NCBI GenBank assembly: GCA_040285825.1
Contig: JAUPSS010000007.1
Coordinates: 458,501 to 522,500 of the forward strand
Source of the DNA: Eukaryota sp. TZLM1-RC
Taxonomy: Eukaryota; Protista; Metamonada: BaSk clade
Direction: 5' to 3'
Length of the DNA stretch: 64,000 bases
Under the pieces are notes generated by a model, which was not told where the DNA came from, ran no database searches, and was given only the letters and a program-made list of their open reading frames with translations. The position numbers and the translations under genes were made by a program. Position 1 is the stretch's first letter. Each line of letters begins with the position of its first letter. Below are positions 1 through 64,000 of this stretch, in pieces.

Positions 1-306
1 TAGGAATGAGACGAAGTATCCAATTAACCCTAACAGCAATGAGAGATAAATGTGTGAAAGCCGAACAATGAAAACCACAGACTTTAAGCAAAAAAAGTTC
101 TATTTAAGTTTATTAAATGTAAATCAAAACAGTAAGTGCAATATTATGTGATAGAGAACTGCAAAAGTGCAACAAATACATGTTTCTGGCAAATGTAAAA
201 TACCACAGAAGACACTGAAACTCAACGCTTGTTTTGTGACAAACCATGGGCTTCTTAAGTGCAATTGTGCTTTTTCCTTTGAGAGGATGAATTAATGATG
301 GGTGAA

Positions 307-1409
307 TTTTTTTTATTTCAATTTAATTTTATTCTAAACCTATAAATCAACATCCAAAAAATCCATCTCTCCCAAAACAAAAACACTAGATGCAACTCTC
401 TCATAGTGAGATCCAAGAGAAAGCAAAGCATCAGAAACTATCTTCAACATCCCCTTAAAAATAGAAAACACAATTCTATTTTGCCAAAACCAACTGTTGA
501 AATTTCTGTTAGTTTTTCTTTTTACAATCATTTCAAAATCATCCAAAAAACGTAAAGCAGTTGGTGCAAGTGAACCAAAAAGGGAAAATACAAATGGAAA
601 CAAATTGTATTTTGCATGCTGTAGACTGGCCAATTTGGACAAAGGTTCATTGTATTTTTTGAATTTAAAATTTTCAGCATTTGAAAGGGGATTATGAATT
701 TCAGAATTAACAAGCCTTTCATTTGAGGCATTACAAGGATCAACAGACATTACATCCAATAAAATGAAGCTTCCATCTAATCCAGGTAATATGACATCAC
801 CTCTATTATTCTTATGAAAATCATTTTCAGCATCAAACAGATTTGACAACAGAGGTTCCAAGAAGGATTCAATTCTATGAGATTTACACATACAATATAA
901 CTGGTCTCTTACAGCATCATGAACCTTGCTTCTAAAAGTAATAAAATGTTTACAATTTAACAAATGAGTAGTTGTAATTTCTCGAGAACATTTACAAATT
1001 AAATTATGAGGTAAATGATCAGGCCAGATAAAGGAACGAAATCTCATATTCGGAGTCCAAGCAGAATCGGATAAGAGAGTACCATAAACTTGTGGAATTG
1101 TTGTTACTAAGGCAGAAGAAGTACTGTCACACATATCTTGTAAAAGATTTGCAAAAGCGGGATTCTTTTTCTTGGCCAAGCCAAGTCTAACATCAAAATC
1201 CAAGCTTTCAAAAATCTTTGACAATTTTTGTTGAAGTTTTTTACAGCAAAACTGTAAATTAAATAGAGATCGGTTTGGAATTTCTTGAATTGATTGAGGA
1301 AAACATTTGGTGCAAATTTGTGGCGGCAATTTTTCAAGTTCACAAGATAACTCATACAAATAAGGACTGCAATTGGGAACTAACAGATGAGAATCATCAG
1401 GAAATCTAC
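307..1409 (-). mobile_element. 5'-truncated non-LTR retrotransposon (REL/CRE-like, family A) with poly(A) tail and 10-bp TSD
   Basis: Encodes a CKC..HLLNC..RSKVHDAVRD zinc knuckle and RGD..D..E..K..KY REL endonuclease motifs. Near-identical to 10998-12403. T8 (minus-strand poly-A) at 307-314. TSD GATGGGTGAA at 297-306 and 1410-1419. Confidence 0.9.
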
Positions 1410-1644
1410 GATGGGTGAAATCATTTTGAATATCCAATAACGTATTATCCAACGTTATAATTGAGTCAACGACTACATATCTTTATAGTAGTGCAGCTTG
1501 TAGGTCCTGTCCTTCACAAGATTTGGCCATTTGCATTGATCTTCTTTCCTTCTTTCATTTTTTATTGTTTTTTCAAAATTGATAAAGAAATCCTACACAT
1601 TACATTAAAAAAGCACTTCTAGCTTCTTGGATCCCGTTCTTACC

Positions 1645-4600
1645 ATGCCAGAGCCTCCAGAACCTCTTTCAGTTTCTGTACTTCTCAGTATTGATACACC
1701 TCAATATCCTGCCTGGCTCACACGCCTTCCTCGTGCTGGAGAACTTATCAAGGACGATTCTGACTCTGAACCTGAATCCAATGAAGAAATCGTGCGTCTC
1801 CCTGTGTTTTCACTAACCCAAGGCGAAACTTATCCTCGATACTCGCAGTTCCATGGACAAATCCCTTGAATTGATGGCAAGATCTTCAATCTCTAAGACT
1901 CTTGATGCGAACTTCTACACTACCCTCTCTGGGCCTCCTCCTTCTGGTGAACCTCTCCACATTCTCTCCAGACACACTGCACTCGGCCCCGTTCTCTCTG
2001 AACAAAAATACTATTCCATCCTTGAAGAACGTCTTTCCCAACGCAGGATACAATTTCACACAGAAAGCTTTCCTCTGGAGGAAGAACCTCTTGCTCATAC
2101 TCTCGTCAACATGTCTGCTTCTATGGTAGACAAGAAACTTAGTCTTGTACGTAAACAATTGCCCAGAGCTGCTAAAGGTACGTTTTCTATTTATTATAAT
2201 TAATTACAGGTAGATTGTTAAAGTATAAAGAATTAAGACGACAGACACGTAATATCGCGCTGGCAGCTGTTAAGGAGCAGAAAAGAAGAGAATTGAGGTT
2301 GGTCAGAACTGGTGTTGCCCAATCAAGAGCAAAGAAACTAATGAAGGAGGTGCAATCGTTTTGGCGGAAAAGTTCGAAAACTTCGGCGCCAAAAAAAGTT
2401 TGTTACCCTAACCCTAACCCTAACTATAGGTACGTAAAACTGATGAGCAAAAAGCCATGGAAAAACGTATGGAGGAAGAACGAGAGGCGAGGCGACAACA
2501 AAGAAAACTAAACTTTTTGCTCACACAGACAGAATTGTATTCGCATTTTCTACTTCGAAAAGATGAACAACAAACCACTGATGACGTGGCAGTTGATGAC
2601 GTGACAGGGGTTAGTTTGTCTTATGATGATGATCACTATAATGAGGAGGATGCAAAGAGATTGGCATCAAAGTGGGCAGAAGAAGCAGCTAATAAGCATT
2701 TAAATGAACTTTCTGCTTTTGGTCAATTACCAGATCAACAACAGTTGATTGAAAAACAAAAGGAGAAACAAATGGAAAAGGAAATGCAAAAGCAAATTGA
2801 ACAGGAAATGGAAGCTGAATCACAAGAAATACAAGAAACCTCCGAGGGATCGGAGGACACTTCAGATCCCTCTTCTTTGTTATATACCAATATTCAACAA
2901 CCAGATATGTTCTCCGGAACGCTCAAACCTTATCAATTAAAGGGACTAAATTGGTTGGTTTCTCTCTATGATCAGGGAATTAATGGTATATTAGCAGATG
3001 AAATGGGCTTGGGAAAAACAATCCAATCTATTTCTTTTTTGGCGCATTTAGCTGAAACAAGAGGTTTGGTTTGAATTAATTCATTCATTCTTATTTCAGG
3101 TATTTGGGGTCCTTTTGTCGTTATCGGCCAGAACACAATTCTCCACAACTGGGAAGAAGAAATTTCTAAATTTGCCCCAAAACTCAAAGTTGCTCCGTAC
3201 TGGGGTGGACCAAAGGAACGAAAAGCCATTAGGACAATGTTTAGTCAACGAAAAAACCCCCTTGGTGAAGAAAACTCTCCATTTCATATACTAATTACTT
3301 CCTATCAATACGCTGTTCAAGATGAGAAACATTTCAAGAGAGTTCCATGGCAGTTTATGATCCTAGACGAAGCTCAAGCGATTAAAAGCCATTCTAGTCA
3401 ACGGTGGAAGAGTTTATTGTCATTTAAATGTAGAAACAGATTGTTGCTCACTGGAACCCCTATTCAGAACTCAATGGCTGAACTGTGGGCATTATTGCAC
3501 TTTATTATGCCTTCTCTGTTTGACTCTCATGATGAGTTTGAAGAGTGGTTCTCTAAAGGAATTGAGAACCAAGCCGAAAGTCAGCAACAAGAGAGTCAGC
3601 ATTTGAAAAGATTGCATTTGATCCTTAAACCATTCATGCTGAGGAGAGAAAAGAAGGATGTAGAGAGTGAAATGACTCCAAAAATAGAAATAGTACTCAG
3701 ATGTGACCTATCTAACAAACAAAAAGCCTTGTATGAATCTCTCAAAAATTCCCAATCAGTTTCTCAATCACTTAACCAATCATTTAATCAATCAGCTGTC
3801 AAGGAGGAGTCTGAAACGCTATTAAACTTGGTTATGCAGCTCCGAAAGGTTTGCAACCATCCTGCCATGTTTGAACGATCAGAGACTAAGTTTCCTTTTT
3901 ATTTTACATCACCTTACCCAACTTTACCATCGGCCGAACCTTTACAAGGAAGTCACTCGGTTAATTTCTCTGTTCCTGAAACGTCAACAGTCGCGATTGG
4001 TCAAGGTCAATATCGACTTTATGACCGTACCTTTAGGTCTAGTGTTTTTGATGATTTGGTAGCTTTTCCAAGATGCTTTTTGGATTTATTTGAGGAGATT
4101 TTCGGCAATAGTACTAGCAAAGGAAGTCAATTGAAGTCATGTGTGTGGTTTGAAATGCTGACCTTGCTAGGTTTGACTTTTAAAGAAACTAGAGAGTTTC
4201 TGAGTCTGGTTTATGATTTGCCATTAAAATGGCAGTGGTTTCAATCAAAATTAGGTGAATTTGAACGAAATTCGTTGTTAGTAAATTATTTACTGGAAAA
4301 TGGCTTTGTAACCAGCTTTATGAGCCTGATGCACCCATTTATTCAAAATTTCGCAAGACAGCGTGAAATTTTAGATCCGATACAGGAAAAGATCACAAAG
4401 ACGTGCGGAAATGTCAGTTTTGCTAATGGATTATGTTTTTCAAGGGTTTTGGCACCTGAGCCCAAAATTTCGTTTTCTGATCCCACACTGATCCCTTCTT
4501 GGACCAGAAGAGATCACTTGACAATTCCTGACAAGCTTGGTCAATCATTTTTCCAATCATTCTCGACTCAAATTGATCTTCCAAAATTAGCTTCTATACT

Positions 4601-5189
4601 TGCTGATTCTGGAAAAATTCAAGCTTTGGATGAACTTTTAGTTCAACTCAAAAGTGAGGGTCATCGCTGTTTAATTTATTCCCAAATGACGCGAATGCTT
4701 GACATTTTGGTCGACTATCTGATCCTCCGAAAGTTTCCTTTTGTCAGATTAGATGGATCTTCTTCGACCGAAGAACGCAGAGATGTGGTTCGTCAATTCC
4801 AAACAGATAGTTCAATCTTTTGCTTTTTACTATCCACAAGAGCTGGTGGTATCGGTATCAACCTTACAGCTGCTGATACTGTTATCTTTTACGACTCTGA
4901 TTGGAATCCTACAAATGACCTCCAAGCAATGGATAGAGCCCATCGGCTTGGGCAAACGAAGCAAGTTACTGTTTATAGACTAATCACCAAGAACACCATT
5001 GAGGAACGTATTCTTTCGAGAGCTCAAGTTAAAGATCGAATGAGAGCTTTTGTTTTGGAAGCCGATAAAATGTCTGGTCAAACAGCAAGAGAGTTACTCA
5101 TGGATACCAGTGAGGATTTGGAATTAGATGTGGGGAAGAGAAGATCCGAAGATGATGTTGTGGAAGAAAAAAGATTGAATGTGGGTTGA
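1645..5189 (+). CDS. INO80: INO80 chromatin-remodelling ATPase; join(1645..1791,1823..2177,2210..2397,2430..3063,3100..5189), ~1137 aa
   Basis: DBINO motif [26 protein letters not shown]2 motifs [32 protein letters not shown]. Split ATPase with a long insertion, then [21 protein letters not shown]. Four GT-AG introns (31, 32, 32, 36 nt) join the ORF pieces in frame and restore GIWGPF. Confidence 0.93.
2406..2424 (+). repeat. (CCCTAA)3 telomere-type repeat inside INO80 intron 3
   Basis: ccctaaccctaaccctaac lies within intron 2398..2429. Confidence 0.85.
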
Positions 5190-5364
5190 AATGGTTTGTT
5201 TTTGCTTAGTGTTTTAAATTTTTGATATTGGCATCAAATGTTTTTTATTTGATTTTTTTGGGAATTAAGGTGTTATTAAATAATAAATTTTAATAAATTT
5301 CAATAATATATTTTGCCCAAGTGTTTCATTATTAATAATCAGCATACGGAGGTGGCATTTAATG

Positions 5365-6897
5365 AAACTTTTTTCTAATACGTTGATTACGAGGAAGATG
5401 CTATTCGGTTTCTTGGATCTTATTTTGGAAATAGTGAAAAAGTTAAATCGATTTTGTCAGGTATTTTGGAAAAAATCGAAGAGCAACTTTTGGCTAATCA
5501 AGATCTAGAAATTGACAAACATTTAGCGTTTTCGGTCCTAAATGTGTGTTTTGGATCAAAAATTAATCATCTTCTTCGTTCTTTATCTCCCACAATTTCT
5601 CATGATTTTGCACGTCAATTCAATACTTTGAGAACAAATTTCTTAGGAAATTTAGTAGAAGTTTGTCCATCTAAAATTCCTTATCATGCATTTTTTAGTC
5701 CTAAATTTGGTGGAGTTGGTTTTTCAAAAGCAGAGTATTTATGCAAAAGTGCTTTTATTGGTGGTATGAAAAATTTTCTTTTTGAATGGAAACTTCGTTT
5801 TGATCATATTCCTTTAAATGAATCACATCCTTTATTAATTTCTCTTGAAAAAATGGTGCAAGAACTACCTGTTGATATTTGGAATAGGAGTTTTCCTTTA
5901 AGTTTGCCTGCTGAGCCTTCGAGATCTTTCACCAACCTTCATCTTGCTGTTGTGAAATTACAGAAGTCTGTTCTTATTGGTTTTGAAGACCTGGATTTTT
6001 CTAAACGACTTCGTGTGACTAAGATTAACAATCCCGTCTTTGCTTCCTTTTTATCAGACATTCAGAACTGTACTTGTTTAATATCTCAGCAAACAAGGCC
6101 ATTTGGTCTTCACTTAACAAATGAAGCTTGGAAACAAAACATGCGGTTGAGATTAGGGATGTATCCAAGTGGTCTTTTGGACAATTCTTATTGTATTTGT
6201 AAGAAAAACCTACTGCAAATTTCCGTCATATTGTGAGCTGTAAGAAATTTCTCCAATATAGGTCAGTTCTTCATAACGCCGTTCGTGATGTGACATATGA
6301 GATGTTCAAGTGTTACAATTTTAGTTGCAAAGTAGAAAGCATTATAGTGATGATAATCTGTTTAATTCACGTCGAGATGATTTAATTGCTCCTTTTGTGG
6401 ATTCCTCTCAAGTTGTTGTTGGTTTCACTACAGTTGATCCCTTTGCTTTTGTTTATCGCGATGATGTTTTACTTAGTACTAATGGTCATTTGAACAAGGC
6501 TGAAGATCGTAAGAGAGATAAATATACTGAGATATTAAATGATTTAAATAAGAACCTTTACTCTAAGTTTTCGTTTGTTCCTTTTGCCTTTTCGATTTTT
6601 GGCAACATTGGACAATCTGCCTTGAATTTCATCAATGATTTTGGTAATTTATGTCGTTCAAGTGGTAAGAATTTTGCAGAGAATTTATGGAAGAATCGTA
6701 TCATTTTCGCCTTGTACAGAAGTTTTCCCAAGTACTTGAGTTTAATGATGTCCAAACTTTATAAGGATTCATCAGGAGTTGGCGTGGAGAATTGTGTTTC
6801 TTATGTGTTTTAGTTTGTTTTGTTTTTATTTGATTTTTCGTAGAAAATATATAAATATTTAATAAATAAATAATAATAAATAATATGAATAAATAAT
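5365..6897 (+). mobile_element. Degenerate 5'-truncated REL non-LTR retrotransposon (family B), frameshifted
   Basis: RT C-terminal remnant (IRFLGSYFG, KINHLLRS, FGGVG), CIC..H..C knuckle and RRDDL..E..KRDKY..FVPFAFSIFG REL. Split into ORFs 5454-6236 and 6325-6813. AAT/AATA-rich tail at ~6860-6897. Boundaries approximate. Confidence 0.8.
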
Positions 6898-7080
6898 ACC
6901 GGTGAGGTGGATAGAAACAATGTATAATTGGTTGTTAGGATAAGATAAAATTTGAAAGAATTAAACATAAATTAAAAGATTTTATTCACCCGTTTTTACT
7001 TGTCGTCGAGCTCTTCTAACAGGTCAGGAAATTTTTCATTTCGAGACTGGTCCTCTAAACTGGTCCTCGAGACTAAAACT

Positions 7081-8050
7081 CTATTTTTTGATTAGATTCA
7101 AGAGCACGAGCAAGTACACAAGCTCCTTCATTGTCAATTTTGCCAAGGATTTATAACCCACATCCAACCTGGTTCTGGTGCCATCGATGATTTCCTCCAA
7201 ACCGTCTTTCACATAATTCCCTAAGCTATTCCAATCAACCATTGACTTGATTTCATTGAGAATGCTGGAACCTTTAGAACTAGTGTTAAGTTCAAAAGGA
7301 GTCATTCATGGCTGATGACTCACAGCAGGTCTTCTGATCGGCTTTGAAACATTATTTACAGGTTGAGGTGCATTCACCTTCTTTAACTTGCTTATTTCCA
7401 CTTTGGCAGCTTCCAAATTCCTGGATAGTTCCTCAATTCTTTTCTGCAAGGTTTGGTTTTCAGTCCTGTCCCCATTAAGTTCAGCTTTCTGCTGCTCTTT
7501 AGCAATTTGGTCTCTTTCGGCAGAGCTTTGGTCTAATTGTTGCTGGAGACCAACAATTCTATTCTCATTGGCAACATTAGCATGAGCAACTGCTCTTTCA
7601 ATGTCAGAATTGGATGATCGATGGTGAATTTGGTTAGATGTAGAGACCTGGTTAGGTGTCTTCTAGGCCCAAAGAATCTTGTAATGATTCCAAAACATTG
7701 ATTACTTCGAAAATACAAGGTCTCTCATTAGACTCTTTACGGCAACATCTGGTGATCAACTCTTTCAACGGTAGAGGTACATTAGCAGGAAAGGGGAGTG
7801 GCTTATCATTCATCTTCGCTCCAAAAACAAATTTTTGATTCCAAAAAATACATGGTAAAATATAAAGCCATGAACAATTTATTGAATGGTCCCAGTGGAA
7901 TGCTCCAAAAGTGTGCACCGGATGTATTGCTATCACAACAGGGAATCCAGTTATTTTACAATCACCGTGTCAAGACGTGATCACGTTGCAGGAGTACGAC
8001 AATGTCCATACTGAAGGCTTGTGACATGTCACATAGCTCCTTCATGTCAA
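7081..8050 (-). pseudogene. Protein kinase pseudogene (C-lobe remnant followed by a coiled-coil tail)
   Basis: PLPFPANVPLPLKELITRCCRKESNERPCIFEVINVL resembles kinase subdomains X-XI. Broken by frameshifts and stops. Boundaries approximate. Confidence 0.55.
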
Positions 8051-8739
8051 AATCCAAGGGATTGTTGTTTAAATAAATGTCAATAGCCCTTCAACTTTAA
8101 CATGAATTTGGTTTCAAAATTTCCAAAATAGGCTAATATTAAGGGCCGATGCACATCAATCTAGAATGTCACATGTTTTTTCAAATCTTTTTTCAAATCA
8201 TTTTTCACCATGAAATGTTGAATGTAGTGTTCATGGAATAAATTACTCCCTCCAACCAATTGTGACGCGTTTTGATGGTAAATTTTCTTATTCTACCGTT
8301 ACACCAGAAACTTTGGTCAAAACTGTTCTTCAGGTAGCATTTTGTGTGATGTAAAGATTTTAATTTCAACTACCATTTTTTAGGCCACAAACACAACATT
8401 TTTCTCTACTGTAGGTTATATGACTAAAGCAAAATGCCTTAAAATCCCAAGTAAATTGGCAATTGTCATCGAACCTTTTGTCAATTGCACTTCAAAATTA
8501 TCAAAACAAAATTTTCGATATTATAAACCAATGCATGTTCAAAAAAAATTCAACAAATTACCGGAAACTTAGGGATGGGACGTTCTAATGCGGAATTAAT
8601 TCTCGATGAACCGAATTACTGCGGAAATTAATGGATATGAATAATGAATGTGTCTAATTATCATTTCGTATTCCAGACAAGTTTGATAGACTACTCTATA
8701 ACATTGAAAAACTTATTTTAAGTACCGTTTTTAGGGTCA

Positions 8740-9250
8740 GATCAAACTGATGATTCTTTTGGTAAAAGAAGGGCAGATTAAGTAGCTCCAGGAATCGATA
8801 GTTTCTCAATGTTGTAGATGTTGTCTCAGTTGATGTTTGCAACAATTCTGCTGCTCGATTAGTGTATTCCGCTGATTCTCCGTTATCTAACGCCGAAAAA
8901 AGAAGATAAAAAAATATGAAGAACCTTTGGCTCAGTTAGGTAGAGTGGAACATGTGAAATATCAGCTGGTGCCGTTTGCAATTTCTCTTTTTGGCAATAG
9001 TGGACCTTCAGGGTTGTACTTTTTTGAACCTTTAAAAAAAGTGATACTGAATAGGTCTAGTAAAACAATGAATTGCACTTTCTGGTTGAATAGAATTGTT
9101 TTTTTGCATTTTCAAGTCTATTCCAGCAATGATTTCCAAGACGCTTTTAGCCATTGGTCTAGAATATGAACGTAATGCTGTGAGTAGGTTTAGTAATAGT
9201 GACGCTTGTTTGGAGGATATTGAATTCTAGTTATTTTTTTCTCAATAAAT
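8740..9250 (+). mobile_element. 3' fragment of REL non-LTR retrotransposon (family C), frameshifted
   Basis: Motifs KRRADLVAPG, KYEEPLAQLGRVEHVKYQLVPFAISLFG, FWLNRIVF; ends ACLEDIEF*. Homologous to 24934-25237 and 59935-60350. Confidence 0.75.
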
Positions 9251-9962
9251 ATTCCAGTTAAAAGAAGTTTTTAGGGTCACATTGAAAGTGATGTTCTTTA
9301 CTTCAAGTTTAATTCTAGCGCACAACGCATTCAATTGTAGCTCTTATTGCTTAATTATTCATGTAGATACTACAAATTTGCCACTTTCTGTACTAATTAT
9401 GCTCATCTTATATTATTTTAGAGAATTTTCTTTGAATGATCACATACGATTGTTTAATTTTGACAGTTGGAATAAATACATACATCAGAAAATAAAATAT
9501 ATCAAATACAAGCAATTCCTCTTGGAAGATCTCAACAAACAAATATTTTGTTTGAAACTGTCACTAGTAGAGGATTGAAATGTCTCATCATTTGAACAAT
9601 TTGAAGTTTCCAAAATATTGCACATTTGCAGAAAATTCCCTCATCATTATCAATGCAACTTGCTTTCTTTCCATCCAAGAAATGTGGTGATGTATTTAAA
9701 GAGATCATTCCCAAAAACAAACAAATTCTAGGATTTTTGGCAGTAAACAATAAACATCAATAAACATCAAATAAATTGAAATTTGAAACCATTATATTGA
9801 CACTGTTGTGGACATTTGTTTATATTGGACAATTGAAGTTCATGAAGAAATATTCGAAAGCTGCTTCCAACAACTTGAACAATCATTTTAAACCAAATCC
9901 ATTCAAAAACTTTATGACCGCCAAAACCAATTATCTACAAAGCTAACCGAACTATTTCCGAC

Positions 9963-10911
9963 CTAATAAATGCAAGTGGAGATACAACTTCCTATTGTTT
10001 GATCCATATTCCGCTGCACGACATCCAAGCATTCATTCTCCAAAGCTCTTTTTGGATCAGTCTTGCCAACATTTTTCACTTCTAATTCCTTTGGTGTTGA
10101 TTCCATTTCTTCTGACAAGCGACTGCAATACTCCTTGGCTAGAGAAGACAACTTGTTTAGTGATGCCTTGTTTTTCTCGTGTAGCAAACCAAAATCATTC
10201 AATCTCAATGCTGAAGATCTTCTGGTCCTGCCCATATTCAAAAGCATATCTTGCTCGTATTCACTCTTCCTGTAGTCAATCACCATGTTATAGTACTGTC
10301 TACCCAGGCCTCTGATCAAAGCCGAGATATTGGGTTTCATTAGACCACCAACATTAGAAGTAGTTTGCCGAGATTCTTGGTTGGTGAGGAACGTCTGTGG
10401 AGAAATAGTTCTGAAAGCATCAATAACAACCTTACCCTTGACTGATTGTATGGGATCAACGACCACCGCAATGGCACGCTTATCAAGTTGTTCCATGGAC
10501 TGCTGTGTGTTGACGTCGACAGAGGAAAGCCAACAACCAAAACCCTGTGGTGAGGAGAAGATCAGGAAGGGGAGAACATACAGGGTGGGAGTGATACCAG
10601 CCAACTACTGATTCAGATCGACCCGTACGTTTTAGCATTTCCATCATTTGTTGCTGGAAGGCTGAATCGATAGCTTCAACGGACATTGCTGTACCCGATT
10701 GGGGCATTGCAAAGACGTCAGTTATACGGACTGTGTATTCATCAACAAACTCGCCCAGCATGAGACCCATGACTTCCATTGGCACACCGGCCCGACCATG
10801 TTTGAGCATTTTGAGTAATGCAAGAGAGGATATGTAGAGTGTTTCAGAAGTGTCAGGAGCACTAGTTTGTGGTTCGGCAGACATGCCTCCAAGTAAAGAT
10901 GCGAGATCCAT
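9963..10911 (-). CDS. RPN11: 26S proteasome lid deubiquitinase RPN11/PSMD14; complement(join(9963..10544,10582..10911)), 303 aa
   Basis: [27 protein letters not shown]. The JAMM motif WYHSHP|[10 protein letters not shown] is restored by a 37-nt intron (GTATGT...CACAG, 10545-10581). [18 protein letters not shown] follows. Confidence 0.96.
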
Positions 10912-10997
10912 GATTAAAGATAATCAGATAAGGAGAGTGTGATGTAATGTTTTTGGAAATTCCAAAAAAGAGAGAACAAAGTCAGGTCGGCCGATCT

Positions 10998-12403
10998 TGA
11001 TTCAATTTCTTCTTTAGATATAGAAAAGCATATTAAATTTTTCATGCTTAAAATTTGCTACACTGGGAGAATAACCCACATTTTGAGATCTTGTGCTCCT
11101 TCCATAGCATTAGATTTTTGTCGTTCTTTTAATTCATTGAGAACAGAATTTTTTGCTGATTTATTGGATGTAGAACCAGGAATGTTGAAAAGCCATTTAT
11201 TTTCTTCAGCAAATTTGGGTGGTATTGGTTTTACTAAATCTTCAATTTTGTGTCAATCAGCATTCTTGGGTGGTGGCACAAATTTTATTTATGAATTTTC
11301 TCGTAGATTTCCTGATGATTCTCATCTGTTAGTCCCCAATTGTAGTCCCTATTTGTATGAGTTATCTTGTGAACTTGAAAAATTACCGCCACAAATTTGG
11401 ACCAAATGTTTTCCTCAATCAATTCAAGAAATTCCAAACCGATCTCTATATAATTTACAGTTTTGCTGTAAAAAGCTTCAACAAAAATTGTCAAAGATTT
11501 TTGAAAGCTTGGATTTTGATGTTAGACTTGGCTTGGCCAAGAAAAAGAATCCCGCTTTTGCAAATCTTTTACAAGATATGTGTGACAGTACTTCTTCTGC
11601 CTTAGTAACAACAATTCCACAAGTTTATGGTACTCTCTTATCCGATTCTGCTTGGACTCTGAATATGAGATTTCGTTCCTTTATCTGGCCTGATCATTTA
11701 CCTCATAATTTAATTTGTAAATGTTCTCGAGAAATTACAACTACTCATTTGTTAAATTGTAAACATTTTACTACTTTTAGAAGCAAGGTTCATGATGCTG
11801 TAAGAGACCAGTTATATTGTATGTGTAAATCTCATAGAATTGAATCCTTCTTGGAACCTCTGTTGTCAAATCTGTTTGATGCTGAAAATGATTTTCATAA
11901 GAATAATAGAGGTGATGTCATATTACCTGGATTAGATGGAAGCTTCATTTTATTGGATGTAATGTCTGTTGATCCTTGTAATGCCTCAAATGAAAGGCTT
12001 GTTAATTCTGAAATTCATAATCCCCTTTCAAATGCTGAAAATTTTGAATTCAAAAAATACAATGAACCTTTGTCCAAATTGGCCAGTCTACAGCATGCAA
12101 AATACAATTTGTATCCATTTGTATTTTCCCTTTTTGGTTCACTTGCACCATCTGCTTTACGTTTTTTGGATGATTTTGAAATGATTGTAAAAAGAAAAAC
12201 TAACAGAAATTTCAACAGTTTGTTTTGGCAAAATAGAATTGTGTTTTCTATTTTTAAGGGGATGTTGAAGATGGTTTCTGATGCTTTGCTTTCTCTTGGA
12301 TCTCACTATGAGAGAGTTGCATCTAGTGTTTTTGTTTTGGGAGAGATGGATTTTTTAGATGTTGATTTATAGGTTTAGAATAAAATTAAATTTTACAAAA
12401 AAA
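10998..12403 (+). mobile_element. 5'-truncated REL/CRE-like non-LTR retrotransposon (family A), intact 3' ORF, poly(A), 14-bp TSD
   Basis: Open 442-aa ORF 11044-12372 (RT thumb LGGIG, CCHC-type knuckle, REL). A-tail at 12397-12404. TSD AGGTCGGCCGATCT at 10984-10997 and 12404-12417. Confidence 0.92.
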
Positions 12404-13939
12404 AGGTCGGCCGATCTAAGTCGGATAGTTGATTAGATACCTTTTGAATAAAAAGGATCCAAGTTTCTGGCATAGATTTCCAAAACAATAAGCTTTAATA
12501 TATTAATTATTAAGAATTTATATTGTGTCAAAAATAGACACACATCTTTTGTGCCTTGTTTTTGAAATTGAACTTGGTTATGTATTCCACGTGTAATTAA
12601 TGTTTATTTATTGATGTAGTCAACAAAATGGTACTGACACATATTTCCTCACATTATTAAAAAGTTCTGGAACTATTGAAATGTATAGGCAATATCTTCA
12701 TTACTTGAGTGTAGTTTGGGCTTTCCCTAGGATAAACAAAATGTTGAATATTTATTGCATGTAAGTTCATGTGTTGTGAGCTAGCTAAAGGGTTTGTCAC
12801 CTCAATACCGGTTTCAATATGGAAATTCTGTTACGAACTAAGTGACAACAAGATCTGTATTTTGAAATGTGTGTGTACCTGGTCCGTTCCTCTTCAGCAA
12901 TCACTCTAGCATACCCATGAATTGTTCTCTTAAGTAATATCAAAAAGCTGCAAATGTCCGAAGGGAATCTTTTTACTGACAAAATCAGACATTGCGTACA
13001 GCGGAACTAAAACACAAATGGCCAGTTTATACTCACAATTATCACTAACGATTAGCAGTCAATTATTACAAGGTCTTTATAAAACAGAATCATAGGAATA
13101 CTTTGGATTGAACATGAAGTTAAAGTGTAGTACAACAAGTAACAAAATAGCAAGCAATAACAATGAATACCAACAGAGTCAATCACTGACACCAAATTTC
13201 AAACAATTGATTAATATGTACATGGGATTTTTGTGTAATGATGTTGCACAGACCTGCTACATATACAAGTCAAACAAATGCCAATTGTTCAACATCAACT
13301 TGAATTAACAGTGGGTCATAACATTGACCGGCAGTTACAAACCCTGCATTGATTTTTCAATTGTTTTATGTTTATCTTTTGCATATTCTTTAGGATGATT
13401 TGCCAGCAAATGGCATGGTGTACCAAGATTTACACGAATGTGGTTATTACTATTATTAAAAATTATTGAAAAACGAATGACTTACTCTTGTACCAATAGT
13501 ACTGTGTCTAGTTTTTGCGGAATTATTAAAATAGTAATAAAAACTGTAGATTTCAAAACGTTCAGCACAAAACTTAATTGAATGGAAAAGTTATTTTAGT
13601 CATTGTCAAGATTGTAATGAAAAAGTGGTTCTCTAACGCACAAACTCACCACCAGGTTTAATTAGTCATGAATAAGTGAGTTCTTTGCTCAGAAAATGAT
13701 GTTGTTGTAATGATAAAACAATTAAAAAATCTGAAAATATGTTTTACTGCAAAGAGATTTCAACATTTTTTTACTGTTTAATAGCCAAACCAATTGTTTC
13801 TGGTACATAGAAGGAAGAGGTTTCTTTTATTGATTTCACTTTAAAATTAAAAAAAACTATGCAAAACAACTAACTATCAAAAATCTAAAGCAATCCTTTG
13901 TGAAAAAACCTAGAATTAAAAGAAAACAGTTGTTAAATT

Positions 13940-15118
13940 AAAACTTACATGTTGTGTGATCAACACCTCATCAAAAAGCCAAAAAACGCAATGATTTTTG
14001 TAAGTTTTGAAAAGCTAATGGAAAATAATTCCATTCATTCGAAATCTGTCATCCACGGTGATTTAAAGCCTGAAAACATATTCCTTGAAATTGCTGAAAA
14101 AGCCAATTCCACTTCTTTGACAATTAAATCAAATAGTAATTGATTCTTTTCAGTATCTCTGTTAGCCGGTGATCGTATCATCAAATCTTAGAGAGTGTAA
14201 CTTCTCATGTGATCAGAAGGAGGATGTTAATCCTTTTTAGGATCCTAGAGAAATTACATAAGATTCCTTCAAACCTCAATAAAAGCAAACATAACAATGC
14301 AATATCAAATTCATTTGTTAACATTCTTAAGTTTTATTTATTGAGATTGAAACCAACTCAACTCCCTGATTCAGAACATCTACGAAACATTTGCAATGAT
14401 TTAACTAATGTTGTTAAAAATAATAGTAAATGCCTTCAAGCCACTGTTATTGCGATAACTAAGTTTTTCATCTGTAGATTGTTGACTGGGGAATATAATG
14501 AATCAAAAACCAATACTGAGCTATTTTCTGATTACGTCAATCATGTAATCCAACTACAAACTTGTAGAAATGGAGCACGTGTTGATGCTTTTAGAAAGTC
14601 TGCTAATGAGGCTTTTAAGACCAAATTATTGAGGACCAAATTAAAAAGACCAAATTATTGAGGATTTGAGTCAAGAAAATGAACATTTACGCCAATTTGT
14701 AGTCAAATTATGATCTTTTTCATAAGTTGAAATACTGTTAAACTTTGGTGGGGATGAAATAAAAGCAGAAAACGTAAACCAAGACCAACGACTGCGGAAA
14801 TGCATCTGGAAGAGGTATGTTGTGGGGGATAATGTGCGATCGATCGGAGGCAACCAGGCTATAGAAACAATCGTTGTCGCTGTGGCACGGGCAATGAAAT
14901 GATGCATTGGATAGACATTGAGCATTAGATAGACATTAGATAGCATTAGATAGACATTGAGTATTAACTATGGGGAGAGTGACAAGAATAAGCGATGAGG
15001 ATTTCAAAATGTCCTTTGACGAAGATACGATGCAGAGCTCGATGAGATTGAAATTGGATTTGCAAATGAACACGAATGGAGCAATGACTGGGTGATGATC
15101 ACAGAACATGTAAGTTTT
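13940..15118. repeat. Cassette bounded by 28-bp inverted repeats, containing a kinase fragment (diverged member)
   Basis: AAAACTTACATGTTGTGTGATCAACACC at 13940-13967 and its reverse complement (2 mismatches) at 15091-15118. HSKSVIHGDLKPENIFL at ~14035-14087. Confidence 0.65.
14910..14966 (+). repeat. Short minisatellite (ATAGACATT/AGCATTAG units)
   Basis: atagacattgagcattagatagacattagatagcattagatagacattgagtatta. Confidence 0.7.
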
Positions 15119-15619
15119 GTAGAGAGCATGCTATTGTTAAGAGGAGGCTGATGCATAAATTCAAAATGGAATTGAATTTGAACGGATAATGAGTCACAGT
15201 GACGTGGCATCAATTATTAATTTAATCATTCATTGGAAGAAAGTCGAACTAATTCAACTAGGTTTCAATCGTTTATAATATGAATGAATGATAAAATCTA
15301 TTAACTGACATGTATCTCTTGTTTTACTGAATACTGATCCTTAATTGTCATTATTCAGACAATTTTCCAATGAAAATTGCTGCCTAGAGTCTTGGAAAAT
15401 AATTGGTGGAATCAACACTAAATGACAAACTGAATCGAAAAACTAGAAAATTGTACCTATAAACAAATGATGCTGAACACCTACTGACCAACTATTGTCA
15501 ATTAAGCATTTTTCTAAATTAATGTTACACTTTATTTTTGTGAGATGGAGTTTTAAAACTAATCCAGTATTAAAACTAATCCTAACCCTTACCTAATATA
15601 ATACAACGAGCCAAACACT

Positions 15620-16324
15620 TCACCTCCTAGTACGATGTTCATAAACTACAACCTGTTCATACTCGCTTGTCTCAATAGCATATCTGATTTCATTATGACC
15701 CTCAGCATCAGGGTCAGCCCTAATCACCTTCCGATCACGTTTATTTTTGAACAACAAACCGAGATCAGGATCAGCAACTACCTCAAAATTTGGCGAATTC
15801 TGACTAGACACCGTTTGAGTCTCCCAATTGAAATAAGAAAGGTCAGAATTGCGTGGAAGTAAACGTGATTCTGAGCTAGGGTCAAAATAAGACCTAAAGT
15901 TATCTGTACGAAGCCTGTCTGCGTAGTCAATGTATCCAGAAATCTCCTGTCCTTTTGAGTTTCGGTCCCTAATGAAGATGATAATGGAGAGCTTACCACT
16001 CTTTACCGCCCTCTCGTACTTGGCTAGGAGAGAGAGTAAGGGGAACTCTGAGAGGTCAAAGCCGCTAGACTCAAGACGTTCCTCTTGTGCTCTTCTACGG
16101 TTGAGATTGCCCTCTTCGATTTCACGGCGTTTCTGGTCAAACTCTTCACGAGAAAGGGTATCCCCGGAACCTTTAAATCCAAGTTCAACTAAGTTACGAG
16201 CTAGTTCCTGACTTTCAAGATAGAAGAGGTCCTGCTCGCTGATTTGTGAATCAAGGTATTCCTCATAAGTTATGCCAGAGTCTATAAGTTGCTTGGCGAG
16301 GTTTTGGGACTCTGAAAAGTACAT
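15620..16324 (-). CDS. CFAP299: Cilia- and flagella-associated protein 299 (C4orf22/DUF4464 family); start codon uncertain
   Basis: YEEYLDSQI..DLFYLE..LARNLVELGF, GKLSIIIFIRDRNSKGQEISGYIDYADRL and LLFKNKRDRK closely match remembered CFAP299 sequence. First in-frame ATG is at 16324. Confidence 0.88.
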   Translation of the reverse strand: MYFSESQNLAKQLIDSGITYEEYLDSQISEQDLFYLESQELARNLVELGFKGSGDTLSREEFDQKRREIEEGNLNRRRAQEERLESSGFDLSEFPLLSLLAKYERAVKSGKLSIIIFIRDRNSKGQEISGYIDYADRLRTDNFRSYFDPSSESRLLPRNSDLSYFNWETQTVSSQNSPNFEVVADPDLGLLFKNKRDRKVIRADPDAEGHNEIRYAIETSEYEQVVVYEHRTRR

Positions 16325-17992
16325 TAAAGTTATCACTTTTGGAAGTGTTTTCCCTGAACAATCATCAATTTACATACACATAAAGTTGCTTAGTTTTCAT
16401 TGAGCCACAAACTCTAGATTCAAGTCCATGCATTCTGCCTTTGTTGGCAATTTCCAAAGTTGAATTGATTTTACTGTGTGACACCTATTATAGAGTGTGT
16501 GTTTTGGTTTATTAACAAATACATCGAAACACAAGCAACAAAAATTTTTGCAACATTTTAATGGACAGAAAAAGTAAAAACCCAATTGGAGTTGCTCGAA
16601 ACAGTTTCCTATTTTATATATTCATGGAGTGCAAAGTGCAATCTTCAATGCATAATTGCATAGTCAAAGGTTTTACGCAAAAAATGAACGCTAATCATCA
16701 TTGGTTGTCCGTTTTGATTGATCTACCTCAAATTTGACTCAACAGAACTAATTAATTACTACTTTCTCAATTACTACGTTCTTAATTTTAATACCTACAG
16801 CAGATAACCGTTATCGATAAAAAATTCGTCAAAAAACGCCTAATGGATTTAAACTATTAACTTATTGTATGTTCATTATGTTGATCTGCTGCATTGAAAT
16901 AATCCAAGTTACCAAATTATGAATTATACATTTCAGCTAAACAAAAACAGGATTCAATTTTAGATAGACATTTTCTACAAACATTTTTTTGGACTAGTAT
17001 GATTTCTACTTTAATCTACACAAATCAGTATGAAAAATGTCCTAGGCTTGTCACTGAGTTGATACCTAATCATATGCTCTGTAAAAAACACCATATTGTG
17101 AATAAATAAACCCTTTGTGCTATAAATAGTGTGTCCTTAACATCAGAGACCGATTGAATCGGCAGATAAATAATTTAATGTTTTCAAATTTTTGAATAGA
17201 AAGCTTGAATTTCTCGGATGATGACATAATGAATACTTATCGAAAAAAATGAATAAAAACATGATGTTTTTCCAACTGATCTTTCATTTTCAAAAATAAA
17301 AGATTTTCGACTTTGAATCAAATAACAAATCAGTAAGTGTTCTCTAACCTTTGTGGTTGAATGATAAAAATGGAGCACACAACACTTGTCAGATACATTT
17401 TGATGAACAGCTCATCAATTGGATATTCGGATCTGCAGATGGTCTATTTCTTGAAGGTGGAGTTGTAAACGTTGTTGAGCATTTTATTAAATGTTATGAT
17501 TGTACGCGATTGTATTTATGATCTGTTAAATTGTGAACATCGTCCAGTTGAAGAACCACTGTTTGATGAATTAAATTTCTTTCAGCCAAAAACGTGGTGA
17601 CACTCAATGTGCATAGTTTGATAAAACCGAAGTAATAATTGTATGTACCACCGTAGAAAAGGAGTTCCAATTCTGACATTCAACATTTACAAAATCATTT
17701 AAAAAATTTTACTGAAAATTTTTGAGCTTTCCAAAAAATGAAAATACCAACTTTCACTTCAACGTCAATGGAGTAAGTAGACAGATCAAATTTGTCCAAA
17801 TTGCCGATGTAATTATTGGTGCATTTGCAAGTGATGATCTAGACTTTTTAGCTGATTTAGGAAAACTTCTCAAAGAAAGTGGTTGTACATTTGACTTTCT
17901 GATTTGAAAGGTCAGAATCGGATTTTTGTTGTGGAAAGTTCGTCCAAATTGTATGAAATCCTTTTTTAATTCCGAATTTCATAACAAGCGTG

Positions 17993-18151
17993 TGATGATC
18001 TGCGGGGGTTAGACATAGAATACCTGAAATGTAAAGTAATTTATTACAAGGGAAAGAGGATTTCCCTTAACTTAAGAGCGTGGGCGCAATGATACAATAA
18101 ACTATAAATGAACTATAAATAAACTATTATAAATATTATCCAAGGCTAACA
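17993..18151 (-). repeat. 3' LTR of the Gypsy element (159 bp)
   Basis: Direct repeat of 23114-23261, with an extra GAACTATAAAT unit. Confidence 0.93.
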
Positions 18152-21100
18152 CTGCCCTTTCTTCTTTTCGAGCGTCGAGGCCTGAAAGGAGTAGCATTAA
18201 CATTATTATTAATATTATCAGAACGACGTTTACGGCGTGAAGGATGAGAGCGAGTATTAGATAGAGACTTGGAGATTTCTTTGTAAGTAGAGGTGTTTTG
18301 AACAGTCGAAATCAGCTCAGTGGTAATATGATTGCCAGGACGTTGTACTTGACAGTAATCACCATCCTGACTGAAGACTTTCTGAATCACGTGCTCTTCA
18401 GCATCGCCAGCAGCAACCCAGGAGTGAAATTCATCATCTGCTGGTAAACTGGAATGCCAAGGTTGGAGGTGCTTCACACTGGCTTTAACAACCATACCAG
18501 TACACAGATTCTTGATATCAGCTGAGGAGGTAGAGGGTGTGTCAATAACTAAGAGTGGCCCTTTGTAATTACCGTGTAACTTAGCCGTGGAAGACGAAGC
18601 TCGTTTCACCAATTGGCCAGGAGAGAAAGGGTTGGCTTCGATTTGGGAATCACGAGGAGGAGCCTTGGAAGCTTGACGGAGCTCTGCTTCCTCCTGTTTC
18701 TTCTTCAATCTAGCAAATTTAGATTGAATGTCGTTGATGTATGTTGACTCAGACGTTGAGCTTTCTAAGGTCTCTATAATTTTGCCGGGGTCAGCTCTGG
18801 GGCTAAAATCTGAACCAAACATGAGCTTGTATGGAGAGTAACCTGTAATCGAACTCTTGGATGAGTTGATTAACAATTGTACATAGGGTATGTACTCTGA
18901 CCATGCATTGTAGGCGTTAAAGTCTACGAGCAGCTTCCTCAAATTCTGCAGAGTGTCACGGTGACGGCGTTCGACTAAACCGTTGAACTCAGAGAAGTGA
19001 GGGACGGACTTTGAGACCTCTATGCCAAAAAACTCATATAGAGCGTCGAAGACAGCTTTTGAGAACTCTGAACCGTTGTCACTATGAACTATGAATGGGA
19101 TGCCGAATATCGCACATACCTTCCATATGAGAGCGTCAGCGGTAAGGTTGGCGTTGAGTTCTTTGAGAGGGACTATGATAGTGAACCTCGTGAAGCTATC
19201 CACAAACACAAGAATGTATCTGTGGCCATCTTGATCTTCTTGAAGAGGACCAATGACGTCGACGTTAACTCTTGCAAATGGTCTGTCAGCCCACAAGGAA
19301 GCAGTTGTAGGGACATGCAGTTTGGGGACTGGTGCTGTCTTCTGACAGGAGGGGCATTCCTGGACGTGCTTGATCATGTCAGAAAGCATGTTGGGCCACC
19401 AGTAGTCGCTGTTCTTGAGTCTGAGGAGACTTTCTGCCTTACTGGGGTGGCCACCTTGCGGGAGTCCATGTAGAAGGTTAAGCGTATCCTTAACCAGTGA
19501 TTGAGGAATCACGATTTTGTGCTCTGGAATTAGATAAAGATCTAGACGACTATCCAAAGTACAGTTGTTTAACGAGGTGTCCTGGTTAGCGAAGGCTCGC
19601 CTTTGTTCGGACCTGATCTTGTAGAGCCATGGCTCGAAGAGTGGAAGGTCATTGGGGCATTTTTCTTGAAGGATAAGCACCTTCTCGAATGTATGGAGAT
19701 CTTCAACGAAGCATCTCTCTGACTCAGTTTCGTCAATCCTATTAGTGTAGAAGATAGGGTGAAACTCTTGGTCGTTGGAATGGACCAGATGGTTGATGGT
19801 ATGGTTGTCTTGGGGCGGTACTATCCTAGATAGCATGTCTGCCCAATGGTTCTCTTCCCCTTTGGTATGAACGATGTCGAATAGGAACTCAGAAAAGATG
19901 GGAAGTCACCTTCTGACTATTCTGTTTTTGTTCAGAGCGGTCAGCATGTAAGTAAGGTTTTGGTGATCTGTGAAAATGATGAGACGCCTTCCTTTGAGGT
20001 AGTTCTCGAAGCCACTTTTGGTAAGCATGAGAAGGATAGCATAAAGCTCCTTCTGTACCGTGGGCCAGTTCTGCTGGGAGTTAGTCAACAATCTGCTGAA
20101 GAAGCTGATTGGTCTACATTTCCTATTGAGTAAGGAAGTACCAGGGTCCTTAGTGGGTCCTATTTGTTCCCAAATCACGCCGCCAACTGCTATATCAGAG
20201 GCATCACAACTAATTAGTACTTGGTTATCCACCGGAGGTAAGTTTAGAGGCATATGTTCCGCGATCAGACGTTTGATTTCGGCTAAATGGTAGTCGTGAG
20301 TGTCTTTCCACTGCAACCGACGTGGTTTGCCATGTGTTAATTTGATGATCGGGGCAACATGCTTGGTTACCTGGGGAAGCCATTCCCTAATGAAGTTGGC
20401 TGAGCCGATAAGGCTACGGGCGTCTTTCACAGTCGTAGGTCTGGGAAGGTTCAGTAAAGACTCCGTGCATGTAGGATCTATGGTCCTGGTTTTGTGTTGG
20501 AATTTGCTACCAAGGTTTTTCTTGGGTGTCTAGAGGACAGAAAATGGCACTTGGAAAATCCAAGGCTAACTCTACAGGTTCGAGCCTTCTCAAGGACACG
20601 TCTCAAGGAACTCGTTGAAAGTTCTACCTACTATAATGATGTCATCTATATAGATGAATACACCGTCTCTGGAGAAGATCTCTGCCATAACGTTCTGGAA
20701 AACTGCAGGAACGTTCTTGAGGCCGAAAGCAGCACGTTTAAACATGATACTTTTGCCAGGGATGCTTAAGGCAGTCTTCTCCCAGTCCTTTTCTGCAATT
20801 TTTAGTTGCCAAAAGGCTTTGGGGAGGTCAAGGGTACCGATGAAATTGGCTTCCGAAAGGAAGACTAGCACATCGGATATTCTAGGGAGATTAGGTTCAA
20901 CGGGAACAGTGTTGGCGTTGACTCCGTCCTTGCCGCTGTAATCACCAGTAATGCGAGGCTTACGATGATCAGGGTATACCACAAGACATATTGGAGAGCT
21001 GAACTCATGGTTCGATGGTACAGCAAATCCAGACTCGACGAGTTCATCGAACATCTGTTCGGCGACTTTCTGCTTCTCGGGGTTTAACCTACGAGGGGGT

Positions 21101-21345
21101 CGTCTGACTCGAATGCTTTCATCATGAAAGTTGATCTCCATTGGAGACATCTGAGACTTGGGAGATTCGATGGTCGAATTCAGCCTCAGGCAGAAGTAAT
21201 GTACGATGTTCCTCATCCATCTTGATGAAGAGGCCTTCATCGTTCAATAAGCCTAGGTGATGCAACAGGTCTCTACCAATTAGTAACATATTGTTGCCAG
21301 GAATGATGGCCAAGCTATGTTTCACATGTACTAGTTGGGTTACAC
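18136..21345 (-). pseudogene. Gypsy pol (RT, RNase H, integrase), with frameshifts and a premature TGA
   Basis: RT motifs LDLPKAFWQL, FGLKNVPAVFQ, YIDDII. RNase H motifs CDASDIAVGG, FTDHQNL. An in-frame TGA at 19906-19908 replaces the conserved W (RIVRRW). Integrase HHCC and D,D,E motifs (VNVDVIG, HSDNGSEF, VERRH). Confidence 0.9.
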
Positions 21346-22820
21346 TACCGAGTCTGAAGCTCAGTGTGCCTTTTGCTGATCCTAAAGTTAATGCAATGGT
21401 TTGTCTTTACCATGTTGCATCTCTCTGCTAAGTCAACAGTGATGACTGATATCGAAGCTCCAGAGTCGATGATCCCTTCTATTTCACAATTATTTATTGA
21501 AAAATTCAATTTTAAATTTTTGCGTGCGACATCGGAGGTGTGGACCATGAAGATATCGCTATGGGACTCTGAGTCTGGGTTCGAGTCGAACTCATAATTG
21601 AAACAAGGTTTATTTGGTGTTTCGATCGTTGTAGCTGCTTTAAGATTCTGGGTAGTTAAATGATTAGTTAAACACTTAATCCACTGGTTGGAGACTGAGG
21701 TTTGTTTCGATGGTGTTTTACATGTTGGAGAGCTGTTTCGCACTATTGAAAACAATGAACATTTGCTGGAACATTGCTTTGGTGTATTACAAGTTGGAGA
21801 GCTATCTTGCTCTATAGTAAACAGTGGGTATTTATGTGCACGTTTATTACTGCTGGAAGGGCCCTTGCCTCTTCCTCTACGTCTACCTCTGCCTCTACTA
21901 CTACTACCTCTTGCCAAATATGCTTGAACTGCATCTGGGTTTGCATCTCGCCACTGCTTGGATCGCTGGCAATCAGGGTCAGGACATTCGTTAATAGTGT
22001 GGCCTGGAATACCACAGAATCTACAGAGACCAGCTTTATCTCTTTCTTTCTTAATTTGTGACTTGCTCCTTTTGCTAAGTTGAGCAGGGGCGACGCTGGA
22101 ACCCGCAGGCTTAAATTTGCCTATTCGTTTCTTGTCCTTTGGGTTTGTTCTAACATAGTGACCCATATGTTGTTGATAGCTATCACTTATGTTGGCCCTT
22201 TGCTCATCGTAGGATCTTGCTGAACACCAATTCATGTATTCAGCAGCCAGGATGTCAACAAATTGTTGTAATGTATGGTGTTGCCAAACATCGGGTGTGG
22301 ACCATACAGTTCTCAGATTGTCGCTGATGGCCTGGATACCAACAGAATCAATCATATGGGTTGCAATTTCCCGGTTTTGAATGCGCTGTAGGAAATGTTG
22401 ACCATACATGGCACGATGGCTTGCCTTGACGTCAGAAATGGCAGTACTTCGTGAACTTGTTCTCATCAACCTCACAGTGAAGTCGCCCCAGCGATTCCTA
22501 AAGTCATGAATATTCCAATTCATCTGGACTCTATATAACTGATTCCTCGCTGTTTCTAATGTGCTATACTGGCTGAGGTGTAAAATTGATTCCCATATTT
22601 GGTTCTCATTTATGTTGTCGATAGCTGAGATACTATCAGACATAGTCGAAAACCTGCCTTGGGCTCTCAGAGCGGCCAAGCACTCTGGAGTAACACAGGA
22701 GGCAATCCTACGAGGGTCGCCCTGAGCAGCAGCTCTGAATCGGTCCCACTCGTGGAGAGAGGAACAGGAAGACTGATAGGAACCACAGGAACATCCATAG
22801 ATGGAGTGGAACCTTGACAT
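21345..22820 (-). CDS. Gypsy gag-protease ORF (frameshifted at the protease C-terminus)
   Basis: CCHC knuckle CRFCGIPGHTINEC and aspartic protease motif IIDSGAS. Confidence 0.85.
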   Translation of the reverse strand: MSRFHSIYGCSCGSYQSSCSSLHEWDRFRAAAQGDPRRIASCVTPECLAALRAQGRFSTMSDSISAIDNINENQIWESILHLSQYSTLETARNQLYRVQMNWNIHDFRNRWGDFTVRLMRTSSRSTAISDVKASHRAMYGQHFLQRIQNREIATHMIDSVGIQAISDNLRTVWSTPDVWQHHTLQQFVDILAAEYMNWCSARSYDEQRANISDSYQQHMGHYVRTNPKDKKRIGKFKPAGSSVAPAQLSKRSKSQIKKERDKAGLCRFCGIPGHTINECPDPDCQRSKQWRDANPDAVQAYLARGSSSRGRGRRRGRGKGPSSSNKRAHKYPLFTIEQDSSPTCNTPKQCSSKCSLFSIVRNSSPTCKTPSKQTSVSNQWIKCLTNHLTTQNLKAATTIETPNKPCFNYEFDSNPDSESHSDIFMVHTSDVARKNLKLNFSINNCEIEGIIDSGASISVITVDLAERCNMVKTNHCINFRISKRHTELQTR

Positions 22821-23113
22821 GGAGGGTGAGAGGAAGTATCACTTCTCTCGCCACCAGAGGGTAGTTCTGTTCCCAACTGAGGAGTTTGGGAGGAAGAACT
22901 TGAAGCATTGGGTTGCGTGGCAGAATCTCCGGAAGGAGGAGTCGACACAGGAGGAGGAGAAGCATTGCTTCCCTCGGACCCAGTTGCCAACGGTTGTTCT
23001 GGTCCCGACTGAGGAGTTCGGGAGGAAAAACTCGAAAGGTGAGACGTAAGAGGATCAGTCCTACCAGTCTCGGAGGTGTCATTGGAACCACCCAAAGGTG
23101 ATCCAATACGTAT

Positions 23114-23261
23114 TGATGATTTGCGGGGGTTAGACATAGTATACCTGAAATGTAAAGTAGTTTATTTTAAGGGAAAGAGGATTTCCCTTAACCTAAGCGC
23201 GTGGGCGCATTGATACAATAAACTATAAATAAACTATTATAAATATTATCCAAGGCTAACA
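23114..23261 (-). repeat. 5' LTR of the Gypsy element (148 bp)
   Basis: Direct repeat of 17993-18151; TG...CA ends. Confidence 0.93.
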
Positions 23262-24809
23262 CGTGTTGCTATTTAAGTGAATAATGAAAATCTGCCCTCA
23301 TTCAAATACGGGAGCTCATAGAAGGAAAAAGCACTATTGAGTGTTTTTGGTTGAGTCTTAAAATGTGAATGTTCCAGCAAAAAATCCTTTTTTTCATAAT
23401 CTCTTGCATCAACCCATTCCTCCTATCTCACTTGCAGTTTTACCGTATTGAAAATAAAGTTCAAATTCTACAATGGGGCGGATTAAATTACGAGCCACCC
23501 AATTTATTATTCAATTACTGTTTTTAGTTTGATTAACGTTGGCATGAATTTTGTTTTAACAAAGAAAAATGGCAAATTGACTCTTCCATGTAAATTGACA
23601 CAACTCAACACGACAATTTTCTTACAAGCAAATACCTTTTTCACACAATATTCTTTACATTTCAGGGATCACCAATCTATAACGACTCAACCTTCTTTAT
23701 GCGAATTTGATAACAAAAATTAACTGGAAGCGGATCTGCAGCTTTTCAACAGGGTTTTGTGTTGAGTTTGAGACCTTTTTTTACCTCATATATGATGAAG
23801 AGCACTGTCGTTTTTGATCTAGGATGTTTCGAGTACATGAAAGTGTCAATTTACGTGTCAATGTACAATTTCTCTTAAAAAAATAATAGAACTTTTTACT
23901 CGATTTGAATCTTGCTGCTCCCTCAATACGTCGCTTTTGTAGCAACTATTCTTTTTTCATTTCCTTCTCACTTCTTTCTATTCCCTTCACAATCACCCAC
24001 TGATCTGTCGTAACATCAATGCTGCATCACTGGTTTTCATTACCAATTTTAACTCATATCCTTTTTTTGTTTTAATCTCCACTCTTTTGTTGATGATTTA
24101 ATCTATTCTGGTATGAGAAATCAACGTTTCACTAGCAATGTAATTGATTGAGAGGGCAAAAGATATTCTTCATACTTAACCGCTTGTTTATTCTCTACAT
24201 TGAAAAAACACTAGTAATCAACTGAACAAATATTGGCCAAGGTTAAAACAATCCAAAATATTGACTAAAGTAATGACTGGGGGCTTTCATTAGTACTGAA
24301 AGCATAATGTAAGCAATCCTAATCCTAGCTCATGACCGTCATGGATAGCTTAACGATAAGATGAGAACAACTCATCGTTTCATATGGCGTTATAGCACTG
24401 ATAAGGCTTTCAGCACACATTCTATAATCAGATTACATTTTCACTAAAAATATTTCAAGGTTATGACTAGAAAATTCAGTAAATTGAATAACAATTCATG
24501 TTACAAAATATTTTGATTTGCTAAAACTTTTTTCCCTTGAAGATATACTCCATTTATTCAATTTGCTATTTCGAACAGCAAGACAAAATTTTAATGTGAA
24601 TTTCCATACCATTGCGTATTCTGTGAGAATGATGATTGTGTGTTTTTCAAAGTATACTTTGCACAATTGATAACTTTCCTTAACCTTACAACCAGATATT
24701 CACAAACATCTTTTTTGTTTATATAACATGTACACTTAATGAAAATAATTCATAACTAATTGGACGAATAAAAAAATATCAAATCTTTTAACTGTATGTC
24801 CCTGAACCA

Positions 24810-24870
24810 TTTTTTGGAAGTCATTCAATACAGTTTCTGCTTCAACTGATAGTCTGCCGTTCATCGAAAA
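24810..24870 (-). mobile_element. Small internal remnant of REL non-LTR family D
   Basis: Matches ~51210-51268 (ggaagtc...gtttctgcttcaactgata..c.gccgttcatcgaaaa). Confidence 0.55.
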
Positions 24871-24933
24871 TCACAAACACTTCAATCAAGAAATCTTATT
24901 TTTATTACTTTGAGTTATTTACAACTTGTCACT

Positions 24934-25237
24934 TTTTTTGCTGTTTCTCTTTTTGGTAACATTGGAATATCAAATTTCTCGAAGGTTTCAGAAGTTTAAT
25001 AAAAGAAAGAGCGGGAAAAGAAATGATCTTCAATTTCTGGCACAACAGAATTGTTTTCAGTTTTCTTAAGGCATTTCCCGAAGTGATAACCAAAGCACTG
25101 TTACAATTAGTTATGGAATAGGAGAATCGCGCTTTGAAGAGGTTTGATGATGTTGATGCGTGTATTGAGGATATTGAGTTCTAGTTCTTTGTTTAGTTGT
25201 TTTGTTTGCGTTTGAAAACAAAAAAAATGAAAAAAAA
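24934..25237 (+). mobile_element. Severely 5'-truncated family C non-LTR insertion with poly(A) and 11-bp TSD
   Basis: Encodes ...FWHNRIVFS...DACIEDIEF*. A-tail at ~25220-25239. TSD AACTTGTCACT at 24923-24933 and 25238-25248. Confidence 0.85.
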
Positions 25238-25272
25238 AACTTGTCACTACATTCTATTCAAATACCCCAAAT

Positions 25273-25438
25273 TCAATTTGCCATTATTAATAGATTACCT
25301 CGGTTTTTCAATCGAATTAGAGAAGCTTTAGCTAGACAGCAAGCAGATCAAGATTTTGTAGAGGAAATCTTGGTTCAATGATATTTGTCCCATTAGTTAT
25401 GAGTTTATTTAATTAAGTGAGCAAATTCAATAAATACA
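25273..25438 (+). mobile_element. 166-bp 3' stub of a family D non-LTR element with a 13-bp TSD
   Basis: Matches the 3' end of 50981-51572 (QFAIINRLPRFFNRIREALARQQADQDFVEEILV plus 3' UTR). TSD AAATACCCCAAAT at 25260-25272 and 25439-25451. Confidence 0.85.
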
Positions 25439-25485
25439 AAATACCCCAAATCTTTCAATATTTCTAGCGATTACTCATTTCACCA

Positions 25486-28400
25486 ATGTCGATCTACTTC
25501 TTTGCGATAGGCGAAGATTGTAGGGATCGAGTAGAGGTTGTCTCGAGCTTAGCACAATGGAAACCACATCACTCCTATTTTGTTGAACGAGTTGGCTATA
25601 GCCGTGCTTTTTACAGATCTTTTTCATTCAATGAGGTTGTAAACTTCGAATACAAGTATGCAGAGTGTTATGAGCACAGCATCAAGTGGGAGGAAGGGAA
25701 CAACCGTTTGTTCCATGGTGTTCCATCCGCTCCCTTTGTTACTGATTTTTTTCGGTTTGATTCACAAAAACAGCTATCCCCCCTTGACTTTCTTTTCTCA
25801 ATAGCTGATCTCATCAATGCTGCTTCCTTCGACGGTGCTCCCAACACTGTTCTCAACAACGTTGTCCCTTCGTTTCTCCGTTTTTGTGATCATCACATTC
25901 AGTCTAACAGATTCCAGCCTGATCAAAACCTCATCTATGTTGTCAATACAATTCTCACCTTTATACCTACATCATTCCCTCCTCTTGGTCATCGGTTTCC
26001 TGACCTCTTGTTTCTTCTTACTGATGAGCACTTTCCACGTGTGATCTATCATTTGGATCTCTCAGTTTCTCATGATCTTCACCTCCTTAAACAGATACAC
26101 CATAGAATCTCATCAAATTCTCAACTTTGTAAATTTACTCTACCCAAATACAGAGTCCTCACCACTCCACAGATTGACAATGAAGTTGTTTCAATGTTTA
26201 CTCACTCATTTTCCGCTTCTATGCATGATGTTTCTCTTGTATCCAATATCTTGACTAATGACTTGGCATCACCTTTAGCTGTTGGTATTGGAAAATTGGT
26301 TTATGATTTGATTCCACATTTTTATTTGGCTTTGGAATTAAATCAATCAATTACTGATTGTTTATATCACCATCTTGGTCAGTTTAAAGTTGACTATTTA
26401 GCAAAATTTTTGTTCAAAAACTTCAGGACTGAAATTCTTGACAATTCTCAGTTGTTTGACCATACTATGTCTCGAATTATCAATGACGATCTAAGCCATT
26501 GCTATTTACTTTTGCTCTACAGTCACTTAAACAATAGTAAATTCTTAGAGGGTAGGTTGAGCCAATTGAAGTCCAGTCAAGTCTTTAGAATTCTTTTAGT
26601 TTTAATTGAGTATTTTGACCTATCATCAACAACAGTTTCCATAATCGAACGGTTGATTCATCAATCAAATCCGAGTGAACTCTACAAGTCACTTTCCCGC
26701 AAAGTAACTCAAGCCATATCTCCCCATCATCCCCAATCATTTTCTGGGTTTGGAAAGTATGCTAAAATTCTCAACGCATTGGCTGAACCTCTCCCTGATA
26801 ACAATTCTGTCATTGATTTAGGTAATCCTTTACTTAGATTCGCGTATGTTATTTTTTCAAAGGATTCATTACAATGCTTGGATGGTATTGTGGAAAGATT
26901 CGAAGAATTGAATGATTCTTTTGATGTAACCATCAATGAATTTAATTATTTGGATAATGGACATTTCCAGCAGCTTATTGATAATATTCCTCCCAGTTTA
27001 ACCGCTTTACACCATGTAGAACGAAGGATTTCATCCGAATTTAATACTATGCGAGATTCTATTAAGGCCAAAAGACAAGTAGTCAATTCTGTTCTCAATA
27101 TCGCACAAGCTCTTGGCCTCTGCACGATTGAAATTCGTGATTTAATTGCAAAGCTCAAGGACGGACATCTTTCTGCTAAGGTAGTACTTGAAATTCCTCC
27201 TTCTATGGTGGTATCAGATGTCGTTGCTTTAATTTCTGAATATATACAAGGTAATGGTGAAGTTGAATTATACAAAAGAACCAGTACCTTGCTTTCAAGT
27301 CATTTGTTTAAATATTACAGAGACAAAGTGTTGATTCAATACAATAGTCCCCCAAATTCTAGCCCTAGCCCTAACCCTAATCCAAGTGTTGTTATGGTTC
27401 AGGAGGTTTTGCAAAATGTACTTGTTTTTATTGGAAAATTGAACAGTGACAGAACACCTGTTGAGTCAATTGTACCTGTTTATGAATGCTTCACCCCCAA
27501 GCAGTTGGAGACTGAGATCAAGAAGCTTTCAGTTGTAAATAATTCCCTAACCAGAGAACCTTTGTTGAACCTTCAAGCTTGGAGTATGAGGGCACAGTGG
27601 AGTGATATTGTGGCCTTATTTTATGAAATTCAAAAAAATAACCCCAGACTCAATTTGAGACTTGATTTTGGATTGGAAATCCCCGCTTCTATTGAAGGGT
27701 TTACTCTTTTACAAGAGTTTCGTCAATTGTCTGAATCACTACAACAAGTTCGCATTCAAACTTGTGACCAATGCAATTTCGCCAATCCTCCACTCTACTT
27801 ACAATTACTAACGCTTCTGCTCAATGTTAATGAGCTTTATGATGTATTGGACAAGAGATCTGATATGGCGACAGATGTATTGATGTCAAAGCTGTTTTCT
27901 TCAGTGGTTACTTCTGATTCAACTAACAATAATTTCCTCAGATTACTTAATGATAGAGATAGTTTCTACCATATGGTTTTATTACCTTTATTTGTTTCAA
28001 CAGAGCCAATTACCCTAAGCGAGTTTTTAGTCATAGTTCATGAGTTTATTGTTACAAACGGTTTACACGATGCACAATTATTTACACAGTTCTGTGCTGA
28101 TTTCACTCAGGTCAAAGTTTCTGCTGCTATTATTGATGAAACAATTGCTAATGCAGGTAGCCAATCAGCATTACTTGAAATATTTTCCAAAACTGATTTT
28201 AATAGTGCAATGTTACTCTTTGATCTGGAAAATATTTCCGTCTCGCTTCGTGTAGTTACATTAGGTGATCAAAAAACTAAAATATTGACTGATAGATTTG
28301 AACATGCCAGAGCTGAAGCAATTCTCCAATCAAAAGAAACACTTAATCGTAATAATTCCAAAGAAGATAGTTCTTCTGTTGATTCTGATAAGCTTGAATT

Positions 28401-31400
28401 ATTTGAAAACATTTGCAGTGCTTGTGATTCAATATTAGTCATTAATAAGGAACTTCAAGATTTAGCCTACCCCTTAATACCTAATAACAATGGTCAAAAG
28501 CTGCAAGAAGTAGCAGTAATTGAAAATGATCAGTATCGAGGAGGCGAATCGTCCATTGGTGTTTTATCTTACAAAAATCAACAACAAAGGAAGCTTAACA
28601 GATGGAGAGGATTGATAGAAGATGCCCAATCTGGTCGATTCAAAGGATTTAATGCCCACGAAATTGTCAAATACATCCAGGGAAATGATGTTGATTTAAA
28701 GCATATATTTGGTACAATAGAACAAAGCAATGTTGTTTTTGATAGTAATAGTAGCCTTGAAAACATTTTACAAATGTTCAGCTGCAATGATTCCCCCCAG
28801 GATAATGGTGACATGACTTTTTCTTTAATTTATTACAAAAGCAAATCTTGCTCCCACCTTTTTATTGATCTTTTGAGCATAATGAGGGAGCATTCTGTTA
28901 ACCCCGATGTAAGATCAATTTTGTTATGTAACTCCGAAACTTCTTTGTCTACCTTGAAGGCTATTTTATTCGATAGTCTTGATGAAACTAGAATTGTCTT
29001 TGGAGTGAATACACTTTCTTACACTGTGTTTGAAGGCTTGGTTAGTTTTATTAATTCATCCAAACCCCAATTTAATGTCATATTCACAGGATGTAATGAT
29101 AGCTTACCCAATGCAGTTCCCCAGATTTTGGAATTTCCTGCTCCCAATGCGGACTTGATTGAATATTGCCAATCAATCAGCAAGGTCATTAGTTTGCTTC
29201 ATTCTGATTTCCCAGGACAAGGTAAAACTACGGTGGCCAGACAACATTGTAATGTTAGTCTTCAGCTTGCTGGTTTTATTACCAGAAAAGATACGCTCAA
29301 GGTTTTAAACAAGTTATCAGAAAGAAAGGCCAAGGTTATGTTGCATTTAAACATCCAAGAACCAATAGATGTAATGAAAGGCTTGTTTGATTTAAGTAAA
29401 TGGAATGGACACTCTCTTCATTTGGATAATGAAGACTTTTATAATTTATGTTTAGTGGTATTTTCCTTATCCTATTTACAAGGGTTGCGCCAAGATGGTG
29501 AATTGTTTTTGTTGAAAAATTACACCAAAATTTACATTGAATTACCATCTGTACGGCCAGACGAGTCATGGTTAGACATATTTGTGCAATCTGTTTTTCC
29601 CCATGCTAGTATAATCAAACATAACGTATCTTACCAGCCAGATGGTTATGTCCCTGTAGAAGAAGATGAAGTTTTAGGCGGTGAGGTTTTGAAGGCTTTG
29701 AAACTGTTACTACCTTCAGAGCAGCCATCTTTCCATATGTTATTTGACCGTGAATTTGCGGGTTTTGAACCTCCACATTGTGAATTCTGGTCATACAGGT
29801 TATTGACCTCTATCATTCGGTTTGCCGGTCGACAGTTGCTATATCTGAACAACGATGATCAGTTCAAGTGTATTGAAGACACTCAAGTTAATGACGGAGG
29901 CCACAAGGCAAGAAATCTGGCTCAAAAGAAGGATGCCACTTCTGTTCTTCTAGGATTCACACGCAAAGTCGTTACTTTGTCTACACCCCTCAAGAACCAA
30001 TCCCTTGAGGATACAGGTAGTTTGGTTATTAGTTGGCGCAATATGCGTCAGTTGATGCTGGGATATGGGTCTCAAGACCACAAACCAATCGTCGTACCTC
30101 AAGCTTTGACTACTTATGTTCCTCAGGCGTTAAAGGAGATGATTGCTGTACAAACACAAAAACCTCTAAATAGCTCTGACCTCCTTGTTGGTGCTGAAGT
30201 ACCTGAAGAAGAAGAGGACAAGAGAGCAATGTTGAGAAATTTCACGCATACTGATCCCTTCTTTGAAGCAGATTTGTTACAAACACAAAATTTGGAAAAT
30301 TTTGTGCTAACAAATGATAATTTTATGAAAATGTTGTTGCTGGCGCTTAGATTAAAGGCAAATATTCCCACTATTCTAGTAGGATCCGCTGGTGTTGGAA
30401 AGACTCATTTACTTAAATACCTTTGTTTTGTATTGTTTACACTAAGAAATGTACCCCAAAATGAAAATCAATTAAAACTTCAAAAACAGCGTATTAACTT
30501 GTTTCACGATATCAGTGTCAACGCTGGAACTTCGTTTGAAGAGATTAAAAGTGCCATTCAGAGTGTCAATAAATTGGCTCGTAATTTGGGTACACAATCT
30601 CCAGAAGGTCTTGTCCAAGGTGAGGAAAATGAATGTTTATTCCCGGTTTTGTTTTTGGATGAGGTTAATTCTAATGATTTTCTTGCTAAGATCTCATTCT
30701 TGATTACTAATCGTCGGTTTGATGGTGTCAAATTGGACAACAGGGTTCGTATCATTTGCGCCATTAACCCCTTTGTCAAGTCATGCATTGAAGGTAATTC
30801 CAAACTTTACAACGTGTGGGAGTGTCCCTTGTCTCTCAAACTTTATATGATGGATTTTGGTTCATTAAGTCAAGAAGACGAGAGAGTATATGTTTCTAAG
30901 ATTGCTCAAAAAGCCAACCTCCAACATAATGACATTCTTGCAGAAGTATTGGTCATGGTACATACACGGCTTACTGAAAAAACTTCTCACGGATTTGTTA
31001 GACCCAAGAACGTACCCTGGATGGTTTCACTTCGTGATGCGGTCAGAGTGACCAGAATTATTCAAAAATTAATTGATGTTTGTGGCAACTTAAAATCTGA
31101 CCATTTATTCAAAAGAGCTCTTTGTCCTGAAACCACATTTGATGCCAAAGAACGGACTAAGTTTATTTTTCTTTTAAGTATTTGGGCTTGTTATGTTCTA
31201 AGGGTTCCAAATACGAATCAACAATCATCAATGTTGAATGCCGTTAGTGAAAAGCTAAATATTGGTGTCAATCATCTCAATAACAGTCTCCATCATTTAT
31301 TCAAGTTGATTGATCCTAAGGCCACATTCAATGTAGTTCCAACTAAGTATTTCCTTGAAAACTCAATGGCTCTGTTTATTGCCATTCTCTCAAAAACACC

Positions 31401-34400
31401 AATCATTTTGATTGGACTTCCAGGCACTTCCAAGTCATTATCTTTGTCCATGCTTTTGACATATCTAACCACGGTCACAGATAGGTCCATTCACCGCCGC
31501 ATTGTGACATTATTACCCCATCATTATCAGGGGTCTCATTCCGCCACTACAGAATCAATTCAAAAAGTAGTCAACAGCATTAATGATGCCGAGGAAAGTA
31601 TACAATCCCGAAATGATGTTGTTCATGCATTGATTATGGATGAGATCAGTCTTCTTTTAGAAGCCCCTGCGAATCCTTTAAAGTGCTTACATACCGTCCT
31701 GGAACCTCGGGACACTCCCATACCAAAGTTTTCATTTGTTGGTATTTCGAATAATGAGTTTGATGCAGCACCATCATCGAGATCAATAGTTATACAACGG
31801 GATCAGCCTGGTATCAATGAGTTAGAAGAAATCATCAAGAAAATGGTTGGAGATGAAAACCTGAAAAACTCTATCAGTAAGTTAGTATCAGGATTACATA
31901 CTCGAATGAACCAACTAAAACGGAATTTCTTTGGTATGAGAGATTCTTATCAGCTGGCTAAATTCTTGGAACTGTATATTACACAAGATATGGAATCTCT
32001 ATTAGTGAGGTTAATGCGCGCGTATGGAGGGTTACCGGTTAAGAACAAATTGGTCAGGCTCATTCAGAAGCATTTTGTTGATACGATTGCACGAAAACAT
32101 TTCTGGCAAAACAGTGCTGTCACGGTTACCAAGGATTCATTACTGAATACCATTAGAACCGCCTTTGTACAATCATTTCGGGACAATAGCCCAACATCAA
32201 GGCATATTTTGGCGATCGGAAGTGTGGAATTAGTTGAGGCTATTGTTTCCAGTTCTGATAGGGCGCAAGATTTGGTTCACATTACAGGCAGTCAATTTAG
32301 AAAAGATGCATACAACTCTACTTCTTATAAGCAACTTTCGACAATAACTTCAGCGGTTAATAAAGGACAGCTTATACTGTTGCAGGGAACATCCCATTTG
32401 ATTGGGGCTCTGTTTGATATCCTTAACAAAAATTATGTCAAGGCGGAAGGAGAAAAAGGAATTGCCAGAATTGCACTTGGCACTGTTGCCAATCATTTGG
32501 TTGAGGTCCATAAGAATACAAAGGTTATAATTGTGGTTACAGAATCTGAATTGGCGAAAACACCAAAAGCATTATTAAACCGATTAGAGAAGTTTAATCT
32601 CACGGAACTTATTGCTGAACAATCCCATATTCCTGAGTACTTGAATTCTGAGTTTAATCGACTTGGATTACAATATACGTTGCCATCATTACATGATCAA
32701 TCCATCAATCAATTACGTCATAGCTTCCTTTCTCAGGTTCACTTGCTTGTTTTACCACAGGAAAAAGTTGACGAAATACTACTAGATCTTGCCAACCCGC
32801 TCCATTGTCTACAAGCAACCAATCAGGATGCGATTTTTGACCTTATTAACAACAACTGTGGTTATTTATCTTTAGAACAAGTTTTGAGGAAGAAATCTGC
32901 TGAGAATAAGGATGCAATATTTGTCATTGCATTATCTAATTACTTTGGTTCTGTTAACTTTGACATTGATCTTTATGATCATTGTGCGGTAACCTCAATT
33001 GGCTCTATTACGACCACAGATGAGCTGGTGTTCAAACTTGATCAAGAAGCCAAGAAACTCAAAAAAGATAGTAAAAACACTAGAAACTCGAAAAACAGAT
33101 GTCTATTTGTTGTGAGAATCGATGGGGAGGAATCAGTTCATTTTTACAACGTTATTTTGCAATTGGATTATATAGCAGCCAGCTACAATACTGCTGACTT
33201 TGCTCTTGACATTGCTGTATGTCTCATTAACCCTGTCGATTTCTATGTGTCCCCATTGAGAACACAACAAGGATCCTCATTGGTTTATGTGGATGCTGTC
33301 AATTATCAAAGCACCCTTGGTAATTTTTCCTCATTACAAGATTTGATAAACTTTGATATTAACAGATTAGATCAGTACAATCTGAGTGGAATTTTCAAAA
33401 ATTTGGTAATGAGAGTTTTTGTCACTCTAGATTTACCAAAACCGCTTCTGTCATTGACCCACTCATTTGTCCTTCGGTTGAGCCAATCTCCACATTCGTA
33501 TTTGCTTAATATATTCCAACGATTTATTGATCTAGACATTATCTCAGCTGATATTGATAATGTCATTTCTTATGAAACAACCAAAATTAAGGAGAGTACA
33601 GTTTCGGGTCTTTTAGAAAAATCTGTTTTTACCAAGTTTGAAACCAAAATTCGCAAATTTTTGATGACATTATTACCTTCTAATCTTTTGATCCCTTGTT
33701 GTCTTTCAGATGACGAGTTTGTTGATAGACTCAACTTGTGTCTTGATTCTTGTTTTGAACAGAAGAGACAAAGCAATGCTGTAAATCAACTATTGCCCGT
33801 GCAGCTTTCTTCCACAGGAGATTATCAAGCTTTGGGTAGTCACAGCACTATTCCATTTATTTATCATTTGTGTGCCATTCTAGATCATTGTATCAAACAA
33901 CAAATACCTGAAAACGAATGGAAGCAATACTTTAGCGTCTATTTGCCAATTGAAATTTGTGATATTTTTCATAATGCTGATCGCAATAATCTTATACGGG
34001 CGGTTTTAGGATATTTTTCCCACAGTCACGTTATATGTGAATACCTCATATCAAGAGGAGAATTTGCTAACGGTGATTTCTTTGACGTTGGTTGTCAAAT
34101 TTTGAAATTTTTGGTTGACCCCGACTCTATTCCACGATTGAGTGCCTTTGAATATTTCAAGACTTTCAATCCAAACGTTACTGTAGAATTTGATTCACTC
34201 GCTTCCACTGCTGTTTGTTTCTTGAGCGAAGAAGCAAAACCAGCCGTGGAAAATATCATTTCAACAGTGAATTTTAATGATATTAATAATTCCTTTTCAG
34301 CTATTTTATTAAATTGGCTTCGTGTTGGCCTTGCCCATGATTGTGCAAGTGATTTGATTTGTGCTAATGAAATTACTTCCATGGAGGATTTAAAACAAAG

Positions 34401-37400
34401 TTTAGGCCTTTTTATTTCGGATATTACTCCAAATCGGACAAAATTATTTGGCGCAATTATTCAGTATATTGACACTGAAACTTTACAGTATTTGATCCTT
34501 TCTTGTCCTACACCTGAGCTTTGTGGCCAAATATTGACACTTTATTTTGATTTGAAAATCTCCCAAATTTTGGAAACAAGGGACCATTTATTTAGCTTCA
34601 TTGATGACGTTACTGCTCACTGTGGGCCTTTATTTGAACTCAACCACAACGGAAATGAACAAAAGTTTATGCAGAAGTACGCATTTATCACCTCATCTCT
34701 TGGAACTACTTTTAGATTCAAATATCCTGATCAATGGAAAACTGAAAATTTGGGGGTCATCGTTGACCGTATTAGCCAAGCTTCTCATCTTTGTACGTTA
34801 ACATTGTTATCTACTGCTTATTACGTTGTGCTTGATTTTTTACTGGAAAATAATTCCCCATTACCCATTCAAGTTATTCAGTTTTCTCTGGACATTGGCG
34901 AACCCACCAAACTCTATGGTGCTCAATCTTTGTTATTAAAAAATTTATTAGCTGGATACTCTGAAGCAGAAGTTTCTGAAAAATTGGTTGACCTTATTCA
35001 AAATTCTATTGGATCACGAACAGAAAAAGAGGAAATTTTGAAACTTTTAACCTTTAATGATCCCTTCTTTTCTCCTTTATTTCACGATACTGATTGGTCT
35101 GAAGATCCGGAGTTGATGAGCCAAATTGAAGCTGTCAAAGCAGGCAGATTTTCCTTATCAGATCCAATTAATGGAACTCAATTAAAAACAATATTAGCTG
35201 TCAAAGACTTGAATATTCTCAGAGCCAATGAAGTTATTGCTGAATTTTGTTCAAACTTCAATGAATATAGGTACCTTCTCGTTTGTGTCGCTGAAACGCT
35301 TTCCATTCCTGTGTTTGATGACTTTTTAAAACTTGATTTTACTCAATTGGATCGTTCAATTATTCCAACATTACTACCCCATTCTGCGATAGCCAAGTAC
35401 TATTTCACTTCAGATCCAAATGCTAGATCAATTGTTTATTGCGCTAATTGTTTTGCTAGAATTGCAACTACTGCTACTGGTACAATTACTCATATTCCGC
35501 CTGGAAAACTTGCTGGGTCAGTTACAGACAGATTTTGTCCACAAAGTTCAGGATGCCAAGGGTTCAATCGACAAGAAGTTGGTGATTACAGACAATACAA
35601 TGATTGGTTGTTGAATGCCACAGTTTCTAACTGGAGTTCTGGAGTTGTGCATCTCAATACTGAAGTGTTGAATTTCTCCGATGATTTCAAAGTTGTTTTG
35701 AATATTCAGGATACAGAAAGTTATTTAGTTGGCCACTGCTTGGTCATTTGTCTATTAATTGCAAAGAATCTGATTGACTTTAATTTTGCTATTTACCTTT
35801 GTTATAAACTAGAGGAAGATAATCCAGTTGCTTATCTCCGTGATTCTCTCTACAAATGTTTAGCTTCATATGCCCAACTTTTAGGAATCAAAACCGTTCC
35901 AGAAGCTGCTAATATTTTAGCCAACAAAATTAGACAATTTGTCAGGTTCAACCAGTCTTTTGTTTGTTCAAATTTTGGAAATAGAATGAATTTGGAACAT
36001 CAACTATACGACTTTATCAAAAGTTTACCAAATGAACCTCTGCCTAAAGCACGAATTCAAGTCCTAAGTGTGGCTCAAAATCTTGTTCAATTATCACCAG
36101 AATCTTTAGTAAGTTCAGGTTTAACTACAGAAGCTATTACGTCAATTATTGCTACTCTCACTCCAATTACCCCGCCTCCTGACAGAGGTCTTCCTCTTCC
36201 AGATATTGATGATTTGAGCGAAGAAGAATCTATATTTGACATTAACCAAAACGATAGGGTTTATCTCGTGGCTGCTGCTTATTTACCACCATTATTACAG
36301 TTTATTTCCAAGGCACGGGCTTTTGCTTCTCAATATCTTGAAAATCAAGTGTCGAGAATGAGAATTTCTGATTTTGTCAATAATGGCAATTCTCAAATTT
36401 TCACGGAGTTTAACCATAATTTCCGAAGATTCTACCAAATTTTACAATCTAAAAATTTGCATCGATTAAGAGTTGGCAACAGAGCTGTTCACTTACCATA
36501 CGAATTCAATCTTCATCAAAATTTGAAACATATCTTGTTAGATGACGCTCAATCATGCTCACTGTTCCCCTTCATCAATACCATCATTACGAGACATAAT
36601 AGAATCACAAAGTTATTTTCTCTTACCACCAAGTCAATTTTTGAATTTAATGATCAATCATTTTCTGAGGTTCAAGTTACTGAAAAGTCAATGTTTTTGC
36701 ATCCATTTTCAAACAGCTTTGTCAATTCTGATCTCGTTTATCTTGGCTTGCTTATCAAGAATTCGGTCAGAAATTATATATCTGAGATCACAAAAACCAA
36801 CTACAAACTTTCCAACACAAGTGATCTATATTCACTTGTTCCAGAAGTTAGCCAAATTCTGGGATATATGACACGTGATTCAATCGATACCTACGATAAT
36901 CATAACCTTAAATATTCTTTACAATCGCTTGATTTCAAGTCAAAATTAAATAACTACAGCAGTTTGGCGATTATTTTACACACAATTCGATTGATTGAGC
37001 AAGTTGAAAATCCAGAAATTTCTATTTCTCAGTTTATTGAGGCTAATGCTTTGACCAGTAACTTTGATTCTTGTTTTACAAAAACATTTGGAGGAATGGC
37101 ACTATTAGAAGTTCCTTCATTAATGTCAGCAGTGGAATCATCATTTTCAATCAAGGATTTAGTCGACAATGTTGACCCGGAAATTGTCAATCAACAGGCT
37201 GCAATTCCATGGGAATTGACCCAAAAAATTGTTAATTTGGCTGAGAGTGATGCTAAAATACTGTTCCATCAATTAAAAGCTTTTGTTTTGCGAAAAATTC
37301 TGACTGGTAGTATTCAAAAATCTCAATTACAGTCGAAGATCGGAGATCTGTGCATTTATTCTGGTCCTTATTCAGAGGATCATGAAGTCACGTCATTGTT

Positions 37401-37464
37401 CATTGAGATGAAAGTCGAGGAAGTGTTCCGAGTTTTAAATATTTTGAAAGACGTTGGAGTGTGA
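25486..37464 (+). CDS. RNF213/mysterin-like giant AAA+ protein (3992 aa, single exon) with an N-terminal CBM20-like domain
   Basis: N-terminal VEVVSSLAQW..FEYKY..WEEGNNR (CBM20 pattern). AAA modules occur in RNF213 order: SDFPGQGKT; PTILVGSAGVGKT/LFLDEVN/ICAINP/SLRD; PIILIGLPGTSKS/YQGS/LIMDEISL..NPLKCLHTVLE..FVGISN; GSQF..D/LFDILNKNY/LLNRLEK. Confidence 0.85.
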   Translation: MSIYFFAIGEDCRDRVEVVSSLAQWKPHHSYFVERVGYSRAFYRSFSFNEVVNFEYKYAECYEHSIKWEEGNNRLFHGVPSAPFVTDFFRFDSQKQLSPLDFLFSIADLINAASFDGAPNTVLNNVVPSFLRFCDHHIQSNRFQPDQNLIYVVNTILTFIPTSFPPLGHRFPDLLFLLTDEHFPRVIYHLDLSVSHDLHLLKQIHHRISSNSQLCKFTLPKYRVLTTPQIDNEVVSMFTHSFSASMHDVSLVSNILTNDLASPLAVGIGKLVYDLIPHFYLALELNQSITDCLYHHLGQFKVDYLAKFLFKNFRTEILDNSQLFDHTMSRIINDDLSHCYLLLLYSHLNNSKFLEGRLSQLKSSQVFRILLVLIEYFDLSSTTVSIIERLIHQSNPSELYKSLSRKVTQAISPHHPQSFSGFGKYAKILNALAEPLPDNNSVIDLGNPLLRFAYVIFSKDSLQCLDGIVERFEELNDSFDVTINEFNYLDNGHFQQLIDNIPPSLTALHHVERRISSEFNTMRDSIKAKRQVVNSVLNIAQALGLCTIEIRDLIAKLKDGHLSAKVVLEIPPSMVVSDVVALISEYIQGNGEVELYKRTSTLLSSHLFKYYRDKVLIQYNSPPNSSPSPNPNPSVVMVQEVLQNVLVFIGKLNSDRTPVESIVPVYECFTPKQLETEIKKLSVVNNSLTREPLLNLQAWSMRAQWSDIVALFYEIQKNNPRLNLRLDFGLEIPASIEGFTLLQEFRQLSESLQQVRIQTCDQCNFANPPLYLQLLTLLLNVNELYDVLDKRSDMATDVLMSKLFSSVVTSDSTNNNFLRLLNDRDSFYHMVLLPLFVSTEPITLSEFLVIVHEFIVTNGLHDAQLFTQFCADFTQVKVSAAIIDETIANAGSQSALLEIFSKTDFNSAMLLFDLENISVSLRVVTLGDQKTKILTDRFEHARAEAILQSKETLNRNNSKEDSSSVDSDKLELFENICSACDSILVINKELQDLAYPLIPNNNGQKLQEVAVIENDQYRGGESSIGVLSYKNQQQRKLNRWRGLIEDAQSGRFKGFNAHEIVKYIQGNDVDLKHIFGTIEQSNVVFDSNSSLENILQMFSCNDSPQDNGDMTFSLIYYKSKSCSHLFIDLLSIMREHSVNPDVRSILLCNSETSLSTLKAILFDSLDETRIVFGVNTLSYTVFEGLVSFINSSKPQFNVIFTGCNDSLPNAVPQILEFPAPNADLIEYCQSISKVISLLHSDFPGQGKTTVARQHCNVSLQLAGFITRKDTLKVLNKLSERKAKVMLHLNIQEPIDVMKGLFDLSKWNGHSLHLDNEDFYNLCLVVFSLSYLQGLRQDGELFLLKNYTKIYIELPSVRPDESWLDIFVQSVFPHASIIKHNVSYQPDGYVPVEEDEVLGGEVLKALKLLLPSEQPSFHMLFDREFAGFEPPHCEFWSYRLLTSIIRFAGRQLLYLNNDDQFKCIEDTQVNDGGHKARNLAQKKDATSVLLGFTRKVVTLSTPLKNQSLEDTGSLVISWRNMRQLMLGYGSQDHKPIVVPQALTTYVPQALKEMIAVQTQKPLNSSDLLVGAEVPEEEEDKRAMLRNFTHTDPFFEADLLQTQNLENFVLTNDNFMKMLLLALRLKANIPTILVGSAGVGKTHLLKYLCFVLFTLRNVPQNENQLKLQKQRINLFHDISVNAGTSFEEIKSAIQSVNKLARNLGTQSPEGLVQGEENECLFPVLFLDEVNSNDFLAKISFLITNRRFDGVKLDNRVRIICAINPFVKSCIEGNSKLYNVWECPLSLKLYMMDFGSLSQEDERVYVSKIAQKANLQHNDILAEVLVMVHTRLTEKTSHGFVRPKNVPWMVSLRDAVRVTRIIQKLIDVCGNLKSDHLFKRALCPETTFDAKERTKFIFLLSIWACYVLRVPNTNQQSSMLNAVSEKLNIGVNHLNNSLHHLFKLIDPKATFNVVPTKYFLENSMALFIAILSKTPIILIGLPGTSKSLSLSMLLTYLTTVTDRSIHRRIVTLLPHHYQGSHSATTESIQKVVNSINDAEESIQSRNDVVHALIMDEISLLLEAPANPLKCLHTVLEPRDTPIPKFSFVGISNNEFDAAPSSRSIVIQRDQPGINELEEIIKKMVGDENLKNSISKLVSGLHTRMNQLKRNFFGMRDSYQLAKFLELYITQDMESLLVRLMRAYGGLPVKNKLVRLIQKHFVDTIARKHFWQNSAVTVTKDSLLNTIRTAFVQSFRDNSPTSRHILAIGSVELVEAIVSSSDRAQDLVHITGSQFRKDAYNSTSYKQLSTITSAVNKGQLILLQGTSHLIGALFDILNKNYVKAEGEKGIARIALGTVANHLVEVHKNTKVIIVVTESELAKTPKALLNRLEKFNLTELIAEQSHIPEYLNSEFNRLGLQYTLPSLHDQSINQLRHSFLSQVHLLVLPQEKVDEILLDLANPLHCLQATNQDAIFDLINNNCGYLSLEQVLRKKSAENKDAIFVIALSNYFGSVNFDIDLYDHCAVTSIGSITTTDELVFKLDQEAKKLKKDSKNTRNSKNRCLFVVRIDGEESVHFYNVILQLDYIAASYNTADFALDIAVCLINPVDFYVSPLRTQQGSSLVYVDAVNYQSTLGNFSSLQDLINFDINRLDQYNLSGIFKNLVMRVFVTLDLPKPLLSLTHSFVLRLSQSPHSYLLNIFQRFIDLDIISADIDNVISYETTKIKESTVSGLLEKSVFTKFETKIRKFLMTLLPSNLLIPCCLSDDEFVDRLNLCLDSCFEQKRQSNAVNQLLPVQLSSTGDYQALGSHSTIPFIYHLCAILDHCIKQQIPENEWKQYFSVYLPIEICDIFHNADRNNLIRAVLGYFSHSHVICEYLISRGEFANGDFFDVGCQILKFLVDPDSIPRLSAFEYFKTFNPNVTVEFDSLASTAVCFLSEEAKPAVENIISTVNFNDINNSFSAILLNWLRVGLAHDCASDLICANEITSMEDLKQSLGLFISDITPNRTKLFGAIIQYIDTETLQYLILSCPTPELCGQILTLYFDLKISQILETRDHLFSFIDDVTAHCGPLFELNHNGNEQKFMQKYAFITSSLGTTFRFKYPDQWKTENLGVIVDRISQASHLCTLTLLSTAYYVVLDFLLENNSPLPIQVIQFSLDIGEPTKLYGAQSLLLKNLLAGYSEAEVSEKLVDLIQNSIGSRTEKEEILKLLTFNDPFFSPLFHDTDWSEDPELMSQIEAVKAGRFSLSDPINGTQLKTILAVKDLNILRANEVIAEFCSNFNEYRYLLVCVAETLSIPVFDDFLKLDFTQLDRSIIPTLLPHSAIAKYYFTSDPNARSIVYCANCFARIATTATGTITHIPPGKLAGSVTDRFCPQSSGCQGFNRQEVGDYRQYNDWLLNATVSNWSSGVVHLNTEVLNFSDDFKVVLNIQDTESYLVGHCLVICLLIAKNLIDFNFAIYLCYKLEEDNPVAYLRDSLYKCLASYAQLLGIKTVPEAANILANKIRQFVRFNQSFVCSNFGNRMNLEHQLYDFIKSLPNEPLPKARIQVLSVAQNLVQLSPESLVSSGLTTEAITSIIATLTPITPPPDRGLPLPDIDDLSEEESIFDINQNDRVYLVAAAYLPPLLQFISKARAFASQYLENQVSRMRISDFVNNGNSQIFTEFNHNFRRFYQILQSKNLHRLRVGNRAVHLPYEFNLHQNLKHILLDDAQSCSLFPFINTIITRHNRITKLFSLTTKSIFEFNDQSFSEVQVTEKSMFLHPFSNSFVNSDLVYLGLLIKNSVRNYISEITKTNYKLSNTSDLYSLVPEVSQILGYMTRDSIDTYDNHNLKYSLQSLDFKSKLNNYSSLAIILHTIRLIEQVENPEISISQFIEANALTSNFDSCFTKTFGGMALLEVPSLMSAVESSFSIKDLVDNVDPEIVNQQAAIPWELTQKIVNLAESDAKILFHQLKAFVLRKILTGSIQKSQLQSKIGDLCIYSGPYSEDHEVTSLFIEMKVEEVFRVLNILKDVGV

Positions 37465-38673
37465 TCATTTGTACATATTTTGAAATAAATTTTGTTTATA
37501 ATTCTCCGTTTTTTGATGGTTTTTGAGTGTCAGTGTGACCATTATACCTCAAAATTAAAATGATTGTTAAAACCGTGTTTTTGAAAACCCAGATTAACTA
37601 ATGACAACTTACACTAAAAAATCAAAATTTTGTCTAAAAAAATGACCGAAATTGTAATCCACATCGTATTCTGGGCGGGTGCGATTTCGGGTAATTGTTG
37701 AAAATTACACTCGATGCCACATATTCAAGCTTCAATAGTGGCGATTTAAAATCAAAAACGCTGCAGCGAGCAATCAATCGTTTTGTTCTTTCAGCCAAAT
37801 TCTTGAAAAAATTCATTCAAAAAAACTATTTCATGCGGCTAGATGTCTGTTTATTATATTTATGTCTTTCAATATTTACCAGAAAATTTTACACGGTGAG
37901 AACAAGTGAAAACTGCAGCGTAATATCAAATTACGAATTATTGATGTTTTTTGGTTCTATCGTATGTTCATTATTAGCTTATTACTTTATTCTTTCGGAA
38001 TCTTATACACGAATTTCAATTTTAAATGTACTTATTTTTTACTGAAGTCATTGTACAAGTCTGGGAGTTGGTTTTCAAAATTCTAAAAACAGAATGAAAT
38101 CTGCAGTAACCACAACGTGAGCTCGCTTATCTCTACAGAATTCATGTTCACAATCAAAACACATTTGATAACAGTGGTTTTCCAAAAGATTCAATTCTAT
38201 GAGACCAACATCTCGAATTCAATTGGTCTATTACAGCCTCGTGAGTCTTGTTCCTAAAGGTAATAAAATGTGTGGAATTAACGATTTATGTGAGGCGTAG
38301 TTTCTGCTCTTATGTTTTAGATAAAGGACGTCTCTTCCTAAGATGATATGTATGGAAGATTTAGAAACTCACAATATAGAGGAAATTGATATAATATGGA
38401 CTACCAACAAATGATAGTGAATACACTTATTCAATTTTCTAGTAATTATCTGGTCATTTGAAGGAATGTAGTCTCACATACAAAGTCAAAGTAGAATCAT
38501 AATGATGTATAGTATAATTGATGAATGGTAGTTGTCGAAGCTGAAGACTTAGTACTAATGGACCTCCAAGAACTTTAACAATCATTGGATATTTTACTTT
38601 TCATATAACCTTACATATAAAACTTCAACCCTCAAGGTAGTACAACTCCCAACAAGTTTTTGTTCTGTTTTGA

Positions 38674-41600
38674 ATGTCCTACTCCACACGCTCCAGGGCT
38701 CGAAGCAAACCAGTCTACTCTCCTATTAGTACTCGTCGTAGATCGCTTCGCTCCACATCCCAAGCACGTGAATCAAAGCCCTTTCCAACAGAGTCTTATG
38801 ACAGTGATTTTGACGAGTCCCTCACATATACTGTCCGTGATTCTGTAACTCCTTTATCTTCAGAGTTTTCACAGCCCCTTTCCTCTGCTGATGACTCCCC
38901 CTCCACACCTGGAACAAGAAGGAGTCCAAACCCTGACCTCAACACCAACACTTCAAATTCTGTCAAGCGTCGTTCCAAGACTCTTCCTCCTTCTGAAACT
39001 CCTCTACGTAAGTTAACCAAGCTCTCAGACTCTGAACCTTCTGAACCACTTACGGATCTCTTTGATAACTCCCAAAATCCTCAACAAAAACCTACAACGG
39101 AAACTGATGACGAGTCTGTTTTGACTGTCAGTTCAGAATCTGAATATCATGCCAGTCAGCATCATGATCAAGAAAGTGATTGGTCCTCAGAAGTCAAGAC
39201 CAGAGCTCAAAGAAGGAGACCAAAAGGTCAAAAACGATCAAAAGGCCCCACTTTAAGAGATCGGCAAAAACTAAAAAAACCTCAATTATCACTTAAAAAT
39301 TCATTATCATCTTTATGGCCTACTAGGTCAAAATACGGAGGACTTTTGAAAAATTCCAGAGAAAAAGATGCTTGTGAAAGCTCAGAAGATGAGTCTCAAA
39401 AACAATCAACTCCTATAGACGTAATCAAACCTATCAAATTTGATGGTCATGATTGGTCAAGCGTTGGGGGTTTAAAACACGTGATACGGTCCTTAACAGA
39501 GACCATAATTCTACCATTGTTATACCCTGATATTTACTCTTCTTTTAATGTTCCTTCACCCAAAGGTGTGCTATTGGTTGGACCTTCAGGTTTGTTTCTA
39601 ACCCTCTGACTGTTACTAATTTTAGGCACAGGAAAGACACTAGTTGCTCGAACAGTGGCGGCAGTCACGGGACTCAACTTCTTTATTCGCAAAGGAAGCG
39701 ATATCATGTCTAAGTACGTAGGAGAGGCTGAGCGTCAGTTACGGCTTATGTTCCAGGCTGCCAAGGAATATGCCCCTTGCGTCATTTTCTTTGACGAAAT
39801 TGATGGTCTTGCTCCACCAAGGGCTAGCCGTAGTGATAATCATTATAGCTCTGTTGTAGCGACCTTGCTTGCATTGCTTGATGGCATAGAAGATAGAGGG
39901 AATGTTTTGGTAATGGCAGCGACAAATAGGCCAGACAATATTGACCCTGCTTTGAGAAGACCAGGCAGGTTTGACCGTGAGCTCTATTTTGATCTTCCAG
40001 ACGAATCAGGCAGGCTCGAAATATTAAAAATTTTCACCCAGAAATGGGCTCATCAACCACATCCTAATCTCTTAGTTTCTCTGGCCAAGCAAACGATTGG
40101 CTACAGTGGAGCAGATCTTAAAGCTCTCTGTTCAGAAGCTGTGGTCAATTGTATAAGAAGATCTTTTCCTGAGGCCTATGTCTGTAGCAAACGACTGACC
40201 ATAAGTAATAAGAAATTTCTGGTAAATGATGTTGACTTTAAAATTGCTTTTTCTAGAATTGTGGCAACATGTGAACGCTCAGTCGGGAAGAGCTCAAGAA
40301 AGGATCATACGTGTTATGACGTTTTGTGGTCGAATTTTTTAACTAATATGACAAGCTCAATCAATCAAAAATTGATTGATTATTCTGATTGTACTAAGCC
40401 CAGTTTTAATACTACACCCGGGGGATCTGGTTTAATAATAAACCAAGAGCAAAAACAATTGATTTTAAATTCAGAAGCTCAAAAATGGTTTGGATTGGTT
40501 CAAAATCATTCAAGAAGTCAAAGTAGTTCTTCTCTTTTAAAATGCTGCATTCGATCAGAAGATTTAGAATCAGCAGAACTGGCAATGAATTTATTTATAA
40601 AAAGGACGAATATTGCTAAAGTTGTTAACCTTTCCTTACCAAGTCTTTTGGAAAATAATAGCTCGTCAATAGAGTTTACGCTTTCTGATAAAGTCAAGGT
40701 TATTTTGAACTCTCAGACTCCATGTATTATACAACTATCAAATTTGATTGGTTGGTGGGACAATGTTTCGGTGGTTTGCAGGGAACTTTTAACTGATTTT
40801 TTCAGACGATCTTTCTTATTGCAAACTCGAGCTCTATTTGTTACCACTGTCGAAAGCTCTAATGATAATAATTTAGATTTGGATTTCTTTTTTACCTCAA
40901 ATTGTACACTATTTGAATTAAGTTTTCCTGAAATAGCAACAAATGATTTTGTTTTGTTTTTTAATTTCATCATCGACCAAGAACTGTCAAAATTTCAAAC
41001 ATTTGAAGATTTAAATATTCCTTTAAATGATGAAGTTTTGGATAGTTTGAAGGATCCTACCGCTGTTTTGTCTGTGGCTGACGAGAGACAAGTCGAAAAT
41101 TTGAAAGAGGAAAAGGAAAAGATCACCAGAAAATTGAGGCTTGAATTTAGAGAAGTTTTGCGATATTTGATGTCAAGATATTCAAATTTTATTGAATTTG
41201 AAGGTGCTGAGCTTAATTTGCTTCAAATTTTGACTAATGTCGATGATGATCTCTATTCCACTGTAGACCAGTTCGTTCAGGCCGTTTTATCGATGATTGA
41301 GGCTTATAGTAAAATTATTGTTGAAATGGAGCTTTCTACAATTGAACGTAAAATGCTCAATTCTAGACTTAAAGATTTTTCTGATGCTTTTCATGAACGA
41401 CTGGAATTCATACCAAAGAAATTCACCGAAAAAGCAGAAGAATTAGCTGAACAAATGAAACTTCAAGAGAAAGTCTCTGAAAGTCAACAGAATTCCATTG
41501 ACTGTAGTCTAATGGAAAATGACGTTAATTTGTTAAGTTCTCAGCCACTTGAACCATTGGGAATTGATTCTAAAGAATTGATTATGGCAATGGGGTCCAA

Positions 41601-41751
41601 ATTGGCAGTCATTTGCGTTGGAAAATCATTTTCTTTTGTAGATAACATTAGATTCAGGCTTGTGTTGTTTTTACAGAAAATGTCTCACAATGTGATGTCT
41701 CCTGATGTGTTGGCTGCTGAAATTGATCATTTCGTTCTTTCCGTTTCTTAA
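38674..41751 (+). CDS. ATAD2/Yta7-like AAA+ ATPase; join(38674..39589,39626..41751), ~1013 aa
   Basis: A 36-nt intron restores Walker A GPSGTGKT. Motifs FFIRKGSDIMSKYVGEAERQLRLMF, IFFDEIDGLAP, ALRRPGRFDRELYF. Acidic/Ser-rich N-terminus, degenerate second AAA and a bromodomain-like remnant. Confidence 0.88.
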
Positions 41752-42055
41752 TTGTTTTCAAACAAGTTTCTAGATTGAAATAATAAATTTCAAAATGATT
41801 ATGTTTGATTCTCTATTATTACCCATTACATCATAAATATTTCAACATTAATCAGAAATCAATGGTAGTTGAAACGGGACCATAGAGAATTCAAAACTCT
41901 TTTTTTAAAAACATCTTAAATGGAACCAATTTCACTTGTGGAAACTGTTAGTCAATTGATTTTCGCAACCTATTGATATTCATGAGGGTACACAACATTG
42001 TGATGAAGTGAAACAATACTACTGAAGAAATTTATGAACATGAATATAATTCTAT

Positions 42056-43024
42056 TTAAGCTCCAACTATTGCAAAGGGAGGAGGCATAACACGGTCTTC
42101 AGAAATCAATTTACCACAATTTGAGTTCATGGCAGGCCCAGAACTGGATGATGATATCTGCCCTTTGTCCTCTAATATCTCTGCCAAGACAGATAAGAGT
42201 TTGTCAACTCCAGAAGATTTCAATGGTGTAATATGGCCAAACTTTTGTCTTAATCGAAAGAGCACAATATTGAATCCTTCTACCCGAAAATGACTTTCTT
42301 TCGCCATCAACATCAAAACTAAGACACCGTCTGCATTATCATCTAGTTTTTTGCGCTCGTTCTTTGTTATATCACGATTGGTGCCAGAAGGATTGTAAGG
42401 CATTTTTCCAACCAGCATTTCATAGAAAATAACTCCAATAGCGAAATAATCATCAGCAGGACCATACGATTTATCATTCGTGAACATTTCGGGGGGATGA
42501 TATGGCGGAGTCATGGCACTTTGAAAAGGATTTTCAGAGATGGCTTTAAATGAAGCAAGTCTATCAAAGTCACAGATGACAACATTGTTTTCATCATCCA
42601 AAAGTATGTTCTCAGGCTTTAAATCACGATAAGCAAGTTTCTTTGAGTGTAAGAACTGAATTCCTTCCACAAGTTGCCACAAGATCTTTCTTGCACAGTG
42701 TTTCTCCAAGGGTACACCTTTGTTGGGAGTACAACGTTGAGAAACACCGTAAATCAAAGTTGCAAGGTTTTTGGGATAGTACCTCATCACAACATAGAAT
42801 TTATCCCCGTGACGAAAAGCATCAAGAATTGAACACAAGGAATCATGTTGTTGCGTCACTGCTTTGATAGCTTTGAATCGCTGTTCCTTCTCTTCAATTC
42901 CACGAGAGATGACTTTGATACAATAAACCTTTCCGTTTCGGATAGCTTTGTAGACCGCTCCGTCAGCTCCCTTTCCAACAAGAGTAGGATCACTGTAAAC
43001 AGGAATAAGGATGGAAGATGTCAT
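42056..43024 (-). CDS. Ser/Thr protein kinase, atypical (YRD/DFD/PPE), copy A
   Basis: Motifs GKGADG, YCIK, YRDLKPENILL, CDFD, TPPYHPPE, DYFAIGVIFYEM. ATG (MTSS) at 43024. Confidence 0.88.
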   Translation of the reverse strand: MTSSILIPVYSDPTLVGKGADGAVYKAIRNGKVYCIKVISRGIEEKEQRFKAIKAVTQQHDSLCSILDAFRHGDKFYVVMRYYPKNLATLIYGVSQRCTPNKGVPLEKHCARKILWQLVEGIQFLHSKKLAYRDLKPENILLDDENNVVICDFDRLASFKAISENPFQSAMTPPYHPPEMFTNDKSYGPADDYFAIGVIFYEMLVGKMPYNPSGTNRDITKNERKKLDDNADGVLVLMLMAKESHFRVEGFNIVLFRLRQKFGHITPLKSSGVDKLLSVLAEILEDKGQISSSSSGPAMNSNCGKLISEDRVMPPPFAIVGA

Positions 43025-43540
43025 GAACACAAGAAAGACAGCGAAAAATTCGTTTTTTCGTCCAAATATTCGTCCTGAAAATCATCACTTTTTTGTTGGA
43101 TACCCGAATGATTTTTGTTCTTGATGAAACTAGATTTCTCAGTCTTTACACATCTCATTATTCCAGTATAAGTCTATATTCGTACGGCTTTTAGCTCAAA
43201 TTCAATTAAATCGGAAATAAATGGTATTTGTAACGGGACTTCATTTACAACTATAACAATCATGAGTTCTTTTTGTTGTAAAAGAGTAACAACTTGCGAA
43301 TCACCAATCTTGCAAGATGGAATTATAGGTGAGGTGCAATAGAAAAGTAACCGCTGGGTTTTTTTAATGAATTTGTTCAACGATAAAAGAAGGCCAAATT
43401 TCCCTAATTTGTACGATATACTGTAAATTTATTTACTCTTTTTGAAAACAATACTTTCCGCAAAACAAAACTATTCAACATCCAAAACTCCCTATAATTG
43501 GAAAAAACCTAAAATTAAAAGAAAAAACAGTTGTTAAATT

Positions 43541-44697
43541 AAAACTTACATGTTGTGTGATCAACACCTCATCAAAAATCCTATAATAAACCAATGATTT
43601 TAGAAAGTTTTCAAAATTTGAAGTTTCATTTTTCTTGTGTCCATAGCATCACCTGTAGTGATAAAGAGAATGGTATGGTCATGATTCGTGGCAATAGATC
43701 CTCTTTGTCAACCACCGCACTCTCGCACGCAACCTCGATCCGTTGAGAAGACATTGAGATAAACAAAGAAAACAATCAAGCTACTTTTAGCTTAAATGAC
43801 CGGAAATGCCGAAACAATTCCTTCTGGAACTGTATTTGGTATAAGAATTAACAAAAAAACTCAATTGTAGATTAATGGTAACGAAATACTGAACTCCAGT
43901 TCATACACTCCAAATCACTCGTACATGGAGACCTCAAGCCAGAGAAAATTCATGTTGTCAATGTACAAGTCAAATTAGCTGACTTTGGAACCTCCAGGAC
44001 TATTGCAAAGACTTCCACGGCTACCAATCTTTCATGTACAGTACGATATGCCGCGTTAGAACAGCTTGATAACAAAGTGTCTCTTGCCTCTGACATCTAT
44101 GCTATTGGTACTGTCCTGTATAAAGTGATGTGTAATTAAAGACCATTTGAAGCAGTGACTCATAATGGGCTTTGAGTGAACAACTTCCTCGTACTTTGGA
44201 AGATAAAAGGAAGAGTGAAGAAGAGTAAATGAGTGCTTCGGTGGCCAATAAATCAGCATCAGGTTTGGAATCAACTTAGATCCCTCTGTTAAAAAAAAGA
44301 GAGCAAGGAGCAACAACACAGAGGTAGTTATTTCATGGAAGCAACAAGTGGACAAGACATTGAGGATGTTACTGGGAGTTTTAGAAACAACGGCAAAACG
44401 AGATAAACAGTGGCAACGTGTGACATATTGGCCGACCTGGGACAGCTTGTCAGAAGTCTATCGAAGGACACGCCTCTGTTACACTATGTGACAATTGAAG
44501 AGCAGGTGAATCATCAGAGATGAGAACTTAATCTAGTTGAAACATAAGAGAGCATGGCGTACTACGACAGTGGTGGGGCAAACGGTGGCAGTTGTAAGAT
44601 TTCAACGGTACAATGAGATGCATCAGAGGTGCTGATATTAAAGGTAAGGCATCAACGGGCAATTGACGTGGTATTGATCACACAACATGTAAGTTTT
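43541..44697. repeat. 28-bp inverted-repeat-bounded cassette, unit A
   Basis: IR at 43541-43568 and 44670-44697 (1 mismatch). Confidence 0.75.
43890..44140 (+). pseudogene. Kinase catalytic-domain fragment (HGDLKPE, DFG, RYAALE, SDIYAIG), unit A
   Basis: Subdomains VIb-IX only, flanked by stops. Confidence 0.75.
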
Positions 44698-44809
44698 GCA
44701 GGAAGCATCCTCTTTGTAAGGAGGAACAAAGGCTAAAGTATGTAATTTGGGCAAAAAGTCATGATGACGTGGCAAAAGTGTATTTCGATGATTGTATGGC
44801 TAAAAACAA

Positions 44810-45227
44810 TTTTTTTTAATTTGTTTTTTTAAGAACCTAAAAATCAACATCAAAATAATCCATCTCTCCAAAAACAAAAAAAACTAGATGCAAATTAACA
44901 GAATTAACCAGCCTTTCATTTGAGGCATTACAAGGATCAACAGACATTACATCCAATAAAATGAAGGTGTCATCTAATCTAGGTAATATGACCTCACCTC
45001 TATTATTCTTATCAAAATCATCTTTAGTATTAAATTTGACAACAGAAGTTCCAAAAAAAATTCAATTCTATGAGACTTACACATACAATATAGTTGGTCT
45101 ATATATGTATATATATTGCTTCTGAAAGTGATAAAATGTTTACAATTTAACAAATGAGTAATTGTAAATTTTCGAGAACATTTTCAAATTAAAATAATGA
45201 GGTAAAATATCAGGCAAGATCAAGGAA
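44810..45227 (-). mobile_element. Internally deleted family A non-LTR fragment, specific to unit A
   Basis: Matches 340-390 and 700-1037. Absent at the homologous sites in units B (~52960) and C (~58713). Confidence 0.8.
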
Positions 45228-45528
45228 CAAACAAATTGGTCACGTAAAGAACAGATGAAAATCAACAGCTTAATATACCAGCCCATTAAACCTTAACGAC
45301 TAGATGCAATATGATCATATAGTGGTATGAGAAGATTTATTGCATGAGAAATCATCTCCACCATAAATGAAACTCTGATGATCTTACTTACTATTCCCCA
45401 ACAAAATGCCATTATTAGAGTCCGCGAGCTTCAGCTTCTTCAATGGTGCATTTCTTTATCAAGATTTCCAAAGTAGTATTCATTTCATTAGTGTAAGACC
45501 GATGCAATAAATAACAGTTAATTTCCAG

Positions 45529-47018
45529 TGTTGCCTTAGGTTGCAAAAATGGTTGAGATAAAGATGATTGACATAAAGTGCATGACATAAAGTTGATTTA
45601 TTTTGCCCTTATTCTATTTAAGCCTAAAAGCGCCAACACTACTTCTTCCCTTTTTCAAAATAAATTAACTTTAAACTAATAACTAAACTATAAATATACA
45701 AAATACTAATCACTAAATTCTAATGTTTCCTGATGTCTACTAATATTTTCGCACTGGATTCACAAAAACACAGGTCTTACTTCTTGATAGTTGATGTATT
45801 ATATCCTTTTAACAATAATGTAGAATAAAGGAGTGAGCAATAACGTAAAAGAACTGGTTCCAAGATCCATGTGTTTGAATACATTGTTGTATTAGCATTA
45901 GTCGTTACATAATGACGTTCTGCTTTTTCCTTTTTTCGTAGACGAGTAACGTGTTAGTGTCGTTTAGTAAAGTTATTATGAAATCGAATAATGGATTCGC
46001 TAATAAATATGCAGTGTCTATGATGGACTGAAAACAACAGTAAACAAGGTAACAAAGTTCAAAAATCTGAAAGAGGCATCATTTGTTGTTAAAGTACTGC
46101 CTGTCTACAAAAATTGTTAAAGCGGGAGGGTTAAAATACATCGTCGTTCCCATTCGCTGGAAGAGGTGAGCTCGATGACTGTACCTGTATCCCATTACTG
46201 AACCTTGACTTTTTTTTAAGAAGGAGGGGGGAGGGAACAACTTCCGTATATCTGCCCTTGTAATTCATTATTGTTGGAGGTGGAGTTTGTAATCGTAACC
46301 TCGTACATTGAGTGGGGGAGGAGGATTCTACACTAGAACCCTCGTAACCCGGTTTTTTTGTTGTCGTTTTGATGAAGGAGGGGTCTATTCCCGTAGCCTC
46401 ATTTCCAGTGTTTGAAATCCAACGTTTCTACCTCTCTTTTGGATTTGCTTCCATAAAGGAGGGAGCTGCTCAAAAAAACAGTAATCTGTAGGTTCAAGGT
46501 GGGCTTCCGCGTCCTTTAGAGCAGACGAAGTATCTGAGCTTAACCCAACATTTTCTTTAGGTGAGGAGGGGGGTGGTCCCGTTCCTGAAACCTTATCTGG
46601 TTTGTTGGACATGGAAGAGGCGGGAGGTGGTTCCGTGCCTGGTTCCATTTCTTTCTCATGAGGAGGGGCGGAGGGTGGTCTCGAGCCCGAGTCCTCTTCT
46701 TTATTCGACTCTTTAGTCCCTACTCATGTTTTATGTATGCTAGAAGCATCTCTGCCGTACTGTTGCATCTGTTCAATGTAAAAAATTTGACTAGAGTCAG
46801 TGTCCAGGCGAGGAGAGGCTGACATGATATCTGCTGAAGATATGCTCTGTTTGATTTCTGTAAGTTGTGTAAGCGGTATACCTATAACCTAATACGGCCA
46901 ATAATTATTGTTGCCTTAGGTTGCAAAAGTGGTTGAGATAAAGATGATTGACATAAAGTGCATGACATAAAGTTGATTCATTTTGCCCTTATTCTATTTA
47001 AGCCTAAAGGCGCCAACA
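45529..47018 (-). mobile_element. Non-autonomous LTR retroelement (1490 bp) with 110-bp LTRs and a decayed gag-like remnant
   Basis: LTRs TGTTG...CAACA at 45529-45638 and 46909-47018 (3 mismatches). TSD CCAG at 45525-45528 and 47019-47022. PPT GAAAAAGGGAAGAAG. Empty site ttcccagt in units B (~53250) and C (~59003). Pro/Ser-rich ORF remnant 46385-46648. Confidence 0.9.
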
Positions 47019-47879
47019 CCAGCAACAATTTCGAACAAAAAGAAAAAGGACCAGGTTTACCTTGTACAGAATGATTTCCAACAGTCACATGCCAGACTTA
47101 AAGAGATTCGATGGGAAGTTTAAATAACAAATAGCATCTAATGCATGAGTACTCTTTTAGACCATGTTTTAAACAATTTATTAGCATAAAAAATTGCAAT
47201 TAATAAAAATAAATTAATTATGACGTTTCTGTTTGTAGCATCATTTTACAGAGACATAAGAACAATAAAGAATCACACAATTGATACAGAAAACGGAAAC
47301 TTTATATCAAAACAAATGAGGTAACTTTTGATTATAGTGAATTCAATAATTCAACTCCAAAAACAACACTCTTTATTATGACAGTGCACCTAAAGAGAAT
47401 CAATTCGTTTCATATGGTTTCAAAAAGACGTGTGTACTCATTGAACATAAACAAGATCAACTATTCATAAAACTTTGAATCTATTACCGGAACCCGCACA
47501 AAAATAAAGAACTATAACAAGGTTACTAATGAAGCAAAATGTTTGCCAGAAAAAGTGCTTTATGTACGTCTACAAGAATTTCAAAAACATCAGGGGCAAG
47601 AAGAAGACACAGTGGTAACAATGTGGTTAATGTTCCAACTTGAAAACAGAAAGATTTGTTCCTAATTTGTTCGAACTTTTTTGGATTTATTTGGTAACTA
47701 ACAGTTTTGCTATGTGTTATACTTGATTAATAGCCAAATAATTACAATTATAGTTGATTTTGTATTTATTTGAATTAATTGAGGCAATATACCCGGGAAG
47801 AATTATTTAAATTTAAAATACACTCTTCATCCATTACAGAAACGATTGACTGGAATGTATTACCATGATTTTTTTAATG

Positions 47880-48757
47880 ATATATAGGCAGCTCGGCTGT
47901 AGAAAATCAAGATCTTCACTCTTTGTTATTGGAAAAGGGTGTTTGCGAATATCAGTCATCAGATTCTTCACTGATTGCGACCATTGTACCGCGAAGATTT
48001 GGATTGTGTGCTACTAAAGAAGCGTTTGTAACAAAAATAAGATTATATTTGAATATTACCCACTAGTCAATTATTATGAGCACAGGGTATTTGTTCGAAT
48101 TAACCACAGCTCATTTTGTGTCATGTTCTTAATTCTAGAAAATTGATAACTTATCGTTTTTCATAACATGATGCTGTTAGAGACACTGTTTTCAATATGG
48201 CACAAACTGGAAGAATATCGTGTATCAAAGAGCCTCTGCTGAAGGAAACACTTACTCTGAATAATTTTGGTTCTGATGATAAAGGTGATGTATACTGTAA
48301 TTGGATTGATAATTCTGAAGCTATTGTTGACTTTGCCTCATGTAATGTTGCAAATGATACTTTGGTTCACAGAAGAAATCTTAATCCTGTGAATGCTCTT
48401 GATTTTAAAGCAAAAGGACAACATAGAAAATATGATAAAGATATAGAAGAGGCTAATGCTCATAGAAATAAACAGATAGTTTATATTGCTTTCCCATTTT
48501 CCATAAACGGAAGACTATCAGTTGAAGCAGAAATTTATTTGAATGACTTCCAAAAAAATGGTTCAAGAAAAAACAATAGAAAGAATAGAAATTTTCATGG
48601 CGTTTTCGAATTCAATTTGCCATTATCAATAGATTACCTCAGTTTTTCAATCGAATTAGAGAACCTTTAGCTAGACAGCAAGCAGATCACGATCTTGTAG
48701 AGGAAATCTTGTTTCAATGATTTTCGTACCATTAGTGATGAATCAATTTTATTAAGT
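47880..48757 (+). mobile_element. Old 5'-truncated family D REL non-LTR element (unit A)
   Basis: HDAVRD, DKGDVYC, K.K..HRKY and FPFSINGRL motifs; frameshifted. Also present in unit B, so it predates the duplication. Confidence 0.8.
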
Positions 48758-49445
48758 ATGTATGCTCAAATATAAAGAAAAATAATAATATCAGTTTGTT
48801 CTTGAAAAATTGTCCATTGAAAATAACTCCACACAAATAGTTCTCAATATTTACAACCTTGACATTGGATTATGTGTACTTTCTTCGCAAATCTCAATTG
48901 GTTCATAAACCTCTGCTGCATTAGTTTTTGCAGCATTATTTAAAACAGAGTGGTTTTACCGCTAGTGTTAAAACGGTAGAACCATCCAGAACAAAAAATG
49001 AGAGACATCTGATTTAATTGTCAAACTTCATCTAACACTTTTAAAAGAAGGGAGATTTGATCAAACCAAATATTTGAACTGACGGTTCTGTTGTTTCCAA
49101 AACATTGTCAATTGTCAAACAACATCAAAAAAGATTTGTTTTACTTTTGTTCTTCAAGAAACCTACAACTGACAATTTAGAAAGTGGACAATTCCACATC
49201 ATTTGAGTGACGAAGAAAGTTACATTAACATTGAGTTGAATTGAACGAAAAACTGTAGTTATACCTTTTGTAAACCACATAGCTATCACATGTAAACATA
49301 AAGAAATCAAAACTGACTTTAAATTAGACAATACGGTCTGGAATCGAATGTAATCAGCTTGAGGAAATATTTAGTCAATTGTTTCTTACATTCTAATGAT
49401 ATTCATTTTGGTATACAAAATTGTGATGAAGTGGTTACAATAATA

Positions 49446-49542
49446 AACTATCGTATTTATTGAATTTGCACACTTGATTAAATTAAATCATAACTAATGG
49501 GACGACTATCATTAAACCAAGATTTCCTCTACAAAATCTTGA
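49446..49542 (-). mobile_element. 97-bp 3' stub of a family D non-LTR element with an 11-bp TSD (unit B only)
   Basis: TSD TTACAATAATA at 49435-49445 and 49543-49553. Empty site at ~55912 in unit C. Sequence matches 50991-51078. Confidence 0.88.
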
Positions 49543-49587
49543 TTACAATAATACTAAACCAAATTTATTAAAAAAATATTCTTCTAC

Positions 49588-50559
49588 TTAAGCTCCAATT
49601 ATTGCAAAAGTAGGAGGCTGAAGTAGGTCTTGAGAGGTCAGCTTACCACAATTGGAGTTCATAGAAGGCTTAAAACTGGATGATGATATCTGCCCTTTGT
49701 CCCTTGATGTATTTACTGCCAAGGCAGATAAGAGTTTGTCAACTCCAGAGGATTTCAATGGTTTAATATGGCAAAACTTCTGTCTCAATTGAAAGAGTAC
49801 AATATTGAATCCTTCTACCCGAAAATGACTGTTTCTCGCCATCAACATCAAAACTAAGCCCCTGTCCGCATCGTCAGCTATTTTCTGGCCCTCGTCCTTG
49901 GTTATATCACGATTGGTGCCAGAAGGTTTGTAAGGCATTTCTCCAACCAGCATTTCATAGAATATAACTCCAAGAGCGAAGTAATCAGCCGCAGCACCAT
50001 AAGATTTATCAATCGTGAACATTTCGGGTGGATGATATGGCGGAGTCATGGCACTTTGAAAAGGATTTTCCCAGATGGCTTTAAATGACGCAAGTCTATC
50101 AAAGTCACAGATGACAACATTGTTTTCATCATCCAAAAGTATGTTCTCAGGCTTTAAATCACGATAAGCAAGTTTCTTTGAGTGTAAGAACTGAATTCCT
50201 TCCACAAGTTGCCACAAGATCTTCCTTGCACAGTGTTTCTCTAAGGGTTTGCCTTTGCTCAGAGAACGACGTTGAGAAACACCGTAAATCAAAGTTGCAA
50301 GGTTTTTGGGATAGTACCTCATTACAACATAGAATTTATCCCCGTGACGAAATGCATCAAGAATTGAACACAAGGAATCATGTTGTTGTGTCACTGCTTT
50401 GATAGCTTTGAATCGCTGTTCCTTCTCTTCAATTCCACGAGAGATGACTTTGATGCAATAAAACCTTCCGTTTCGGATAGCTTTGTAGACCACTCCGTCA
50501 GCTCCCTTTCCAACAAGAGTAGGATCACTGTAACCAGGGATAAGAATGGAAGATGTCAT
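49588..50559 (-). CDS. Ser/Thr protein kinase, atypical (YRD/DFD/PPE), copy B
   Basis: Same motifs as copy A. The ORF extends to an ATG at 50694, but MTSS (50559) is the start shared by all copies. Confidence 0.88.
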   Translation of the reverse strand: MTSSILIPGYSDPTLVGKGADGVVYKAIRNGRFYCIKVISRGIEEKEQRFKAIKAVTQQHDSLCSILDAFRHGDKFYVVMRYYPKNLATLIYGVSQRRSLSKGKPLEKHCARKILWQLVEGIQFLHSKKLAYRDLKPENILLDDENNVVICDFDRLASFKAIWENPFQSAMTPPYHPPEMFTIDKSYGAAADYFALGVIFYEMLVGEMPYKPSGTNRDITKDEGQKIADDADRGLVLMLMARNSHFRVEGFNIVLFQLRQKFCHIKPLKSSGVDKLLSALAVNTSRDKGQISSSSFKPSMNSNCGKLTSQDLLQPPTFAIIGA

Positions 50560-50980
50560 GAACAGAAGAAAGACAGCGAAAAATTTGTTTTTTTCATCCA
50601 AAAATTCGTCAAGAAAATTTTCATTTTTTTGTTGGATACCCGTATGATTTTTGTTCTTGATAAAACTAGATTTCTTAGTCTTTCCACATCTCATTAATCC
50701 AGTATAAGTCTATATTCGTACTGTTTTTAGCTCAAATTCAATTAAATCGGTAATAAATGGTATTTGAAACGGGACTTCATTTACAACTATAACAATCATG
50801 AGTTCTTTTTGTTGTAAAAGAGTAACACCTTTGCGAATCACCAATCTTGCAAGATGGAATTATAGGTGAGGTGCAATAGAAAAGTAACCGCTGGGTTTTT
50901 TTAATGAATTTGTTCAACGATAAAAAAAGGCCAAATTTCTCTCAGTTGTACAATATACTGTAAATTTATTTATTCTTTTT

Positions 50981-51572
50981 AAAAAATTAATTTATTGAAT
51001 TTGCACACTTAATTAAATTAAATCATAACTAATGGGACGACTATCATTAAACCAAGATTTCCTCTACAAAATCTTGATTTGCTTGCTGTCTAGCTAAAGC
51101 TTCTCTAATTCGATTGAAAAACCGCGGTAATCTATTAATAATGGCAAATTGAATCCGTGAACGCCATAAAAAAATGTCAAATCTTTTCATTGTTTTTTCT
51201 TTCACCATTTTCTGGAAGTCATCCAAAAAAGTTTCTGCTTCAACTGATAATCTTCCATTTATCGAAAATGGAAAAGCAATAAAAACCAGCTGTGTATTTC
51301 TATCGATATTTGCATCTTCAATTTCTTTATCATATTTTCTATGTTTTTCTTTTGCTTTAAAATCCAGAGCAGCCACAGGATTAAGTTTTCTTCTGTGAAC
51401 CAAAGTATCGTTTGCAACATTACATGAGACAAAGTCAACAATAGCTTCAGAATTATCAATCCAATCACAGTATACATCACCTCTATCATCAGAACCAAAA
51501 TTATTCAGAGAAAGTGTTTCTTTCAGCAGGGGCTCTTTGATACACGATATCCTTGCAGTTTGTGCCATATTG
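50981..51572 (-). mobile_element. 5'-truncated family D REL non-LTR element with an intact REL ORF (unit B only)
   Basis: 173-aa ORF 51047-51568 (DRGDVYC..D..K.KEKHRKY..FPFSINGRL..WRSRIQF). Inserted in a TTCTTTTT run that is empty in units A (~43437) and C (~57343). Confidence 0.87.
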
Positions 51573-51680
51573 ATTTCTTTTTTGAAAACAATACTTTCCG
51601 CAAAACAAAACTATTCAACATCCAAAACTCCCTATAATTGAAAAAAACCTAGAATTAAAAGAATAAACAGTTGTTGAATT

Positions 51681-52850
51681 AAAACTTACATGTTGTGTGA
51701 TCAACACCTCATCAAAAATCCAATAATGAACCAATGATTTTTGATAGTTTTCAAAATTTTAAGTTTCATTTTTCTTGTGTCCATAGCATCACCTGTAGTG
51801 ATAAAGAGAAGGGTATGGTCATGATTCGTGGCAATAAATCCTCCTTGTCAACCACCGCACTCTCGCACGCAATCTCGATCTGTTGAGAAGACATAGTGAT
51901 AAACAAAGAAAACAATCAAGTTACTTTTAGCTTAAATGACCGGCAATGCCGAAACAATTCCTTCTCATACTGTATTTGGTATAAGAATTAACAAAAAAAA
52001 CTCAATTGTAGATTAATAGTAATGGAATACTGAACTCCAGTTCATACACTCCAAATCACTCGTGCATGGAGATCTCAAGCTAGAGAAGATTCTTGTTGTC
52101 AATGGAAAAGTCAAATTAGCTGACTTTGGAACCTCCAGGACTATTGCAAAGACTTCCACGGCTACCAATCTTTCATGTACAGTACGACATGCCGCGTTAG
52201 AACAGCTTGATAACAAAGTTTCTCTTGCCTCTGACATCTATGCAATTGGAACTATCCAGTATAAAGTGATGTGTAATTAAAGACCATTTGAAGCAGTGTC
52301 TCATAATGGGCTTTGAGTGAACAACTTCCTCGTACTTTGGAAGATAAAAGGAAGAGTGAAGAAGAGTAAATGAGTGTTTCAGTGGCCAATAAATCAGCAT
52401 CAGGTTTGGAATCAACTTACATCCCTCTGCTAAAAGGAAAAGAGTGCAAGTAGCAACAATACAGAGGTAGTTATTTCATTGAAGCAACAAGTGGACAAGA
52501 CGTTGAGGATGTTGATGGGAGTTTTAGAAACAACGGCTGGTGCTGATGTGGCAAAACGAGATAAACAGTGGTAACGTGTGACATATCGGCCGACCTGGGA
52601 CAGCTTGTCAGAAGTCTAACAAAGGACATGCCTCTGTTACACTGTGTGACATTTGAAAAGCAGGTGACTCATCAAGGAACTTAATCTAGTTGAAAGATAA
52701 GAGAGCAGAGCGTACTACGACAGTGGTGGGGTAAACGGTGGCAGTTGTAAGATTTCAACGGTACAATAAGATGCATCAGAGGTGCTGATATTAAAAGTAA
52801 GGCATCAACGGGCCATTGACGTGGTGTTGATCACACAACATGTAAGTTTT
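51681..52850. repeat. 28-bp perfect inverted-repeat-bounded cassette, unit B
   Basis: AAAACTTACATGTTGTGTGATCAACACC (51681-51708) and GGTGTTGATCACACAACATGTAAGTTTT (52823-52850). Confidence 0.8.
52030..52280 (+). pseudogene. Kinase catalytic-domain fragment, unit B
   Basis: HGDLKLEKIL..KLADFGTSR..RHAALEQL..SDIYAIG. Confidence 0.75.
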
Positions 52851-54104
52851 GTAGGAAGCATCCTCTTAGTAAGGAGGAACAAAGGCTAAAGTGTGGAAAT
52901 TGGGCATAAAGTCATGATGACGTGGCAAAAGGTGAATTTCGATGATTATAAGGCTATGAACAAATTGGTCAAGAAAAAACAGATGAAAATGAACAGCTGA
53001 ATATACCACCTCATTAAACCAAAACGACTAGACGCAATTTGATCATATAGTGGTATAAGAAGATTCAGTGCTTGAGAAATCATCTCCACCACATATGAAA
53101 CTCTGATGATCTTACTTACTATTCCCCAACCAAATACCATTCTTAGAGTCCGCGAGCTTCAGCTTCTTCAATGGTGCATTTCTTTATCAAGATTTCCAAA
53201 GTAATATTCATTTCATTAGTGTACGACCGATGCGATAAACAACAGTTAATTCCCAGTATCAATTTCGAACAAAAAGAAAAAGGACCAGGATTACCTTGTA
53301 CAGAATCATTTTAAACAGTCACATGCCAGACTTAAAGAGATTCGATGGGCAGTTCATATAAAAAATAGCATCTAATGCATGAGTACTCTATTAGAACATG
53401 TTTTAAACAATTTATTAGCATAAAAAGTTGCAATTAATAAAAATAAATTATGACGTTCCTGTCTGTAGCATAATTTTACAGAGACATCAATACAATAAAG
53501 AATCACACAATTGATACAGAAAACGGAAACTTTATATCAAAATAAATGAGGTAACTTTTGAATATAGTGAATTCCATAATTCAACTCCAAAAACAACACT
53601 CTTTATTGTAAAAGTGCACCTAAAGAGAATCAATTCGTTTCAAATGGTTTCAAAAAGACGTGTGTACTCATTGAACATAAACAAGATCAACTATTCATAA
53701 AACTAGGAATCTATTACCGGAACATGCACAAAAATAAAGAACTATAACAAAGTAACTAATGAAGCAAAATGTTTACCAGAAAAAGTGCTTTAAGTACGTC
53801 TACAAGAATTTCAGAAACATCAGGAGCAATGAGAAGACTCAGTGGTAACAATGTGGTTAATGTTCCAACTTGAAAACAGAAAGAATTGTTCCAAATTTGA
53901 ACCTTTTTGGATTTCTTTGGTAAACAACATTTTTGCTATGTGTTATACTTGATCAATAGCCAAATAATTACATTTATAGTTGATTTTGTATTAATTTTAA
54001 TTAATTGAGGCAATATATTGGGGAAGAATTATTTAAATTGAAAATACACTCTTGCTCCATTACAGAAACGATTGACTGGAATGTATTACAATGATTTTTA
54101 TAAT

Positions 54105-54997
54105 GATATATAGGCAGCTCGGCTGTAGAAAATCAAGATCTTCACTCTTTGTTATTGGAAAAGGGTGTTTGCGAATATCAGTCATCAGATTCTTCACTGA
54201 TTGTGACCATAGTACCACGAAGATTTGGATTGTGTGCTACTAAAGAAGCGTTTGTAACAAAAATGAGATTATATTTGAATATTACCCACTAGTCAATTAT
54301 TATAAGCACAGGGTATTTGTTCGAATTAACCACAGCTCATTTTGTGTCATGTTCTTAATTCTAGAAAATTGATAACTTATCGTTCTTCATAACATGATGC
54401 TGTTAGAGACACTGTTTTCAATATGGCACAAACTGGAAGAATATCGTGTATCAAAGAGCCTCTGCTGAAGGAAACACTTACTCTGAATAATTTTGGTTCT
54501 GATGATAGAGGTGATGTATACTGTAATTGGATTGATAATTCTGAAGCTATTGTTGACTTTGCCTCATGTAATGTTGCAAATGATACTTTGGTTCACAGAA
54601 GAAATCTTAATCCTGTGAATGCTCTTGATTTTAAAGCAAAAGGACAACATAGAAAATATGATCAAGATATAGAAGAGGCTAATGCTCATAGAAATAAACA
54701 GATAGTTTATATTGCTTTCCCATTTTCCATAAACGGAAGACTATCAGTTGAAGCAGAAATTTATTTGAATGACTTCCAAAAAAATGGTTCAAGAAAAAAA
54801 TGAAACGATTTGGTGTATGCTTGGCGTTCACGGATGCAATTTGGCATTTTCAATAGATTACCTCAGTTTTTCAATCGAATTAGAGAACCTTTAGCTACAC
54901 AGCAAGCTGATCAAGATTTTGTAGATGAAATCTTGGTTCCATAATTTTCGTCCCATTAGTGATGAGTCAATTTAATTAAGTGTGCAAATTCAATAAA
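54105..54997 (+). mobile_element. Old 5'-truncated family D REL non-LTR element (unit B paralog of 47880-48757)
   Basis: ORF 54423-54803 is nearly identical to 48197-48570 and shares its frameshift. Confidence 0.8.
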
Positions 54998-55029
54998 TAT
55001 CATTTATAATTTTGTTTGATTATCATTAA

Positions 55030-55207
55030 ATTTATAAAAGCCTATAAATCAACATCTAAAAAATCCATCTCTCCAAAAACAAAAAGGCTGGATACAAATC
55101 TTTTATAGTGAAATCCAAGCGAAAGTAAAGCATCAGAAACTTTCATCAAAATCCATTTAAAAATAGAAAATACAATTCCTTTTTGCCAAAACAATCTATG
55201 GAAATTT
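55030..55207 (-). mobile_element. 3' stub of a family A-like non-LTR element (unit B only)
   Basis: Diverged match to 338-505 (cctataaatcaacatc..aaatccatctc..ttttgccaaaac). Confidence 0.7.
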
Positions 55208-55956
55208 TATACAGTGTACATGTTCAAATATAAAGAAAAATAATAATATCAGTTTGTTCTTGAAAAATTTTCCATTGAATATAACTGCACAGAAATAGTT
55301 CTCGATATTTCTCAATATTTGTAAAATCTTGAAGATGACATTGGTTTGTGTCTACTTTCTTCGCAAATCTCAATTGGCTCATTAACCTCTGTTACATTAG
55401 CTTTTGCAGCATTATTTAAAACAGAGTGGTTTTACCGCTAGTGTAAAAACGGTAGAACCAACCAGAACATAAACATGACAGACATTTGATTTAATTGTCA
55501 AACCCCATCTAACACATTGAAAAGAAGGGAGATTTGATCAAACCAAATATTTGAACTGATGGTTCTGTTGTTTCTAAAACATTGTCAATTGTCAAACAAC
55601 ATCAAAAAAGAATTGGTTTACCTTTGTTCTTCAAGAAACCTACAACTGGCAATTTAGAAAGTGGACAATTCCACATCATTTGAGTGACGAAGACAGTTAC
55701 ATTAACATTGAACTGAATTGAACGAAAAACTGTAGTTCTACCTTTTGTAAACCACATAGCTATCACATGTAAACATAAAGAAATCAAAACTGACTTTAAT
55801 TTAGACAATACGGTCTGGAATCGAATGTAATCAGCTTGTGGAAATATTTAGTCAATTGTTTCTTACAACCTAATGATATTCATTTTGGTATACAAAATTG
55901 TGATGAAGTGGTTACAATAATACTAAACCAAATTTATTAAAAAAATATTCTTCTAC

Positions 55957-56928
55957 TTAAGCTCCAATTATTGCAAAAGTAGGAGGCTGAAGTAGGTCTT
56001 GAGAGGTCAGCTTACCACAATTGGAGTTCATAGAAGGCTTAAAACTGGATGATGATATCTGCCCTTTGTCCCTTGATGTATTTACTGCCAAGGCAGATAA
56101 GAGTTTGTCAACTCCAGAAGAATTCAATGGTTTAATATGGCAAAACTTCTGTCTCAATCGAAAGAGTACAATATTGAATCCTTCTATCCGAAAATGACTG
56201 TTTCTCGCCATCAACATCAAAACTAAGCCCCTGTCCGCATCGTCAGCTATTTTCTGGCCCTCGTCCTTGGTTATATCACGATTGGTGCCAGAAGGTTTGT
56301 AAGGCATTTCTCCAACCAGCATTTCATAGAATATAACTCCAAGAGCGAAATAATCAGCAGCAGGACCATACGATTTATCAATCGTGAACATTTCGGGGGG
56401 ATGATATGGCGGAGTCATGGCACTTTGAAAAGGATTATCAGATATGGCTTTAAATGAAGCAAGTCTATCAAAGTCACAGATGACAACATTGTTTTCATCA
56501 TCCAAAAGTATGTTCTCAGGCTTTAAATCACGATGGGCAAGTTTCTTTGAGTGTAAGAAGTGAATTCCTTCCACAAGTTGCCACAAGATCTTTCTTGCAC
56601 AGTGTTTCTCTAAGGGTTTGCCTTTGCTCAGAGAACGACGTTGAGAAACACCGTAAATCAAAGTTGCAAGGTTTTTGGGATAGTACCTCATTACAACATA
56701 GAATTTATCCCCGTGACGAAATGCATCAAGAATTGAACACAAGGAATCATGTTGTTGTGTCACTGCTTTGATAGCTTTGAATCGCTGTTCCTTCTCTTCA
56801 ATTCCACGAGAGATGACTTTGATGCAATAAAACCTTCCGTTTCGGATAGCTTTGTAGACCACTCCGTCAGCTCCCTTTCCAACAAGAGTAGGATCACTGT
56901 AACCAGGGATAAGAATGGAAGATGTCAT
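55957..56928 (-). CDS. Ser/Thr protein kinase, atypical (HRD/DFD/PPE), copy C
   Basis: Same motifs as copies A and B, with HRD instead of YRD. Confidence 0.88.
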   Translation of the reverse strand: MTSSILIPGYSDPTLVGKGADGVVYKAIRNGRFYCIKVISRGIEEKEQRFKAIKAVTQQHDSLCSILDAFRHGDKFYVVMRYYPKNLATLIYGVSQRRSLSKGKPLEKHCARKILWQLVEGIHFLHSKKLAHRDLKPENILLDDENNVVICDFDRLASFKAISDNPFQSAMTPPYHPPEMFTIDKSYGPAADYFALGVIFYEMLVGEMPYKPSGTNRDITKDEGQKIADDADRGLVLMLMARNSHFRIEGFNIVLFRLRQKFCHIKPLNSSGVDKLLSALAVNTSRDKGQISSSSFKPSMNSNCGKLTSQDLLQPPTFAIIGA

Positions 56929-57446
56929 GAACAGAAGAAAGACAGCGAAAAATTTGTTTTTTTCATCCAAAAATTCGTCAAGAAAATTTTCATTTTTTTG
57001 TTGGATACCCGTATGATTTTTGTTCTTGATAAAACTAGATTTCTTAGTCTTTCCACATCTCATTAATCCAGTATAAGTCTATATTCGTACTGTTTTTAGC
57101 TCAAATTCAATTAAATCGGTAATAAATGGTATTTGAAACGGGACTTCATTTACAACTATAACAATCATGAGTTCTTTTTGTTGTAAAAGAGTAACACCTT
57201 TGCGAAATACCAATCTTGCAAGATGGAACTATAGGTGAGGTGCAATAGAAAAGTAACGGCTGGGATTTTTAATTGAATTTGTTCAACGATAAAAGAAGGC
57301 CAAATTTCCCTAATTTGTACAATACACAGTAAATTTATTTATTCTTTTTGGAAACAATACTTTCAGCAAGACAAAACTATTCAACTTCCAAAACTCCCTA
57401 TAATTGAAGAAAACCTAGAATTAAAAGAATAAACAGTTGTTGAATT

Positions 57447-58602
57447 AAAACATACATGTTGTGTGATCAACACCTCATCAAAAATCCAATAATAAACCAA
57501 TGATTTTTGTAAGTTTTCACAATTTAAGTTTCATTTTTCTTGTGTCCATAGCATCACCTGTAATGATAAAGAGAAGGGTATGGTCATGATTCGTGGCAAT
57601 AAATCCTCTTTGTCAACCACCGCACTTTCGCACGCAATCTCGATCCGTTGAGAAGACATTATGATAAACAAAGAAAACAATCAAGCTACTTTTAGCTTAA
57701 ATGACAAGTGATACAAACAATTCCTTCTGGTACTGTATTTGGTATAAGAATTAACAAAAAAACTCAATTGTAGATTAATAATAACGAAATACTGAACTCC
57801 AGTTCTTACACTCCAAATCACTCGTGCATGGAGACCTCAAGCTAGAGAAGATTCTTGTTGTCAATGGAAAAGTCAAATTAGCTGACTTTGGAACCTCCAG
57901 GACTATTGCAAAGACTTCCACGGCTACCAATCTTTCATGTACAGTACGATATGCTGCGTTAGAACAACTGGATAACAAAGTTTCTCTTGCCTCTGACATC
58001 TATGCTATTGGTACTGTCCTGTATAAAGTGATGTGTAATTAAAGACTAATTGAAGCAGTGTCTCATAATGGGCTTTGAGTGAACAACTTCCTGGTACTTT
58101 GGAAGATAAAAGGAAGAGTGAAGAAGAGTAAATGAGTGTTTCGGTGGCCAATAAATGAGCATCTGGTTTGCAATAACCTTACATCCCTCTGCTGAAAAAA
58201 GCGAGCAAGGAGCAACAGCACACATGGGGCAGTTATTTCATTGAAGCAAAATGTGGACAAGACATTGAGGATGTTACTGGGAGTTTTAGAAACAACGGCA
58301 AAACGAGATAAACAGTGGCAACGTGTGACATATTGGCCGACCTGGGACAGCTTGTCAGAAGTCTAACAAAGGACACGCCTCTGTTACACTGTGTGACATT
58401 TGAAGAGCAGGTGAATCATCAGAGATGAAAACTTAATCTAGTTGAAACATAAGAGAGCATGGCGTACTACGACAGTGGTGGGGCAAACGGTGGCAGTTGT
58501 AAGATTTCATCGGTACAATGAGATGCATCAGAGGTGCTGATATTAAAGGTGAGGCATCAAAGGGCAATTGACGTGGTGTTGATCACACAACATGTAAGTT
58601 TT
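57447..58602. repeat. 28-bp inverted-repeat-bounded cassette, unit C
   Basis: IR at 57447-57474 (1 mismatch) and 58575-58602. Confidence 0.75.
57792..58042 (+). pseudogene. Kinase catalytic-domain fragment, unit C
   Basis: HGDLKLEKIL..DFGTSR..RYAALEQL..SDIYAIGTVLY. Confidence 0.75.
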
Positions 58603-59934
58603 GCAGGAAGCATCCTCTTTGTAAGGAGGAACAAAGGCTAAAGTGTGGAAATTGGGCAGAGTGTCATGATGACGTGGCAAAAGCTGTATTTCGATGATTA
58701 TAAGGCTATATACAAAGCGGTCACATAACGAACAGACGAAAATCAACAGCATAATATTCCACCTCACCAAACCAGAACAACTAGATGCAATTTTCTCATA
58801 TAGTGGTATAAGAAGACTTGGTGCATGAGAAATCATCTTCACCACAGATGTAACTCTGATGATCTTATTTACTATTGCCCAACCAGATACCATTATATGA
58901 CTTCACGATCTTCATGTGCTTCAATGGTGCATTTCTTCATCAAGATTTTCAAAGTAAGATTCATTTCCTAAGTGTACTACCGATGCGATAAACAACAGTT
59001 AATTCCCAGTAACAATTTCTAACAAAATCAAACAGGTTCCGGTTGACCTTGTACAGAATGATTTCAATAAGTCACATCCCAAATCTAAAGGTATTCGACG
59101 GCGAATTCATATAATAAAAATTATTTAATGCATGAGTATTTTAATAGAACATTTTTTAAACAATTCATCACCATAAAAAATTGCAATTAATAAAAAAATT
59201 AATTATGACGTTTCTATCTGTATCATTATTTTACGGAGACAAAAGAACAATAAAAATCACACTGCTGACAGAGAAAACGGAAACTTTATATCAAAACAAA
59301 TGAGGTCAAGCAAATATTTTTCATTTACTTGTTAACTCAACAAAATTAACTTAGCACTAATGGGGCGAATTTATAGAACAAAGATTTCTTCTACAAAATT
59401 TTGATCTGCTGAAGTGAATTCAATCATAAAATCTGGCGAATGATTACATTTTACAGTTGATTTTGTATTTACTTGAATTGATTAAATTTTTATATCTCTG
59501 AACATGCAATTAAAAAATATAGAAGTTTCCAAATTTAAACTAAATACTTGAGTCTTGGTGTAAGTGTGAGAGTACTGTTTTTGATTTTATTGTGCTCATT
59601 GATGAAATTGCGTGAGTGCTCAGTAGAGTGATCGTTTGAAATGTATCTAGTCTTGAATGTACAAGAGGTAATCATTTTGTGATCAAACTTTGTGTGAAAT
59701 TGTGTGTGAATAATGTTGGCCATGAATCATACTTGTTCAATAGGGCACATAAATACATTTGCAATTGATTTTGTATTTATTTGAATTTGGCAGAAGCTGT
59801 TTTAAATCATTGCCAAAAATGGATCAACTAAAAACTACAAAGGGATTTGAAATTTTTTATGGCGATTTTGAATCCAATATTCCACATTTATAAATTGATT
59901 CTGTTTTTCATGGAATTTTTTTACTTAACTTTTA

Positions 59935-60350
59935 TTTGAAATTTATTTTCAACGCTAACAAAACATTAAACAAAATACTAGAACTCATTATCCTCAATAC
60001 ACGCATCAACATCATCAAATCTTTTAAGCGCGCGATTTTCGTACTCTATTCTTAATTGTAACAGTGCTTTGGTCAACATTTCTGGAATTGCTTTAAGAAT
60101 ACTGAAAACAATTCTATTGTGCCAGAAATTGAAGTTCAATTCTTTTCCTGCTCTTTCTTTTATTAAACTTCTGAAACCTTCAAGAAATTTAATGCCAGAT
60201 ATTCCAACGTTACCAAAAAGAGAAACAGCAAATAGAACCAACTGAAACTTAACATGCTCAACACGTCCTAGCTGAGATAAGGGTTCATTGTACTTTTTGA
60301 TTTTACTCCTTCAAGCAATGCAAAGTGGAGTTTCATCTCTTTCAGCAAAG
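59935..60350 (-). mobile_element. 3' fragment of a family C REL non-LTR element
   Basis: KYNEPLSQLGRVEHVKFQLVLFAVSLFG..FWHNRIVF..DACIEDNEF*. Confidence 0.82.
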
Positions 60351-60351
60351 T

Positions 60352-60445
60352 CATCGAATTAAAGATGCTTTAGCGAGACAACAAACAGATCAAGGTTCTC
60401 TAGAAGAAATCTTGATTCTTTACTTATGAGCATATTTTTTTAATT
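60352..60445 (+). mobile_element. Decayed 3' stub of family D
   Basis: atcgaattaaagatgctttagcgagacaacaaacagatcaag resembles the family D 3' end. Confidence 0.55.
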
Positions 60446-60959
60446 TAGTGTTGAAATTTTGTGAACATTTAATTGAAACAGAAAATATTAAAGCAAAAAT
60501 TCAAAGTGTACAATTGAATGTTGAAAATTCAACAAACCTTTGCTGAAACTGTAAGAAAATAGATTTTAATACAATTTACTGAGACTCATTTGAAGTTCAT
60601 ATGAACAGTTTCTCTTCGATTTACAATACATAGCTTGAAAGTTTTATATTGAAGTGACTTTATCTCTATTTGGTTGAACAATAAAGACTTCATTTCTATC
60701 AATTGAGAACAGTCAAAAAACTGAGAGCAATTGAATAAACAGTGTAGATACAGTCTAAAAAACGTAAAATAACATACATATTATGATTTATTGATATTGA
60801 TTCATGTAAAATACTAATGTTTTATAAGGGGTTTCCAAATAAGTCTCCCTTTGTTAACGGTAGTGAAAGAGTCAGGACGACATCTTTGACAGAATTGTAC
60901 AGTAAATGTTTTAAATTGAATTGTCAACAATTATCATTTATTTAAATAAAAGTGCGTTA

Positions 60960-61437
60960 CAACACAACATACGTTTGAGATTTGGGTTCTATTCAATGAA
61001 CCTTTGAATAATACTGTTTGTATTTGTAACGAAAGACTGTCTGTTCCATTTCCGTCATATTGTTAGTTGTTAGAAGTTTCTTCAATATCAGTGAGTTCTT
61101 CATAATGCTGCTCCTGATGTGACAAATGAAATTATTTAAGGTTACATTTCATTTGTAAAGTAGAACCGTTGTTGAAGCATTAAAGCAATAATAATTTCTT
61201 TGATTCACGTCGAGGTGATTTAATTGCTTTTGTGGATTCCTCTCATGTTGTTGATTTTACTACAATTGATACCTTTGCTTTTATTTATCGTGATGATGTT
61301 TGAGTTAGTTCTAATGGTCACTCTAACAAGGCTGAGATTCGTAGACGGGACAAAAAAGCTGTGTTATTAACTGATTTAAATAAGAACCTTTATCTGAAGT
61401 TTTCGTTTTTTCCTTTTGCCATCTCGATTTTTGGCAA
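60960..61437 (+). mobile_element. Decayed family B REL non-LTR fragment
   Basis: Aligns by eye with 6135-6606 (gttcttcataa, ttcacgtcgag.tgatttaattgct, aaggctga, aataagaaccttta). Confidence 0.75.
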
Positions 61438-61439
61438 AT

Positions 61440-63480
61440 CAACTAGGTAGCAGGACCATTGAAAGGGCATCTGTTGCAACAATGACTTCAGATTGCTTTT
61501 AAATAGTCAAGAACATCAATATACTTTTAATTTAGATTTCAAAAAAGCTTTCAATTTCGTAAAGCGTAACTGTATTTATGAATTGCCTTTTCAAGAATTT
61601 CCTGAACTTTCAGCATGCTTTATTTATTTTATGGAAAAAAATTCGGTCTTGAGTACTGACTCCTTAAATCTTGAATCTTCCTCTGGTGTGAAAAAGGCTA
61701 CCCTCTGGGCACTTTGCTCTTTTTTTTGGCTATTCATAACATTAAGGAAATGGCCCAAACAAAATTCCCTGAATTGTGTATTGTTGTTTATGTGGATGAG
61801 ATTTCTATTATTGGTTCTTTTGAAAGCATTTATAGGTTTTTGTAGGAATTGTCACGAAATACAAAGAAATTGAATTAGCTTTAAACCCATATCAATGTCT
61901 CTTAATTGGTATAAAATAACTGTAATGATTGTTTGGTGCTCAGATTCCTTTTATCAATTATAACCAACAAGGGTTCAAAATTCTTGGATGTTGGCTTGGT
62001 AATTTGTTCGCGGTTTAACAATTTTTAGAAAAATTAGACAAGGATCTTAGTTTTATTGCTAATTGAGAAATTGAAAACAACATCAAAATTTTTGCTTTTA
62101 AGAATGTGTTATTTTGGAAGATTCGCTCATTTTTTATACACAACTACCCTTCGGAATCTCACAATTTTTGCAGATCTTTGTACAAACTTCGATTCTATTT
62201 TTTTCTTCTTTATTGGAAGTAAATGAGTCATTGATTTGAAGTCATGTATTGTGTTCTGCGGATTTCGGTGAAATTTGTTACACCAAATCCTCGATTTTGT
62301 GCAAAGCAGCTTTTTCAGGAGGAGGAAGAAGCTTCAAGTTTGAATTCCCCCTAAGGTTCCCTTATGATGTTCATCTGATCCATAGTGAATCACATTTTTA
62401 CTGTAATCAACTTCAATTTAAATTGGATCATTTGCCTACTGATATTCGGATTCAGTTTTGCCTCAGAATGTTCGAGAAATAATTCACCGATAACTCGCAA
62501 ATTTACGTTTTTGCCTAAAAAAGCCCCAGCACCATTTGGTTAAGATTGAAAGCTTGGATTATGAAGTAAAACTTGGCCTGGTCGAAACTGAAAATCCCGC
62601 TGTCGATAATGTTTTAAAGGACATTCGTGATATTTCTGCTGCTGCTGTAGTAGTAACTCAAATTCCCTTTGTTGATGGACTTTTGTTGCAATCAAAATGA
62701 ATGGCTTTTTAACATGCGTTTTCGTTGTTATATATGATCAAACAATTTGCCCAATCATTTAACATGTAAATGGGGTAAACCTCTTTTGTTTACTCTTCTT
62801 TTGAACTGTGAACATTTCATTACATTTAAAAGTAAAGTGCATTATATTGTCAGGGACCAAATTTATGTAATGTGTAAATTATATCGAGAAGAGTCCTTGA
62901 AGAGCCTTTGATATCAAATTTAATTCTTGATGACCCCAATTTTGATAGTACGCGCTGAAACAGAGTTTTTATGGGTCTGACAAGAGGTGATTTTGTGGTT
63001 GTCGGCTTAAATTGTGGTTTTACTGTTTTAAACGCCTTGTCCATTGACCCTTCTAATTCTTCTAACGAACATTTCATTAGTTCAAATGTCCACAAATCTG
63101 TTTTTGCTGGCAAAATATACAAAACTGCTAAATACGCAAAATCCATTTCCTCTGTAAATGAAAATTCTCCTGCTCAATATAATTTTCCCTTTGTTTTTTC
63201 TTTGCTTGCATCTATAGGTCAAGCTGCTATGGCCTTCTTCGAGAATTTTAATGTAGTTGTTGAGGGAAGAACTGGAAGAATTTTCAATCGTGTTTATTGG
63301 CAAAACAGAACTGTATTTTCTACTTTTGAGGGAATGGAGATATTAACTTCTCATTCACTCTCTTCATTTGGTAAATTTTCTGAATCTTTAGTAATTAATT
63401 GTTTTGATGTAGGAAATGCAAGTTTTGAGGATGTGAGCCTTTAGTTGTTTATTTGGTGATTTTTAATTCCTTATTCCATA
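61440..63480 (+). mobile_element. Long decayed REL non-LTR element related to family A, with RT remnants
   Basis: LDFKKAFNFVKR, SGVKKG, YVDEI and FKILG RT remnants; knuckle LLNCEHF..FKSKVH; TRGDFV..D..KTAKY REL; ends FEDVSL*. Many stops and frameshifts. Confidence 0.8.
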
Positions 63481-63534
63481 AATGAATAATTCCATTGAAA
63501 AAAACCAAAAAATTGTTTTACACTTATTACATTA

Positions 63535-63591
63535 TTCATTATATATTATTTATTATTTATTTATTATTTATATTTATTATTTATTATTATT
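63535..63591. repeat. AT-rich simple repeat (TTA/TTTA)n
   Basis: atatattatttattatttatttattatttatatttattatttattattat. Confidence 0.7.
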
Positions 63592-63699
63592 GGGAATTTT
63601 TTTGGTTCTTTTTGTCCTCCTTTTTAACAAAATTTCGTAAATATTTCCGAAGATTTAACTAATATAGCACCGAGAAATCAGTCATCCGAGAAATTAAGT

Positions 63700-64000
63700 G
63701 AAATATTTGAAGAAAAATGCTTTGACAACAAATGGTCCAAGGCTTTGTCAGCTTTAAGTCCCGGAGTTAAAGCACCCAACAATGAAAATACAATAGATCA
63801 ACTGAAAATACTTCATCCTTATGAAGACCCTATAATGGATCAAAATTTCTACAGCACATACTGGGAAAATTATCCATTGATGCCATCAGAAGTTTTTTCA
63901 AAGTGGTTATCAAAAAGAGACCTCGTGGTAAGTCTGCCGGACTTTCTGGTATTACTATTGATCATGTAAAAGCCGCGATTATTTTTTCAGAAGATTGCCT
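63700..64000 (+). mobile_element. Start of another non-LTR RT region (runs off the window), frameshifted
   Basis: APNNENTIDQLKILHP, then in another frame RGKSAGLSGITIDHVK, typical of the RT domain-0 region of CRE-like elements. Confidence 0.6.

Follow-up and report, generated by a model that had tools for sequence, protein, structure and literature searches.

The 64,000-nucleotide stretch of DNA analysed here (the window) derives from Skoliomonas litria, a free-living anaerobic metamonad flagellate that eats bacteria and whose food vacuoles are packed with them (PMC11603281). At positions 25486..37464 (+), stop codon included, the window carries an RNF213-like gene, which the ORF listing and translation present as a single intact ORF of 3992 codons (3992 aa); all further features described below lie on the same (+) strand. 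The start codon is the first ATG downstream of an in-frame stop, and the NCBI gene model (JAUPSS010000007.1:483986-495964) matches the ORF exactly, in keeping with the intact 3992-aa frame claimed in a preliminary description of this DNA. A 12-kb open frame without interruption at 35% GC cannot be of chance origin. Inspection of the gene neighbourhood revealed a Ty3/gypsy-type element with rve and RT_RNaseH upstream and an AAA gene plus a protein kinase gene downstream; the surroundings are thus as rich in transposable elements and kinases as that description had stated.

A paralogue, P0003 (P9112_010863; 3970 aa), is encoded ~600 kb away in the same genome, head-to-head with a large URGCP/RHD3-type GTPase gene. 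It matches the query protein in its start, N-terminal CBM20-like domain and overall architecture, and likewise lacks a RING, with 49% identity across the whole protein, rising to 64-72% within the AAA core. Synonymous differences between the two are saturated (pS 0.75), pN is lower (0.22-0.45), and neither 12-kb ORF is interrupted; together, these observations are counted in favour of long-term constraint. Since synonymous sites are saturated, positive selection cannot be tested against P0003.

An N-terminal CBM20 fold ahead of an RNF213-type AAA core

The first 92 residues (aa 1-92; 25486..25761) adopt a predicted CBM20-fold β-sandwich, as indicated by Pfam, AF2, VIA-align and Foldseek. The Pfam CBM_20 match (aa 20-76, E 4.8e-4) scores 20.3 bits, under the gathering cut-off of 23.3; CBM_20 was hit in two of the six family members, with CBM_48, AMPK1_CBM and CBM53 in others, all below threshold, and the atlas feature leads for the domain were AMPK1_CBM and CBM_20. 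The AF2 model of aa 1-92 (pLDDT 87.5, pTM 0.83) has CBM20s, without exception, as its best 8 VIA-align matches (Z 8.0-9.0, well above other folds; 86-111 aligned residues, rmsd 2.2-3.6 Å), while its best Foldseek matches are the CBM20s of CGTase, glucoamylase and laforin (E 1.4e-4). The CBM20-like N-terminus proposed from the letters alone is thereby substantiated. The fold is common to the glycogen-binding cytosolic CBM20s of laforin, STBD1 and GDE5 (VIA-align Z 8.2-8.9; 4rkk, 8.9; 8x8k, 8.8; and 2z0b, 8.2, respectively), as well as to AMPK-β and CBM48, with the Trp/Lys/Trp motif positions conserved; unlike the S. litria protein, laforin, STBD1 and GDE5 are small, glycogen-directed proteins without an AAA or E3 module.

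Mapped by motif only, W25 (LAQW), K57 (FEYKY) and W68 (IKWEEGNNR) fall at CBM20 site-1 positions, i.e., within what we take to be the LxxW, EYK and WE..NR motifs of the CBM20 consensus; motif inspection of aa 1-92 did not identify the site-2 tyrosines. In the A. niger glucoamylase CBM20, the site-1 residues are W543, K578 and W590 (PMC9069913). Going by fold and motifs, the S. litria domain may bind sugar. At the sequence level, the skoliomonad CBM profile found no CBM among PDB sequences, and no match in the fish RNF213 N-terminus, in the Glomus N-terminus, or in uncharacterised protist, fungal and invertebrate RNF213-like proteins; the CBM of the relative P0007 reached the AMPK-β CBM with an E of only 0.1. 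Because the sequence profile found no match, common descent of the skoliomonad and other RNF213 CBM20s is unproven. The human CBM20 occupies aa 378-515, and mutating its predicted sugar-binding residues left recruitment unaffected (PMC11549300); the S. litria domain, in contrast, begins at residue 1 and is detectable by sequence motifs, with no sequence similarity to the vertebrate domain detected.

The region that follows (aa ~96-1100; 25771..28785) is conserved across skoliomonad relatives and matched nothing in Pfam or PDB sequences; placed by collinearity with RNF213, it is presumed to be the N-arm/stalk. Beyond it, a P-loop (PGQGKT, aa 1243-1248; 29212..29229) that is invariant in 6 relatives represents a candidate AAA2 nucleotide-binding site, with aa 1140-1253 giving a weak collinear match to residues 2029-2175 of fish RNF213 (hhalign, E 6.6e-4, probability 27%). 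The S. litria protein may have in common with vertebrate RNF213 an AAA2-like, Walker-A-only upstream site; in RNF213, AAA2 binds ATP and does not hydrolyse it (eLife 56185).

The AAA3-AAA4 core spans aa 1604-2372 (30295..32601), as delimited by PDB phmmer, family profile and hhalign, and contains two Walker pairs: GSAGVGKT (Walker A3, aa 1633-1640; 30382-30405) with LFLDEV (Walker B3, aa 1722-1727; 30649-30666), and GLPGTSKS (Walker A4, aa 1977-1984; 31414-31437) with LIMDEI (Walker B4, aa 2049-2054; 31630-31647). All four motifs are invariant in 6 relatives, and both pairs lie where first reported (30382, 31414). Against the PDB, RNF213 was the sole phmmer match of aa 1604-2372 (E 1e-33), and a family profile of the core again found RNF213 (E 4.9e-78), midasin and dynein chains being absent at E <= 1 whether the single sequence or the profile was used; hhalign of the core against fish RNF213 gave E 3.8e-49. 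Midasin/Rea1 and dynein heavy chain likewise carry a six-AAA ring within a single chain, and the weak Pfam hits to AAA_7, AAA_5 and AAA_lid_7 in the S. litria protein occur in RNF213 itself; however, compared with midasin and dynein, the S. litria protein is without a MIDAS, a stalk/microtubule-binding domain or a linker signature. With the core finding RNF213 alone in the PDB, a grouping with midasin or dynein is ruled out, and the RNF213 kinship initially proposed for the core stands.

Vertebrate RNF213 (human Q63HN8; 6TAX, 7OIK, 8S24, 9JW1) provides the closest frame of comparison for the core, homologous at E 1e-33 to 5e-78 and equipped with both Walker A/B pairs. Its CBM20 fold similarly lies N-terminal to the stalk, and CBM20, candidate AAA2 P-loop, AAA3, AAA4 and RZ/CTD follow one another collinearly in the two proteins, which upholds the RNF213-like motif order noted at the outset. 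At 3992 aa, the S. litria protein is shorter than human RNF213 (5207 aa), and it lacks the RING that RNF213 possesses. Judged from sequence comparison, it is a divergent member of the RNF213 (mysterin) family without a RING.

The C-terminal third and its RZ-like finger

The C-terminal third (aa 2793-3992; 33862..37461) is E3-module/CTD-like by Foldseek of its AF2 model and is without a RING in Pfam. The model itself is of low confidence (pLDDT 59.6); its best 7 Foldseek matches are RNF213 throughout, including the E3-module map 9jwg_A, at E 3e-5 to 7.5e-4 and a TM of only 0.13-0.16. The last 1600 residues retrieved nothing from Pfam or PDB sequences, and atlas features provided no usable clue to the C-terminus, with homology to RNF213 appearing only once profile-profile comparison was used. 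Through hhalign, aa ~3261-3707 (35266..36606) aligned to the RZ finger and C-terminal domain of a profile of 37 RZ-bearing relatives (probability 96.9%, E 1.3e-10, 394 columns), with the Cys cluster of the S. litria finger on RZ columns; a full-length alignment not centred on this cluster left the RZ register unchanged. By this profile alignment, the C-terminal part of the S. litria protein is homologous to the RZ finger and C-terminal domain of RNF213.

The finger (aa 3318-3363; 35437..35574), as defined by hhalign and the alignment of relatives, is rearranged across the skoliomonad clade: where RNF213 has C-x3-H, skoliomonads display C-x2-C and a longer loop, and the second Cys pair of the S. 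litria finger has an altered C-x5-C spacing. Its zinc-ligand cysteines (C3319, C3322, C3351, C3357) are retained. Whole-protein and segment searches did not return Pfam PF20173 (RZ), an HMM of the canonical RZ finger, made from 40 relatives, gave non-significant scores against skoliomonad proteins (E 16-83), and no other relative reached significance with a skoliomonad RZ-region HMM. The same whole-protein and segment searches of Pfam matched no RING family; consistent with this, the alignment of relatives showed neither a conserved Cys/His cluster ahead of the finger nor an invariant one elsewhere in the C-terminal third.

Within the finger, Thr3331 (codon ACT; 35476-35478) aligns with human Cys4516 and Gln3363 (35572-35574) with human His4537, i.e., respectively, the nucleophile that accepts ubiquitin and the general base; in human RNF213, C4516S yields no ubiquitylation of bacteria, and deletion of the RING has no effect (PMC11549300). 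Position 3331 is Cys in all five skoliomonad relatives, and the ACT codon is two base changes away from TGY; at position 3363, His is present in P0003 and missing from four of the five relatives. P0003 retains both the Cys (QDCG) and the His (FNRH) that the query lacks. Of 40 canonical RZ fingers, 36 carry the nucleophile Cys; in the His column, 31 have a residue, which is His in 29. No spare cysteine is present within the S. litria finger. The model of the GEM-RC1 relative P0005 contains an unalignable, Cys-rich, low-complexity-looking stretch at the expected finger and affords no dating of the Cys loss.

The suggestion that this gene encodes a ubiquitylation machine found no support in these comparisons: a RING is absent, and Thr and Gln occupy the catalytic positions of this copy, with both residues retained in the paralogue instead. 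Having lost both ubiquitin-transferring residues, the S. litria copy probably acts as an ATP motor tethered to sugar instead of as an active ligase. Given the rearranged finger and the absence of the His from four of five relatives, the skoliomonad clade as a whole may not use the canonical RZ mechanism.

Possible roles of the protein

On balance, we lean towards a model in which this divergent, RING-less RNF213 relative is a CBM20-tethered ATPase that cannot form an E3-ubiquitin thioester and plays a non-catalytic role. The protein would be cytosolic, with no signal peptide and with CBM20 strand 1 beginning at residue 2. Its CBM20 would hold it on an α-glucan-like polysaccharide, and ATP at AAA3/AAA4 would drive conformational switching or assembly, as in RNF213. 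Itself presumably unable to make the thioester, the protein would work without catalysis, as a partner, sensor or regulator, and might, speculatively, co-assemble with the catalytically intact P0003. Its target may be a glycan of microbes or glycogen of the cell itself.

Were the protein a housekeeping glycogen or polyglucan factor, its CBM20 would tie the ATPase to the organism's own storage α-glucan, in the manner of laforin, STBD1, GDE5 and AMPK-β, to function in granule turnover or quality control and not in immunity, with any ubiquitin chemistry coming from the paralogue or a partner. Cytosolic glycogen-binding CBM20s rank among the best structural matches, relatives match AMPK1_CBM and CBM_48, the Trp/Lys/Trp motif found at site 1 in starch binders is retained, and a signal peptide is lacking, all of which agrees with such a factor. 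Nonetheless, the descriptions of Skoliomonas covered here (including PMC11603281) do not mention glycogen, the sole characterised family member acts in immunity and on lipid droplets, and the URGCP/RHD3-type GTPase gene adjoining P0003 can be read as immune- or membrane-related; we regard this explanation as unlikely. We also consider it rather improbable that the gene encodes an active compact antibacterial machine, in which the CBM20 senses glycans and microbial surface molecules are ubiquitylated through another nucleophile, a Thr3331 ester, or an RZ-independent route. The full RNF213-like architecture with its four zinc-ligand cysteines, the selection implied by the long intact ORF, the bacteria-filled food vacuoles of this bacterivorous host (PMC11603281), and the dispensability of the human RING (PMC11549300) would suit such a machine; against it, neither the nucleophile Cys nor the base His is retained, with no spare cysteine in the finger to take over, C4516S, which comes nearest to a hydroxyl substitution, leaves human RNF213 inactive (PMC11549300), the RING is absent, prey bacteria reside in vacuoles and not in the cytosol, and LPS or another microbial ligand is unsupported.

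A redundant paralogue in the course of losing function and becoming a pseudogene might also be expected to have shed both catalytic residues, to show a C-x5-C second Cys pair, and to sit in transposon-rich surroundings. Yet 3992 codons run without stop or frameshift despite the saturation of synonymous sites relative to P0003, the Walker motifs, P-loop and four zinc cysteines are invariant, and the AAA core shares 64-72% identity with that of P0003. We give decay very little credence, and reject a pseudogene as the main explanation on the basis of the invariant motifs and of an ORF that is intact despite synonymous saturation.

To our knowledge, RNF213 is the sole enzyme known to ubiquitylate bacterial lipopolysaccharide. 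Its mode of target recognition and the role of its CBM20 are unsettled (PMC11549300). With a CBM20 bearing the classic starch-binder motif, S. litria offers a small intronless system in which to probe whether the ancestral job of the family is glycan-directed, and the natural pair with and without the catalytic Cys/His dyad could separate ATPase/scaffold roles from ligase roles. In a bolder and distinctly improbable scenario, the CBM20-stalk-AAA ring-RZ layout would be ancestral to eukaryotic RNF213-like proteins, with P0003 and the Thr/Gln "pseudo-ligase" dividing the labour and forming an ATP-driven joint coat on glycan-bearing targets, e.g., bacteria escaping food vacuoles. If true, the use of glycan-directed ubiquitin coating in immunity would predate animals and would have a regulatory subunit built in.

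Relatives in other eukaryotes

The S. litria gene alone does not show a pre-animal antibacterial ubiquitylation system. The idea that the family predates animals is not new, since public databases already contain RNF213-like proteins from many invertebrates and from a further metamonad, Chilomastix, as well as ciliate and fungal ones with an RZ finger; our literature search turned up no work dealing with protist relatives of RNF213. The spread of the family is thus already visible. The variant itself is real and RNF213-like. RNF213-like proteins of Stentor, Blepharisma, Glomus, Neocallimastix, Chilomastix, Nematostella and bivalves share its giant AAA core at E values between 1e-66 and 1e-22 and are mostly without a Pfam RING, with RING families among the relatives found in fish RNF213 proteins only. 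In contrast to the S. litria protein, a canonical RZ finger is present in 40 uncharacterised relatives, of which 36 retain the nucleophile Cys. In the AAA-core tree, the Chilomastix protein groups with the skoliomonads (SH-aLRT 100).

An RNF213-type AAA core on an intact reading frame

The 3992-codon frame at window positions 25486-37464 (+), counted from the first start codon to follow an in-frame stop, is the sole long ORF of its region, and the NCBI gene model at JAUPSS010000007.1:483986-495964 (GCA_040285825.1) encodes the same protein. Its intactness, motif positions and neighbourhood, as given in the preliminary description, were borne out by the ORF listing, by the NCBI model and by the motifs themselves, i.e., Walker A3 GSAGVGKT (aa 1633-1640, window 30382-30405), Walker B3 LFLDEV (aa 1722-1727), Walker A4 GLPGTSKS (aa 1977-1984, window 31414-31437) and Walker B4 LIMDEI (aa 2049-2054), all on the + strand. 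Upstream, a Ty3/gypsy-type element carrying ORFs for integrase and RT/RNase H (18136-23137, -) ends ~2.3 kb before the start codon; downstream lie a protein kinase gene and a 1013-aa classical AAA gene (PF00004 plus AAA_lid_3; 38674-41751, +), the latter comprising two ORFs joined in the NCBI model. Within a tandem kinase array, two ORFs of equal length (368 aa; 49588-50694 and 55957-57063, both -) are found ~6.4 kb apart. Skoliomonas litria, whose type isolate is TZLM1-RC, is a haloalkaliphilic, anaerobic, bacterivorous metamonad from Lake Manyara in which bacteria fill the food vacuoles (PMC11603281; genome paper, PMC11316075).

When the full-length protein was run with phmmer over the complete set of PDB sequences, RNF213 chains were the only matches (E 7e-34), covering the AAA3-AAA4 section of the ring at aa 1604-2372. 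A profile built on six skoliomonad proteins (this protein, its paralogue P0003 and four proteins from Skoliomonas isolate TZLM3-RCL; alignment A1) recovered RNF213 at E 4.9e-78, the sole other row being McrB (E 0.73), with no midasin or dynein chain among its PDB matches. The proposed affinity of the core to RNF213 rather than to midasin or dynein thus stands; profile-profile comparison of aa 1604-2369 with five fish RNF213 proteins gave E 3.8e-49. Both Walker A/B pairs are invariant across the six relatives, as is a P-loop upstream of AAA3 (PGQGKT, aa 1243-1248) that closes a weak, collinear match to the region ahead of fish AAA3 (profile-profile, E 6.6e-4). At the level of sequence, this P-loop and its match fit AAA2; in mouse RNF213, AAA2 binds ATP but does not hydrolyse it, only AAA3 and AAA4 being hydrolysis competent (eLife 56185).

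The N-terminal CBM20-like domain

Residues 20-76 match Pfam CBM_20 (E 4.8e-4) with 20.3 bits, under the 23.3-bit cut-off; in single-member Pfam scans, CBM_20, CBM_48, AMPK1_CBM and CBM53, all starch- or glycogen-binding modules, were each matched below threshold. AlphaFold2, given the six-sequence alignment, built a confident model with eight strands and then a helix (pLDDT 87.5, pTM 0.83), and VIA-align of this model against 48,161 representative chains ranked eight CBM20 domains first (Z 8.0-9.0), from maltogenic amylase, glucoamylase, laforin, STBD1, beta-amylase (twice), GDE5 and maltotetraose-forming amylase. Foldseek likewise placed CGTase and glucoamylase CBM20s on top (E from 1.4e-4), so that the N-terminus does model as the CBM20 that had been suggested for it. 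W25, K57 and W68 fall in LxxW, EYK and WE..NR motifs, which we take, by motif and consensus rather than by residue-level superposition, to be those holding W543, K578 and W590, the residues that matter most at binding site 1 in the CBM20 of A. niger glucoamylase (PMC9069913). Sequence comparison revealed no link to the CBM20 of human RNF213 (aa 378-515).

The domain is kept in all skoliomonad relatives, at residue 1 in both TZLM1-RC paralogues and behind variable extensions in the TZLM3-RCL proteins. TZLM3-RCL encodes five or more RNF213-like proteins, whose N-terminal extensions differ; in one (P0007), the long extension repeats a ~25-residue unit, EPPQTIIVNNTPDAKRSPILNPEAQ, in tandem at aa ~40-130. 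In P0004 (isolate GEM-RC1, 2422 aa), a BTB domain (PF00651) replaces CBM20 ahead of the RNF213-like AAA core and the C-terminal module is absent; either the N-terminal domain has been swapped or the gene model is fused or truncated. An RZ-bearing RNF213-like protein of Glomus cerebriforme (P0021) gives a weak Pfam CBM_20 match (aa 30-84, E 0.083) at a position like that in skoliomonads; hhalign of its N-terminus against the skoliomonad CBM profile did not support this match.

A rearranged RZ-like finger and its catalytic positions

Sequence searches found neither a RING nor a Pfam RZ in the C-terminus. An HMM built from the relatives' canonical RZ fingers detected 40 among the 82 AAA-core matches and none in the metamonad clade; with 42 of 82 relatives thus negative, loss or strong divergence of the finger seems common across the family. 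Those that come closest to the metamonad clade in AAA score (P0010-P0030: Chilomastix, Amphiura, Nematostella and bivalves) also have no canonical finger by this HMM. All six skoliomonad proteins nevertheless have a Cys cluster at an equal relative position, and a profile-profile alignment between their last 1300 residues and 37 relatives that have an RZ finger (probability 96.9%, E 1.3e-10, 394 columns) sets it exactly onto the RZ finger and runs on into the C-terminal domain. A full-length run not centred on the cluster gave the same register, pairing C3319 with the fish protein's first RZ cysteine (E 2.3e-3). For the low-confidence AF2 model of aa 2793-3992 (pLDDT 59.6), the best seven Foldseek matches were all RNF213, including the focused E3-module map 9jwg_A (E 3e-5 to 7.5e-4, TM-scores only 0.13-0.16). 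In P0005 (GEM-RC1), an unalignable hydrophobic Cys-rich segment (aa ~2378-2531) occupies the expected place of the finger; it has the look of a broken gene, or of a model upset by a frameshift or by mis-splicing.

In human RNF213, C4505, H4509, C4525 and C4528 bind zinc, and C4516 and H4537 are the predicted nucleophile and general base; Salmonella, Listeria and Toxoplasma vacuoles are no longer ubiquitylated by the C4516S and H4509A mutants, while RING deletion is without effect (PMC11549300). The corresponding zinc ligands, C3319, C3322, C3351 and C3357, are invariant in all six proteins. The nucleophile position, Cys in 5/5 relatives, is Thr3331 here, and the base position is Gln3363, where P0003 has His and the four proteins from TZLM3-RCL have Gln, Thr, Ser or Arg; canonical fingers have the Cys in 36/40 and the His in 29/31 with a residue in that column. 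Since the Thr3331 codon (ACT, window 35476-35478) is two bases away from TGY, a single sequencing error is unlikely. With both catalytic positions replaced and no spare cysteine in the finger, the protein lacks the dyad through which RNF213 is known to transfer ubiquitin, and the label of ubiquitylation machine finds no support for this copy.

Paralogy, novelty and proposed function

The AAA-core search retrieved P0003, the closest relative (66% identity over the core region; same 3.2 Mb contig, annotated 'Eukaryota sp. TZLM1-RC'), together with relatives from two further Skoliomonas isolates and from Chilomastix, ciliates, fungi and many invertebrates, and fish RNF213. In an unrooted maximum-likelihood tree of 81 cores, with no outgroup, Chilomastix and skoliomonads form one clade (SH-aLRT 100), the four TZLM3-RCL proteins are their own expansion, and our protein pairs with P0003 as the product of a species-specific duplication (SH-aLRT 100); parsimony places the Cys-to-Thr change in our copy, later than that duplication. 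RNF213-like proteins, many annotated 'RZ-type domain-containing', are already in public databases from Stentor, Blepharisma, Glomus, Neocallimastix, Chilomastix and many invertebrates, and a pre-animal origin of the family is thus no new inference, even if we found no full-text paper discussing it. What is new is (i) a CBM20 recognisable by sequence at residue 1 of a protist member, (ii) a rearranged RZ finger common to the skoliomonad clade, and (iii) a natural paralogue pair, one dyad positive and the other dyad negative.

The protein shows the AAA core, CTD and CBM20 fold expected of the RNF213 family but has no RING, and its RZ-like finger lacks the catalytic residues. We somewhat favour a cytosolic protein that would be tethered to polysaccharide via its CBM20, would use ATP at AAA3/AAA4 to drive switching or assembly, as in the coats that RNF213 forms (PMC11549300), and would itself be unable to accept ubiquitin; it would then act, perhaps alongside P0003, as a sensor or non-catalytic partner. 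A glycogen-directed housekeeping role, by analogy with laforin, STBD1 and AMPK-beta, would also be in keeping with a CBM20 of this kind, and we regard it as a minority prospect; an active antibacterial ligase working by another route is slightly less probable still. A decaying duplicate would account for the lost dyad, but is very improbable given the constraint between the paralogues: synonymous sites are saturated (pS 0.75), pN is lower (0.22 in the AAA core, 0.38-0.45 elsewhere) and both ORFs are intact, which together indicate an old duplication and a gene under constraint, and reject a fresh pseudogene.

On the stretch JAUPSS010000007.1:1085748-1103660 (L001), the dyad-positive P0003 (L001:3001-14913) stands head-to-head, ~530 bp apart, with a 722-aa GTPase gene (L001:275-2472, -) matching Pfam URGCP_GTPase and RHD3_GTPase. 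In animals, such large GTPases include interferon-inducible members, and the two genes could be a co-regulated pair.
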